Assembly (NCBI GenBank): GCA_030167865.1 | Contig: JALAGF010006529.1 | Location: forward strand, 1 to 64,000 | Reading direction: 5' to 3' | DNA: 64,000 bases | DNA from: Craspedostauros australis | Taxonomy: Eukaryota | Part shown: positions 1-64,000 of the stretch, piece by piece | Numbering within the stretch: position 1 is the stretch's first letter | Layout of the letters: the number at the start of each line of letters is the position of its first letter | Notes under the pieces: model-generated | What the model was told of the DNA's origin: nothing | Database searches by the model: none | Seen by the model: the letters and a program-made list of their open reading frames with translations, nothing else | Position numbers and translations under genes: made by a program

Positions 1-294
1 CTTGTTTTCCTCCATGCACCCTCGCTCGATCTCCTCCTTGCCTGTTCTCTCGACCCACTGCCCATTGCTGTCGGGCGCGATCACCATCGATATCCCTGCC
101 GTTGCGTTGTTGCCTGATGCCATGCGTATTCTCCGATATGTCGCCCGTACTCTTTCCTTCTTCCGCAGCTGGAGTAATTGTTGTGCCGTTGCCTCTCCCG
201 CGCTCATTTCTTGTGCGCCGCCGATGTCGTTCGCTTTCTGTTCTGCACGCTTTCTGACTTCCTCGAGTCCTCTTGCTTCCGCCAACCCCTCCAG
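1..294 (-). mobile_element. Fragment of a non-LTR retrotransposon ORF (resembles diatom Ambal-type LINEs, linker between endonuclease and RT); runs off the left edge
   Basis: Hand translation of the minus strand gives LEGLAEARGLEEVRKRAEQ...KERVRATYRRIRMASGNNATAGISMVIAPDSNGQWVERTGKEEIERGCMEENK, open for 98 codons with no ATG start. The pattern LxxLAEA...RRIR...WxExTxKxEIExxCxxEN resembles diatom LINE ORFs as I recall them. Confidence 0.55.
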
Positions 295-313
295 TTAGAG
301 CATGCATGTTACT

Positions 314-704
314 CTAAGCGTCACTGGACGTCAANGGCAGGAGACGGGGCGGCGCCCACGCGGTCAGCTTCGGGGCTCCAGCTCNCAGGCTGGGAGATGC
401 GGCGACANATCCACGCTTTTTGCGCTGGGGAACGGTAGCTGCGATGTGGGACATAGCATGTAGCAGAGTGAACAGCCATTGTGCCTGTCGTGGCTGCGAC
501 GTTGGGACCTGCTGGGCGAGCTGGCAAAGGTGGGTGGGGATAGGCCATGGTGGCAGCTCTTGGCGTGTTTGGACGTAAAATCCCATGCGCTGGGATATCA
601 CATCGCGCTCTCCTTCCTCATGAAGCGCGTAGTTCCGACTAGACCGCTGTTGCAGCATCATGTGCCATAGCTCGTGGATCACCTCTGCCTGCCAGTGGAT
701 GGGC
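314..704 (-). mobile_element. Degenerate C-terminal fragment of a non-LTR retrotransposon ORF
   Basis: Minus-strand translation HWQAEVIHELWHMMLQQRSSRNYALHEE resembles the W..LI..LW......W..RN..LH motif at the C-terminus of LINE ORF2 proteins. Contains single Ns and abuts the gap. Confidence 0.4.
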
Positions 705-775
705 NNNNNNNNNNNNNNNNNNNNNNNNNNNNNNNNNNNNNNNNNNNNNNNNNNNNNNNNNNNNNNNNNNNNNNN
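705..775. other. Assembly gap (71 N)
   Basis: Run of N; isolated Ns also at 335, 385 and 408. Confidence 0.99.
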
Positions 776-1729
776 TTGGGGAAATCTAGAGTGGGAACAC
801 ATGCAAGGCAAGTGCTACATATGACCTGTATGACAGAAACACTGAAACGGAACAGTAGGCAGTGATACCAACAAGCACGAACATGCATGTGGAAGCGTTG
901 AGCATTCATTTTTGTTTGCTGTGAATGGAAACAACAAGTGGAGAGGAAGGAACTTCCTGTTGTCATAGTCTTCCACCGAGGAAGGCTACTCAACAGCATA
1001 GATAAGGCTAGACAGTATTGATGACGTCATTGTATGATTAATTTGATTATTTCAGTCCCTCCAAGATCCAACGCGAACGCGAACATTTGGGGAGAGCTCC
1101 CCACTGGTTGTCACCACGACAGGTTCCAGGGGTGGCTTCATTTTACATGCGATATCTCCCTAATGAATATTTGAATGTGATGGAAGACTCCTGTTGTATT
1201 GTATAGCACCACATTGTACAATAGTAGAGTACTTGTACGGATAATCGTGTGCATCCATGCTGCAAACAATCATTGGACAAGTACGAGTACGGAGACATAC
1301 CATGCCGCACTCTCCGCTTTTCACGTTCTCTGGCATTCACCTGCGTGTGAACTCCAGCCTCCACGTTCATGATGCAAATGATCATGTGTGAGTGTAACTG
1401 GGCACAGGTGCACATACTCTCCATCATATATATATAATAGAATAGTACTCGCACATATTATATCATATCATACTTACGATTAGAAAGAGATCCCACACAT
1501 GCGTATCCACGCTTTGCACAACCGTGGAATGACTTCTTCATTACTCGTATTGTAGTTCATGACAGGCGGCATGTATTTCGTCTCTCTTGGGTGAGTGGAT
1601 TCGCACGGCTTTGTGGAGTAGATGCGTCGCGCTACCCATACCCGCAAGCAGAGAGTGCGTAGGAGTACATAGTAGAAGAGCATAGGACTTGCACAAGTTC
1701 ATAAGCACGGCACTCTCTGAGTACTCTCT

Positions 1730-1778
1730 CCATCCATCCATCCATCCATCCATCCATCCATCTATCTATCTATCTATC
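1730..1778. repeat. Compound microsatellite (CATC)n(TATC)n
   Basis: catccatcc...tctatctatctatc read directly. Confidence 0.95.
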
Positions 1779-2276
1779 GATCTTTAGCAAGAGAGAGGGA
1801 GAGAGAGGTGCTCTGTTGCATCAATACAAACTCCATTCTGCTCTGTCCTGTCTCGAATCGGGTTAGCAAGCTTGGTCTGTGTCTACATCTCTAGTTTCGT
1901 GTGTCTCTACTACGTTTGTTCGCATGAGTCGTTGTCTTCATCGACTCATCTGACCCAACACACGTCACATTTTCTCCGTCTCACCACAAACTCAATCAAC
2001 TTGTCGCAGACATCAGTTCATGACAAACTGTTGCCACGCACTTTCCACAGATCATTCCTTCTCACGTCGCGCAGCAACGTCTCATCGTTGTTCTTCATTG
2101 CGCAAGTACAAATGTTCCATCAACAAATGCATGCATGATCCTGTGATGGTTCATGGATTGATGCCAGACGAGCACCACGCATAAGATCAACAGGAGACGA
2201 TTCAAGTCAAGTCGAATTCTAGTCGTATCCTTCACAAAGTCGAGCAGAGCAATAGCAAGCAACTGTTCGTGCGACG

Positions 2277-5200
2277 ATGAGATGCAGTGCGGCCGTGCTG
2301 TGCCTCCTGGTTGCTGGGACCCATACCAGGAGCTTCCAGACCTCGGCCTTCACCCTGCCGTTGTCACAATCACCGCAATCGCGTGACGGTTACCAACGAT
2401 TCACATCCTGCACACGGGTGGCTCGGCAGACACGATCGTCATCATTGCGTGAATCGTCGGATGGAACACGTGGAGGTGCCTATGAGGACACCAACGGTGG
2501 TTCCGATGCAACAGCGACAGCGTCCGTCATGTTGAATCCGAACGACCAGAACACCCAGGCTGGAAAGGATGGATACAGCGTCATGCGCCAGCCGTTGTCC
2601 AAGGGAGGCTGGGATCCAGACGTCGATCCGGACTTTGAGGCGCCTTCGTCTCTATCCGATAGCAACAACGCAAAGGCAGATTCGTCCTGGTGGTCCGGAA
2701 AACAACAGCAGGAAGGCCTCCAGCAAGGCCGAGCTCGAGCGCCCCTCTACGACTCCAATCCGCAAGCGAATTACAATCCCAACGGCAGATCGTTCGGGGT
2801 CTCATCCGGTCTTTCGCAGCAGGGTGGAGGAAGAATGAGCAGCATCAGCAGCGGCATCATCAATATTGATGGCGACGACAACGGCAGCGACGGCGACAAT
2901 GAAGACTTCAATGACCCTCTCGCCGATGAAGCACTCGCGATGAATCAACTAGATCTCTTCCAACGCTCGCTGGATACCCTGGACTTCGCCTTCGTCCTCA
3001 ACGCCCTGCGTGTGGAGTGCTTCACAACCCCAGCACGACGCATGATCGATGAAGGTAAGCAGGCGTCCATCCTTTTTGGTGATGAAACTGCCAACGGAAG
3101 CAACAAAAGTGGACAGAGCAAGAACAACAAGGGCAACGGCAAGAGCAAGAGCAAGAGCAACATGAAAGACAACGAGGCCTTCCGACCACTGACGGGAAAC
3201 AACGTCGAAGCTGTGCAGGAGCGCTACGCTGCCGTGCAGGAGATGCAGTTGCTGTTGGCGCAGGAAGTCAGCCTGGGCGATGCCTACTACAAGAGCCGAC
3301 GCGGGTACAAGGTCAAGGTCGGCGGTGGCAACCCGCCGCCGTTGGAGGGCCTTTCCTTCGACCTCGATTCCATCTTGGAGATTTGCGACGAAGGCAACGT
3401 CCTTGAGGGACCTGAGATCCTTGAAATATCCACTATCATGGACGCCGTTGAAGATCTCGAGCTGTGGGGCAAGGGCCTCGAGCATGTGAATGAAGGGGAG
3501 ATCCAGTTTGTGGAGCTGCCCAAGATCGTTCAGAACATCGATCGCAACGAGACGTTGCAAACCCTCCTCTCCGATGCCTTCGACAAGAACGGAAAGCTGT
3601 CCGGTAAGACGTTCCCGACCTTGGGGCGTCTGCGGGCAACCGTGCGAACGTTGAAGGCCGATATCCTCCAAACATTGGACAGCCTGGTCGCCCTGCCGTC
3701 CATCAAATCGAAGCTCGCATTGGAAAGCGGAGGTCCGCTGTACTCCGAGATCTCCAACGGCGGGCGTCTCGTGCTGCCCATCGATCCCAAGTATGCATCG
3801 TCGATCGGGATCGTGCACGACTCGTCACGCTCCGGAAAAACGGTCTACGTCGAGCCCAGCGAGGTCGTCGGACCCACCAACGAACTGCGGCAGATGGAGG
3901 CCGAGCTGCGCCAGGAAGAGGCGAGGGTATGGCGATCCCTGACGGAGCAGATTCTCAACAATCGCCAGTCCTTGTCGCAATCCGTGCATGCCGTCGGTCA
4001 GCTGGATTTGGTGCTTGCGAGGACTTTGCTGGGAGACAAGATCGGAGGCGTCGTGCCAACCGTGAAGGACGAAGGCGTCATCTCCCTGCAGGATGCCAGA
4101 CACCCCGTGCTGCTGTTGCGAGGCCTCCCAAACGTCGTCGGCAGCGACATCGATCTCGGAAAGGATGGGAATCAGGGCCTCGTCCTCACGGGACCCAACT
4201 CGGGCGGTAAGACGGTCATCATGAAGCTGCTTGGCCTCGTGGCGCTCATGTCCCGCAGCGGAATCCCCGTGCCGGCAGCTCGGCCGCGTCCTGGTCAGGA
4301 GGACTACGTTCCTCGCGTTGACTACTTCGATCCCATCCTCGCAGACATCGGTGACATTCAGAGCGTCGATGGCGACCTGTCAACCTTCTCCGGTCACATG
4401 CTGGTTTGCCGTGAGGTCCTGGCCAATTCCGGAAGGAATGCGCTGGTGCTGATGGACGAGCTGGGTTCTGGAACAGACCCGGCGCAGGGTGTGGCCATCG
4501 CCCAGGCGCTGCTCGAAGCGCTCGTCGACACGGGCTGCCGCGTGGCGATCACCACGCATTACATGGAACTGAAGCAGCTGGCTGCCTCCGACTCCCGCTT
4601 CTCCGTTGCCGGCATGCAATTCGTGAGAGGACGTCCGACTTACAAGCTGTTGCCGGGAACCGTCGGGGAATCCTTCGCCATGGCCGTGGCGGAGCGCTTG
4701 GATCTGCCAGGAGCCGTCGTGACCCGAGCGTACGACTTGCTGGACACGGAAACTCGTCAGATGGGCGACCTGATCCGCGAATTGGAGGATCAAAAGTCCG
4801 TGGTCGAAGAGCAGGCCGCGGAACTGGAGGAAAAGAAGAAAGAGATGGCCGCCTTCGAGAGCAAGATGCAGGAGGAGCAGGCGAGGTTGGAGCGCAAGAT
4901 GCTGAACGCGAGACGTGACGAAGCAAAAAAGTTCGCGCATAAATTGGAGGAGAAAGAGAAGGTGCTCGAAGACGTCCTGGACAAGCTGAAATCTGATCCC
5001 AGCCGCAAGATCATTGCGAAGAGCTGGGACAATATCAAATTCGTCAAGAGAGATGCCCTGACGGAGGCGGAGAACGTGCCGAGCGTCGTCGCTGCGAAGA
5101 AGAAGGCCGCTCAAACACAGGCCAACATCCAGGCGGAGCTGATCCCCGTGGCGGAAATGCGCGAAAAGCCAGAGCTCAAGGTTGGCGACAAGCTGATCAT

Positions 5201-5795
5201 GTGCAAGCGGGGGCCATTGTTTGGTCGTGAGGCGATAGTGGCCAAGAACATGGGCCGGAGGTTGGAGGTGAAGATCTCCGGCATGACCATGTCCGTCAAG
5301 CTGACCGAAGTTTCGGCATTCACATCTAGCAAGCTGCCTGAAATCAGCACGATCAGCAGCAGCATCAACAGCAGTTACAACAGCAACAAGGGACAGAGTA
5401 TGAAAGGAACCAGAGCGTCGGGCAAAGCCGCTGCATCGAAGGCTGCGGAAAGAGCAATTCAGACAGAAGGGAGGGTGAGGGATGCATCCGTTGAGGTCGG
5501 CGGCGCTGTCCAGCGCCCGAAGAAGGCTGGTGTGGCAATCCGAACTGATTCCAACACCGTCGACGTGCGTGGGTGCTACTTCGAGGAAGCCAGGGATAAA
5601 GCCAGGGGCAAGTTCAGCGAAAGTATCATGAGCGGACGAACGACTGTCTTCATCTTGCACGGTCACGGCACGGGCGGCGTCCTCAAGGCAAAGCTCAGGG
5701 CTTGGTTGAATTCGGAGAAGTCGATGGTGAAACAATGGAACCCGGCGGAACAAACCGACGGTGGCGACGCCTTCACTCGTGTGGAGCTCAAATAG
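2277..5795 (+). CDS. mutS2: MutS2 family ATPase with C-terminal Smr domain, predicted plastid-targeted
   Basis: 1172 aa, intronless. ARHP motif, Walker A TGPNSGGKT, ADIGDIQS..LSTFSGHM, Walker B LMDELGSGTDP, TTHY, coiled coil, KOW-like LKVGD, Smr ILHGHGTGGVLK. N-terminal signal peptide followed by TSA-F. Confidence 0.95.
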   Translation: MRCSAAVLCLLVAGTHTRSFQTSAFTLPLSQSPQSRDGYQRFTSCTRVARQTRSSSLRESSDGTRGGAYEDTNGGSDATATASVMLNPNDQNTQAGKDGYSVMRQPLSKGGWDPDVDPDFEAPSSLSDSNNAKADSSWWSGKQQQEGLQQGRARAPLYDSNPQANYNPNGRSFGVSSGLSQQGGGRMSSISSGIINIDGDDNGSDGDNEDFNDPLADEALAMNQLDLFQRSLDTLDFAFVLNALRVECFTTPARRMIDEGKQASILFGDETANGSNKSGQSKNNKGNGKSKSKSNMKDNEAFRPLTGNNVEAVQERYAAVQEMQLLLAQEVSLGDAYYKSRRGYKVKVGGGNPPPLEGLSFDLDSILEICDEGNVLEGPEILEISTIMDAVEDLELWGKGLEHVNEGEIQFVELPKIVQNIDRNETLQTLLSDAFDKNGKLSGKTFPTLGRLRATVRTLKADILQTLDSLVALPSIKSKLALESGGPLYSEISNGGRLVLPIDPKYASSIGIVHDSSRSGKTVYVEPSEVVGPTNELRQMEAELRQEEARVWRSLTEQILNNRQSLSQSVHAVGQLDLVLARTLLGDKIGGVVPTVKDEGVISLQDARHPVLLLRGLPNVVGSDIDLGKDGNQGLVLTGPNSGGKTVIMKLLGLVALMSRSGIPVPAARPRPGQEDYVPRVDYFDPILADIGDIQSVDGDLSTFSGHMLVCREVLANSGRNALVLMDELGSGTDPAQGVAIAQALLEALVDTGCRVAITTHYMELKQLAASDSRFSVAGMQFVRGRPTYKLLPGTVGESFAMAVAERLDLPGAVVTRAYDLLDTETRQMGDLIRELEDQKSVVEEQAAELEEKKKEMAAFESKMQEEQARLERKMLNARRDEAKKFAHKLEEKEKVLEDVLDKLKSDPSRKIIAKSWDNIKFVKRDALTEAENVPSVVAAKKKAAQTQANIQAELIPVAEMREKPELKVGDKLIMCKRGPLFGREAIVAKNMGRRLEVKISGMTMSVKLTEVSAFTSSKLPEISTISSSINSSYNSNKGQSMKGTRASGKAAASKAAERAIQTEGRVRDASVEVGGAVQRPKKAGVAIRTDSNTVDVRGCYFEEARDKARGKFSESIMSGRTTVFILHGHGTGGVLKAKLRAWLNSEKSMVKQWNPAEQTDGGDAFTRVELK

Positions 5796-5954
5796 AGTCC
5801 TCTCTGGAGAGCGGAGTACTATGTTCCATTGGTGCAATGATGGTCGAGTCGAATTTAGTCGAGTTTAGTCAAGTATGGTTGGATTCTTGATTTTGATTAC
5901 CTTTGCTTGACTGTGGCATCCACTGCATCACATGTTGTTCCATTCTAGTCGAGT

Positions 5955-6674
5955 TCAATTCAGCTCGGTTGTGTTGAATTGCATCGTCTCGTTGCTGAAG
6001 TAGATCTCAGCCGTATCGATGACATCCACGATGCCGTCGCACACCATCGACTTGGCTGTGGCGTCCGCGATCTCCTCCCGGCTCCACCACTTCGCATCAA
6101 TGGCATCATCCGACGGTGAGATATCTGGCAGGGTCGCAGCAGATGGAATGTAGCACAGCATCTGCGAGATGACGTAGTGGAATGCAAACGACCCGTCGTC
6201 GTTGGGGGTGATCGCATCGCTTGACGTGATCGGTTGGTGGAACCACCGCAAGTCGACGTCCTCGTGGAACTTGACTTCCTCATCAAGCTCACGACGCGCG
6301 GCGTCCATCGTCGATTCGCCGAGGTCGATCTTGCCACCAGGCAGCGCCCACTTGCCTTCGTCGGGTGGGTTCTTCCTCTGAATGAGGAGGTATCGATTGA
6401 GCGATGCATGCCCGCTGCCATCATTGTCATCCTCTACCTGTCCCTGTCCTTGTCCTTGCGCATTTGTGTTTGGTGTCGTTGGTACCCGTGCTGTTGAAGG
6501 TATGGAACAACGAACAGTCACCGCGACAGCTGCGCGCGGCACCATCTCGGGCATCGATGCGAAGCACAGCATCTGAAGCGGTCGGTGGATGCCATTCTTC
6601 GCCGATGACATGAATGTCGGCCGGTACAGGCAATGGCCATACTCGTGTGCGTGATGCGAAAGGAAGCGGAACAT
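5955..6674 (-). CDS. Nudix hydrolase (paralogue A)
   Basis: 239 aa; Nudix box WALPGGKIDLGESTMDAARRELDEE and PSDDAIDAKWW. Confidence 0.9.
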   Translation of the reverse strand: MFRFLSHHAHEYGHCLYRPTFMSSAKNGIHRPLQMLCFASMPEMVPRAAVAVTVRCSIPSTARVPTTPNTNAQGQGQGQVEDDNDGSGHASLNRYLLIQRKNPPDEGKWALPGGKIDLGESTMDAARRELDEEVKFHEDVDLRWFHQPITSSDAITPNDDGSFAFHYVISQMLCYIPSAATLPDISPSDDAIDAKWWSREEIADATAKSMVCDGIVDVIDTAEIYFSNETMQFNTTELN

Positions 6675-7371
6675 TCTGCCAAAGCCGCTTTCGAGAGTAC
6701 GTTTGGCTATGAGTGGTAACGTGAGGTTGACGGGAGGAGCAAGAGCGAGGTGCGAGAGTGGAACTGGGAGCGATGCGCAAGTGCTGCGAGTGTTGTGAGC
6801 GTCAGCACTGGGTTGGACGCGGTGTTGGGTATCTTTGCCATCAGCGGACGGCGCACGGGCGTTATCCTTGCTTTCTAACTACAGAAATCGGACGAAACCG
6901 AAAGTCTCAACGGACATGTTGTAACGGACTAATAACGAACATACCAGGATTGTTTCAGTCCCGAATAACTTTGTGGTCCCAAACAGACAGACAAACAATG
7001 TCAACAACACAAACAAACCACGATTTCAAACAGACACAGAAGCAACAACCTCATTGATGCAAACAGACAGATAAGCCAAGACAAAGATCGCAAGTGCGCA
7101 CGAAGTTGCCAACACCACAATGCTCTGCCTCGCATGACCGCAATGCTTGATCGGGCAGCGTACCATTGGTGGTGTGGATGTGTCGGACATCAGCCATCGC
7201 AGCACCGTTGCCATACTCTCACGATCCATGCCACAAGCGACAAGCGACAAGGACGATCTCTGTACACATCGTGTAGTCCTCCAACAGCATACCAGCAGTA
7301 GATCAGGGTGGTGGTATTGGACGAGTACTGCTCGAAGTACGATCACATCAACGAGACTGCGACCAGCAACG

Positions 7372-8067
7372 ATGGCAACAGCAATCACATTGAGGAGGAA
7401 CTGGACTGTCAGACCCTTGCTTTGCATTCTGGTGCTCCTCCAAGCCATCAGCACGACCGATTGCGCTTGGGTGCAAGGTACTGGGACAATCAGCGCGACT
7501 ATATCAAGGATACAACCAAACGCTCGCAGCGAAAGACAGCCGCAGCACCAAATGGCGCCGTCTTCGGCCGACGCCGGCATTCCAGCATATCCACGCGCAG
7601 CCGTGTCCACCGCCGTGCGATGTTCCGTGAAGGGAAGTAGCGAGCCCCACTATCTGCTCGTGCAACGCGGCAAGCCGCCCAACGAGGGGAAATGGTCGTT
7701 GCCCGGTGGTAAGATGGAGATGGGCGAGACCGCCATGGAGGCCGGAAGACGCGAGCTCGTTGAAGAGACCACGTTCGACGCGATGCCATCGCTCGCATGG
7801 TACGACTCCACCTTCTCTACGACGGATTCCATCATCCTCGATGACGCTGGAGACGCCGTGCTCTTCCATTTCCTCATCGCGCATCCGTTTGCGCAGTTCG
7901 TGGCGGATGGAATCCCAGCAGTGGCTCCATCGGATGACGCCGCGGATGCGAGGTTTTGGAGCCTGTCGAGTATCAAGGAGGCCACGGCAATCACGACCCC
8001 TGGTCTTTGGGATGTCATCGATCGGGCTGAGCGGATGTTCCAAACGGGAGTCTTTGATTTGGATTGA
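7372..8067 (+). CDS. Nudix hydrolase (paralogue B), predicted plastid-targeted
   Basis: Nudix box WSLPGGKMEMGETAMEAGRRELVEE. First ATG at 7372 gives a hydrophobic signal (PLLCILVLLQAISTTDCA-W) with an aromatic +1 residue. Confidence 0.88.
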   Translation: MATAITLRRNWTVRPLLCILVLLQAISTTDCAWVQGTGTISATISRIQPNARSERQPQHQMAPSSADAGIPAYPRAAVSTAVRCSVKGSSEPHYLLVQRGKPPNEGKWSLPGGKMEMGETAMEAGRRELVEETTFDAMPSLAWYDSTFSTTDSIILDDAGDAVLFHFLIAHPFAQFVADGIPAVAPSDDAADARFWSLSSIKEATAITTPGLWDVIDRAERMFQTGVFDLD

Positions 8068-8328
8068 CGGAGGAGAAGACTACTTGACGACTACTTTGAC
8101 GCAATACTCGCAGAGAGGCCGACTACCAAATAGAATAGGTTGTCCATGCTGCGAAGTAATCACGTTACGAGGATTGTGGCATTGTCGTCCGATTACCAGA
8201 CGTTAATGTGGAGTAGGGCGCTATTGCTTCGACTCGCCTCCTGTGGCATTCATTCCGTTTCGTTCTCTTCCTTCTCCTGTTGTTGTTTCTCAAATTGCGT
8301 TGAAGCACATTCCGGGCAAGTTCTTCCT

Positions 8329-8352
8329 ATTGCATTGCATTGCATTGCATTG
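8329..8352. repeat. (TGCAT)n pentanucleotide repeat
   Basis: attgcattgcattgcattgcattg read directly. Confidence 0.85.
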
Positions 8353-8494
8353 AATCGTCGAAGTGGAAAATGCACACCTGCGTACATGCATGCATGCATG
8401 CACCCATTGATCAGCCAACCTCCTTTATCGAGTATTCCATGGAATGTCCAATGAACTACTCGATTCAATGAGGTGCTGCGACACCCTGAATGAT

Positions 8495-9655
8495 TTATTC
8501 GAAGATGGGAGCCAAAGCCGCGAGGGATGGGTCACCGAACAAGGCATGCAGCAACCCGTCCGTACCAAACCAAAGCAGGACACCGGCAGTCAATGGCGTG
8601 ATCCACGGCCCCACCGCGGCGTAGATGGAAGTCTTGTCGTTGCCCATCTCCTTGAGGTTGACCAAGAGCTGCCCGCCCGATGCGGCCACGGCCAGCAACG
8701 GCGTCGCGTAACCGAGCGTGTAGAACAAGAGCAGGGTGCCTCCGAGGATGGGATCGGAGCTGTTGGCAACGTAGGCCAGGATGGAAGCCAGGACGGGGGT
8801 CGCGCAGGAGGACGCGACGAGGGCAGACGAACCACCCAGAAGGAAGGTCCGCACGAGCGATCCCTGCTCTTTCTGCTTGCTTTCATCGTCGGCGATGACC
8901 TTTCCGCTGGCGTTGATTAGAAGCGGTTCGTTGCTGACGCCGATGCCACCGACGCCGCCGTTGAACAGCGATGGTGATGATGACGATGACGATGTTGAAG
9001 ACGCTGCTGCGCTGAGAGAGGGAAGAGGGATACGGATCAATTCCAGCAGCTGCAGTCCCATGAGGCAGCAGATTCCATTGGACATAAGAGGAAGGAAGGC
9101 GCTCATGTTGCCGGAGTTGCCATAGATGACCCCACCCACGGACGAAGCGATGATTCCTAGCGTGCAGAAGACGAGGGCCAGACCACCCGCGAAGGCGAAG
9201 GTTGGGAGGAGCGTGGCCTTGTCCTTGCGTTCCCCAGCTGCCGTGGAGATGTAGGACATGGTGAGCGGCAGCAATCCCCAGACGCATGGCGAGAAGGACG
9301 TGAGCAGTCCGGCGCCGTACATGATGGGGATGGAGGTGACGAGGTCGGTGGGATCGTTGAGGGAGATGGATGCCAGATCGGATGCCGCCGATTGGGCGTT
9401 GAACAGCACGTCCTCCCAGCTGCCGCTCAACTGCATTTGCAGCTGCGTCTGCAGATGTGCTGAAGCCTCATTCCCTCGTCCATCGACTATAGATCTCCTG
9501 CCGATTATGGATGCAGATGCAAATGTGGATGCAGATGTGGATGTCGTCGTTGTCGGTGGTGCAAATGCAGCGCAGGTGGAGAGACCGATGGCGGTCGCCA
9601 GGCTCAGCATCGCGACGCTTCTCGATATCCTTGCCATTGTCATTGTCAGTGTCAT
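8495..9655 (-). CDS. ccdA: Cytochrome c biogenesis thiol-disulfide transporter CcdA (DsbD transmembrane domain), plastid-targeted
   Basis: GLLTSFSPCVWGLLP and ALVASSCATPVLASIL carry the two conserved Cys. About six hydrophobic segments; presequence ...TCAA-FAPP. Confidence 0.92.
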   Translation of the reverse strand: MTLTMTMARISRSVAMLSLATAIGLSTCAAFAPPTTTTSTSASTFASASIIGRRSIVDGRGNEASAHLQTQLQMQLSGSWEDVLFNAQSAASDLASISLNDPTDLVTSIPIMYGAGLLTSFSPCVWGLLPLTMSYISTAAGERKDKATLLPTFAFAGGLALVFCTLGIIASSVGGVIYGNSGNMSAFLPLMSNGICCLMGLQLLELIRIPLPSLSAAASSTSSSSSSPSLFNGGVGGIGVSNEPLLINASGKVIADDESKQKEQGSLVRTFLLGGSSALVASSCATPVLASILAYVANSSDPILGGTLLLFYTLGYATPLLAVAASGGQLLVNLKEMGNDKTSIYAAVGPWITPLTAGVLLWFGTDGLLHALFGDPSLAALAPIFE

Positions 9656-10309
9656 TTTCACTTTGCGCTGGTGATATTACTGTTGCTGATGTTCTGATTG
9701 CTTCTGATGTTGGGTGTGCTTGTGATTGTGATCATGACATGTCGGCGCATGTTGGACTTCGCCTGGTGGTGCTGATGTTGTTGCTGTGTGTTTTGTGCCA
9801 AGTCAGATCCTGCTGGCACGTTTGTCGCCATGTGCGACGTTGTCATGGCAGCCACGACATCGGCTCTTTCTTCGTTCTTTGCGTGGAACCATTTCTCCGG
9901 AGGAACGTCAGAAATTGTCCTCAACAACCATGGTATCCATCCCCCAGTTCAGCGACGATCGGAAGACAATAAACCAGCTTTGGAGTCGTTCGCGCATCTC
10001 CCAACAACGTGGGAAGGTAAGACAAGACACACGGCAACACAACAAACAAAAGAAACACCCGAGCACTTGGGCGCTCGCTCTATTCCATTTCGTGCTTTGT
10101 CTTAAAACATGTCAACGCTATTCGTACGTATTATACTTCTAGGAGGAGTACTTCTGCGTGTCGAAATAGGAGAGAGCACCACCCGATCATGTCGATTCGA
10201 GGCGAAACTGAAATAGAGTTCATTGGTGAATGGATGTCCTCCATGCTCACTCCCCTGCCTGCCTGTTTGCACATCCTGCTCGTGCCAGTTCTGATCATCA
10301 TCTGCTAAT

Positions 10310-12455
10310 TTACTTGGCGATGACCTTCATGAGGAGGGTGGCGGCGGAACCCACGATGGCTCCGGCAGCCATGATCATGACGGGGCTTGGTCCTGTCTTT
10401 GGTGTTCCCAGCTGTGGGGAGCCTGGTTCCTGAGATGGTGTGTACGTACCTTTGGATCCCAACTTGTCGCAGCTCTCCACGACGCGCTTGGCCATGGATT
10501 CCTCCGCCGCTCGGCACCACTTTCGTGGATCGTAGTACTTCTTGTTTGGCTTGTCCTTGCCATCTGGGTTTCCGATCTGTCCCTGCAGGTAGGCGCGGTT
10601 CTTGTGCTCGAAGGCACGGAGACCGTCCCAGTAGGCCCACTGGGTGTCGGTGTCGATGTTCATCTTGATGACGCCGTTCTCGACGGCGGACTTGATCTCG
10701 CTATCGGTGGATCCGGAGCCTCCGTGCATGACGAGGTAGATTGGCTTGTCGAGAGGAGAATTGATCATCTTCTTGGCGTAGGCCTGGTGCTTTCCGAGAC
10801 GCTCTGGGGAGAGCTTCACGTTGCCTGGCTTGTAGACACCGTGGACGTTACCGAAGGCGGCGGCGACGGAGAACATGTCACCGACCTTGGAGAGGGCGTC
10901 GTAAACCGAGTACACCTGTTCTGGGCTGGTGTAGAGCTTCTCTGGGTCGACATCCTCGTTGTTGACACCGTCTTCCTCTCCTCCGGTGATTCCGATCTCC
11001 ATCTCGAGCCAGATCTTCATTGGCGCCATGCGCTTGAAGTACTCGACGCAGATGGCGATGTTTTCCTCATCTGGCTCCTCGGAGAGATCGAGCATGTGGG
11101 AGGAGAAGAGCGGCTCTCCGTACTTGGCGAAGAACTCCTCGTCGGCCTCGAGCATGGCATCGAACCATGGAAGGAGCTTCTTGGCACAGTGATCGGAGTG
11201 AAGGACGACTGGCACACCGTAGTACTTGGCGACGCAACGGGTGTGCATGGCAAGGGCGACGGAACCGGCGGCGGCTGCATTCTTGTCCTTGATGGACTTT
11301 CCGACCAGGAAGGAACCTCCTCCGTTGGAGACCTGGATCATGATTGGGGACTTGGCGAGTCTGGCAGCCTCGAGGGCGGCATTGATGGTGGAGGAGCTGT
11401 GTGCCGGCGCAGTTATCAAAATCAGAAAAAAGGCGTTGGTTATGATGCAGAGTGCACGATTTTTGTTGTTGTCGTCATCGTTTTTCAGTTGGAGTTTTGG
11501 TTCATTTTTCATTCGGTTTTGTGGTTTGTGTGGATGCAACGTCATGCGTGTGACGAGAGAAAGGAGATGAAGTACGGTGGATGGGTTGATGTGTGCAGTG
11601 TGAGTTGTTGCGCTGTTGCACTGTGCATTTGGCAAATTTGAACACAATTCGGGGTTATGACTACGAGCAGGTTGCGATCATGCTGTATATTGTGGTGCAT
11701 GTTGTGGTGTGTGATGCGGTGCGTTTTGCGATGGTCGTTGAAGGTCGGTAGCGACGGTGGGATGGCAGAATTCTCGCAAAGCGGCCCAGATTCTACATTT
11801 CAGTTCGGGGCGCTCGATCTTGTCCGATCTTGTTGGTCAATGCGCGCGGTGCAATTGCGCGCGGTGGTTCGCGTTGTACAATGATCGCCTCGCCCCGCAG
11901 CTGCTTGGCCGAGTACGATTGCGAGTATTCTCATTCTCATCCCCATTGCAATCGGTCGAAACCGTCACACTGCGCTGCGCTGCACTACACTGCACCCCAC
12001 CGCATTGTGTTTTTGTGCGGTACGCATGCTGCCTGGCTGTTGTTTGGATGTTGTTACTCTTGCCCGCTGCGGATGCGACGACGACCTCGTGTTTTTCAAT
12101 TGCGCCAAATGGCCATCCGCATTCAATCCCGCGCCCACCACTCTATTGCCACCATCTTGAGATGATGACAACCAAGTGGATGGCAATCGTCGAACCGGAT
12201 CCGGACCGCGCAACACGCATCAAGTACCAAACAAGAAACGGCAAGGGTAGGACCACGTGAAGAGCATGCAATGGCCACACGGACTTGTCTGACGACAGTG
12301 CGCATGTGCTCTGTCCCATGAGAGAGCAAGATGACTCACCTTGTGCAGTTGACGGCTGGGATGGCGTAGCTGTTGGCACGGGCATGATCCAAGAGGGTGA
12401 CAAGGTCGTCGCCGGTGACGACGCCTGCTGGGACGATATCGTTGAGGGAGGCCAT
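10310..12455 (-). CDS. FBA: Fructose-bisphosphate aldolase class II, no N-terminal presequence (FBA3-like), 2 exons, 400 aa
   Basis: Exon 1 12455-12340 (MASLNDIVPAGVVTGDDLVTLLDHARANSYAIPAVNCT). Intron 12339-11397 (gtgagt...acag). Exon 2 11396-10310. Motifs HSDHCAKK, SSHMLDLS, EIGITGGEEDG, FGNVHGVYKPG, HGGSG, KMNIDTD. Confidence 0.95.
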
Positions 12456-13669
12456 GGTGGGATATGTGTAAACGTGAAGGGCTTGAACGCGTGTGTTGTC
12501 GTCGCTGGTGTATTTTATGGCTGTTCAGGGAATTGCTTTTGCGTCGTGTTCTGGTGCTCTTCGTTGCTTTGCGTTACTTTGCTTTGTTCTGGTTTGCATT
12601 GCATTTTTGGTGGTGGTGAGACACGAGAACACAAAGAGGGAGATACGACAGCTGTTGGGGATCTCTGGTGGCTGCGTATCCAGGCCCGTACGAGCAAGGG
12701 TACGAGGACGGCCACAGGTACGTGTGGAAACCGACCGCAACTGCAATCCAGGAGGTCGGTGAAGAGAAGAGAAAGACCCAACAAGAAAAAGACCACGACG
12801 CAACGGAGCGACGAGATTTCACTGGTGGAGGAAGCGGAGCGTCAGGAAGATCCGAACACGAAATGGAATTCGCCCTTTTCGTGCGTACAACCACGTAGAC
12901 TACGTTGCCTGATGGAAGAAAGATTCTCCTGGCTGGATCTTGTTCGGCTCCCCACAAGGATTCCTTTTCGTCTGCGCTGTTCCCTCGATTATTTTAGCTT
13001 ACATTTTGACGGAATGGATTAATCGAAGGAGTCAAAGTTGTGTGACGCAGGCGATGAACCCGAACCTCGCTCCAAAATGCCAGCACGCTGCCGACTTCGC
13101 ATCTGCGGCAAAGTGACGTCAAAGGATCGAGAACCTGCGACTGCAAGAGAAGCAGACGACGAAGACATGCGTTCGGCCTATTTTGTGACGACGCACACCG
13201 TTGTTGTGTTGCTGTGTTGTCGTCTCCTTGTGTCGCGCTGTCGTGCCGTTTGGTTGTGTGGCATGGTTTCGTTCGTCTATCGCTCCGCGGATTGTTGACG
13301 TGTGTGTGATTGGTCGCATCATCTCTCTGATGTCTACCAACATGAGGACGACCTGTTATACTCGACACCTGTCTTCCGCATCATGTGGCCATGGTTCTCA
13401 CCACACCGACACATATGCCACAAGAGACATGCATACCAGCTGAGGGTTGGTTGATTGGTCAGGTCTGAAGTGCTCCGTCTCTGTCTCTCTGGAGATTGGT
13501 GTGTGATGAACAACTTCAACGCATGACGTTCGCAATGTAACATGGCGACATGGCAACTATGGACGACACGCTACCATGGCTGGTGCGTCTGCCGTTGTCT
13601 GGGTTGTCATCGGTTGTCATCGGTTGCCACAACGCCACTGTTTTCATCGACGTTGTCATTGTTACGAGT

Positions 13670-13732
13670 GGCCATAACTTCGGCCAAACACTCGGCTATA
13701 ACAGCGGCCATAACTTCGGCCTATTCATGGCC
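13670..13732. repeat. Degenerate 12-bp tandem repeat (GGCCATAACTTC-like, about 5 units)
   Basis: GGCCATAACTTC GGCCAAACACTC GGCTATAACAGC GGCCATAACTTC GGCCTATTCAT GGCC. Confidence 0.8.
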
Positions 13733-16154
13733 TGTCCATAGTCGTGTGATACAATAGATGAAACAACGACAGTCAAGAACATGCAATCGTTCAGTAGAAG
13801 AGGAGGCTCCGCAACCACCAAGACGACCAATTCTGCTGCCAGAGGGTACGCTGTACATCGCCGCGCTGAGCGCCTGACTTTGGTGGTACGAGTGCGAGTA
13901 CTCGTCCGTGCACGAGATGGATGAGGAAAGCAAGAATGCTGCCTACTGGAGACAACGTGCTCCATGCATGGGAGATGTACCAGCTCGGAGAAGAAGAAGG
14001 TCGGTATTGCATGGTCCTCGGACTTGTACGTGAACGAGCGCGTTTGTTTGGTGTAACATGTTGTTGGTTGATGGATTGTTTGCTTGAAGTGGTTGCGGAT
14101 GGCGAGAGAGAGAGAGTGTGATACTGCCACCTGTCTCACTATCACAAACAACGAGAGCATGGTCAATGCCCGCGACAGGATTATCAACAACACGCCGTAT
14201 TGAAGGTGAGGCGCCGCAAGAAATGAATGGGTGCAAGGTCAAGGACTGCAACGATCTCGGTTCAATTCGCACCAATCCACTCCGTGTGGTTCGATGTGGA
14301 TCTGTTCCAGTTGACTTTCGGTCTCTTGAACATCTCAGAAATGCGTACGGCAACAGAAAAGCGGGAGCGTACTGGGTATCGGCTTCCTGATGCATTCGTT
14401 TATAGTGCGGTGTGGTTCTATTCCCTCTTCACGGAGTGAGCAGGGTCCATGCTGTTTCTGATACACGGAAGCGTCGCTGGTGCCGCTGCCGTCGGTACGC
14501 TCCTTCGGCGTCAGCCTCCTCGGCTTGCAATTCTATTGCATCGTGCTGCGACCAGTCGAACAGCTGAAACGCTTTGGTTGCGGCCGGCCCAGGTTGAGGC
14601 AAAGTCAGAGCGATGCCAACGCAATGCGACGGATGGTTTCTGCGCATTGCGTTTGGTGTTGCTGTCTGCCTTTGGGGTGGTTGACAAACATTTCCCGAAT
14701 TGACTTCCTCTTTGTTGGGAGTCTTCTTCGGTTCCGCGAGTACACTCGTATTGTACAATGCTCTACTCTCTATGTTTATGTATTGCGTGTGTACTTGGAC
14801 GTACTCTTGCTCCCTGCATACTCCATGCATCGACCAACATTCTCAACCATTCCATGCTCAACCACTCTATTACTTCTCCGATACTATGAATGCCGTTGTC
14901 TTTTCATGCATCATCGGAATATGGAATTGTCGTTTTTGGTATTATACATGTGTGCCATGCAGAGGCAGAATTTGAAGGCCAAAGGAGCTTTCCGATAGCC
15001 ACAGCGTCCAATCCAGACCTGGAAGATCATTGCATGTATCCTAGAGTATTGGTACGGAGCGAGACGCAACACAGAGGAACAAGACAAGAAGACTGTGAGA
15101 TGGTGGTTTGTGTTCTGATGGGTATTGAAGAATGTGGCAAAACGACGTGCCATTCGTTCGGCCGATGAATCGATGTGCACCACCGCGAGCGGCGGAGACA
15201 AGGTTGATCCGAACGCCATTGCATGGCGACACGTCATGATGCGTTTCATTTCGGGGGGAGAAAATTGTGTAAGTGTCATGGCTCCGGCCTACAGAGGCAG
15301 CAGAGCTCGCAGAACAGAGTGAGCCCCCTTTTGGGTGTTGTGCAGCTGGGAGTTGGGAAAGGCACGCGCGAACGGATGTGTGCGGTGTGCAATAGCTGGT
15401 GGATGAATTACCCTGGGTTTGTGCGCACGTACCTGTGTCTCTCGCTTCGACAAGACATGGACGAATGTGAGATCTTCGGTGGTGGTTGTGCTGTGTTCAC
15501 TGTACCTTGCTGATACTGCTGCCACTGTGAAGACAATCAATCACTATCGCTGCCATAGGAGCCAAGGGTGAAGGATATACGCGTGGATGTGTTTGCAATG
15601 ATCGGTCGCCAACTGGTACGATGGGGATGAATGATGCCATCAATGCGTCTGTGCGTAAAGTATCGCCAATGTCAATGGATAACAGAAGACAATATTAACA
15701 GAATAGAGTCTCCACTTCGCTTCACTCCATTGTGAGTGCAACATGGTGGACACAGCTCGCAGCGTAGGAGTAGCTGATGATGAATGAGGAGGAGGAAGAA
15801 GAGGAGATTGGAAAGGATGTATGCAAAATAAAAGAACCCACCAAGAGGTTAGTGTGGAATGACAACAAACAAGTTGCAGCCGACGACCGATCTCTACTCT
15901 CTGGGTATGCATTGACAGCTGCGCTTTCCCCACGCGGTTCGCACCATGAAGGGAACGGGATCCAGGCGGTGACATCCATCAAAACGATGGAGTCGGCATA
16001 GACAAGTATGGAGGCCAGAACGGCCCCCAAAATCTATCACCAAATCCCAGCGCACAGCTGCGATACTATTCCACAAACGTAACGGTGACACATTCATGGT
16101 GCTTTGATTCTGCGAACAGAAGTCAAATAGGTTCGTGTCCCCTGACTAATTCGT

Positions 16155-16196
16155 GGTTGGTTGCTTCGTTGGTTGCTTCGTTGGTTGCTTCGTTGA
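16155..16196. repeat. 12-bp tandem repeat (GGTTGCTTCGTT)x3
   Basis: Read directly. Confidence 0.9.
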
Positions 16197-18393
16197 TTGA
16201 TTGACTGTTTCAGTTGTTGCTGTTGGTTTTCTTTGGTGTACATCTGCAAAGGACGGGTACCACAGAGTGGTATTCGTACTTACCATCAGGGTGAGTCATT
16301 TGGTATTCCCTCTGTGAGGAAGGCGTTGGTGGGGTGTCCATCGTTGCTGAACCCTGGCTGCCGCGTGTTGCAAACAAGGCCAACAGCACATCAGCGGTGC
16401 ATCAGGAAGATGAGAAACGATGCACCAGCATATAATATTTAACAATCGAGCGACGGAGCGAACGGTGCAATAGTTGAGCAACTCGGTGAGAAGAGGTATC
16501 AAGTCGTGATGGGCATCATCGAAGAGCATGCAGTGGAGCACAAGCATGCCATTATTGCAGTAGTTGTTTGATCTTTAGTGACTCGGATATCGTGAGCACA
16601 TCTTTTCGCAAAAACGGAAATACGCGAGTGTCGAAGAACAAAGATTGATGTTGCGGCTGTGTTGACTTCGTGGTCAAGGACACATGGAACATGTGAACAA
16701 CCACGAACGCTGAGCAAGCTGGGGAATGGTTCCGCCAGGTGCATGCGAAACCGCGCGAGCGCTCGACCACACAACTGAGACTGGCGCAGCGTGACAAAGT
16801 GACATTGTGATGGCGTTCACATGAACATGAACATGAACGTAAATGTGGATGTAAATGGGCGCATCCAAGGATGCTTCCCAGACCAAATGTTGGGCTTACC
16901 GTGGCTTCTGCTCTCCACATGCTCCGAATGGGAGAGTGAGAGTGAGAGAGGGTGAATCGGACGGAAGCAACTCCCCTGGCTTGTATTTGTGCGAGACCCT
17001 TCGTCCGCTCACATCAGCCTCGCATCGCTTCGCAACGGGCTTGCGCTGTGATCAGTGCCATCGTGTTTCATATTCTATTATATCATCTTTCCATTTGCAC
17101 CGTCGTCAAAGTCAACGCAGCAAGCTTCTTGCTTTAATCAGTGGGCTGCACTCGGAAGAATGTGAGCATGGTGCAGTATCTTTTGTGTATCTTCGTCACC
17201 CATGGTACAGTGACGGACGACGGCAGCGATGGCCCTCGCTCTTGTTGGAGCACGGAGATGATGATGTCCTCCATGTCGTTGTTGGAGGGAGATGGCAACA
17301 ACGAAATTCATGAACTGGATTCCTTGTTCTGTCGGTGATTTCGTTGGCTTCATCCGCTCACGCGGACATACGGTCAGACGCATCAAGGTTGTGTCTGTCC
17401 ATTCTCCGCGAGGAACGCGCCAACGCCCCAATGCGTCTCGAATGACATATTTTGTATATCCAGCATGGATATAATGAATGTAAAGAGAACTGCAGGCTCG
17501 ACAATTGAGTCAAAATGTTATGACGTTAACGGTCGTTGGCGGCCGGGCAGGTCAGGAACGAAACACAACGAGAAAGAACCACAGCACAACAGCGCGAAGT
17601 TCGGCGCCACGAGATGGAAAGGCAGCCACGAAGACAACGACAAAGACATTAACGACGGAAGACGAGAGACAAGAGAGAGATCAACACGGACAAGAAGCAA
17701 GCGAAAAGCAGACAAGACAACGAAACAGCAGCGTGTGCCGAATCCGCGAAACGAAGGACAGCACCAAGAGGTCACAACTCAAACAACACAACCAACCGGA
17801 CCGTCAAGCCAACGCAGAAGTGAGTGGAAAGAGACTACCTGTCGTCAACAACGATGGTCGATGATCGATCATGGACGAAACATGCATCACGGGCGCTGAT
17901 GCATGGATGCGACGATTCCTAACTGTGCTAGCCGCATGCCAAAGGCCTTGGATGCAACCACAGCCGACGCATTGGCCGTCAACGGTGCTTGGCAAAGGGT
18001 GGCACGCGGATGCATCGATGGCATTGATTGGCATGGATTGCCATCGATTTGCATGGGCCGTTGATTACTTGCCACTTTTGCCACATTCAACTCGATGAGC
18101 CGAGGAGGCTGTGCATATCCGAGCGTCTGGCGCCATGAACTGTGTTTCCTGAGATGGGATGCTCTGCATGCGCACGGCTCTGCCTGAATGTGCGCCCTTT
18201 GCAACTGCAAGATTCAACCGCCAACTCACCAATCTGCTTCCTGCTGCACCATGCAACTCTTCCGACTCTGATCCTCCACATCTGGCGCACTGCAACTCCC
18301 TCACCCAACGCAACCGAAATCGTATTCAACCAACCTCACAAACTGGCTGCAGACTTCAGCACATTCCTCTAGACCAACACCACCACATTCACA

Positions 18394-19129
18394 ATGAGCA
18401 GCGCAATCACAGAAACATGCCCGGCATCTGCCCCATTCTTCGGATTCATGGGAGTCACATCCGCCCTCGTCTTCGCCAACATCGGTGCCGCATACGGAAC
18501 TGCCAAGTCCGGAGTCGGCATCTCTTCCATGGGTGTCATGAACCCAGGCCTCGTGATGCGTAACATCATCCCAGTTGTCATGGCTGGAGTTTTGGGTATC
18601 TACGGACTCATCGTTGCCGTGATCATCCAGGGATCCATCACAGCCCCACAGGGCGGAGTCAGCGCATACAGTTTGTACACCGGATTCGCCCACCTCGCTG
18701 CCGGACTCTGCTGTGGACTCTCCGGCCTCGCCGCTGGTATGGCCATTGGAATTGTCGGTGATGCCGGTGTCCGAGCAGTTGGACAGCAGGAGAAGCTCTT
18801 CGTTGGTATGATTTTGATTCTCATTTTCGCCGAGGCTCTTGGTCTGTACGGTAAGTTCCAACATTCTACCATGCGCACCCGCAGCTGGTGTTGTCGATGT
18901 GACGGCAAGAGATGGAGTGCGACACCTCCTATGCATGCAACACATACATTCAAAGATGCGCACCATCAGGTGCACACGACAACATACACATACATACTCA
19001 CATACATTCCCTTGTCCCATACGCCATACTTCTCAAAACAATTCTCACATGCACAACCCAAACTACTCTACAGGTCTTATTGTCGCCCTTATCCTGTCCC
19101 AGAACTCGTACGAGTGCGGCGCCAACTAA
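18394..19129 (+). CDS. VMA3: V-type H+-ATPase proteolipid subunit c, 2 exons, 170 aa
   Basis: Exon 1 18394-18850, intron 18851-19073 (gtaagt...tacag), exon 2 19074-19129. Motifs [27 protein letters not shown] and [21 protein letters not shown] (proton-binding Glu). Confidence 0.97.
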
Positions 19130-20128
19130 ATGGATATCACACACAACTATTGAACTCTGCTCCATCACAGCGGAGTCCATTCAACCCAACCCAAACACCA
19201 GCGCACTTCGTGTGCGCTCATTTCCAAGCATGCTTCAGGCGTCAACGGGCAACGCAATCGTCTCCAACCGTCGCTGACGCTTCTGCAATCAGCTTTCAGA
19301 AGCACGTCGCGATGCGGGCTCTTTGAACAGCACCAGTATCGTATCACTCGGCTGATGCGTCAAACACAAGACACCGACGATCGCCTCCCAGCCTCTCTTT
19401 TCGCCCACTGTTGAGAAGCATCATCATAGCATGCCAATAGAACAACGACACCACAAACAACAGACACACATCAAGTCATGTCACTCTGCCTCGTGATCAG
19501 CACGAAGAGCGGATGATTCAATGTAATTCTAGAGACCCAAAAGTCAAACACCAATGATCAGCTCATTCTTCCACAGCGTCCCTCCTTCCTATTTGATGAT
19601 GAGCCAATGCCGTCCATTCCTCTGCTGGTTAGAACCTGCCTTCGTATGCAAGAGAGCTATGCAACCTAGCCGTTGTTTGTGACAGGTTATGCAGGTCGAC
19701 TTGGAATAGTCTACGCGATCTCACTCCTCTCAGCACTACCGGTAGTGTACGTACATGTTCGTACAAGGTAGAATGACCAGCGCACACGCGCCACAGCCAA
19801 ATCTTGTGGGATTGGCCACCCTCCACGACCGCAAGCGAACTTTTGCAAAACGCGCCAACCGCCAACTGTTGGAGTCCGTAGCTCCAACCACAGACACAGA
19901 CACAAACACGACCACAGCCACAATCACAACCACGAAACAACAACGGACATAAATCTTCGTCGCGTGTGCAAAGTTCACAACAGGAGAACGACAGCTCATC
20001 TCAGCTGGCTATTGTAGTATACCATATAGTGCACAATAGATTGGAGTCGTACACACACCACATCAAGGGGAACGCACGAACAAGGAACAGAGCAAGGCAA
20101 GACCAAGCAAAGCAAGACAAGGCACACC

Positions 20129-21962
20129 ATGGACGACGCTGAAGTACCAGGCAACCCGCCAACACAAGAGGGAATCCAAGAGACCGGGCACTTCGGCTCA
20201 GAGGGCGCGAACGCGGAAGGATCCGCAGCATCAGGAGCCGGAGCAGAGTCCGGAGCCGTGCAGTCCGAATCGACCTCGTCGGCTCCTGCCCCCAGCCAAG
20301 GCGATGGAGTCATCGGCAGCCCCGCCATCCGCCCTGCCTTCCTGGGCAACCTCAAGCAGAGCTGCACCACCGGGGACATCGCCTCCATCTTCGAACGCCC
20401 CCTCACCACCGCCAACTGCCCCCAGGGCTCCGTCGATCCCATCCAGATCGACCGCATCGACATGAAGCGCGGCTACTGCTTCATCTTCCTCAAGGATGCC
20501 ACCCGCGAGAGCGACAAGGAACAGGCCGAGCGTTACGTCGGGGATCTCAACGGAATGTGAGTCATCGTCATCATCAACGTCGTCATCATCATCATCTGTC
20601 TACCATCTGCGCGTGCGCATCGGCTCTTCTTCGGTCCTCCTTCAGCCCTCCTTCCATCTTCTGTGTTCATTCATCCACATCCTGCGGCCTCCCATCCACT
20701 TCGACACCCAACGGAATGCCAACCGGAATGCCAACCGCTCGCGCATCATCGTACGCACGCGATAACATTGCTTTGACTCCCCATGTTCTTCTCCATCTGC
20801 ATCATCAATCGTCATCATCGTCATGGCAACCATCGTCTTCATCATCATCGTCACCTTCATCAACACTGTTATCGCTTCGACTGTCATGCAATGCAATGCA
20901 TAGCACCACGCACAACTTCACAACACTCGCATGTCCATCTACGAAACACCTTCATCAAACAACTTCCGTGAACATGCCTTCTTACCCCTACCATCATACT
21001 TTTGCTTCACCCATTCGCCATCCACCATCCATCCAACCATCACCAACACTTGCGACGACGGCGGCGACGGCGGCAACGACGACGACGACGACTTGGCCTT
21101 CGATTCCACCCACTGCACATGCTCCCGACACCACCTTCCACAAAACATATGATACCACAGGGAGGTCATGAACGTCTCCAACGCTCTCCGCGCTGAGTTC
21201 GCCCGAGGCGATGGTCGGATCAAGCGCAAGGAGGATGACCGAAGAAAGAACATCCAGCCATCGGAGACGCTCTTCGTGGTCAACTTCAGCGAGGAGACCA
21301 CCAAGCGTGAAGACCTTCAGATGCTCTTCGAACCGTACGGTGAGCTCGTCCGCATCGACATGAAGCGCAACTATGCTTTCGTGCAGTTCCGCAGCATCGA
21401 CGAGGCCATTCGGGCCAAGGAGGTCACCGATGGCGGCAAGCTCGACCAGAGCGTCCTTACCGTCGAGTTCGTCGCGCGTCAGCGTGGCGAGGGACGCGGC
21501 GATCGCAGACGCCGTGACTTTGACCGCGATGGCCGTGGACGTCCCCAAGGAGGAGATCGTCGTGGAGGATATGGCGGAGATCGTCGTCACCCCGTTGACC
21601 GCTACGACTCTCGTGGCGGCGGTCGCGACAACCACGAGAGAGGTGGTGGTGGTGGTGGTGGTGGCCGTTACGATGACTCCCGTGGTGGACGTTCCGACCG
21701 CAACCGCTCGCCTGGCGGATACCGTGGCAGCTCGCCACCGCGCCACCGTGGACGCAGCCGTTCCCGATCCCCTCCATCTCGTCACGGTTACCGAAAGAGG
21801 AGCCCGCCACGGGGAGGCAACCGCTACGATGATCGTGGGCGTCACGATGACTACCGTGACAATGACCGACGCAGCGGAAACGACTACAGCAGAGACAGCC
21901 GGCGCAGCCCGGATCGGGAGAACTACCGCGGAGGTCGCGATGACCGTGGGTACCGATCTTAG
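20129..21962 (+). CDS. SR-type splicing factor with two RRMs and an RS/RD/RG-rich tail (plant RS31-like), 2 exons, 409 aa
   Basis: Exon 1 20129-20556, intron 20557-21160 (gtgagt...accacag), exon 2 21161-21962, frame preserved. RRM1 FLGNL...RIDMKRGYCFIF; RRM2 TLFVVNF...RIDMKRNYAFVQF; RSRSRSPP tail. Confidence 0.9.
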
Positions 21963-23275
21963 GCGATCGGCAACGATGTGCACATGCGGATGCGCATGCA
22001 GAACACTGAGCGCGCGTCCGTGTGCGCGAATGAGCACAAACCGATGGTCAGTAGCCATGTTGGAGGATGATGACTCTGCGACGCTCGTTTCCCATCATAT
22101 CACACCACACATCAAAGAGTTTCTAGATTACGTACGGATGGGTACAGGGATCACTCCACAAGTACGCGTACGCATAACATGAAGAAGCACTCCGCCATCC
22201 TGCTTTCTCTCTAGAGAGTCATCCTGTTAACTTTTGACGCAAACCGAGCCCACACGCATCATCTGAGCATGGTATCACAGATCATGCACGCCTTGCCAAT
22301 CCGGTACTGAGAAACAACTCTCTATGGCAAGAGAGAGAGAGAGAAGGGTCCAACACTCCATGTCGACTTTTGGCATTGTGCCGATGCCTGTAGTCACTTG
22401 TCGTCGAGAGATGTGGGAGCAGCGCCATGCCGATACACTCGCTCCATCGGATCACCGTCTGAAGATCTGTAATCTCATCCACCACCTCCAGACTCTGACA
22501 TCCAGCGCGAAATGAACAAGGAATCTTCGTCTTCCGCGTGAGCATCCAGTGCACAGAACAGATCTCTGAGCTGACCATCGACACCTTGATGTCATTGGCA
22601 TACGAGCTATTATATGTACAGGCCAACAAGTACTTCACGTCCTATCACAGAAAAGGTCCGACCCCTTATCGAAGAACAACACGAGGAGCTGGTGAAGAAC
22701 GACCAAGCGCTGGTCCAAGCTCCGTCGCGCTGAACTGCTCATTCTGCTCCCATTCTGTGACCGTCAAGACCACCTTTTGCGAGCCTTCCTTTTGACAGGC
22801 GCAGATATCGTAGCTTCCTCTCTTGATGCCTCACAACCCAAGTCATTGCTCATACCACATATCTCATCATCCTCGACGGCACAATCATGGAGTTCCACGC
22901 CACGAGCTATTCTCGTCACTCGTGGTTTGCCTGACGACTTTCCTCGCGATTTGCGATGTATCCACGATTGGGAACCCTGTGCGTGGAGGACATCATCAGA
23001 CGTGCCGACACATCAAAGAAGAGCACAGAGCCATCGGCGGTTTTGTTGGCTTTCATTGTTTGGATCGGCATCTCCATTCATTGCAACTATGGCTGGCGTC
23101 CACAACCAAGACCACAGAAGAAGTACTCCAGCAACCGATCCCCTTTCTGCAGAGCGTTGCCATCTTGGCGCCGGCAGATACCCTCAAGCATCATTCCTGC
23201 AAGGGTATCGTCGCACTACCAAACATAGTACACCTGACAGAACGACCCATGCGGCTGCGGAGAGCAGGATCCAAC

Positions 23276-24625
23276 ATGAGTCAGCCGCTGATACTCATCG
23301 TTATCTTTCAATGCGCTAGTATCGCCCATTCATTGGTTTGGCAGCCACGTTCGCGCCAGCACACTGCACACGCAGACATTCATCACACCAGAAGCATCGG
23401 CAATCCTTCAAGCGCTATTGTGCACGCGCCTCAAATGCTAACCACGCTTGCTGGTAGCGATCCTTCTGATTTCGAAGCGACGTCGCGCGACATCAGGCAT
23501 GATGCACATGCTGCCAAGTACATGATGAGTGCTGTTCCACAAGATCCGACTCGACGGAGATTGATGCTTCAATCGATGTCTGTCCCGCTCTGGTCGTTGA
23601 CGAGCACGCCCGCCTTGGCAGGATCGCAGCAGCAACAGCAATTGCAGAAGAGCGCACCCTCCACCACAAGTTCCAGCGAAGGAGGCGAGCAGATATCCAT
23701 CCCTCTCCAGGCCGCCGGAAACGCGTATCTCATCTGCTACAGGGTCGATGGCAGCTTGTTCCGAGCAGTGCTGGACACCGGAAGCCCCTTCCTGATGATC
23801 CCCGGATCCTGCGGTGACGCAACGCGTCGCAGATCAGGGTGCTACAGGCAGCAGGGACGGCCCAGCGGGTTGGAATCCACCTTCGAGCGATTTGATGGGT
23901 TCGAGGGCAACGTGGAATGGCGCGCTGCAGCGTTCAGCTTCGAGGATGCCGAAGGCTCCATGGTGGGACCGCCGGAATTCATCTTTGGGGTGGCATCGGA
24001 CTCCCTCATGTCAGGTCCCGGTGGCCTCTTCTTTGGTCTCATACGGGATACGGACAGCTGGATCCGCCCCTCATTCCTGAAGCAGACGAAAGTTGCGGCA
24101 TTCCGCGTGGATCTGGCCTCACCGCAGAAGAGGTTGACGTTGTCGACAGCGTCCCTGATCCATGGCAACTCGATCCCGATGACGAACGTCCTGCGTCGTC
24201 GGTACGGCGATCCCGTGAGCCATTACACTGCCGTGGCGGATGGTATGGAGGTGAACGGGTATCCGCTGATCCCAAGGGATGGGCGTCCCGTGTACGTGAT
24301 CTTCGATACCGGCGTGTCGGGCATGGTGATGAGCCAGGAATTGTTCGAGGAACGCTACGTCGCCGCACGGCAGCGCAGGGAGAAGAACCTTTGGGGCAAG
24401 GTCGTGCTGTCGTTTCGCTCGTCCATGGGTGATTCGGTTGAGGCGTACGCCGCAAAGCCACTGACGACGACCTTCAATCCGAAGGCAGCGTGGAAGAACC
24501 TCCGCGGGCATGTCATCGTGATGGGGCTTGACTTTCTGGATGGCAAGGTGCTGACAGTGGACATTGATGACAAGCGATTGTGGTTGGACGCACCAACCGA
24601 AGACGCGTGGCATAGCGTGACATGA
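23276..24625 (+). CDS. Pepsin-like aspartic protease with signal peptide and twin-arginine motif
   Basis: Two catalytic motifs AVLDTGSPFL and VIFDTGVSG, plus C-terminal IVMGLDFL. ATG 23276 opens a signal peptide (MSQPLILIVIFQCASIAHS-L). The start is inferred; the ORF is open from 22823. Confidence 0.75.
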   Translation: MSQPLILIVIFQCASIAHSLVWQPRSRQHTAHADIHHTRSIGNPSSAIVHAPQMLTTLAGSDPSDFEATSRDIRHDAHAAKYMMSAVPQDPTRRRLMLQSMSVPLWSLTSTPALAGSQQQQQLQKSAPSTTSSSEGGEQISIPLQAAGNAYLICYRVDGSLFRAVLDTGSPFLMIPGSCGDATRRRSGCYRQQGRPSGLESTFERFDGFEGNVEWRAAAFSFEDAEGSMVGPPEFIFGVASDSLMSGPGGLFFGLIRDTDSWIRPSFLKQTKVAAFRVDLASPQKRLTLSTASLIHGNSIPMTNVLRRRYGDPVSHYTAVADGMEVNGYPLIPRDGRPVYVIFDTGVSGMVMSQELFEERYVAARQRREKNLWGKVVLSFRSSMGDSVEAYAAKPLTTTFNPKAAWKNLRGHVIVMGLDFLDGKVLTVDIDDKRLWLDAPTEDAWHSVT

Positions 24626-25357
24626 CTAGACTAAACACGTATGGAGAGTCCTAAAGAGTAATGCGCAAGGTCGTGACAATAGTCCCGTTCACTCAAGCAG
24701 CAAGAGCCGTGTGTATGTGAAGCAGAGGTCGAATGAAAGCATGATAGAACATGGCAAAGTAGACAAGAGATTCGTGTGGATGATGCCATGGATTGAACTA
24801 TTATGGGTTCTGAAGACACGAACAGGTGCAAGCATTCAACATTCGACGAGCAAAGAGGAGAGCACGCGAATGTGTTGTTTCGCATTCATGTGTAATAGAG
24901 TATACCCGATATATTAACGCGTAGTCTTGCCATCAAGATCACTGGAATGGACACCTCGTTGAAGTCATTCTTCTTATTTCTGATTGTTGCTACTGCGGCT
25001 GTCCCTACTGGAGGAGCTGCTGATTGATCTTCGTTTTTGTTGTCTGTGGTCGTTGTTGTCTGTGGTGGAAAGAGAAGTGGTACTGAATCAATGTGCACGT
25101 ACACCTGTGTCGCACATTTATCGCCGCTGAGGATCATCAAGCGCCCGTTCCCCAGTTGTCTCGGAACAGTCTCGGAGCAGGTATGTGCAGAGCACAGTTC
25201 GACATAGGCTGTGACCACGGCAGTTTCAACTTGCTCCCTGTGCGTATGAACATGTGCATGTGCAACTGTACGTCCACGAACACCCCGCCGAGTCGAGAAA
25301 AGTTGCCGGGAGGATTACCCTTCAGCCTGTGCATATCCGTTGCGTGGCATTGCATGC

Positions 25358-26979
25358 TCACAATTCGTCAGTTCCGGCGGCCACGGGTTGTGCTGTTTCG
25401 TCGGTGTTGATGAGCTGGTTAAGAACAGGCACGCTCTCCAAGGCTGCGGCGCCGCCGTCGCTGGCAAGTTTCATACCGAGGAAGAAGCAAGCGATGGCGA
25501 CAATGATCATGAGGAGGATCATTGGCAGCATCGAGGACGATCCACCGGCCGCCTTGGCCCCGGCACCCTGCTTGCTCTCCAACGCGGATCGTGTCGCCTG
25601 CTCTCTGTTGTAATCCCTCTTCGTCTGCTCCAGGGTGTTGCTGAGGATGTCGCGCTCTGCCGTGAGGTTCATGGAGAAGGAGACGAGGTCGTCGTACTTT
25701 CGTCGCAGGTTGGTGAGCTCCGACTTGAGCTGGTCGGTGGACATGGTATCGACGTTGGCCTGCGACGAAGCCTCGCGCTTGAAGGACTTGGCGACGGTCT
25801 TGGATCCGTTGGCTGGCGAAGTCGGCGAGTTGTCCACGACCTGGTGCCGCACGTGCATCTTTCTGTGGCTGACGGAGGCCTGGGAGTCCTTGTTGGAGAC
25901 GGAGTTCCACATGCTGGTGAGGGCCTCGTAGAGCTCAGTGCTGTCCTTCGTGAGCTTGGATGAGAAGGCAGAGCTCACGACGCAGGATTGGACGAGGAAC
26001 TTGTCCTTGCTGTGGTCCAGGCCGGTCTGGCCGAGCTTTTCATAGGACTGGAGGAGGATTTGCTTGTCCTTCTCGATGAGGAGGATGGAGACGGTGTCGG
26101 AGCCGCCAGGGGCGATCATGCCCTGGTTGGGTCGCACCAGGTAGCGCCGTGGCTGCGTCGTCTTGATCTGTTCATTGCAGGGGTTGTCAGAGGTGTGTAT
26201 AAGCGTTGAGAAGCGGGATGTAGCGACCAATGAACGGTGTGGTCAGTTTGGCCATCGTTGTTTGGTTTGTTGTGGGAATTGGAGCAGAGCAGAGCACAGA
26301 AGCATGCCATGATGCATGGTTGCAGCAATTGAGATGCAGCAGTTGATATGGAATGGGAGAGAGAGAGAGAGCAATTGGGTGGAACGAGTGGAGATGATGA
26401 GAAAAAGGGTGAGTTTTGTTGAACAGTTTGTGCAGCAGATACTGTGACAACCTGCGTTGCCGGTGCTGCTGTCGTTTATCTGGAATTGCAGATGAATACA
26501 TGTAGAGTATTATGCTTGCAGTGCACAGACTTTGTCACTGCACCCGGTGCCCTTGCAAAGTCACCAAGAGAAGGCAACAGCTCGGAGAGATGCAAAACAT
26601 GGCTGGAAGGCGGCATTCGCAGAACGACGAACCGACAGGCTCCAATTTCGAGTTGTTCTTGCGACTGCTTCGGGTACGAGCAGCACCGACTCATGGTTGT
26701 GTTTGTGGCTGGGCTCGTGTTGCCTTGGGCTGAGATGCGGCAGGCTGTGGCAGGTTGCGGCTGTTGTAAGACCATGCTCGTCACACCAATTCTTCTCAGT
26801 ACTCCACCAAAAGAGTGCTGTACTCTACGTGCGACTGTACGGACCTTGTACGCAATGTGGTCATCGGTGTGGCCTGGATGTCTGAGGGTCAAGGTGGTTC
26901 TGGAGGTCAGTTCATTGGGAGCGAGGTTGAAGTCCAGGTACGTGTCCGGGGTGATCTCGAGGGAGTTCAGAGATGTCAT
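25358..26979 (-). CDS. VAP: VAP family ER protein (MSP domain, coiled coil, TM), 2 exons, 314 aa
   Basis: Exon 1 26979-26845, intron 26844-26168 (gtccgt...gaacag), exon 2 26167-25358. The joined motif IAYK|IKTTQPRRYLVRPNQG and KDKFLVQS are VAP signatures. TM MLPMILLMIIVAIACFFLGM. Confidence 0.92.
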
Positions 26980-27953
26980 GGTGGCTTGTTCCTTTCTTGA
27001 TTGCTTGCTTGACTGCTTTGCTTGATCTTTGGGAGGGTTGGATGGTGGTTCCTGTTGTGAAGGTGTGAATGGCAAGGTGGAGGTTGTGTTCTTGCTGTTG
27101 CTGTGCATGAGGTTGGAGATGCGGCCATAGATGCGCTTTTCGTGGATCTTGGCGCGCACGGTTGCTCTGCGTGTACACGAGCCAAGGAGTTCGGGTGCCA
27201 CACACGCTTCGTTCCCTTGTCGCTGTCCCAAGCACCGCCACGTCGGTGGCTGAAGGCGCGGGTAACCGTGGCTCGTACAACCCATGAGGAGCACACTAAC
27301 ACAGTCCTCCACGGACAATCGCTCGTTGTCTGTTCTCCGCATTGCCCGCGCTGCTGAGAAGAAAACTCAACCGCGATAAATTTCCGCGCCGGTTTGGCGC
27401 ACCGCGGTGAATAAACCCAAAACGAAAAGCGTTCGGTTGGATTCGCCGGCGTGGTCCGTTGAGTCATCTACTTACATTTTATAGCCTACACTCACGAAAC
27501 CAGATGGGCTCTGCCAACACGCACCAAACAATTCATGCAGACACTACCTGCAGTTTGCATTCAACAAACACAACCACAAGCATCGCTCTGAAGAGAGCCA
27601 CACACCCAACTCAGCTCCATTCCCAACAGACACTCAAAGATATTATGCAATATAAAACAATGTAATGAAATACATGATGTGGGTATGCACAAGCGGAATA
27701 CGAAAGCAATTCAATGTGGAGTATGGTGGAAGAGCAAAGGAAGATTTGATAACACTATCATTCAGAAGAAACAAACGAGCGACCAATGGCAAGCGCTGGT
27801 CACAAGCGTGCAGGAAGGCAAGGTCGCCATGAACCCAGTGGTCAATGTTGCAGTATTTCAGTGTTCAAGTCCTTCAGTATTTCAGTGCTTCATTGCTCAA
27901 AGCCCAAAACCTAACGTGGAATGCTGCGCGTCGTGGGCGAACCGCTTGCTCTG

Positions 27954-28703
27954 CTAATAGGCGAAGCTTCTGTCCGATTGGTTGTCATTCTTCTGGGCCT
28001 GCAGGTAATCCTTGATGCAGCGCAGGATCTTTTCGAAATGCGAGAGCACCATGTGACGGAACAGCTTGGCATTCCGGGCCAGTATCGTGTGGCACAGTGC
28101 GATGAACGTTTCGTCTCCCTTTCGAATGAACTCGTTCTTCCTGATCTCCTTCTCCTCGACAACTCCGTCACTGGCATTCTTTCCTCTATCTCCGTTCTCT
28201 CCTTTGTCCCCAGCGTTCGCCGTCACCTTCACCTTCGTGACGATGACCTTGTCCACCAGCAGCTCCACCACCGGCGCCAGCACGCTGCTCAACCGCGACG
28301 TCACGGTTGACGATATCTGGTCCTGCGAGGACGATATCTCGCCCATGAGTAGGTTCAGGTTCTGATCCGCCGCGCCGCTGCGGTCCGTGCCCCACTTGTA
28401 CGTCGCTGCGCCGATGCAGGACACCAGCACGTTGAAGGTCTCCACCACCGCCTGGAACTCGTTGGCGAACTGCTTCACGCGCTCCAGGTCCACCGCGCCT
28501 TCCTCCAGACCGAACACGTCGTCGGGAATGACGGGCACCTGCTTGCACAGCTCGACGATCTGCTGCCGGATCTCATCCAGGGTGTACGTTTGGAATTTGA
28601 TCCCCGTCTCGGCGGTGATCAGCGATTGCTTCTTGGCGGCCTTGCCGTCATTCGAATCGGCTGGCCCACCCTTGCGCTTCTTGTTCTTGCCGGAGATCGG
28701 CAT
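27954..28703 (-). CDS. Hypothetical protein, 249 aa, with a basic N-terminal NLS-like patch
   Basis: ATG-initiated ORF with GC3-rich codon use and helical, protein-like composition; GKNKKRKGG. No family recognised. Confidence 0.8.
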   Translation of the reverse strand: MPISGKNKKRKGGPADSNDGKAAKKQSLITAETGIKFQTYTLDEIRQQIVELCKQVPVIPDDVFGLEEGAVDLERVKQFANEFQAVVETFNVLVSCIGAATYKWGTDRSGAADQNLNLLMGEISSSQDQISSTVTSRLSSVLAPVVELLVDKVIVTKVKVTANAGDKGENGDRGKNASDGVVEEKEIRKNEFIRKGDETFIALCHTILARNAKLFRHMVLSHFEKILRCIKDYLQAQKNDNQSDRSFAY

Positions 28704-29665
28704 CCTTGGTTGGTATCGATTGATGTATTCTCCTTCTCTCTCAACCTCTCTCTCTCTCTCTCCAGAGCAGATAGTGATTGAATGAGCGATGGTCTTGATT
28801 GTCTTGATTACCTTGATTACGAGGATGGGTGCTATCTCTTGTCCTCTCTCTCCCTCTTGATCTCTCAGTTTGATGGCAAAATAACGTTGGATGATTTGGC
28901 CAACAGAGTGCTCTCTATCTCTCCCTCTCTCTATCTCTCCCTCTCTCTATCTATCTATCTCTCTACTCGATTATTGTCAACCGCTGGAGTTTGCTGATCG
29001 TGGACTTGTCTCTTCCTCTTGATCGCCAATTCACAAAGGATGGTCGTCTTCCTTGTGTGCGTGTCTTGGGGTGGCGTGGGGTTGTGCCGTGTTTGGATGG
29101 TGTCAACCAAGATTGGTTTTGAGCATCGTAGGCATTCCGGGAGAAACAAAAAGAGGTCACGGTGGCCTGAGATACACGCGGTGGTCTGCCGAATGTCCTT
29201 GTTTGTTCTGCGTGGTTGGAAGCGTTGGACGAATGGCTGCCAGGTTGGCGCCAAGTTTGTCATCCCAGTCGTGTCAGAACTCTCTGAATCACGCTTTCGT
29301 GTCGCCGATGACGTCATACTGTGACGAAACAAGTCGGCACAACTTGTCAATCAAAACGTTCATGATGCAAGCACGACGAAAACACGCACAAAATGAGGAA
29401 ACATCGTCACTTTTTCTGACACTCCTCAGCAACGACGTGTCGCCTCTTGTGTGTTGCAGCGCTGGCCACCTACTGGATTCTCTGCCTCCACCATGCCTCT
29501 TCCTTCTTCTCCTTCTTCTTTTGTTGTTCTGTCTTGTTGTTGATCCTTGATCTTCTCCAATTGCATCGATGTCATACAACTGAACCAGAGACAGCACGCA
29601 AGGGATTCCCCATCAGCCAGATCATCTTCCAAAGTTCAGCTCAGCTCATGTTTGCGATCATCAAC

Positions 29666-30781
29666 ATGACGAGTTGCCGCTCCATCAGTCTCACGGTGAC
29701 AGCCGTGATGGCCTGCCTTGTGCTGTCAGCCAGGGTAGATGCCTTCACCACCACCCCGCATTCGAGCATCCACCATTCTCCAGCAGATGCGACTGGAGCT
29801 GGAGTGAGGCTCATGTCGGCCGCGATCGACTCTGCTACTGGCGGAGAGAGCATTTCCAGAGCATTGGAGGACTTTGATTACGAAGCAAACGACAAGATCC
29901 CATGGATGCAGTCTGGCTACGATACCTGGAAGTGGCGTGGCAACGACATCAACTACATCGAGATGGGAGACAGATCCAAGCCCGCCATCGTCCTCATCCA
30001 TGGCTTCGGTGCGTCCGCGTATCATTGGCGGTACAACCTGCCAGTGTTGGCCAGAGACTACCACGTCTTCGCGTTCTGCATGCTGGGATTCGGACTCTCC
30101 AGCAAACCCATGGAGGATTACACACCGGAGCTGTGGCGTGACCAAACCACGGACTTCCTCCAACAAATCGTTGGCAAGCCGGCGGTCCTGGCCGGCAACA
30201 GCCTGGGCGGCTTCACCGCTCTCTACACCTCGGCATACGAAAAGGCGAAGCCACTCGTCAGCGGCTGCGTGCTTCTCAACGGCGCCGGCAAGTTCCGCGA
30301 GCCAGAGACCGAGGCCACCAACAACGAGGACAAGGAGAATCCAATCATGAAGAAGATCTCGGCCGCATTCCAGCGCCTCGTCATCGGTGCCTCCTTCATT
30401 TACACCAAGCAACCCGCACGCATAGAGCAGATCCTGCGGCAGGTGTACCCCGTCAATCCTGACAATGTCGATCAGGAATTGGTCGACGCCATCCAGTACC
30501 CATCCTTCCACCCCAACGCCGCCGAGGTCTTTTACCGCGTCATTTCCAGGACCTCCGCGGAGCGCAACGTCTTTGTGGACGACCTCGTGGATGATATGGA
30601 TTGCCCGTTGCTGCTGGCATGGGGAGACAAGGATCCGTGGATCCGACCGCAGGCGGCGGACAGAATTCAGGCCGCCAAGCCCACCTGCCAGCGCGTCAAC
30701 ATCGATGCCGGTCACTGTCCGCACGATGAAGCGCCCGAAGCCGTCAACCAGGCCATCAAGGACTTCATGCTGCAGGTTTGA
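29666..30781 (+). CDS. Alpha/beta-fold hydrolase, pheophytinase-related plastid family
   Basis: LIHGFGASAYHWRYN, nucleophile GNSLGG, WGDKDPW, AGHCPHDEAPE. Presequence ...ARVDA-FTTT. Alternative ATG at 29648. Confidence 0.9.
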   Translation: MTSCRSISLTVTAVMACLVLSARVDAFTTTPHSSIHHSPADATGAGVRLMSAAIDSATGGESISRALEDFDYEANDKIPWMQSGYDTWKWRGNDINYIEMGDRSKPAIVLIHGFGASAYHWRYNLPVLARDYHVFAFCMLGFGLSSKPMEDYTPELWRDQTTDFLQQIVGKPAVLAGNSLGGFTALYTSAYEKAKPLVSGCVLLNGAGKFREPETEATNNEDKENPIMKKISAAFQRLVIGASFIYTKQPARIEQILRQVYPVNPDNVDQELVDAIQYPSFHPNAAEVFYRVISRTSAERNVFVDDLVDDMDCPLLLAWGDKDPWIRPQAADRIQAAKPTCQRVNIDAGHCPHDEAPEAVNQAIKDFMLQV

Positions 30782-31194
30782 TGCTCTACTCTTCTCCACA
30801 ATTGACGTGGAATAATTGGCAGAGCATCACTATTACACGTGTGTATGCGCGTACTGGCACGCACGAGTCTATTGTTCGACGAGCATGTGTGGGTATCCCT
30901 ACACATGCCATACCAATACGCTCTGCATCCCTCGCAGAAGGGAAGCGGAACGAGAGACTATTTTCGACACTGCTGACAACTGAAAGGCCTGTGGTGAAAC
31001 AAGTGAGATGAGAGCACAATTATCCGTACAATAGTAAGCAAACAATCAGCTGGCTCTATTGTTACGGTTTGTTGGAGAGTACCAGCAGCGTGAAAATCGG
31101 AGGCGAGCGGAATGCTCAACTCAAGCATACTGCGCCACAGGTACATGTTCGTACAATAGTCGCACCGCACTCGGACCATTCGAATACGAGCACT

Positions 31195-33771
31195 TTATGC
31201 CAAGTAATTGTATCTGCTTCTGTCCTTCTTGTCGCGCTCCAGATACTCTCGCTCGATGAGGCTCTCGATGCGCTTCTTGACATCGGACATCTGCGCTGGG
31301 ACCTTGACCTGCTCCATCACTTGTACGAGCAGTTGCTGATGCGTGATGGTCTTGCGGGCCTTCATGATGCGCACCAGCACAGCGTCGATCAGGTACAGGC
31401 GATCACGGTTGATGGCTTCCACCGTCTTGTCGCGGTCCTCCTTCGTCTCCCTCACCATGATGTTGGTGATTCGAATACGTTTGGATTTCGATTGGAATCG
31501 GTGCGACGCGCGGAACTTGTCGTCGTTGTGGACTGTCGTTCGGATCTTCTTCTTCTTGTCTGCATCGTGGTCGTGCTTCATCAGCACCCGCGTTCCGTCC
31601 TTGCCGATTGACAAGCTCTGCAACAGCCTTTCCATCTCCGCACGATCGTCCAGCCCCACCCGTTCCATCAGCTGGTAGATGGATAGTTCCTCACGTCCGT
31701 TGAACTGGATGAGCACCAGCGCTTGGCACAAGCTGACGACGAGGTCGAACTTTGGACCCGGTTGCTTCGGTTGGAACTGCACCACGCAGTGCCCCAGAGC
31801 GTACTGCCATGTTATCCGTCTGCCCTGGTACTGGCTCTTAAAATGCTCGATGAAGTGCTCCTGCGGCCTCTTGAGCTCTTCTGGCAAGATGAGGTGCTTG
31901 TACTGAGGGTAGGCAGGCCAGTAGCCGGTTGTCAAGACTTGGATGTCCATGTCAAGGTCTTCGCCGCCAGGGTTCGCGCCAGATTGGGCGGCCATGAGGG
32001 CTTGCTTGTAGCGCGTCTTCGTTTCGCGGCTCCATTCGGTGTCCTGGAACATTCCCTCCATCTTGGACGTGTACCCGGCTCCGCACTCGGCCTTGAGGAG
32101 GGAGACGAAATGCTTCTCGACGTCGACGCTGACCACCCTGCTCCACAGCAACCTCTTGGCCAGATCGCGCTTGTAGAATGCCTCGAAGACGTCCTTCGCC
32201 TGGAGGTAGCAAAAGACGCCGGAGATGATCCTGGAGGCCCAGCCGTTGCTGTCGCTGCCGAGCGATGGCTGCTTCTTGGAGTCTCGCAGGCACATGTCGA
32301 CGTACTTGGCGAGGGACTCCGCAATGATGGTGGTGTCCGCGACCGTGCCGCTCGACGACGGATGGTTGACGGGCGGGTTGACGACGTCCTCCCAGACGGG
32401 CTTGAGCGAGATGTGCTCGGCTGCGTGGGGCAGGCTCGATATGACCAGCTGCAGGTGCTTCTGCAAGTCCAGAAGCTTCTCCACTCGGGCCTTGCCGGTC
32501 TTGGCATCCGTGATGCTGGATGTCAGCGCGAGGCCGCGTGTTTTGGCGTACCGTGCGACGGCAGCCGCGAACAGCTTGGTGCCTTCGACTATCCTAGCCG
32601 CCAGCATCCAGAGGTGCTGGATGTGGGTTGGGCGGTCGGTCAGCTTCCTTGGGTCGGCTCCTGCCATGGATGATGGTCCTGCCATTCGCATCTGCGCCTG
32701 CGCTTGCAGTCCCGCAGATGAGGAAAGTCCCAGCTGCTGCTGATTCTCGGTCTCCAGCAACGGGTCGAAGTTGTTGGCATGCAGCAGCCAGTCATCGTGC
32801 AGGTGCGGCTGGATGAGGTTGATCTCGAGCAGCGTGATGCAGATGGCCTTCGGGAGGTACCTGCTCCACTTGTGCGCGACGTGTATCCATTTGCCGTGGC
32901 AGTAATCGATGACGTGCATCGCATTGTACTTGCCATCGTCGCCGTGCTTGAGCCGCTGCGATGTTTGCTGGAAGAGTTGGATGAGGTCCGGCTCCAGCCG
33001 GTTCTGCAGGATGGGACCCAGCACGCACAGATCCTGCCACATGTACCAGGTGGACTTGAGCAGCGCCTGCTGGTCCAATGCCAGGCTGTTCTCCCAGTCC
33101 AGCTTGAGCGACTCCCACCACTTCTGGTAGATGAGGTCATCGAGCTGGAAGTTCTCCAATCGCAGCCGGAACTGCTCCAGTCCTGCCTGCCACAGGTTCA
33201 TTGCGATCCCTGCGCCATGCATCGCCGTGGCGGAAGGACCAGCGGGCATTGGGCTGGAAGGATCAGCTCCCGCACCGGCACTGGCACCACCTGGCGGTGC
33301 ACCAGGACCAGCCTTCGATGACGAGCCTTCGATGCGCGTGACCGCCCCAGTGGACGACCAGGTGTGGGTCCGATCGAGCGGAAGGAAGACGTGCCTGCAG
33401 AGCAGGAGGTAGTCGACGTACTTCTGGAACTGCGCGTGGATGTGACCGAGGAGGTTGGGCGTCTCGGCCGGGAAGGACGGCAGCACGTACTCCTCGCATG
33501 CTCTCCTGAGCGTTGCCACGAGGTCCGTGTAGAGACGCGAGCCGAATTGGTGGCTGACAAGGTTGACGACCTGCGTGTAGGCCGTCTGCAGGCTGAGGTC
33601 GGAGGCATCCGCGGGCGAGAAGATGACCTTCATGGTGCCGTCGAGCAGCTGCTGGCTGGTCTCCTCATAGTAGTTGTCAGGGAGCCTTGGCGGTTTGCGG
33701 AATGGCTTGATAACGATCTTCTTGTGTGCGCCAGCAGCGCGCTTCTTCATCAGTGCCTTGGAGCGTGGCAT
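31195..33771 (-). CDS. CUL4: Cullin-4-like scaffold
   Basis: QAKDVFEAFYKRDLAKRLL, ECGAGYTSKMEGMFQD, VLTTGYWP, neddylation motif IDAVLVRIMKARK, KKRIESLIEREYLERD...YNYLA. First ATG in frame is 33771. Confidence 0.93.
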   Translation of the reverse strand: MPRSKALMKKRAAGAHKKIVIKPFRKPPRLPDNYYEETSQQLLDGTMKVIFSPADASDLSLQTAYTQVVNLVSHQFGSRLYTDLVATLRRACEEYVLPSFPAETPNLLGHIHAQFQKYVDYLLLCRHVFLPLDRTHTWSSTGAVTRIEGSSSKAGPGAPPGGASAGAGADPSSPMPAGPSATAMHGAGIAMNLWQAGLEQFRLRLENFQLDDLIYQKWWESLKLDWENSLALDQQALLKSTWYMWQDLCVLGPILQNRLEPDLIQLFQQTSQRLKHGDDGKYNAMHVIDYCHGKWIHVAHKWSRYLPKAICITLLEINLIQPHLHDDWLLHANNFDPLLETENQQQLGLSSSAGLQAQAQMRMAGPSSMAGADPRKLTDRPTHIQHLWMLAARIVEGTKLFAAAVARYAKTRGLALTSSITDAKTGKARVEKLLDLQKHLQLVISSLPHAAEHISLKPVWEDVVNPPVNHPSSSGTVADTTIIAESLAKYVDMCLRDSKKQPSLGSDSNGWASRIISGVFCYLQAKDVFEAFYKRDLAKRLLWSRVVSVDVEKHFVSLLKAECGAGYTSKMEGMFQDTEWSRETKTRYKQALMAAQSGANPGGEDLDMDIQVLTTGYWPAYPQYKHLILPEELKRPQEHFIEHFKSQYQGRRITWQYALGHCVVQFQPKQPGPKFDLVVSLCQALVLIQFNGREELSIYQLMERVGLDDRAEMERLLQSLSIGKDGTRVLMKHDHDADKKKKIRTTVHNDDKFRASHRFQSKSKRIRITNIMVRETKEDRDKTVEAINRDRLYLIDAVLVRIMKARKTITHQQLLVQVMEQVKVPAQMSDVKKRIESLIEREYLERDKKDRSRYNYLA

Positions 33772-33780
33772 GGTTGTTGC

Positions 33781-33816
33781 TGCCTTTGTTACTGCCTTTG
33801 TTACTGCCTTTGTTGC
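33781..33816. repeat. 12-bp tandem repeat (TGCCTTTGTTAC)x3 just upstream of the cullin start
   Basis: Read directly; the third unit has one mismatch. Confidence 0.85.
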
Positions 33817-34901
33817 TGTGTCTGCTCTATCCTGCGATGCTTGTATAATGCAGTATTGTATTATGTGATGTTTGTTGCGATTGTGCTCGCAAGGAGGGTC
33901 TCTTAGAAGAGACTTTAGGGCTTGGAGGCAGAGAAGCAGGAACGTCTTAGTAGTATGGATGGAGACGCTCGAGGACACCTGAGGACACCCGGAGACTCAA
34001 ATGATCACCACAGAATGCCCGGACGATCACCTCCAAAGTCCGGCTCCGGAGAGGAACAACGACCAAGAGAAAGAGAGAGAAAGGCGGGCTTCTTGGTGGC
34101 TTCTGCTTCGTGGCGATGGGACTGATGCGGAAGCTGGAGCACCTGTGCTGTGCTTCTCCGCTGGGATGGGTGGGCGAGCGTGGTGCACGATCGTAATAGA
34201 ATGTATTCTATTATATTAGAGTATACTCTATTATGTAATGTAAGAGTGCAGTCGAGTTGAGTGTTGTGAATGCCAGTTCGAGTACGAGCCGCTCTGGTCG
34301 TCCCAGTGTTGATAGGCAAGGTGAGCAAGGATGTAACGCAACTCCTTCCTTGTTCTGTTGTCCTGTTGTCCTGTCGTTGTTGTTCTGTTGTTGTTGACAA
34401 CAGTGCGCTGAAAGCGGAAGGCAGGAGCAGACCGGTTGCGCGTTCTTTGTGCCTGTTACTCTCTCTGTGCCTTTTGGTCTCCACCTCCATTTCGTTCGCC
34501 ACTTCTCCATCCGCCAACACGCAAAGAAGCCCACGGATTTGTGCGTGCGCGTCTTGTCACTCTGCCAATCCGTCTTTCCATGTTTGTTGGTATCGCAAAC
34601 TTTGATACTCTCCAGTCGTGGTATATCTGATTTGGACAACGTGGTTTTCGCCGCGATAGCGCAACCTGTGCCAACGGAGGACACTGATTTGCCTTCATGC
34701 TTCGGTGTAGAGCTTGCGATGTTGGAATAGAATGTTATAATAGAATAACATGTTGGAGTAAAATGAGATTGATGTCAAATTCGCCGTTATTCAATCATTT
34801 AGAGTAGGTACGCTCGAATCAACCCATTCTCAACTCGCCTCTCCTTTCTTCCTCCCTTGTCTGGATGCCCACTTCCTTCTATTGTTCTTCCATCACTGCC
34901 T

Positions 34902-37502
34902 TCAGTCGCTGCCTTCGGCTGTTGTGGTTGGCTCGGCGAGGGCGCCTGTCTTGCGTGTGGCTCCCTTGGGCTGTGCTCGCTTTCGCTTCGGAACCGTCTT
35001 GGACTTCGACTTGGATCTAGCATTGCCGTTGCTGGTGCCGCCCGTCTTCCTCACTCCTCTTGGGCCAGATCTGGATGGTGGAGCCGATCCTGTCTTTCGC
35101 TTGGCCGCACCTTTCTTGGCGCGCTTGGCACCACCAACAGGGCCTGGCACATCGCCACCACCTGGAGGCTTGAACAGATGATCCTTGCCTCTCACATTTC
35201 GCCTCCTTTCGGCCGGCGTCAGCAACGTGCCGCCAGTCTTCTTGTCCTCGTCCAGCACCTGGGTCACCGTCTCGAGCAGGATGTCGGACTCGATGAACGG
35301 CACTTGCACCACGGCTTCCCATGGCTGGCGCTTTCCATTCGGATCCTGCTTGAAGTCGGGTGGGTAGAAGTTGATCAGCGGCGATGTCGGCAGCAACATC
35401 AATTCGCCGATGGCCTCCGGCAAAAGCCCGGCACTTTGCGGTGGCAGAACGGACAGCAGCTGGGCGAGGCTTGGGAACGGTGTTCCCATCTCGAATGGGA
35501 ATGTTCGGAAGCCATCATCGTCAGCGTTAGCATCATTGTCAGCATCATTGTCAGTATCAGTGTCGCCTACAAAATCTTGGTAGAATTCACCAAGGTTCAC
35601 CATGTCCGTCGCCAGCGGGCTGTACAGATGTGGGAAGTACCAATCCCATGAGGAGCAACCGCGATGGTAGTAGTACAGGTTCCAATGCAGGCCCTCCAGG
35701 TAGTCGCGGACGTGCGCGCGCCTTTGGAACAACGTGCGTTCCCTGTCTTCCGCAGGCCAGCCCAGCTTCTCGTTGTAGTAAAAGTCTCGGTACGATCGTG
35801 ACTGGTTGCCAGGATGGCGGCGACGGAACGTGCGATTTCCAGTCTTTGGGCCATCGGAGTCGTCATCGGAGTCACCGCCCTCACCTTCACCCGGATCTTC
35901 GCTGGTCGATGCACTTGCACTTTCGGATGAGGCAACGACCGTGCTTGGAGGTGGTTGCGATCCCTTTTGGTTGGCAGCCACGGCACAGGCGGGTGTCGGA
36001 AGGCCGGAGTAGAATTCACCGTAAAAGTCTTCATCATCGTCTTCTTCGTCAGCAGAGAGCTTCCAGCCAGGTTCGTTCTCTTCGTAGCCACGGCGCTTGA
36101 AGTGCTCCTCCTCGTAGACGGCAAGGTGGTAGATGAACTCTTCGAGGCGCTTGGGATGGATCTTCTCCTTGTCGGTGAGGTAACCGCCCCATCCCCCAAG
36201 CAGCTCGATGTAGTTGGTGATCATGAGCGAGATGGCACCGCTGTCGATCTCGAGATGCGGGCAATGCGGGAGGAAATCGTTGCCAACCAGCATGCACATG
36301 AAGACGAAGTCGTCAATGACGCGGTCGAGCTTGTAGTTGTCAAGGCGATCGACGAACTTGCGGAATTGGATGGATAGCAGCTGTCGCAAGGCCGACAGCT
36401 CCAGCAGCTCGAAGTCATTCCTATCGTACTCCAGCATGTCCTTCTTCTTTCGGTACTTGTTGCGTCCTCTGCCCGCCATGACGACCGACATTTTCTCTCG
36501 CAGCAGCATGAATCTGGGCTCGTGCGTGACCAGACCGAGCATGATGAGGTCCGCATCGAGACCGTAGAGCACGTGCGTCCATCCCGGTGCGTACAGCGAA
36601 GTCTTCTTCCCGCTCCTGTGCTTCTCGCTGTATTCGCGGAGAAAGTTCATGACCTTGTGCTCACCTTCGCCGGGCACGTCCGGTCCGCTGACGATGACTT
36701 GGGCGCCGTTCATCCAGAAGGGATCCGTCTTCATCTTGTACTCCACCCACTTCTGCAGCGCGAGCGACAGCTTGAGCATGAAGTCCGTTCCCGGGGTGAT
36801 GCAGTTGGAATCAAAGCGCTCTTTGTCGGACTTGGGCGGCGCCGGCTTGCCGTTCTTGGTCTCCATGAGCTGCTCGCGTGCCAGGATTTCGGCCGCAGCC
36901 TGCTCGGCCTCCTTCGCGGAACGGAAGCGTCTGGATCGCTGCTGGTTCATCTTGGCACGCGGTGCGACGCCATCGACCGCCAAGTAGAGCACCTTGGAGG
37001 GTTGCACGAGCTTGTAAAGACGGTCGACGTACATGAAGATCTTTTTGAACATGGCTGTCTCATCGAGCAGCACGATCTCCCCATCTGCGTTGCCGTGCGT
37101 GCACGGGTGGATGATCCCATTCATGTCCAGGTAGAAGCTGTCGACGTCCGTGTCTGGCGTGAGTCCCTCCGTGAGGCGGCCGTTGATGATGTTGGGGTAC
37201 TGGTCCGTGAGCCAACGGAACATCTTCGGAATTCCATGCAGCTGCGTCGAGGTCGATGCTGCCGCGGTTGATCTGCCGATGATCGGGTGCACGTGACGGG
37301 CGTCGAATGGAGAGCTGCCGCCCTCCGACATGACATCAAATTCTCGCTGATGCTGCGTGGAAGGCTGCGGACCGAAATGCTTGATCGCTAATGTCCGAGC
37401 GGGCGAGAATGCGTCTGCGGCGACGCTGCAGTGCATCAGGACCAGCAGCACGATGAGTGCATTCGAAGCAAGGCCGATGCCCTGCATTCTGTGAGGAGCC
37501 AT
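34902..37502 (-). CDS. XRN: XRN-family 5'->3' exoribonuclease with N-terminal bipartite plastid-type presequence
   Basis: GIPKMFRWL, FYLDMNGIIHPC, AVDGVAPRAKMNQQRSRRF, FDSNCITPGT, PGEGEHK, YGLDADLIML, VGNDFLPH, YYHRGCSSWDWYFP, QLLSVLPPQS, DPNGKRQPWEAVV. Start chosen among several in-frame ATGs (37541-37487). Confidence 0.93.
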   Translation of the reverse strand: MAPHRMQGIGLASNALIVLLVLMHCSVAADAFSPARTLAIKHFGPQPSTQHQREFDVMSEGGSSPFDARHVHPIIGRSTAAASTSTQLHGIPKMFRWLTDQYPNIINGRLTEGLTPDTDVDSFYLDMNGIIHPCTHGNADGEIVLLDETAMFKKIFMYVDRLYKLVQPSKVLYLAVDGVAPRAKMNQQRSRRFRSAKEAEQAAAEILAREQLMETKNGKPAPPKSDKERFDSNCITPGTDFMLKLSLALQKWVEYKMKTDPFWMNGAQVIVSGPDVPGEGEHKVMNFLREYSEKHRSGKKTSLYAPGWTHVLYGLDADLIMLGLVTHEPRFMLLREKMSVVMAGRGRNKYRKKKDMLEYDRNDFELLELSALRQLLSIQFRKFVDRLDNYKLDRVIDDFVFMCMLVGNDFLPHCPHLEIDSGAISLMITNYIELLGGWGGYLTDKEKIHPKRLEEFIYHLAVYEEEHFKRRGYEENEPGWKLSADEEDDDEDFYGEFYSGLPTPACAVAANQKGSQPPPSTVVASSESASASTSEDPGEGEGGDSDDDSDGPKTGNRTFRRRHPGNQSRSYRDFYYNEKLGWPAEDRERTLFQRRAHVRDYLEGLHWNLYYYHRGCSSWDWYFPHLYSPLATDMVNLGEFYQDFVGDTDTDNDADNDANADDDGFRTFPFEMGTPFPSLAQLLSVLPPQSAGLLPEAIGELMLLPTSPLINFYPPDFKQDPNGKRQPWEAVVQVPFIESDILLETVTQVLDEDKKTGGTLLTPAERRRNVRGKDHLFKPPGGGDVPGPVGGAKRAKKGAAKRKTGSAPPSRSGPRGVRKTGGTSNGNARSKSKSKTVPKRKRAQPKGATRKTGALAEPTTTAEGSD

Positions 37503-38536
37503 CTTGAGATTGCGCATCGATGTTCTCATCAATTTTAGCATCAATATAAACGTGGAGGTCAACGTGAAGGTTGATGGGTATGAGTCTGGTTCTGGGCCCG
37601 ACTCTGATTATTGATCGCTGCAGTACGATCTACTCGTAGTCGTCCTTGTTCTGGCTGCCCTGGTTGTGCTGCTTACTCTTACTCTTTTGATTTTCTTTTT
37701 GTGGGTTGGGTGGTGATTGATGTTTGTCAGATGGTTGATGGGCAATGATGTGTGATGGTGTGTGATGATGGGTGGGTGATGGGTGGGTGATGGGTGATCA
37801 CAGAGTTGCACAAAGACATGAACAGATGCCTCGTGGGGCGGTCAGGCCTTTGAAGAAAATGATTGCGGGACTCGTGATAATTCGTGTTTGAACTTCATGT
37901 GGAATCATCTGAGTCATTTGCCCAATCGAGAAAAGAAATGAAGGAAAGGGAGAAAACACGGAAGGACAATGACTGCTTTCCGTCTTGGCCTCACCTCTGC
38001 GGAAGACGACAACAGTGAACAACACCCGCGATGCTTGTTGGAGTTGTGGTTCTCACATGCGTCTTCATTCATCTCATTTCTGCCATTCTCATACTCGTAG
38101 GTATGTGTGCAACTTGTCATCATCCTCTGCATTGGTGGAATACGTGAAGGCAGAGCAATTGCAATGGGAATGTTCTTGATCAACTGTTTGCTGCATAGGC
38201 ATGAACAGGAGCAGAGCAGAGTACTGCTATGTGCTGGAGTGGTGCCATCTTCTGCAGAGCACCCAACTTGCTGCTCTCGAGGAAGTACGAGTCTGTCCTC
38301 TGGAGCAACCTGCACGAGCTACGAGTATGATATGTCACAGTGCTCCATCTCTCGCACTCGCTCATTCCCTCACTCGCCCTTCATCCTTCCTGCATTTCAT
38401 CTCACAATCACTCGCACTTTCTTACTCACGGATTCGCACAAAGACGACAACAAGCACTGCATCAATCAGATTCAGCAATAGGAACGGAAAAGGAAGAGCG
38501 ATCTCAAACGCAAGAACAAGCATACACTACTGGAAG

Positions 38537-39182
38537 ATGTCTCTCAAATCCACATGGCCATACGCTGCGTTCGGTCTCGTACTGAGCGCTTATGCAATTT
38601 ACGTGGAGCACAAGATGGCTCACAAGCCAGACGATGAGGAATTCTCGGCTCTTTGTGACATTGATCAGATCGGCGCGAGCTGCAGGTACGCCAGCGTTCG
38701 TCTTTTTGTCATTTGCAAGCACTGGAGCGTTCATTTGAATGAGGATGTATGCAACTGATCTCCCTGTGATCTGGCGTGCGACTATCCCAACCTCACACAT
38801 CCCCCGCCTACCCCGCATTCGTCATGGACCACACACAAATCACTGCAGCAACGTGTTCCAATTGCCAGAAGGAAGGATGCTGTCGTACTTCGGCCTCGTT
38901 CCCGAGGGTTCGCTGCTGGACGTGCCGAACGCGATGATCGGGGCAACGTACTACATCTTCTGGCTGTTCATCCTGCCGTCCCTGCCCGTCCAGCTGACCC
39001 TGCTGGCAGCCAGCTTGGCCATGTCCTCCTCCATCTTTCTGGCCACAAAGCTGGTGATCTTGGGAGAGTTGTGCGTGCTGTGCTGGTCGACGCACCTCAT
39101 CAACAGCCGGCTGATATTCAGCGCCTACCAAACCTTCAAGAAGTCCACGCAGCCGAAGAAGCCACAGCTGAAACAGGTTTGA
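38537..39182 (+). CDS. VKORC1: Vitamin K epoxide reductase (VKORC1-like), 2 exons, 160 aa
   Basis: Exon 1 38537-38685, intron 38686-38848 (gtacgc...ctgcag), exon 2 38849-39182. LSAYAIYVE, loop cysteines ALCDI...ASCSNVF, PNA, active-site CVLC. Confidence 0.92.
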
Positions 39183-39899
39183 GCAAACTACTCTCCGGAG
39201 AGAGAATGGCACTCCACATACATATCACATATTACATAATAGAACGTGGGCCAGGCTTGGGCACAATATAGGAGTCTGGCGGCTCATGCCATTGCCAGAC
39301 CATTGGGTGCAAGCAAGAAGGGAGCCATGTACATAGGTACACGGATGGTACACTAGCATGTGGCATGATGCTTCACTTGACGCCAAGGGGTCACACACAC
39401 ATACACACACTCTCTCTGATCCGCTTTACTTTTGTATTGGCGCTCCATTCAAGATGAGATAAAAGAAACACTGAAAGAGAAGATCCATGCCGAACCATGT
39501 GCGGTTTAGTACCGTTTCTGTCTGGCCTCCACTCAAAGTTGATGTATCTGTTCTGCTTCGATTGTTGCATGGATCTGGCGCATCTCTCGAGAGTGTCACT
39601 CGTTCCGTCCAATGGTCGAGACTTCCGGGGCACTCAACTTCACATCACTCTGCTTCTTCATTCATATTCTGTTTCATCACACTATGTTGCATTCAACGCC
39701 CTGCGGCCGACCCACTGACCAGCGTACGTTTCATCAATTCTTCAATTGTTCATCTCTCTGTCAATGAAGGAATGCGTAGCTCGTAAGTGATCGGTGAATC
39801 TCCATGTTGTCCAGAGAGATCCATACCAACGTTGTTCGATGTACCTGTTCTGAAGAGGAGGCAGCGACATGAGTTGTACATGATGGGAAGACTGTTGCT

Positions 39900-40718
39900 C
39901 TAAGACTTCTTCTCTTCGTCTTCCTTGGTAACGATGTCAGTGGATTCCTCAGGCTCCTCAGGCTCGAACCAAGGTGCCTCACCGGCCTCCTCCGGGTCAA
40001 CACCCAGCCTCCGGGCCTGCCATTGTCCGGTGACCGAGGCTGGAGTGAGGAAGGTCCAGCCTCGCACGCTGCCCTGCAGGTAGTAGTAGTCATCCACCAC
40101 GCACGCCCAAATGTTCTTCCCCCACAGCTTCTCCTTGCTGATGCTGATGAATTGCGATGCCACATCGAAGGCCCATGTGCCTTGCGAGCCGTCGCCCCAG
40201 ATGGCGATGTTCTTGCCATCCTTGTCCGCGGCCAACCGCACCCACGTCTCCTTCACCTTCTGGTTCTGAACGTTCTCGCCTTGGACGGTTCCCACGGCCC
40301 ATTCGGATCCACGGAACTCCGCTTCCGACAGGACATCGTACTCGATGTACTCAAATTCATCGTCGTCATCGTTGTTGTCGTTGTTGTCCTTCTCGTTGTT
40401 GTCGTTGTCCTTCTCGTTGTCATCGTTGTCTTTCTCGTTGTCCTTCTCGTTGTCATCGTTGTCTTTCTCGTTGTCCTTCTCTTGAACTTTGACTGTGTCG
40501 GCCGCCGCTTGGATGCTTTCCTTGCCATTCTCTGGTGTCGATTCCTGCACGGGGGGAGTCGCGAACAGCATGGTTGCTGTCTGCCGGTTTGTCTGTCTTG
40601 CGCTATCGCAACGCATCATGGTGGTGGATGGCACGGTCCAGGCCTCGCATGTGGATGCTGCCAACGCAGCGCTGACGACGACGATGGCCGCCAGGAAGGT
40701 GCGTGATATCGTGGACAT
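39900..40718 (-). CDS. Hypothetical plastid-type protein, 272 aa
   Basis: Signal peptide ...STCEA-W, transit-like segment ending TATMLFA, acidic repeat linker, Trp-rich globular C-terminal domain. Confidence 0.85.
   Translation of the reverse strand: MSTISRTFLAAIVVVSAALAASTCEAWTVPSTTMMRCDSARQTNRQTATMLFATPPVQESTPENGKESIQAAADTVKVQEKDNEKDNDDNEKDNEKDNDDNEKDNDNNEKDNNDNNDDDDEFEYIEYDVLSEAEFRGSEWAVGTVQGENVQNQKVKETWVRLAADKDGKNIAIWGDGSQGTWAFDVASQFISISKEKLWGKNIWACVVDDYYYLQGSVRGWTFLTPASVTGQWQARRLGVDPEEAGEAPWFEPEEPEESTDIVTKEDEEKKS
40358..40482 (-). repeat. Coding minisatellite encoding KDNE/DND repeats
   Basis: Repeated ttctcgttgtc / tcatcgttgtc units, translating to EKDNEKDNDDNEKDNEKDNDDNEKDNDNNEKDNNDNNDDDDE. 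Confidence 0.9.
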
Positions 40719-41192
40719 GATTGTGAAAGGTGCTTTGGGTTGCTTGCTTTGTGGTGCGTCGTGTTATGGCAAAGGGAGATGCGAGGCAGTTGCTCTGTGC
40801 TGCTGTTGTTATTTACTCTCGAGTAATGTGGCTGTGGTGAGGATGTGAGATCTGGGTGAGCAACCAGTGAGGATGAAGCAACGGTACATGCCGTTCGGGA
40901 GCGGCACAGAGAGGAGAAGTGTAAAAGATCGCGCTCTCTTCGTTGGCTGTTGTCCTTGATGTGGATGACAAAGGTGTCATCAACGGAGACCGCGCAAAAC
41001 GAAGTGTTGGTGCTCTTGCCACCACAGTGACGTCACAAGACGCTTCCACCTGGAAGGCCTGGTCGGCCTCGACAAGAATACGCAGAGTAGGCTGTACAAC
41101 CTTGAGAATAGATACGCGGAAGTCAAGACAACAAACAACCTGATACTCTCCGCACTCCACTCTTTGGCATCATCAACAAGTGCATTTGTCCT

Positions 41193-41194
<2 letters not shown>

Positions 41195-41225
<31 letters not shown>
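41195..41225. repeat. (CT)n microsatellite
   Basis: Read directly. Confidence 0.95.
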
Positions 41226-41228
<3 letters not shown>

Positions 41229-41925
41229 CAGACTAATCAATGCGATTTTTAATTCGTACTCTGTATATTCTCCTGTACGCTTCATGATATCACTCACTGT
41301 TGTTCATTGCACCATTAGAGAATCAGAGTTGGTGCCATGCGGAAGTACGATCTCCAAGATTGATAACGTTCAAGAGCGAAAGATTGTCTTCATATCTCTG
41401 TGGCATGAATAAGCTTGCGCGCGGGTGCGGCGTACGCATGAGATTGATGCTCTTCCGCACATCCAACACTCTGTGTATCGTTGCTTATCATTCATCTGAT
41501 TCCGTCCCATGGCATGCACCAGCACACTGCTCTCCTCTACTCTACTCTACTCTACTCTACGCTTCATAGCCTTGGCCAACACAAGAATGAAGTGTTTGTG
41601 GCGTCTTCGGACGACGGACAGACTCCTTCCCACCCAACCATTGCGGATCTGAATCTTCGTCATCCCGAACACAACACCGCACACCGAAGCACAGTGGCAC
41701 GACGCACACGTTTGCGCGAAGAGCACAAGCAAACGTATCACGACTTCGCAACCAAAACGTGGTACAGAACAAGCCGCAGACAAAAGACCAAGAACGGAAG
41801 ACCAAAGACGGAAGTCACGCTGCGTCTCCCCAAATTGCGACAACCTCACAAAGAACGGATACAGACCAAATCCAATCCAGCAACAGCAGCAGCAGTAGCA
41901 ACGAATTAGAACGATTATACCCAAG

Positions 41926-43568
41926 ATGGCACCAACCTACAAGCTCTTCGCACCGGCCGGATCCTTCCGCGCCTTCGCTCCCCTCATCGCCGCCGAGTAC
42001 AACGGCGTCAATGTCGAGGTCGAGACCGAGGGCGTCGCCGCCGCCGCCAAGGCCATGTCCCCAACCGGCAAGGCCCCGCTGCTCCAGACCCCACAGGGGG
42101 CCATCTTCAGCTCCGCCGCCATGGCCCGCTTCATCGCCAGCCTGCGCCGCGACACTGGATTGATGGGAACCACCGTCCAGGACTCCGCCACCATCGACTC
42201 CTGGATGGACTGGACCGCCCAGGACGTCGAGCTCCCAGCTTGCGTCTGGTGGTACCCAGTTGCTGGATACATGCCAGCCGATGCCGCTGCGTAAGTCGCC
42301 CTTTCCCTTCCTTCCTCCCTCTTCCTTCTTCTTCCTTCTTGTCGGTACTGTGCCATCATTTATCTGCCACGCTGGTGGAATGCCGATAGGCAGCGTGAAT
42401 CTGCGATGTCGGTGTACCATATGCTCTCCTTCATGTCGACAACTAGCATTTAGGGGCCTGTCATGGGTTCGAACAAGCCAGAGCACATCACAACGTCTGC
42501 AATGAACGAGTTCAGAATGCTTTCTCTCCAATTCATTCCTCGCCCTACCGAACACAATCTGACATCTGTTTTCCTTTGCCTTGCTTTCTTCTCCACAATG
42601 CCACATCGCATCCGCACTGCATGGACATCCACACACACACGCACACCCATCCCAACAAAACGATGGACATGTACGCGTCATCTAATCTATTGCATATTGC
42701 CAACAACATCTGCAGCACCAAGAAGGCCCAGGCTGACCTCGGTGCCGCCCTTGCAACCCTGCAGAAGTATCTCCAGGACAAGACCTACCTTGTCGGACAC
42801 CAGATCACCCTCGCCGACATCGTCCTTGCCTGCACCCTCCTCTACCCATTCAAGCTCGTCTGCGACAAGGCATTCCTCAAGCCATATGGCAACGTCGTGA
42901 GATGGTTCACCACCTGCGTCAACCAGCCAGAATTCGCCGCCGTCGTTGGAAAGGTCGAGATGTGCAAGAAGTCCCTCGCCGGTGCTGCCGGTGGCAAGGG
43001 AGGCGACAAGAAGGGAGGAAAGAAGGAGAAGAAGGCCGCCGCCCCAGCTCCTGCCCCAGCCAAGAAGACCGAGCACCCATACAAGATCATGGACAAGGCC
43101 GCCCCATCCGCCTTCAACATGGACGCGTGGAAGAAGCAGTACTCCAACGCCAAGACCTACGACGATGCCATGGCCTACTTCTGGGAGAAGTTCGACCAGG
43201 AGGGCTGGGCTTTGTGGCTCCAGACTTACAACTACAACGAAGACAACAAGCGCATCTTCATGACCGCCAACGCCGTCGGAGGATTCGTCCAGCGTACCGA
43301 CGAGATCCGACGATGGGCCTTCGGTGTCATCGACGTCCTCGGAACTGAAGAGACCAAGCTTGAGATCAAGGGAATCTGGTTGCTCCGCGGAGACACCGTC
43401 GAGCACATGATCAATGCTAACGATGATGCCAACTGGTACACATGGACCAAGCTCGCCGGAAAGGGACTTCCAGTCACCGACGAGGTCAAGGCCAAGGTCA
43501 AGGCTTACTGGACCGAGGAGAACGAGCTCGAAGGCCTCCCAATCCAGGACAGCAAGGTCTTCAAGTAA
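41926..43568 (+). CDS. EEF1G: Elongation factor 1B-gamma, 2 exons, 405 aa
   Basis: Exon 1 41926-42290, intron 42291-42715 (gtaagt...tgcag), exon 2 42716-43568. GST-like N-domain (SPTGKAPLL, TYLVGHQITLADI, NVVRWFTTCVNQPEF) and EF1G C-domain (FNMDAWKKQYSN, FWEKFD, SKVFK). Strong codon bias. Confidence 0.96.
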
Positions 43569-44236
43569 GCGTCGTATCGTGATGACGCCCTCGGCCTTCC
43601 AACGGATCACATGCCGCACCGCACTTAGTTGTACCATGAAAGAGTAGAATGACATGACGTTATCAAACTCCTCCGTGCACACTTCATTGGACTGAACTTC
43701 TAATTTGTACAAGTACGATTGTCGGTATGGCGCAAGTGTGCACATGAAAGCACTGTGATGAATCGGTCAAACAAAAGAGTAGAGCGTCGCTGCCACGCAG
43801 CGCTGAGGACGATGGGTGCCAAGATCAGTCCATTTGCCTCTCGCTTCGTATCGTAGATAGTGTTTGGGGAGCTCGTGGAGAATCGGACACAAATTGCAAA
43901 TGGATGTCGTCCATCCATTGTCCGCTGATTAGTCGAACGGATCGATTAGTTTGAAATTCAAATTTTGTGGGTGTGTGTGTGTTTGGGAGCAACACGACGC
44001 GAGGAACAAAGACGACGCCAAAGGCAACACGACGGAGAGATCCTCCCTCTCCGGAACCATTATCACACAAGCCAAGCTACTTGTGCTACGACTATCCAAA
44101 CCCCCTCTCACAACATCTCCTCAGAAACCGATAACCATCCTCTTGCCGCCACACAACCTCACAAGCATCACAAACGCAAAGCACAAACGCAAAGAATAAA
44201 CACAAAGCATAAACAGAACAGAAAACAACAACAATC

Positions 44237-44959
44237 ATGAGTGCCGAAGAAGTCGCCAAAGCGTTCGTCCAACACTTCTACCAGGCCTTCGACACCAATG
44301 TCGACAGTCTCGCGGGTTTGTTCGTAAGTGCATTGCCCTTGGCATCAGCATCTTCGTACACGGCATCCGTGTTGTCTGTGTTGGTGCTTGTCTCATCACG
44401 ATGTGCGTGCTTCGGCGTCTGCACCCTCTTCGCAATGAGACAAGCTGCGGCTGGCGACCATGGCAATGGTGTGGTTCGTACCCCATGGAGTCACATTTGC
44501 GCGATTTGTTTCTGACCAACCTTTTTCCACCGCTGCATTGGAATCTGTGATTGCCGTGCCGTGCATCCTGGTGCTTACTCGTGCGTTGAACTCAACTCAA
44601 CACAATTCTACCCAATTGCACCGTCCTTATTTGGACAACCCCAACCCTACTCGTGCATGGAATAAAAAATGCAACCACAGAACCCAACATCCATGATGAC
44701 GTTCGAAGGTCAGCAGTTTCAGGGACCACAGAACATCATTGGGAAGTTCAAGACCATCGGGCCGGTCAAGCACACCGTCAAGTCCATGGATGTGCAGCCC
44801 GGAAATACGGGCGAGAGCTTGGTCATCTTCGTCACCGGAAGCATCCAGATCGGAGGTGACAATCCGCTTCACTTCTGCGAGTTCTTCTGCTTGGTATCCA
44901 CTGGTCCGGGCCAGTACTATGTGCACAACGATGTCTTCCGACTGAATTACGGGCTGTAA
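44237..44959 (+). CDS. NTF2: Nuclear transport factor 2, 2 exons, 121 aa
   Basis: Exon 1 44237-44323, intron 44324-44680 (gtaagt...accacag), exon 2 44681-44959. VAKAFVQHFYQAFD, SMMTFEGQQFQG, IFVTG, YYVHNDVFRLNYG. Confidence 0.95.
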
Positions 44960-46176
44960 TTCGATCCATCCACCGTCGCGTCCCATCATGCTCGTGTCGC
45001 TTCCTCCGGTTCCTTTCGGATCGTTGATGCTGACTACTGCGCGCCACGAATATTCGACAGGAATCACCTCTGGCTTGAGTGGACGCCTGGCCAGCAAAAT
45101 TACTCGGTCGTTGTACTTGGATTGGATTGGCTTGGCTTGGGTTGGGTAGCATTCGCTCAATGGGCTTCGAAGGCCCTGCACTCACAGCGTCCAAGATCAT
45201 CAGAATCCTGAATTTGGGGATGGCGATGAATACGATGATGACGGCAACCACGATGACAATGAGGACAGCGAGGACAGTTATGACAGTGATGAGAATAACT
45301 ACGACAACCTGCAGCCGAGGGGTTCGAATGGATGCTCCGATTGCGGAGCCGATGAAGTAGCCGCTGCAAACGCACCGTGGTTTGTGCACTCTTTTGCGCA
45401 ACTGTCAGAGCACAGCGTCAGAACCACCTGCTCTGCTGCGTTCCGCAATTGGGTTCAGAACTGCAACGGTTCCAGCTGAAGCTCCAAGTTCATCAAGCAT
45501 CGTTCGTCCACCACTGGCGCAAACCATCTTCCTCGAATGTAATAGAAATAGCATAGTCTATGATGTCATACCAATAGCCAATCAAAACTCATCATCATGA
45601 TCGTCGCACAGCTCGCTCAACAAGCACTTGAAATGAATCGCACACTCGCGATGTCACAACATGTCAAGACGAATACATGAACAATGAGGGGTGCGTGTTG
45701 GACTGCGCCCATTTACGAACGCAACATGTATAGTACATGCTCGTCGCAGACAGCACGCAGTGCACAAATCAACCATTCGACAGAAAGCGAGGCACACGAT
45801 GACAAAGATGCTTGCCCATGTAGTGTATTATACTACTATAATATTTGTAGTGCACCTGTTTCCATTCATCCTTGTGTTCTCCTTGTTGCGCTGAGGTCCA
45901 ACTGCTTTCGTTCATCTGACCTGGATTGGACTTAAGATCGTTAAAGTACCATCCCGTCCTATGCTGTGCTGCTGTATTGTATTCGCACGTGAGAGTAGGG
46001 TGGGGGCGAATGCTATCAAGTACACTCAGAGTCGAGTATTCGTCTCGCGTACTCGTGCAGTTGTGTGAATGCTGCGCTGACGCGCATCCGCTCACTCTTG
46101 TCTGCGTGTCCCACATCGTGTGAATGCGGTGGAGTCGCTGACCGTTCGCCTGCATGGAGGATGGTGATCATGATGT

Positions 46177-47994
46177 TTAATCCTTGCTCTTTTTCTTCTT
46201 GTTTGGACGGTATTCTGCAATGACCACGGCGTGATCTCTCTCATACGGTTCTAATGTGAGCTGTTCCAGTGGCTTGAAGTTCTCTGACTGCAGCTTGCTG
46301 ACTTCTCTTCTGAAGACGGCCTCGGGCGCCGCCGTCGAGTCGATACAGCTAGCCTTGATAGCGATGACCGCGTGTCCCCCGTTGCGCAGGAAGTGATGCG
46401 AGTTGAGCGCGACGATACGCGCCTGATCGGGCTGCGCGACATCGGCAAAGACAGTGTCGACCATGCCGATGAGCATTCTGTATTTGAGGGGATGTCTGGC
46501 ATCCTCGATGATGGGGATGATGTTCGTTCTCATCTTGGCCACGCCAAGCAGGTCGCGACCCGGTCTGTGCGAGAATTCGACCGCGTAGACGGCGCCCTTT
46601 GGTCCGACGATGTCGGAAACGTGGGACACCGAGGTTCCAGCAGCCGCACCGATGTAGAGGACCTTGGATCCTGGCTTGATCCAGATGTTATCAACACCAC
46701 CGAGCACGGCGGCAGCGACTGTACCATGGTGGTTTGATTGGTGGAGAATGGTAATTGCGAATGTCATCGGATGCAATGGCAATAGATGATCACAATGAAG
46801 TTAGCATGATGCCACGAGCATGATTTCACATGGACGAACGCAGCGTTGCAATCCAACGACCATCGAATCGAGGCAACGCAGTGGTGACACCATGATGATA
46901 CTAATGATGTGTAGTGGATTGGTGTCATAGAGTAGAGCAGAATACAGTGCTCCATTGAGTTTCATAACACCTGAACACCATGTCATCATCAATCAGGTGA
47001 CGGCCTCTGTCATCATTGCAGACATTGGCAATGACATTGACATTGTGCAAGCACAAACATCGTGGGCAAATGAGGCGATGGCAATGGCGCAGTGCGACGC
47101 TAGGCAACACTCACTCTTGGATCGGAAAGGATTCCAGACACGGTATTCCACTTTTGGTGCAACCTCGCCTGGCGTGACGACTGGTCCATCGACGCTGATG
47201 CGCTTCTCGCCATAGACTGCAACTCCGGGGGTGGTGTTGAGCGTGACCAAGGCATCCTCCTTTCCACGGGCAACGAAAATTCCCTGATGGCGATGCGGCT
47301 CGACGATGACCTTGGTGCCACCCTTCATGCCGCCGCGTCCTCCTCTTCCGCCACCACGGCCACCTCCACGGCCAAATCCACCTCCGCGTCCCCCGCGGCC
47401 ACCTCGACCGCCGCCTCTTCCACCACCGCGACCACCAAATCCGCCACGGCCGCCTCCGAATCCACCTCCGCGCCCACCGCGGCCTCCACGACCTCCGCCA
47501 CTGCAGTTGTAGCGATCGTGAATTGCATCAACGCACATTGAATGGGAGCGTATCGAATGGGAGAGACAAAAATACGTAATTGGAAGCAAAAGCGATGCCG
47601 GACAACGTTCAAGTGAGTTGATAGCCACCACAATCACAGTTCAATCTCATGTGCAGTATGGTGCTGTTTTGCCATGTCATGTCACACCGTGGCCTGCTGG
47701 ATCATCTCCTGCCGTTTGATGCAACCGGTTTCGATTGGATGCCTCAATGGGAATGGATTCATGACGGGAGACAGAAGCAGGGTTGATCCAGCCAGTATGG
47801 CAGTATGAATCCAGCTGAACTGGACTGATAGATGTACGATTGAGAATACATGCCGTGCCGTGACATTCCATGACATTCCATGCCACGACATGACATCAGA
47901 TGGCCTCCTCCGCACTGATTTGCACTGACCGTCCGAATCCTCCACGGCCGCCACCGCCACCGCGACCGCGTCCTCCTCTGCCTCTTCCGCTCAT
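46177..47994 (-). CDS. FBL: Fibrillarin (rRNA 2'-O-methyltransferase), 3 exons, 330 aa
   Basis: Exons 47994-47930, 47500-47115 and 46718-46177, phases consistent. GAR domain, [56 protein letters not shown]. Confidence 0.97.
46955..47022 (-). ncRNA. Candidate intronic box C/D snoRNA in fibrillarin intron 2
   Basis: Sense-strand order: ATGATGA (47016-47010), 13 nt, CTGA (46996-46993), ATGATGA (46989-46983), 17 nt, ATGA (46965-46962). The terminal D box is non-canonical. Confidence 0.4.
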
Positions 47995-48752
47995 TGTTGG
48001 TTTTTGATGTTTGTCGGTGGTTGTCCTTCTGGCTTCAATCGATCTGTCTGCTGTTATGCGAGTACGAGCGTGCTTGTGTGGATACCTTCCAGCAGAGATG
48101 CGCCTGTGCTTGCGTTTGTGATTGCGCTGTCCTCAGTGCACTGATATCACGAGTATACTCAATGACAACGATCCGCTTTGATGCAAGTCAATCTGCAGCA
48201 GCTCCTTCCGATGATTTCTGAGAAGTCTGTTGATGTGCTGTGTTGCCAACTTGTTGGGATGCTGAGATGGTGGATCAGCTGCTTGGTTGGTTGGTTGGTT
48301 GGTTGGCTGGCCGACTTGTTGCCTCCTGTTGTGCCGATCCATGTCTCTGCGCCGCCATCAACCAGCCAAGCGAGACAGCGATCAAGGAGGCAATCATGGT
48401 CAATCCAGACAACAAATCGAGAACAGATCGCCATCATTTTGCTTGGTTGGTCGTTGATCGAGCCCTCGAGATTTTGGATGGGAATCGACGCACGACACAC
48501 GGACGCTGGATCCCGGCGAAATCCACGTTTCCGACACGTTCGACCACGACCAAACACATGATGTGGGATTGGATTCTGTGCGAAACTCGCCTGGCTCAGT
48601 TTTCGTAGAGGCATCGTGATGGCTCACCACGATGGCTCGCAATACCAACGAAAGCCAATCGCCTCCTTTCCGACGCCGTCTTATCGCCTTTCTTGAACAG
48701 AGACAGCACTCAAGTGGCCGTGTAGAGAGTACAGAGTAGAGAGTCGAGCAGT

Positions 48753-49661
48753 ATGGTTGCGAAAGCCATCATCATCACCATAATGACGATGATCATCGCG
48801 CTGATGTGCTCTACTGGCGTCGACGCTTGGGCGGCATCAATCCGCGCTACCAATACAAATGCTGCAACAGATGCAACAGATGCAACAGGCGCGATACACG
48901 CGTTGGATGTCAGAGGCATCAGGGAGGTCAAGGGCGCGGGTGGAGATATTGCCAAGATGCAGAGAAGGCAGTTCTTGACCAGCGTGGCTGCTTCGGCTGC
49001 CGGATGCTGCCTGCTGATGCCCCAGCCAAGCTCTGCGGCCACAGCGACGTCAGCGGCGGAAGCCATTCGAAGATCGGCGGCCAGCCTCCCCAATTACGGC
49101 CAGACGGACGTCTTCTACCCCAGCTCGGTCGTCGGATCCTGGAGGGCCACGCGCCAGGTTGAGTTCGCCGCCAGCGGAAAGTCCTTCGTGCTCCACTACC
49201 CCTTCCGTTTCATCCAATCCATTGAGGACAACGCCGTCGTGGCCGATCGCGGCATCAACCAGCTGGAGCTCGAGCAGGCCCTCATCCGGACCGTCACGGG
49301 ACGTCCCGACGAGCAGCCGGTGCGGTCCTCCACCTGGGAGGTCACCAACCCCAACGATCTCAAGCTCGTCCTCTCCGATGGCTCCATCAAGGACATCAAG
49401 GTCACAAAGCGGGCCACAGAGAAGACGGACGTCACCGTCTCGTCCTCCGAGTTCCAGCGCATCACGCAGGAGAGTGCGGCGCGTGGCATTCCCACCATCT
49501 CGGCGCGTCGCATCGTCACCAAATGGAAGATCCTCGATGACAGCACGATGGAGGGTTTGGAGATCGTCTACGATGTGGGAGGTGGCGATCCTCTGGCGGG
49601 AGCGCAGATATCCTCGCAGCCGACGGTGCTTTCCAAGTCCAGAATATCGCTCACCAGATGA
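48753..49661 (+). CDS. Hypothetical thylakoid-lumen-type protein (resembles DUF6816)
   Basis: 302 aa. Signal peptide ...GVDA-W, then Tat-like QRRQFLTSVAASAAGCCLLMPQPSSA. Motifs DVFYPSSVVGSW, VVADRGIN, NPN. Confidence 0.8.
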   Translation: MVAKAIIITIMTMIIALMCSTGVDAWAASIRATNTNAATDATDATGAIHALDVRGIREVKGAGGDIAKMQRRQFLTSVAASAAGCCLLMPQPSSAATATSAAEAIRRSAASLPNYGQTDVFYPSSVVGSWRATRQVEFAASGKSFVLHYPFRFIQSIEDNAVVADRGINQLELEQALIRTVTGRPDEQPVRSSTWEVTNPNDLKLVLSDGSIKDIKVTKRATEKTDVTVSSSEFQRITQESAARGIPTISARRIVTKWKILDDSTMEGLEIVYDVGGGDPLAGAQISSQPTVLSKSRISLTR

Positions 49662-50129
49662 CAGCGGATCAGCTCTTTACAAGCATTCGCACGAGTACGT
49701 CCTGGGAATGGGACTCTGCATGAGTACGGTTTTGACGTTCGAATATCTCAGAACTCTCGAGGAGTGAGAGGCATGATCGAGAACATATTCCGGATCAAAC
49801 AGAGTGGGTTTGAGCGTCGCATGTGATGATCGAAGAGGTTATGTGTCCCCGTACCCTCCTCGCGCCTCATCATGTCTTCCTCTGGAACATCAGATGACAC
49901 GCATTATACGAGTGCTCTCTGTTGTTGTTTTTACCCAAGCAAAAAGAAGGTTCCTCGATTGAGTTACTGTCAATGTCTGCAAAAGTACAGATACTGCGAC
50001 ACTCGAGACTTCTCTATGCCAATGGCGCAAACTAATAAATTATGGTAGAGTGATCGAATAAAATGGAACACTCGATGATAGTCCAAGAGGCAAGTAGTGA
50101 TAGTACTACTCTGTACAGCTGCACCTGCT

Positions 50130-53051
50130 TCAATCGTCAAAGAGATCGTGGTGGTCCGGATCCGACAAGGACCCGTTGGAGGACATGCCCACCGGAACTG
50201 CCACCTTCGTCGTCGATTTCAGGTCTGGCAGATCCACCAGATCGGGATCCCTTGTGAACCGTTCCGGAATATCGTGATCGGCCTGCAACGGCAGCTCGTC
50301 GATGAAAGATTCTACCGACGCCTCAGAGCCAGACGTCATGCGCCTCAGCTTGCCGGATGATAGGCGGCGCAGCTCAACGTCGCCAAGGCTGCTGTTGGCG
50401 GGGCTGGACATGGGGACGGGCGAAGCACCACGCTGTCCGCCGTTTCCATTTAAGCTGGGCAATCCGAGCCCGTGTTGTAGCTGGTTGCTCAGCACTGCCA
50501 TTCCGTGGTCGGAGTGCCCATCCTCAAATCGGCTGATGGGGGACACCGTTGTCCTCCTACCGCCCATGCTCAGCGGGATCGCGTCTTCGCCGAATTGGAA
50601 CAGGATCTTCTCCTCGTCTTCGAACATGTCTTCGCTCTCGTCCCCTTCCGCGCTTTTCGGCTGAAAGTACCAGCGCTGGTACCTCCAAAGCGTCTGGTTG
50701 ATGCGGCATCCCATCTGCTGCAGGAGAATCACAAAGCCCAGGAGGACGGCTCCAAGCACGAACAGCGCTAGCACCCAGTCCACGGCATCCACCGTCCCGA
50801 CCGCATCCTTGTGGCTCTTCGATGGACCGAATTTCTGCTCCACCTGCACGACGTCGATGAATGGGGACGTCAGATTGAGCCTGTAGTAATCGTTGCCATT
50901 CTTGTACAGGAAGCCGATGGAGGATATGCTGCCATTCTGACCAATCTCTGACAGCTGGTACTTTGATTCTGAGAAGCAGGTGGCCACGATGGAAGCCATA
51001 GTCTTCCCATCACCACCCAGCAGCCCTTCCATGGCGGCTTGCGCTGCGACTTCTCGAGCGGCGTCGGCAGCTGCCAGTGCAGCATCCGCTGTTTTCATCT
51101 CTCCCTCCGTGTGTGCCGATTGCTTGGCCTCCTGGGCATTAATCTCTGCCTCGTCTGCCTTCTCATGAGCTTTCTTGACACGCTGTCCGCTAGTGGTGCC
51201 ATCCTTGCCTTCTGATGGAGCTGGCGACGGTGCCGCGCTCGACTTCGGAGGCTCGTCTTCATCCTCATCGGTATCCATATCTATATTCACGTTTGCGTCT
51301 GAGTCCGCGTTTTCATTTGCATCCTCGTTTGTTTTTTGGCCCAAGTCTTCATCATTGTCGATGCTGGTGTCAAGATTGCTGTTGATGCCAACGTCTGTAT
51401 CAGGATCATTTCCATCGAGATCATTGCCATTGTCACCGCTAGCATGCTTCCTGTTCTCACCGTCTGCGTCCCCTCGAATGCTGCTCTCACCATCGTCGCC
51501 ATCTCCATCACCAATGTCAGGACTATTTGCTTCGCTGGGTTCGTCAAGACTTTTATTGCTGTTGCTGGATTGATCGTTGCCAAGTTCCGCCTGCTCCATG
51601 CCATCTTTCTGGGAGATCCGGTGTGACGAAGTTGGAATGTCAGAATTGTCCTTCGTTTGGATGGTGATGCCTCCAGCCTCATCCAGATGCCGACGCCACC
51701 TTCTCTGACGATACCGGCCTCCTCCATCTCCTTGTGCTGGATTGTCCACAGCATTGTCAATGTTGCTTGGTGAGTTAGTGGGAATCGCCGGTTCGCCAGT
51801 GCCTTGCTCATTGCCATCATTTTGGTCATCATTCACATTCTGATTCTGATTGGTGCTACCATCACTGCCAGCATTGGGCATGGCTGATGGTAGCGACGAT
51901 CGTGACGACGACGACGGCGTTGAGGATGATGAGTGTGGAGATTGCGTCGGTGCAATGGCAGCAGGAGAGATGGGCGAAGAGGTTGGTGATCCAACTTGCT
52001 GCGATTGCAGCTGGGTCGGCGTTGCTGTTGGTGCCAGGAGCATGGAAGGGTGGGTCGGCATTGTGGTAGGAAACAGTGACGGGTGCTGCGACGGTACGAC
52101 AGTCGGCTGCGGCGAGAGTGTAGGTGTCGTGGTCGGGTTGTAGCGTGAGTAATCTCCGGTTGCGATTGCATCTACACATTGGTACAGGTGCTCATAGAAA
52201 TAGGCGGCATCCTGCGTGACCTTGGGTTCATGCGGGACCTTGGTGATGCTGTTGACCCACAATCTTGTCTCGTACGTCGGCGGGTTGAGTATGGGTTCCA
52301 CCTCGACGCCGAGATCGGAAAGGTGCCTCCACATGTAATGCGTGAAGTCCGAGCTGGACGACGGTGCCATCCTCCTCCTGCCATTGCTCGCCGAATAGAC
52401 TGCGAAGGGTTGGTACCGACGCTTGCCGACCGTGTATTCCAACGCCTCCATGAGGATCTTGTTGAGCACCGTCCCGGTCATGCTCGCCATGTAGTACGCG
52501 CCCTTGTACTTGCTGGAGGAGATCTGCGTCGTGTAGTAGACGGTTCCGATGTTCTCCCACGACACGCGAGGTATCTGATCGTCGAGTTGGACGTAGGGCA
52601 TGGAGTCCTCCTCCAGTGTGGATCCAAGGCGTTGCGGCCCATACTCCAGCGTGATCTCCAGCGGTTCCTTGTCATGATTCGACGCGGCGCCCGGCGGTCT
52701 GTACCTGAAGCCCAGGGCCATCTTCTTGACCTTGATGGCCGAATTGGCAACTCCATGCAACGAAGTCTCGCGGATGAGGGTGTAGCATTCGACGACATCG
52801 CTGGCATCCAGGGTGTTGACGAGCAGCGGGATGGTGGCCTTTGTCAGTGCGCGCGGCATGTCGCTGGAAGGCGCAGATGACTGTCCTTCCTCGTTGTTCT
52901 GATGCTGACGCTGTTGCTGCGTGGCCTCCTTCTTCTTTGCTGCGCTGGAAGATTCATGAAAGGGTCCGGGGTTGCCGTGATCCGAAGTCCCCACTTCCAT
53001 GTGCCTTTCTATCTCCCTTTCTCTGGTCATCACGGTCGCCATGGTCGTCAT
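50130..53051 (-). CDS. Large hypothetical single-pass membrane protein with PT-rich and acidic low-complexity regions
   Basis: About 970 aa. Globular N-domain, PTTTPTLSPQPT mucin-like tract, D/N/E-rich region, TM WVLALFVLGAVLLGFVILL, conserved-looking tail RDPDLVDLPDLKSTTKVAVP. The 5' end is uncertain: the frame is open about 270 nt further upstream without an ATG. Confidence 0.8.
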   Translation of the reverse strand: MTTMATVMTREREIERHMEVGTSDHGNPGPFHESSSAAKKKEATQQQRQHQNNEEGQSSAPSSDMPRALTKATIPLLVNTLDASDVVECYTLIRETSLHGVANSAIKVKKMALGFRYRPPGAASNHDKEPLEITLEYGPQRLGSTLEEDSMPYVQLDDQIPRVSWENIGTVYYTTQISSSKYKGAYYMASMTGTVLNKILMEALEYTVGKRRYQPFAVYSASNGRRRMAPSSSSDFTHYMWRHLSDLGVEVEPILNPPTYETRLWVNSITKVPHEPKVTQDAAYFYEHLYQCVDAIATGDYSRYNPTTTPTLSPQPTVVPSQHPSLFPTTMPTHPSMLLAPTATPTQLQSQQVGSPTSSPISPAAIAPTQSPHSSSSTPSSSSRSSLPSAMPNAGSDGSTNQNQNVNDDQNDGNEQGTGEPAIPTNSPSNIDNAVDNPAQGDGGGRYRQRRWRRHLDEAGGITIQTKDNSDIPTSSHRISQKDGMEQAELGNDQSSNSNKSLDEPSEANSPDIGDGDGDDGESSIRGDADGENRKHASGDNGNDLDGNDPDTDVGINSNLDTSIDNDEDLGQKTNEDANENADSDANVNIDMDTDEDEDEPPKSSAAPSPAPSEGKDGTTSGQRVKKAHEKADEAEINAQEAKQSAHTEGEMKTADAALAAADAAREVAAQAAMEGLLGGDGKTMASIVATCFSESKYQLSEIGQNGSISSIGFLYKNGNDYYRLNLTSPFIDVVQVEQKFGPSKSHKDAVGTVDAVDWVLALFVLGAVLLGFVILLQQMGCRINQTLWRYQRWYFQPKSAEGDESEDMFEDEEKILFQFGEDAIPLSMGGRRTTVSPISRFEDGHSDHGMAVLSNQLQHGLGLPSLNGNGGQRGASPVPMSSPANSSLGDVELRRLSSGKLRRMTSGSEASVESFIDELPLQADHDIPERFTRDPDLVDLPDLKSTTKVAVPVGMSSNGSLSDPDHHDLFDD

Positions 53052-54116
53052 TGTTCGCACCTGAAAGTGCGTGCTCGAGATGGTTTCGCTGAGCTCTGAT
53101 GTGCTCTGATGTTCTCTGACGTATAATAGTATATCATGTAATGGATCGTTCTCTGGTGCGAGGCTATCGAAATGGCTGCGGATATCTGTACGAGTATGGT
53201 GTATGGCTGAGCAAGGAGAGCGTGAATAGCAACCACTCTGGAGAGGCGCAATGGCGATACGCAGTAGCTGTGCTGGTCTGATGACCTTGCTCCTCGCAGG
53301 CAGTTGGTGCGCCTTTCTCGTATTATATTATACTCGGATACACTCGTATGCAGAGCAGAGTATAGTGGGGCACCGTTCTTGGATGGTTGGCTTGATCAGT
53401 AGTATCACTTTGCAAGGATGCGGATGTTCGCAGGCGACAACTGCAGCATCCCAGGCTGGTCTCTGCGTACCAATGCTATAGAATGCTATTGCTAGTTGGC
53501 TGTGGTGTGTGGTGTGTAGTATGGAACGCGTTGCAATTCGTTTCGATCGGTTGCTTTGGACGACGAGTTGCTCATACGATAGTGTTGGTATTGTTGATGT
53601 CGCTATTGCTCATTGTCCATGTTTTGCCTCCGCTCTCTTGTGTTGTTTCTTCCTTTGATCCGTTCACCGTTGGTTGTTGTTGTTGTTGGTGGTGGTGGTG
53701 GTGGGACAAAGCCACACAAAGAGAGGCACAGAGAGAGAGCAAAGCAAAGACGATTTGTGACATTTTGCTGTCCGAAGCGGCGCATTGGTCGAATTATTCG
53801 ACATCTTCGACGAAAAATGCCAATTATTTTGGTTTTTTGTTCTGTTCTGTCTAGCTCTTAGACTATTCCGACGGACGACCAAGCAAAAGTGGAGAGTGGC
53901 TTGTGGAACATAATAATAGATCATACTCCACACTCGTGAGCGCAAGCACGCAAGTGGGCCCAACATGACTGGATGCGGCTCGTTCCAAGATTATTTGACG
54001 AACGCAATCAATGAGGAGTCGGGATCGGTACTCGAACATTCCACCTATTCTACACGTCGAGGGGCTGTGTAGACGGACGAAAGAGCACAGCAATTGGAAT
54101 TGCAACTGCCATTTCT

Positions 54117-55472
54117 CTATTTCTTAGCTGCGCTGACTGCCTCCGCTTCGAAGTCCTTGAGATCCTGCTGGAGGGTGTCGTAGGCCTGCTCGGCCTCCGG
54201 AAGCTGCTGCGAGAAGAAGAGCTTCTGGGCCTTGACGCTGTTGATGGCGTTTCCGCGCAGCTTGGTGGCCTGGGCGGCGATCTGCTTCTCCGTCTGCAAT
54301 GCGACGTTGCCGGCGAACTTCTCCCTCAGGATGACCCTCTCGTTCTTGTCCAGCAACCGGCACGTGTTGTCCGTCAGCTCGAAGTCCTTGTCGAAGTCGT
54401 ACCCGATCTTGGCCGCGGCGGCGCGCATGCGGGGCAGCAGGGATTGCGGCATGGCCGAATCCCTTGTGTAGACCACGACGCCGCCGTATCCATCCCACGC
54501 GTCGTTGGAGCCCCTGTAGTAGACGAAGGCGAAGGGTGGCACGCCGTCCTTGTTGTCATCGTACTCGTAATCCACGATGTACCAGTCGTCCTTGTAATGC
54601 AGGTACTCGTTGTCGTGGTTGACCAGGTGCGCCGGGTGCTCCGGATCCTGCACGAACTGCTGCAGGGCGTCGCGCGTGAAGAACTCACCATCCGGCTCCT
54701 CCACTCGCCAGTTGAGCTGTCCGTAGAAGCGTCCCGGCGAGGTCTCCGTGAAGAAGTGGACCTGGCATGGGAAGATGTCGAAGAGCTTGTTCTGCCCGGC
54801 GGTGATGTACCACTTGCCGTTCCAGAGCTTGGTGTCGAATTTCTGCACGAAGGTGTTGGGGTCGAGGTCGGGGTAGAGGCCCTCGTCGGCCTTCTGGGGC
54901 ACGCAGTTCATCTCGGACACGACGCACTTGTTGAATTCGCCGACGACCGCGTTGTCGAAGAGGTCTCCGCATTGGATCTGGCAGCCGATCTCGTCCTCCT
55001 TGCCGTTGCACGTGTTGATGCAAACCACGTTGGCCAGGCACTTGGGGTTCGCAATGCACTTGGCCAGCGGGATCTGGCACTTCTGGAACAGGCACTTGAC
55101 GATGGCACCGGAGTCAGCTGCCATGGCAGGGGCAGGATCGACGAACATGGTGCCAACGGAGATGCCCAATGCCAGGATGGTGGATTTGAGCACGTTCTGG
55201 GGCTTCAGGAGCTGCGCCAGGATCGATGATTCCTTTCCATCGTGTCCGTTGGCAGCTGATAATGATGTGGACGTGGACGTGGGCGTGGATGTGAGTGAGA
55301 GCAAAGCCTTCACATCAGCGGCGTTGAATGATGCTGATGTTGTAGCTGTTGATGGTGCGTGCGATGGGGTCTTTTGTGGCCACGCTCCCTTCTGGTTTGG
55401 AACGAATGCCGATGCCGACGTTGCCGACAATCCAACCAGGATGGCCGCTGTGGTGATGCCTCCGAATCTCAT
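54117..55472 (-). CDS. VDE: Violaxanthin de-epoxidase
   Basis: Presequence SASA-FVP and lumen signal ending PAMA. Cys-rich domain CIANPKCLANVVC...CQIQCGDLF, lipocalin GKWYITAGQNKLFDIFPCQVHFF, NHDNEYLHYKDDWY, YYRGSNDAWDGYGG. Confidence 0.96.
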   Translation of the reverse strand: MRFGGITTAAILVGLSATSASAFVPNQKGAWPQKTPSHAPSTATTSASFNAADVKALLSLTSTPTSTSTSLSAANGHDGKESSILAQLLKPQNVLKSTILALGISVGTMFVDPAPAMAADSGAIVKCLFQKCQIPLAKCIANPKCLANVVCINTCNGKEDEIGCQIQCGDLFDNAVVGEFNKCVVSEMNCVPQKADEGLYPDLDPNTFVQKFDTKLWNGKWYITAGQNKLFDIFPCQVHFFTETSPGRFYGQLNWRVEEPDGEFFTRDALQQFVQDPEHPAHLVNHDNEYLHYKDDWYIVDYEYDDNKDGVPPFAFVYYRGSNDAWDGYGGVVVYTRDSAMPQSLLPRMRAAAAKIGYDFDKDFELTDNTCRLLDKNERVILREKFAGNVALQTEKQIAAQATKLRGNAINSVKAQKLFFSQQLPEAEQAYDTLQQDLKDFEAEAVSAAKK

Positions 55473-56018
55473 CTTTTCTGTCTCCTCCAGCAAGTACTAA
55501 TTGGAATCGTCTGTTGGTGCTCTTCTTTTATGTTGGTTCTGATGATGGATCAACGCAATACATACAATGCAATGCAATACAATGCGATCTATGACAGAAG
55601 GATGTTACTTGCACAGTTCTTCGTCTTCGGGTATGGTGGGATAAGTTCTGAAGTATGGGCAAAGGCAAAGGTGAAGGTTGAGTCAAAGATCTTTGGACCA
55701 CGATTCTGGCTGAAGGCTTGACTCGTACGTCTCTGTCTTCCAAATGATCGCTGATGTGGTTGTGATTGTGATTGTGATTGCGGCTGCGGCTGCGGCTGCG
55801 ACTGCGACTGTGACGATTGTCGGCAACACCTCCCAAAGATGTCAGGAACTCTGCCTTCTTCGCGGATCCTGCAACATCACATCGGATTTCCTTTGGTTTG
55901 TTTTGGCTGATTTCTTTCGATTGCGTGCTTGATGCGTTTCCATCACATGATGACGTAGATGATGGAGAAGGCAGTGATGGACTCATTCGACCAAGATGAG
56001 TGTCTCATATTGGGCACT

Positions 56019-56030
56019 CATGACGTCATG
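56019..56030. promoter_or_regulatory. CRE-like palindrome CATGACGTCATG in the VDE/ZEP3 shared upstream region
   Basis: Perfect 12-bp palindrome; extra TGACGT at 55951-55956. Function is inferred from bZIP-site consensus. Confidence 0.45.
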
Positions 56031-56890
56031 TCCGTCTTCGTTAAGTACATGTCGCAAAGTCTGTCCACATCATTCCGTCGTGACTCCGACGAGTGCGTCA
56101 CGAAGGAACAACAACACGCACACGCAAGATACGATGCGTTGTCTTGTCACACAAACTCGCCACGTACGAAAAACGAACCACGCTCTCCCCTGGACGTGGT
56201 AACGAAACCAGCACCCCACCTGTTTGCTTCGCTGTCATTGTGGTTGTGGTGTTGTGTTTGTGGCTGCCGGCGGTTCATTGTTATCGTGGCGTGAAGCAGA
56301 GCTGGTGCGAGAGGACTGGTGTGTTTCGGTTGTTAACGTTCCTCATTCCTGTTGTTGGGGAGGAGTTGGGTCGCTGCTGTGTTTGTCATCGTGGTTGTTC
56401 CCATCAGCCAGCTCGCCACATCACATTTGCTTCGGGGGTTGCTGGTGTTGCGTGACAGCACAGTTGCATCCATTCAGGATTCCTCCGTAGATTCACCTTT
56501 TGTTCTCCTCTGCTTAGACACTCCTGCTTCCAATCGATTTGCGGATTGTCTCCTCGACCTTCGCGCACCATCTGCTCTGCTCTGTCTCTCTCATCATCGA
56601 CACCTCTGGAGAGTAGATGGACGGGAGGTGTAACACTTCGTAACTCACAATTTCAACGAAAGCGCAGGTCTTCGTGTGGCATAATACCATACAACGCTTC
56701 GTCTGTTGGTGCATGATAAAGAGTCACACAAATACAAGAGGAGGTTTCAGGGGTTCAGTCATTCAATCATCCACTCTATCCATCCATCCATCGATCGATC
56801 GATTGATCAACTCATCCACAATTCTCGTACACATTCAACTACGAGCACAAAGAGCACCCGCTCCGTACTCACTCTTCCCATTCTGAAGTC

Positions 56891-59346
56891 ATGAAGATGC
56901 ATTTCTCCTTTGCCGCCGTTGCGGCTGCAGTCACCATGCTCGCCACTGGGTCGGATGCCTTCACCACCATGCCGGCCACAACACGGTATGTTTCCACAAG
57001 CGCCCTTAGCGACGTCGACTATAACTCGCACGAGTACGGTACCTATTAGTACACCAGCAACATTTGCACAACGACGAGCAACTCGTTTCTCAATTTGGAC
57101 GGTCATTGAGAATTCTTTTCCGCTTCTCGTCACGCAGCCAGGGCATTCGCTGCAGCCTCTTCACTTCATTTCAACGCAGCCATGCCATGCCATGCTGCAC
57201 TTGCCATGATCTCACACATACTCTTTCATCACATTTCATCCTTCAACGAATGAACGAACGAACGAACGCATGAACGAATTGCAGAAGCCCAGCACTGTCA
57301 CATCAATCATCGCAACAGCGCTTGTCGTCATCGCTCAACATTGCCACAGTGCCACCAACGACGACGGGAGATGATGCATCCACCTACAGCGCAGAAATCA
57401 CGGAGGATAACCCGCTCAGGGTCATCATCGCTGGCGCAGGAGTCGGAGGACTGGCCCTGGCCAACACGCTCTCCAAGAACCCAAAGATGGACGTGGTTGT
57501 CCTGGAGCGCACGGACCAATTCAAGCGATTCGGAGGTCCCATCCAGCTGGCCAGCAATGCTCTCAAGGTCCTGCAGGAGCTCGATCAAGAGGTCTACGAT
57601 GATATCATGAAGAAATTCACCTACACCGGAGACAAGATGAACGGCATCAAGGACGGAATCCGTACGGAATGGTACGCCAAGTTCGATCTTGCCAGCCCCG
57701 CCGAGGCACGTGGAATGCCATACACCGGCGTTATCGAACGCCCGGATCTGCAGGAGATCTACCTCAAAGCGCTGCCAACGGGCACCGTCAGGAATGGCGA
57801 CGGCGTGGCGTCCTACACGACGGATAAGAACGGATGCGTCGATGTCGAGTTGGAATCGGGAAAGAAGGTGCACGGGGATGTCCTCATCGGCGCGGACGGC
57901 ATCTGGTCCGCCGTGCGTGCCACCATGCGCGATGCTCCAGCTCGGGGAGACGAGTCGGGAGCCACGTACTCCGGATACACCGTCTTTGCGGGAGAGCTCA
58001 ACTACGATTCTCCAGACAACGGAGAGGTCGGCTACAAGGTCTACATCGGACCTGGACAGTACTTTGTGATCACGGACATCGGCAAGGGCCGATACCAATG
58101 GTACGCCTTCCTGGCGCGCCCACCCGGTTCCGTCAAGGATGAGAAGCCAGACGGATCGTCCATGTACCTGCAGGATATCTTCAAGGGATGGTCGCAGGAG
58201 ATCCATGCCATCCTCACGGTCACGCAAGAGCACGAGATCGAGCAGCGCGATCTCTACGACCGTCCGCCAAGCGTTCTGAAGCCATGGACGGATGGACACG
58301 TCGCTTTGTTGGGTGACGGAATTCACGCCATGATGCCCGTAAGTGTATGAATGGGCCGTCGGTGTTGTGCAAGCGCTCTCCTTTTGGATCAATGCTTGTC
58401 CCATCGCTTGTCGTTGGACCAGGCTGGTCCAAGCGGGGTTGAAGGAAATGGGGCGTTGTCGCATGGTCATATTGGGGTCGAGTGGAGTCGAGTGGATTCG
58501 GTCGACTCCGCAGTTCAGTCAAAGTTCCGCAAGACAATTGCACCGGCTGCCTGGCTGGCTGGTCGTTGTTCCCTCGGTGGTTCCATCTGCTCGGCATACT
58601 TTTCTTCCGTGAAACTGGATCTACAGCAGCGTATGAGGATGCGTGGAGCACAGTTGACACATGACACTCAAAATGGTCGTTCTCACGCAATCATTCGTCT
58701 TGTCCATCATTTCGAATTCCCACAACACCCTTTTGCTTCTCCCACAACGGATCGTGGCACTGCACAAACGCAAACACATGTACATGTACATACACATGCA
58801 CAAAACAACAAACAGAACTTGGGCCAAGGTGGTTGCCAGGCAATCGAGGATGCTTTCGTGCTGTCGGAAGAACTGGACATGGCGAAGTCGCGCACTGAAA
58901 TCACGCGCTTGCTGCACGAGTACCAGAACAGACGGTTGGTGCGTTCCGCCGCCGTTCAGGGATTGTCCCGTTTCGCCTCCGACATCATCATCCGAGGCTT
59001 TGACACGCCGGCCAAGGTCGTGTGGGAGGAAGGCAAGGTCCTGCCAAGATTTGAGAACTTCAACTACGCCGGCATCGTGACCAAGATCCTGCAGCCAATC
59101 CTCCCAATCTTCTTCACAGTCCAGTTCAATTTCCTGTACGATGGCTGGAAGAACCGTTACGCCATCGACCTCGTCGCTGCTTTGGGCTTCCTCGTCATCG
59201 GTGGATTCGTGCTCCTGCTTTCCCTGGGAGCGCTCGGAGAGGCTGGACTTGCGGCCGGCATCGGTATCGAGGCACTCATCGGACTCGAGGGAGCGCTCGA
59301 CTTGGAGGCGATATTGGCGGCAACTCGCGAATTCTTCACCCTGTAA
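56891..59346 (+). CDS. ZEP3: Zeaxanthin epoxidase (ZEP3 type with C-terminal TM), 3 exons, 559 aa
   Basis: Exons 56891-56985, 57285-58338 and 58816-59346, phases consistent. Presequence GSDA-F, FAD motif IAGAGVGGL, GGPIQLASNAL, GADGIWS, LLGDGIHAMMP|NLGQGGCQAIED. ZEP3 is inferred from the TM tail and linkage to VDE. Confidence 0.93.
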
Positions 59347-60168
59347 ACCCTCATCCATTCGCACCTGAAAGCGGAAATGAGAATGTACGGTACCTATAAC
59401 ATGAGTACACATCCGTGCGCACGTACGGCACGACACTGCCTGCTTCACGACGTACGGGTAGAACTGATGTATTATATGACATCGTTCAACCATAATATTA
59501 CACTAGTATATTTGCCATACTCCTATTCACTACAGGAAGTAATCGAAGAGCAGTTCGGCCACTCCTCCCAATTCTACGATCACCGTGCCACCGTTTCGTT
59601 CGCGCCATTTTTGCTTTTCCATGTTGCGATCGAAGTAGTCGATACTGTCAAGAAAACGGAAGGAACGTTGGAGCGCGGACTTGGTAGAAACCAGCCACTG
59701 CGGAGCCCCACCACCAATGACGAAGATTTCGTCGTGTTCTTGCGAGGAAGGCCAAAGCGAGAGAGAGAGGAGTGGCATCGTATCCTTGAACACAAACATC
59801 GCCAGCAGTCCTAGAAGCAGTATCAACAGCAGTACCAGCGAGAGCATCGTCTCCAGGAGGAACGCCTGGACCGAACACACACTGGAGGGGTGCCATACGA
59901 TCCATCATAAAATATTCTACATATTTGTCGAATACTTGTTCGCGCGCAAGCAATTCAACGGCCAGCCTGCCTGCCTGAACCAGTCGAAAACGGACTCACC
60001 CAACTCGGCTTCACCTCAGTTGACCCTGATTGAAGTTGCTGTCTGAAGCGGAAAGGCGACAGATCCCAAGACACTATCAAAGGCAGAGACGACGGGCACT
60101 CCAGCAGAGAACAGGACAGCTCGTCTGTCGAGAGTACTCATAGAAAGTGAGCAGGTCCAACTGCAATC

Positions 60169-63100
60169 ATGGAGAACAAATCGGGTGAGAAGGAGGAGGG
60201 CACGCCAATAGCGGCCACGAGCACGGAACAGCAGACGATGGAAGAAGCAGGAGGAGGAGGAGGCCCAGTCGCCACCAAGGAGAATGGTGCTGCTGCCGTT
60301 GCTGACAAAGATGAAGCTAACACCGACGTCGATACTCGTACCAATGCCGATGCCAAGGCTAGGGAAGCCTCTGGTGCACAAGACGAAGCAAGGGAGATCG
60401 AACAAGGAGACAGTCAACCAGACAAGGCCGCAGCCGATAATGAGCAGAAGAATGCTAACAGCAATGGTGGTGATGGAAACGCCAAATGTGATGAACAACA
60501 ACAGAAGAACACATCTCGCACATCGCATCCAGTGACTGAAACAGCTGTGGGCGACAACAGTGGACTTTCGACGCAGGAGAAGACGACGACAACGAATGAT
60601 GCACCTTCCCGGACAAATGACCAATCGACTGAGGATGGAGATAGCATTGCCAACTCCAAAGGCGCTCAGATTCTGCTCAATCGGTTCTCCAGCTTGCGCC
60701 AGAAGACGAATGAAAACGTCCAGTCTTTCTGGAAGCAGGCGCCGGTGCTGCAGGAAAACGCAAAGGCACTGTGGCAGCGAGGGCCCAAGCTCTCCAAGGC
60801 GGTGCAAGAGATCACCAAAGAGACTCTGGATAAGGCCTATGTCGGCCAACCATCCAATCAGGACCACTCCAATGACGAAGCAAATGCAACCGCCGCAGCT
60901 GATGAAGCTGTGGGCACAAACGTGTCAACATCATCATTACCATCACCAACACCACCAACAACGGAAGCAGTAACGGGGGCGGCCATTGACTCAGGTGCGA
61001 AACAAACGCCTGATGATGGTGGAGGTTTTGTGAATATGACAGCAGAACCATCATCGGGAGCGCCGGCGGCCACCGCAGCAGCAGCAGCAGAGACCACCAA
61101 AACGGTTCCTAAATTTGGTGCTGCAGCGAGCATGTTTGCTTCGAGGCTGGTTTCCATGACAACTGCAGCGACGGCAACTGCAACTGCAACGGCAACAACA
61201 GGCACAGCACCGTCATCTGGCGCATCAAGAAGAGGACATGATGCAACGCCAGACGGAGATGCAAGCACGGATGCGAACCAGGATAAAAATGCACAAGCAC
61301 ATGCAAATGCTAATGTGAACGCAAACACCAACTTGCCCAATGGCGTTGCCAAATCCATGGATTTCACAGAGAGAGCATCTAAGGCTGCAGGCGACGGTGC
61401 GACCGCAACCGAACAGGATCCAATCGAGCAGACCGATGCTGCGCAAAACGATGCGCGGCGAGCCAGGGTCGAGGAGGCAGTTAATCGTGCTGCTGTTGCG
61501 GCGAGCGTCGTGGCAGAGTCGGTGGCCACTGGATTCCGCGGCCGGTACGCTGCATCCAAGCAGGCCTCCGACCTTGATGCCGACAAGGACAAATCGGAGC
61601 AGATCGCCAAGAACAAAATAGACGAACGGGAATCACAGACTGCTCTCATCTTGAAGAGCCGCGCAGCGAAGCACATGCAAGGGATCCTTGACGCTCTCGA
61701 ACCGTACGAATTTGCCATGCTGCTGGGGAAGGGAAGGCTGGGTGTCAACTTGAAGCAGTGCTACCTCAAGAACCATGGCGTTTTCGTTGACTTCCTCGTT
61801 GCCAGAGGCCAGGCGGAGTCGTCTGGTGTCGTGAGAGCTGGAGACTTGCTCAAGAGACTCGGTGAACAAGACCTACGCAAAGGAACCATCCTGGAAATCC
61901 CGCAGCTCATCGCCAAGGGCAAGCGTCCGGTCGTGCTCATCCTCGCAACAGGAACCAAGGCTGTCTTGGACAAGATCAATTACGTGGATATTGCTGTCGC
62001 CATGATGCATCGCGCGCGCGATCTCTTCAAGGAGCGCTTTGTCCTCGGGAATCAGGGAGACTACGACAGCCAGCTCGGCTCTACCGGCTTCGTACCAGTA
62101 GACGCAAAAGCAGACGCAACAACAGACAAGGAGGGAGAACAACGATCTGCCCAAAGTGTCGAACAAGCGGTGGTTGGACTCAACGCGGTCCCCCCGTTGG
62201 TGAATGTTGCCGTACCCATGGAAAGCACAATCGATGCGTACGTTTCACCACCCATCGTTCCCACCGATTTGAAGAAGGAGCTCGTCGATGAAATGGCCCA
62301 ACGATGCAACGACGGTTTCATCGTGACCGAGCTTGTGCAGATTGCAGACCTCGACAGCAACTTCCGGGCTGCCTTGAACAATGCCTTCCTTGTGTGCGCC
62401 ATCGACCCACGCAAGCTGCCATTCCTCAAGCGCCATCTCGACTCGTCCGTTGTGGAGCTGGAGGGCGGCGGGCGAGGCAAGATGACCGCCAGCACTCAGC
62501 TGACGCTCTTCTTGGAACTCTTCGCATTCTCTGACATGCACGGCGTGACACCGAACCACCGTGTGCGTGAAATCGCCATCCACATTGCGAATACCTTCTT
62601 TCTGCCGACCAAGGTCGATGATGAGCTGCAGCCGCCCGTCTTTGACTTCCATCACATCGTCCCGGACTCTTCGTTGCGGCATTTGGAGTTCGTTCTGAGC
62701 GGGAACAGCCAGAACATTCCGCGCGATGCCTTCCTCGATTTCCAAAAAGCCATCGTGGAGTCCTTGGTGGGCATCCCCTTCCTCTCATTCCTAATGTCTG
62801 CCGAATGCGCCCGTATGCGGGGGTACTTACGCAGCACTGCGCCACACATCAACCTGCCGCTGCACTCCATCGTGCACAACTCGGATGCTCGGTCCACGGA
62901 CGCCAACGCCAAGAACTCATTCGCTTATATCCTGGTCTACCTTTTATGTCAGCTTGAGAAAGATGGCATCGGTGACAACGGTCTCTTCTCTGCCGAGGGA
63001 AATCGTCACTTCGGAGCAGCAAGCGGATTGTGCTGCGTGCTGTTCATCCGCGGCGTTCTCCTCCCAGCATTGGAAGATGCACGAAAAGCGAATTCCAAGC

Positions 63101-64000
63101 TGGCAACCAGCAAGCCAACCTCCGGTGCAAAGCAAGCAGAAACAGATGCAAACCCTTCGTCAACCAATGGCGGCAACGATGGCAACGATCAAAGCAATGG
63201 GAAAGCGCAAGTCGATGACGAGGGCATTGAGCAAACCTGGATTCATCTCAAGGACGTGTTCGAACGATTGTGGGAAGCCTTCATTTCTCCTCAAGTTGGT
63301 TCGCTCCAAATGCTCAAGGCAGCAAATGAAACAGAGACGGCGCTCAAGATTGTGCAGAAGATTCTCACCGATATATCCACAATGAACACAACCACGGGAA
63401 GCTCGCAACCAGCCAGCTCCAAAAATTCCAAGCAGGGCCAAGAGCAGGTGCCTCAAAACCTGCTCACTGCGTTGCTGGACAAGAGCCTCGAAAATGCCAT
63501 CGTGCGTCTGTCCGAGGAACTCCTGTACGACTACGCCGCGAACACGCACGTCAAGTTCAAGGAGCACAAGTTTTACGAGCTGATGTGCAGCGAGCTTTGC
63601 AAGAGGCGTGTGGTTGGTTCGACTCACGTGCACAAGCAGGAGCTGCAAACGTTCCCGCAGGGATCCATCAAGCGATTGCTCCGGAAGGTCGAGCTTCCCG
63701 TTGGGATATCCTCGCACAAGCCATCCTACGCCTTCGCGGGTGCAGGCAAAGGTGTGGGTGCGAGTGCAGGCGCAAGCGCAAGCAAGTCGATGTCAGGCAC
63801 ATCTTCTCGCAATGTTCCGGACGAGACGCAAAGGCCAAAGACTGCCGAATTCGCGATCGTCTTTGGGTCGGCCGATGCGCAGAGGCGATCCGAACTTCCA
63901 GCGATTGCAGGCATGGAGCATTCGAATGCAAGACGATTCGCTGGCCTCCAGCTTGGAGCATCCTCGGACGATGGCACAGGAGCGCTGGACAGCGCCGTCG
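60169..64000 (+). CDS. Large protein (over 1270 aa, truncated by the window end) with disordered N-terminus, PDZ-like and RGS-like domains
   Basis: Absent from the ORF track, consistent with no stop before the edge. Hand translation from ATG 60169 (MENKSGEKEE...). PDZ-like GKGRLGVNLK...GVFVDFLVARGQAESSGVVRAGDLL near 61720-61950. RGS-like LTLFLELFAF...REIAIHIANTFFLP...DAFLDFQKAIVESL..IPFLSFLMSAEC near 62410-62820. Confidence 0.8.
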   Translation, partial: MENKSGEKEEGTPIAATSTEQQTMEEAGGGGGPVATKENGAAAVADKDEANTDVDTRTNADAKAREASGAQDEAREIEQGDSQPDKAAADNEQKNANSNGGDGNAKCDEQQQKNTSRTSHPVTETAVGDNSGLSTQEKTTTTNDAPSRTNDQSTEDGDSIANSKGAQILLNRFSSLRQKTNENVQSFWKQAPVLQENAKALWQRGPKLSKAVQEITKETLDKAYVGQPSNQDHSNDEANATAAADEAVGTNVSTSSLPSPTPPTTEAVTGAAIDSGAKQTPDDGGGFVNMTAEPSSGAPAATAAAAAETTKTVPKFGAAASMFASRLVSMTTAATATATATATTGTAPSSGASRRGHDATPDGDASTDANQDKNAQAHANANVNANTNLPNGVAKSMDFTERASKAAGDGATATEQDPIEQTDAAQNDARRARVEEAVNRAAVAASVVAESVATGFRGRYAASKQASDLDADKDKSEQIAKNKIDERESQTALILKSRAAKHMQGILDALEPYEFAMLLGKGRLGVNLKQCYLKNHGVFVDFLVARGQAESSGVVRAGDLLKRLGEQDLRKGTILEIPQLIAKGKRPVVLILATGTKAVLDKINYVDIAVAMMHRARDLFKERFVLGNQGDYDSQLGSTGFVPVDAKADATTDKEGEQRSAQSVEQAVVGLNAVPPLVNVAVPMESTIDAYVSPPIVPTDLKKELVDEMAQRCNDGFIVTELVQIADLDSNFRAALNNAFLVCAIDPRKLPFLKRHLDSSVVELEGGGRGKMTASTQLTLFLELFAFSDMHGVTPNHRVREIAIHIANTFFLPTKVDDELQPPVFDFHHIVPDSSLRHLEFVLSGNSQNIPRDAFLDFQKAIVESLVGIPFLSFLMSAECARMRGYLRSTAPHINLPLHSIVHNSDARSTDANAKNSFAYILVYLLCQLEKDGIGDNGLFSAEGNRHFGAASGLCCVLFIRGVLLPALEDARKANSKLATSKPTSGAKQAETDANPSSTNGGNDGNDQSNGKAQVDDEGIEQTWIHLKDVFERLWEAFISPQVGSLQMLKAANETETALKIVQKILTDISTMNTTTGSSQPASSKNSKQGQEQVPQNLLTALLDKSLENAIVRLSEELLYDYAANTHVKFKEHKFYELMCSELCKRRVVGSTHVHKQELQTFPQGSIKRLLRKVELPVGISSHKPSYAFAGAGKGVGASAGASASKSMSGTSSRNVPDETQRPKTAEFAIVFGSADAQRRSELPAIAGMEHSNARRFAGLQLGASSDDGTGALDSAV

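What the first reader, a model, noticed from the sequence alone, without database searches (positions are those of the whole stretch)
34902..37502. An XRN 5'->3' exoribonuclease that appears to be targeted to the plastid
Seen: the XRN catalytic domain normally starts at the initiator Met (MGIP/MGVP). Here it starts internally at ...ASTSTQLH-GIPKMFRWL (Gly codon at 37235). About 90 in-frame residues precede it: a hydrophobic signal (NALIVLLVLMHCSVAADA), then F at +1 (ADA-FSP), then a Ser/Thr-rich segment ending STQL. All XRN active-site motifs are intact and the XRN1 C-terminal domains look absent. Established: signal + ASA-F-type motif + transit peptide is the diatom plastid-stroma address. 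XRNs are cytosolic or nuclear, and the known plastid 5' exonuclease is bacterial-type RNase J. Inference: a host-derived XRN was retargeted into the secondary plastid for RNA maturation or decay, and presequence cleavage would restore a near-canonical N-terminus. I do not know of a description of this. A Lys/Arg-rich tail (AKRAKKGAAKRK, PKRKRAQPK) and a downstream Met (MSEGG) leave open a second, nuclear isoform.
Basis: partly seen in the sequence, partly recalled or inferred. Interest (0 to 1): 0.85.

Follow-up and report, generated by a model that had tools for sequence, protein, structure and literature searches.

The report
Plastid-addressed XRN exoribonuclease of diatoms
A diatom nuclear gene encodes a eukaryote-type RNA-degrading enzyme (XRN) that carries a conserved address label for the chloroplast interior, which suggests that algae with red-alga-derived chloroplasts use an enzyme inherited from the swallowed red alga's nucleus to trim chloroplast RNA.

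Summary
Window 34902-37502 (-) is one uninterrupted ORF (866 aa). It has an intact XRN_N + XRN_M core that begins at Gly90, preceded by 89 residues: a hydrophobic signal, ADA|F, then a Ser/Thr-rich stretch.

The extension is not an artefact. 69 of 71 full-length diatom homologues have signal + [ASGC]-F, and none has Met before GIPK. The last residues before Gly match the measured diatom stromal processing site: Leu at -2 in 76/76 and Ser/Thr at -4 in 76/76. Cleavage there would leave GIPKMF..., the canonical XRN N-terminus.

Presequence-bearing relatives also occur in brown, yellow-green, raphidophyte and pelagophyte algae, Chrysoparadoxa and haptophytes.

The clade groups with short XRNs of red algae and the cryptophyte "dhm exonuclease". 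An AU test rejects a clade with ochrophyte long XRN1 (p 1.25e-10), which diatoms have as well.

Localisation and activity are untested here. No RNA runs were listed, no genome is held, and RNase J status could not be checked. Ten literature searches found no description.

Verdict: a real, conserved and probably undescribed plastid-targeted XRN clade. It is a new variant of a known enzyme family.

The parts
34902..37502 (-). Whole coding sequence of the XRN precursor (866 codons plus the stop at 34902-34904), with no intron needed
   Evidence: One HMMER stretch covers residues 78-851 against diatom homologue P0023.
37487..37541 (-). Cluster of five in-frame ATGs (37541, 37529, 37517, 37502, 37487). 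The true start is undetermined, and any of them leaves the signal peptide intact.
   Evidence: The ATG at 37502 has A at -3 and G at +4, read.
37410..37502 (-). Signal peptide, residues 1-31, hydrophobic core ALIVLLVLM, ending ADA
   Evidence: the best hydrophobic 11-mer scores 2.83. AF2 models a helix at residues 14-27. Known plastid proteins in the same window have similar N-termini.
37407..37409 (-). Phe32, the +1 residue after the predicted signal-peptidase cut (ADA|FSP)
   Evidence: [ASGC]-F is found in 69 of 71 homologues.
37236..37409 (-). Transit-peptide-like segment, residues 32-89 (58 aa: 13 S+T, 5 K+R, 4 D+E)
   Evidence: AF2 pLDDT is below 50 over residues 23-93.
37236..37253 (-). 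Predicted stromal-processing-peptidase site, residues 84-89 (T-S-T-Q-L-H), with the cut expected before Gly90
   Evidence: (Leu -2 in 76/76, S/T -4 in 76/76) compared with the motif read.
36492..37235 (-). XRN_N catalytic domain, residues 90-337 (D126, D177, E279, E281, D316, D318; K184, Q188, R191, R192)
35571..36335 (-). XRN_M helical domain, residues 390-644 (includes D409). The folded core continues to about residue 780.
   Evidence: (second stretch 669-747).
35823..36074 (-). Diatom-specific insert, about residues 477-560. It is absent from the other ochrophyte, red-algal, cryptophyte and haptophyte relatives in the alignment and is partly disordered.
   Evidence: alignment columns 680-780. 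One search gives low pLDDT for 528-552.
35517..35570 (-). Asp/Asn-rich low-complexity insert (residues 645-662)
   Evidence: pLDDT below 50 at 647-660.
34905..35156 (-). Disordered basic C-terminal tail, residues 783-866
   Evidence: 30 K+R against 12 D+E in the 129 residues after the core motif; pLDDT below 50 for 783-866.

Best explanation
This is a diatom nuclear gene for a short XRN-family 5'->3' exoribonuclease that is made as a precursor with a bipartite plastid presequence.

Inferred route:
1. The signal peptide takes the precursor into the ER and outermost plastid membrane, and is cut after ADA.
2. The exposed Phe32 and the Ser/Thr-rich transit peptide carry it across the three inner membranes into the stroma.
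3. The stromal processing peptidase cuts between His89 and Gly90.
4. This releases an enzyme whose N-terminus (GIPKMFRWL) is the same as that of a cytosolic XRN after removal of its initiator Met.

Inferred function: in the stroma it would digest 5'-monophosphorylated plastid RNA (products of endonuclease cuts, processed precursors) from the 5' end. That is the job RNase J does in plant chloroplasts.

Origin: the gene belongs to a clade inherited from the red-algal endosymbiont's nuclear genome. It is related to red-algal short XRNs and to the cryptophyte 'dhm exonuclease'. It is not a copy of the host's own long XRN1. Presequence-bearing members occur across ochrophytes and in haptophytes.

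Shown here: gene structure, intact catalytic residues, fold, conservation of the presequence and cleavage motif, and phylogenetic placement.
Inferred only: localisation, cleavage site, substrates.
For: 1. Intact enzyme.
- Pfam XRN_N and XRN_M both match.
- E 3.4e-115 to human XRN1, with Gly90 aligned to residue 2.
- All seven acidic residues and the K/Q/R/R pocket are invariant in 17 sequences.
- GEGEHK and GLDADLI are present in 121/121 homologues.
- AF2 core is confident (pTM 0.74). Foldseek best hits are Rat1/XRN2/XRN1 (E 3e-40, TM by target 0.71-0.83).

2. Presequence.
- 69 of 71 diatom homologues with an extension of at least 35 aa have [ASGC]-F 7-32 aa after the hydrophobic core. The two misses are explained: in P0054 the motif lies further along, and P0067 is N-truncated.
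- 54 of 69 have Pro at +3 or +4.
- The control passes 0/169 canonical XRN N-termini.
- The transit-like parts are 30.0% S+T with net positive charge in 57/69.

3. Cleavage motif. Leu -2 is 76/76, S/T -4 is 76/76, A/S -3 is 53/76, S/T -5 is 63/76 and S/T -6 is 61/76. This matches the motif from 63 measured Thalassiosira mature N-termini (PMC3774753, section read).

4. Relatives that keep Met before GIP (Tribonema, Ectocarpus, Heterosigma, haptophytes) fit the Met-removal route described in that paper.

5. Plastid-type proteins in the same window have the same architecture: VDE SASA|FVP and CcdA CAA|FAP. The cullin has none.

6. Breadth. Presequences are seen in Tribonema, Ectocarpus, Chrysoparadoxa, Pelagophyceae sp. 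CCMP2097, Diacronema and many unnamed relatives. 47 of 60 non-diatom proteins with an extension pass the test.

7. Phylogeny.
- The short-XRN clade has 47 rows (SH-aLRT 100).
- The ochrophyte + Vitrella clade has 26 rows (100).
- This clade joins the red algae (88), then the cryptophyte dhm proteins (84).
- The Chaetoceros debilis cluster (P0136) and Chattonella (P0141) have separate long XRN1 genes.
- An AU test rejects uniting them with the plastid-type clade: delta lnL 127.25, p 1.25e-10.
Against: - There is no experimental localisation, no transcript data and no proteomic evidence.
- SignalP, ASAFind and HECTAR were not available. The signal-peptide call rests on hydropathy and motif rules that I wrote.
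- The transit-like segment is atypical. In the window it is 58 aa with 4 acidic residues. Across 69 homologues the median is 43 aa, and 36 of 69 exceed the 42-aa maximum of the 63 measured Thalassiosira transit peptides. D+E is 4.1%, against about 0.9% reported.
- Position -1 is mostly Phe (50/76). The measured motif prefers small, amidated or charged residues at that position.
- The red-algal sister relation has only moderate support (SH-aLRT 88 and 84, quick search). The root is assumed. The AU group was named after the tree had been seen.
- Whether diatoms also have a plastid RNase J is unknown here, so the physiological need for this enzyme is open.
- XRN needs 5'-monophosphate ends (recalled knowledge). 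Primary plastid transcripts carry triphosphates.
Confidence: 0.72

Rival explanations
1. The protein stops in the periplastidial compartment, the relic cytoplasm of the red alga. There it would be a leftover of the endosymbiont's own cytosolic or nuclear RNA decay, like the cryptophyte 'dhm exonuclease', and would never enter the stroma.
For: The clade is related to the cryptophyte 'dhm exonuclease' proteins. Their FYMINK/GARP ratio of 2.0-2.6 fits a very AT-rich genome. Their nucleomorph origin is my recollection, not a tool result. The long and somewhat acidic transit-like segment is atypical for stromal proteins.
Against: Phe at +1 is conserved (69 of 71), and Phe at +1 is needed for passage across the inner membranes (statement in PMC3774753, passage seen). 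A stromal-peptidase-type motif is fixed right before Gly90. As far as I recall, no nucleomorph or RNA is known in the diatom periplastidial compartment, so the enzyme would have no substrate there, yet its catalytic residues are under strict conservation.
Confidence: 0.1
2. Only the signal peptide works, and the enzyme is a secretory-pathway, vacuolar or extracellular nuclease.
For: A hydrophobic N-terminal signal is present. No localisation data exist.
Against: This does not explain the conserved F at +1, the Ser/Thr-rich spacer or the invariant Leu -2 and Ser/Thr -4 before Gly90. The sequence ends ...AEGSD, with no ER-retention signal. As far as I recall, XRNs are not known as secreted enzymes.
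Confidence: 0.05
3. The extension is an artefact: a sequencing error at CAT-GGA, a wrong start, or an unspliced intron. The real protein would start near GIPK and be cytosolic or nuclear.
For: Many database models start at MFRWL (29 of the 121 proteins examined). Canonical XRNs start with MG[IV]P.
Against: Among 76 independent homologues with upstream sequence, none has Met at -1, and all keep an in-frame extension with conserved motifs. A start at MFRWL would remove GIPK. G90 and P92 are invariant in the alignment, and the MFRWL start is typical of prokaryote-style gene calling. The ORF is open for 901 codons.
Confidence: 0.03
4. As well as the plastid form, a second isoform made from a downstream start (MSEGG, residue 57) uses the Lys/Arg-rich tail as a nuclear localisation signal.
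For: The internal Met and the basic tail exist. Basic tails are common in the diatom homologues examined: in 13 homologues K+R is 12-30 over tails of 72-129 residues.
Against: The internal Met is not positionally conserved: only some homologues have any Met in this segment (listing). The tail sequence is not conserved and is missing in Chrysoparadoxa, Heterosigma and P0126, whose tails are 36-47 aa. Diatoms already have a long XRN1. A disordered basic tail could equally be an RNA-binding region.
Confidence: 0.08

Closest known systems
XRN1/Pacman (cytoplasmic 5'->3' exoribonuclease; PDB 9e70, 2y35, 3pie)
   Same: Same catalytic core and fold. E 3.4e-115 to human XRN1, and all active-site residues are kept. 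In the FastTree the short clade lies on the XRN1 side of the split from the XRN2/Rat1 group. The IQ-TREE only separates it from XRN1 and XRN2 together.
   Different: No Pfam match to XRN1 C-terminal domains; 866 aa against about 1400-1900 aa. It carries an 89-residue presequence in place of the initiator Met. It is phylogenetically separate from diatom and raphidophyte long XRN1.
XRN2/Rat1 (nuclear; PDB 3fqd, 5fir, 7opk)
   Same: Similar size and two-region architecture. These are the best Foldseek matches (E 3e-40).
   Different: XRN2-like sequences form their own group (support 100). Partner-binding features were not examined. Nuclear location is unlikely for a protein that begins with a signal peptide.
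Red-algal short XRNs (source names include '5'-3' exoribonuclease 4' in Gracilariopsis chorda and 'exoribonuclease 2-like' in Porphyridium purpureum; also Cyanidium, Pyropia and Galdieria)
   Same: Nearest named relatives outside ochrophytes (45-54% identity). Same short architecture. Florideophyte members even share GIPKMFR.
   Different: Red-algal proteins start with the canonical M-G-I-P and have no presequence, so they are presumably cytosolic or nuclear.
Cryptophyte 'dhm exonuclease' (Cryptomonas sp., C. curvata; about 550 aa)
   Same: Same short-XRN clade. It fits a common origin from the red-algal endosymbiont's nucleus.
   Different: Canonical start with no presequence. Composition indicates a very AT-rich genome. 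That it is nucleomorph-encoded is recalled, not shown here (paper search found nothing).
Chloroplast RNase J (bacterial-type beta-CASP 5'->3' exo/endonuclease of plants and green algae)
   Same: The proposed job is the same: 5'->3' trimming and decay of plastid RNA. RNase J roles were seen in the abstracts listed and in passages of PMC7154860.
   Different: Unrelated fold and ancestry, with no beta-lactamase or beta-CASP domain here. XRN has no known endonuclease activity (recalled).

Membership tests
XRN 5'->3' exoribonuclease family | XRN_N (PF03159) and XRN_M (PF17846) domains above Pfam gathering scores | tested here: met
   285.7 bits (cut-off 22.9) and 261.6 bits (cut-off 23.8).
XRN 5'->3' exoribonuclease family | Seven conserved acidic active-site residues and the basic 5'-phosphate pocket | tested here: met
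   D126, D177, E279, E281, D316, D318, D409, K184, Q188, R191 and R192 are invariant in 17 sequences. One search aligns the motifs to human and fly XRN1. The roles of these residues are recalled from the XRN1 structure papers.
XRN 5'->3' exoribonuclease family | XRN core fold | tested here: met
   (AF2, pTM 0.74). Foldseek E 3e-40 to Rat1, XRN2 and XRN1; TM by target 0.71-0.83.
XRN 5'->3' exoribonuclease family | Polypeptide begins M-G-[IV]-P, so the mature N-terminus is Gly | tested here: inconclusive
   The precursor has His89 before Gly90. Cleavage at the conserved site would restore the Gly N-terminus, but this cleavage has not been observed.
XRN 5'->3' exoribonuclease family | 5'-monophosphate-dependent processive exonuclease activity | not testable with these tools
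   Needs enzymology.
XRN1 subfamily | C-terminal D1-D4 / SH3-like domains and length above about 1300 aa | tested here: not met
   One search finds no such Pfam family at E <= 0.01. The protein is 866 aa with a disordered tail.
XRN1 subfamily | Groups with long XRN1 of the same lineage | tested here: not met
   tree. AU p 1.25e-10 against a clade with the Chaetoceros-cluster and Chattonella XRN1 sequences (named).
XRN2/Rat1 subfamily | Groups with XRN2/Rat1 sequences | tested here: not met
   XRN2-like rows form a separate group with support 100.
Red-lineage short XRN clade (red algae, cryptophyte 'dhm', ochrophytes, haptophytes) | Placement inside the clade; only XRN_N + XRN_M; 540-870 aa | tested here: met
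   47 rows, SH-aLRT 100.
Diatom plastid-stroma bipartite presequence (ASAFAP type) | N-terminal ER signal peptide | tested here: met
   Hydropathy only (2.83), plus a modelled helix at 14-27. No SignalP or HECTAR run was possible.
Diatom plastid-stroma bipartite presequence (ASAFAP type) | Small residue at -1 and Phe (or Tyr/Trp/Leu) at +1 of the signal-peptide cut | tested here: met
   ADA|FSP in the window. 69 of 71 homologues have [ASGC]-F. The rule is as stated in PMC3774753.
Diatom plastid-stroma bipartite presequence (ASAFAP type) | Transit peptide rich in Ser/Thr, poor in Asp/Glu, net positive, 12-42 aa | tested here: inconclusive
   In the window it is 58 aa, with 13 S+T, 4 D+E and net charge +1. 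Across the family S+T is 30.0%, D+E is 4.1% and the median length is 43 aa. Ser/Thr content fits; length and acidity exceed the measured range.
Diatom plastid-stroma bipartite presequence (ASAFAP type) | Stromal processing site: Leu -2, Ala/Ser -3, hydroxylated -3 to -6 | tested here: met
   The window has L at -2, Q at -3, T at -4, S at -5 and T at -6.
Diatom plastid-stroma bipartite presequence (ASAFAP type) | Demonstrated stromal location | not testable with these tools
   Needs GFP fusion, immunogold labelling or plastid proteomics.
RNase J (beta-CASP) | Metallo-beta-lactamase and beta-CASP domains | tested here: not met
   One search shows only XRN domains. The resemblance lies in the proposed role, not in family membership.

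The most novel reading that the evidence does not exclude
In algae whose plastids derive from a red alga (ochrophytes and haptophytes, possibly chromerids), the 5'->3' exoribonuclease of the plastid stroma is a eukaryotic XRN inherited from the endosymbiont's nucleus. The gene stayed in the nucleomorph in cryptophytes. In the other lineages it moved to the host nucleus and its product was redirected past the now-empty periplastidial space into the bacterial-type organelle. There it supplements or replaces RNase J. This would be the first XRN-family enzyme working inside an organelle of bacterial origin, and a case of an endosymbiont's nucleo-cytoplasmic RNA-decay enzyme being reused for organellar RNA.
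Probability: 0.5. Interest if true: 0.85.

Novelty: new variant of a known kind. Interest (0 to 1): 0.72.

Why it matters
Plastid RNA maturation and decay have been worked out almost entirely in plants and green algae, where the 5'->3' activity is the bacterial-type RNase J. Little is known about diatoms, which carry out a large share of ocean photosynthesis.

A conserved stroma-addressed XRN would give a concrete, testable candidate for 5'-end formation and RNA turnover in red-lineage complex plastids.

It would also show that endosymbiotic gene transfer can relocate a nuclear or cytosolic RNA-decay enzyme into the organelle. It would add a marker gene (red-algal short XRN, nucleomorph dhm, plastid XRN) for tracing how the endosymbiont's cytosolic machinery was dismantled.

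The exact fit between the predicted cleavage site and the canonical XRN N-terminus is a neat example of a targeting signal evolving under the constraint of an enzyme that needs a defined N-terminus.

Tried and rejected
- Sequencing error at CAT-GGA: rejected. 0 of 76 homologues have Met at -1, and Leu -2 is invariant.
- Database models that start at MFRWL (29 of 121): read as gene-calling truncations, because the other homologues continue upstream in frame.
- Whole genome of the window: none is held. Paralogues and RNase J could therefore not be searched in the same organism.
- RNA evidence: no RNA holder was listed for window:36900-37900. Read laying was not used, so the start codon and expression remain open.
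  - None returned a paper describing a plastid-targeted XRN.
  - The 40 papers listed all had zero occurrences of 'RNase J'. Searches listed two dinoflagellate plastid papers that hold 'RNase J' and 'diatom' once each; in the one checked both occurrences were in the reference list.
- Dorrell 2017 (PMC5462543): the main text has no occurrence of exonuclease, XRN, ribonuclease or RNase. Its supplementary tables, which list the 770 conserved plastid proteins, could not be read and may already contain this protein.
- ASAFind paper (PMC4329603): its 8 supplementary files contain none of the words searched.
- Nonoyama 2019 (PMC6723447): no occurrence.
- RNase J reviews: nothing on diatoms or red algae.
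- Chlamydomonas XRN1: appears only as a photosynthesis-candidate gene with predicted location 'other'.
- Nucleomorph origin of 'dhm': not verified in print. Only the AT-rich composition supports it.
- Nuclear isoform via MSEGG and the basic tail: judged weak.


Full report
**1. The observation**

The minus strand of the window is open from 37607 to 34902, 901 codons from stop to stop. Translation from the ATG at 37502 gives 866 residues (P0001).

Pfam finds two domains:
- XRN_N at residues 90-337, matching profile positions 2-241 of 241 (E 3.6e-85).
- XRN_M at residues 390-644 (E 1.9e-77).
- Nothing else reaches E <= 0.01, so no XRN1 C-terminal domains were found.

Against solved structures the best sequence match is human XRN1 (9e70, E 3.4e-115). 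Gly90 aligns to residue 2 of XRN1 and XRN2 chains, so His89 stands where every canonical XRN has its initiator Met.

The 89 residues before Gly90 read as follows:
- a hydrophobic core ending ...CSVAADA;
- then Phe32;
- then 58 residues with 13 Ser/Thr, 5 Lys/Arg and 4 Asp/Glu, ending ...STSTQLH.

Four more in-frame ATGs lie at 37541, 37529, 37517 and 37487. The ATG at 37502 has A at -3 and G at +4, but the real start is not known.

**2. It is an intact enzyme**

- In a 17-sequence alignment spanning diatoms, other ochrophytes, red algae, a cryptophyte and haptophytes, D126, D177, E279, E281, D316, D318 and D409 are invariant. So are K184, Q188, R191, R192 and H132. That these are the catalytic acids, the 5'-phosphate pocket and the base-stacking His is my recollection of the XRN1 structure papers.
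- GEGEHK and GLDADLI are present in 121 of the 121 proteins examined (the window protein plus the 120 proteins listed). LDMNGIIH is missing only from 15 N-truncated models.
- An AlphaFold2 model (17-row alignment, mean pLDDT 73, pTM 0.74) is confident over the core. It is below pLDDT 50 over residues 1-13, 23-93, 528-552, 647-660 and 783-866. These are the presequence, two inserts and the basic tail.
- Foldseek returns Rat1/XRN2/XRN1 structures first (E 3e-40, TM by target 0.71-0.83).

**3. The presequence is conserved, not accidental**

The 120 best homologues of P0001 are 56-72% identical. Every one that carries an organism name is a diatom: Nitzschia, Cylindrotheca, Seminavis, Pseudo-nitzschia, Mayamaea, Thalassiosira, Cyclotella, Skeletonema, Detonula.

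Of the 121 proteins:
- 71 have at least 35 residues before GIPKMFR;
- 5 have shorter stubs;
- 45 lack the motif, and 29 of these start at MFRWL, which I read as truncated gene calls.

In 69 of the 71, a small residue followed by Phe lies 7-32 residues after the most hydrophobic 11-mer. The two misses are P0054, where the motif lies further along, and P0067, which is N-truncated. 54 of the 69 have Pro at +3 or +4.

Controls with the same test at a hydropathy threshold of 1.8:
- 0 of 169 canonical XRN N-termini pass.
- 14 of 169 internal segments pass.
- 64 of 71 diatom homologues pass.

Plastid-type proteins encoded in the same window have the same architecture: violaxanthin de-epoxidase SASA|FVP, a CcdA-like protein CAA|FAP, a MutS2-like protein TRS|FQT and an alpha/beta hydrolase VDA|FTT. 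The neighbouring cullin has none.

**4. The junction with the enzyme looks like a stromal processing site**

Huesgen et al. 2013 (PMC3774753; I read the abstract, passages and part 3 of the text) determined 63 mature N-termini of imported Thalassiosira plastid proteins. They report:
- a very strong Leu at -2;
- Ala or Ser at -3;
- hydroxylated residues at -3 to -6;
- small, amidated or charged residues at -1;
- frequent cleavage before a Met that is then removed.

In the 76 homologues with at least 10 residues before GIPKMFR, counting back from Gly as +1:
- Leu at -2 in 76/76;
- Ser/Thr at -4 in 76/76;
- Ala/Ser at -3 in 53/76;
- Ser/Thr at -5 in 63/76 and at -6 in 61/76.

Position -1 is F 50, L 8, Y 6, H 4, N 3, S 2, E 1, C 1, Q 1. 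It is never Met, and it is bulkier than the published preference. The window reads T-S-T-Q-L-H|G.

Cleavage there would leave GIPKMFRWL. That is the sequence a cytosolic XRN has once its initiator Met is removed. Met removal before Gly is general knowledge and is also noted.

**5. What does not fit so well**

The transit-like segments are long and more acidic than the measured ones:

| Feature | This family (69 homologues) | Measured Thalassiosira peptides |
|---|---|---|
| Length | median 43, range 26-63; 36 of 69 exceed 42 | 12-42, mean 20 |
| Asp+Glu | 4.1% | about 0.9% |
| Ser+Thr | 30.0% | 32% |

Net charge is positive in 57 of 69. The first 20 residues after Phe average 0.58 acidic and 1.68 basic residues.

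No SignalP, ASAFind or HECTAR run was possible.

**6. Breadth beyond diatoms**

A search of cluster representatives, and searches seeded with a red-algal member (Cyanidium, P0132) and a haptophyte-type member (P0137), revealed a family of short XRNs of about 540-870 aa.

- Red algae all start with the canonical M-G-I-P: Cyanidium, Galdieria, Purpureofilum, Pyropia, Porphyridium, Agarophyton, Gracilariopsis, Compsopogon, Eucheuma. The Rhodella model (P0341) is N-truncated.
- Cryptophytes: the 'dhm exonuclease' of Cryptomonas (about 550 aa) also has a canonical start. Its FYMINK/GARP ratio of 2.0-2.6 suggests a very AT-rich genome. I recall dhm as a nucleomorph gene but could not confirm this in print.
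- Ochrophytes carry presequences:
  - Tribonema (..VSVA|FTPS..TVTM-GIPKLF);
  - Ectocarpus (..PVCA|FLLP..HLRM-GIPKLF);
  - Chrysoparadoxa (..SCRG|FQPA..STALN-GIPKLF);
  - Pelagophyceae sp. CCMP2097 (..GASG|FYTG..PVAH-GIPKMF);
  - Heterosigma (partial model);
  - many unnamed relatives.
- Haptophytes: Diacronema and many unnamed relatives have signal-like extensions before M-GVPKFF.
- Of the 60 non-diatom proteins with at least 30 residues before the conserved Gly, 47 pass the signal + [ASGC]-F test.

Several lineages keep the ancestral Met before Gly. Diatoms, the pelagophyte and some others have lost it. This is the order of events expected if an extension was added upstream of an originally canonical start.

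**7. Origin**

A FastTree of 155 rows and an IQ-TREE quick search agree. The IQ-TREE used LG+C20 PMSF on 65 rows and 581 columns, with presequences excluded. The groupings are:
- The short XRNs form one group: 47 rows, SH-aLRT 100.
- The IQ-TREE sets this group apart from XRN1-long plus XRN2-like rows together. In the FastTree it lies on the XRN1 side of the split from the XRN2/Rat1 group.
- Inside the group, the ochrophyte proteins plus Vitrella form a clade of 26 rows (100).
- That clade joins the red algae (88), then the cryptophyte dhm proteins (84), then the haptophyte-type group (98 for that group).

Diatoms and raphidophytes also possess a long, canonical XRN1: the cluster of P0136 contains Chaetoceros debilis, and P0141 is Chattonella subsalsa. 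The red alga Compsopogon has both a long XRN1 (P0163) and a short one (P0298).

Forcing the plastid-type clade together with the two ochrophyte XRN1 rows costs 127.25 log-likelihood units and is rejected (p-AU 1.25e-10). The group was named after the tree had been seen.

The simplest reading is endosymbiotic gene transfer of the red alga's short XRN, not retargeting of a host XRN. Three caveats apply: support for the red-algal sister relation is moderate, the root is assumed, and giant-virus short XRNs were not included.

**8. Mechanism proposed**

1. Co-translational entry into the ER, with signal-peptidase cleavage after Ala31.
2. Phe32-dependent passage through the periplastidial and envelope translocons.
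3. Stromal-peptidase cleavage before Gly90.
4. An active XRN in the stroma that degrades or trims 5'-monophosphorylated plastid RNAs.

All four steps are inferred. The gene, the motifs, their conservation and the intact catalytic centre are shown.

The basic disordered tail (30 K+R in the last 129 residues) is present in the diatom homologues examined but varies in sequence. It is absent in Chrysoparadoxa, Heterosigma and P0126. I read it as a non-specific RNA-binding appendage rather than a nuclear signal.

**9. Rivals**

- A periplastidial destination is the most serious rival, given the ancestry. It conflicts with the conserved Phe +1 and the stromal-type cleavage motif, and it would leave a strictly conserved nuclease without a known substrate.
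- A purely secretory fate, an annotation artefact, and an additional nuclear isoform are each less likely, for the reasons given in the structured fields.

**10. Is it known?**

Ten full-text searches and look-ups in seven papers found no description of an organellar XRN.
- A pan-eukaryote survey of mRNA decay factors treats Xrn1 and Rat1 only as cytoplasmic and nuclear (PMC5862402, passages).
- The main text of the ochrophyte plastid-proteome paper does not mention it, but its supplementary tables could not be read.
- The library lacks most subscription journals.

So I rate it as probably undescribed, not certainly.

The status of RNase J in diatoms, which decides whether XRN replaces or accompanies it, could not be established. 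No genome is held, and searches found no paper that discusses RNase J in diatoms.

**Verdict**

The finding is real, strongly conserved and biologically coherent. The targeting interpretation is well supported in silico. The claimed host origin should be replaced by a red-algal one. Localisation and function await experiment.

Noticed in passing
window 2277-5795 (+): A 1172-aa ORF with MutS domain V and a C-terminal Smr domain (MutS2 type). Its N-terminus looks like a plastid presequence (..GTHTRS|FQTS). A bioRxiv title listed says that plant MutS2 proteins act in plastid ribosome quality control; I saw only the listing.
   Followed up: partly
window 54117-55472 (-), 8495-9655 (-), 29648-30781 (+): Violaxanthin de-epoxidase (VDE lipocalin domain, E 8e-100), a CcdA/DsbD-type membrane protein and an alpha/beta hydrolase. 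All three have signal + A|F presequences (SASA|FVP, CAA|FAP, VDA|FTT). I used them as in-genome controls.
   Followed up: partly
window 10310-11545 (-): A class II fructose-bisphosphate aldolase ORF. Its ATG-to-stop N-terminus is Lys/Asn-rich with a hydrophobic stretch but no clear A|F motif. The 5' end of the model may be wrong or may contain an intron.
   Followed up: no
window 31195-33771 (-): A cullin gene (Cullin plus neddylation domain) lies directly downstream of the XRN gene on the same strand. It has no presequence.
   Followed up: no
window 35823-36074 and 35517-35570 (-): The XRN contains a diatom-specific insert of about 85 residues (EPGWKL...SYRDFYY) and an Asp/Asn-rich run (DTDTDNDADNDANADDD). 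The insert is absent from the non-diatom relatives in the alignment, and parts of both are modelled with low confidence.
   Followed up: partly
P0102: A homologue from 'Nitzschia sp. Nitz4' is listed. I recall this as a non-photosynthetic diatom that keeps a plastid genome. If that is right, the XRN is retained without photosynthesis, which fits a role in plastid gene expression. The gene model starts at MFRWL, so its presequence could not be seen.
   Followed up: no
(protein atlas): Clusters of short XRN proteins (about 450-640 aa) assigned mostly to Nucleocytoviricota are among the nearest neighbours of the haptophyte-type short XRN. Their relation to the red-lineage short XRN clade was not tested.
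   Followed up: no
P0124 and P0287: Two Cannabis sativa 'hypothetical proteins' (1248 and 1314 aa) score highly against short XRNs in several separate stretches (7 for P0124). In the FastTree, P0124 falls in the XRN2-like group. They may be tandem, fused or mis-assembled XRN models.
   Followed up: no
P0414, P0415, P0416: Haptophyte-type short XRNs, including Prymnesium parvum, carry a precomputed SAP domain (PF02037). Diatom homologues have a basic disordered tail instead.
   Followed up: no
P0346: The chromerid Vitrella brassicaformis has a member of the ochrophyte-type clade (MGIPKLFRWLIDLYP) that is modelled without a presequence. Whether the model is truncated, and whether apicomplexans have one, was not examined.
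   Followed up: no
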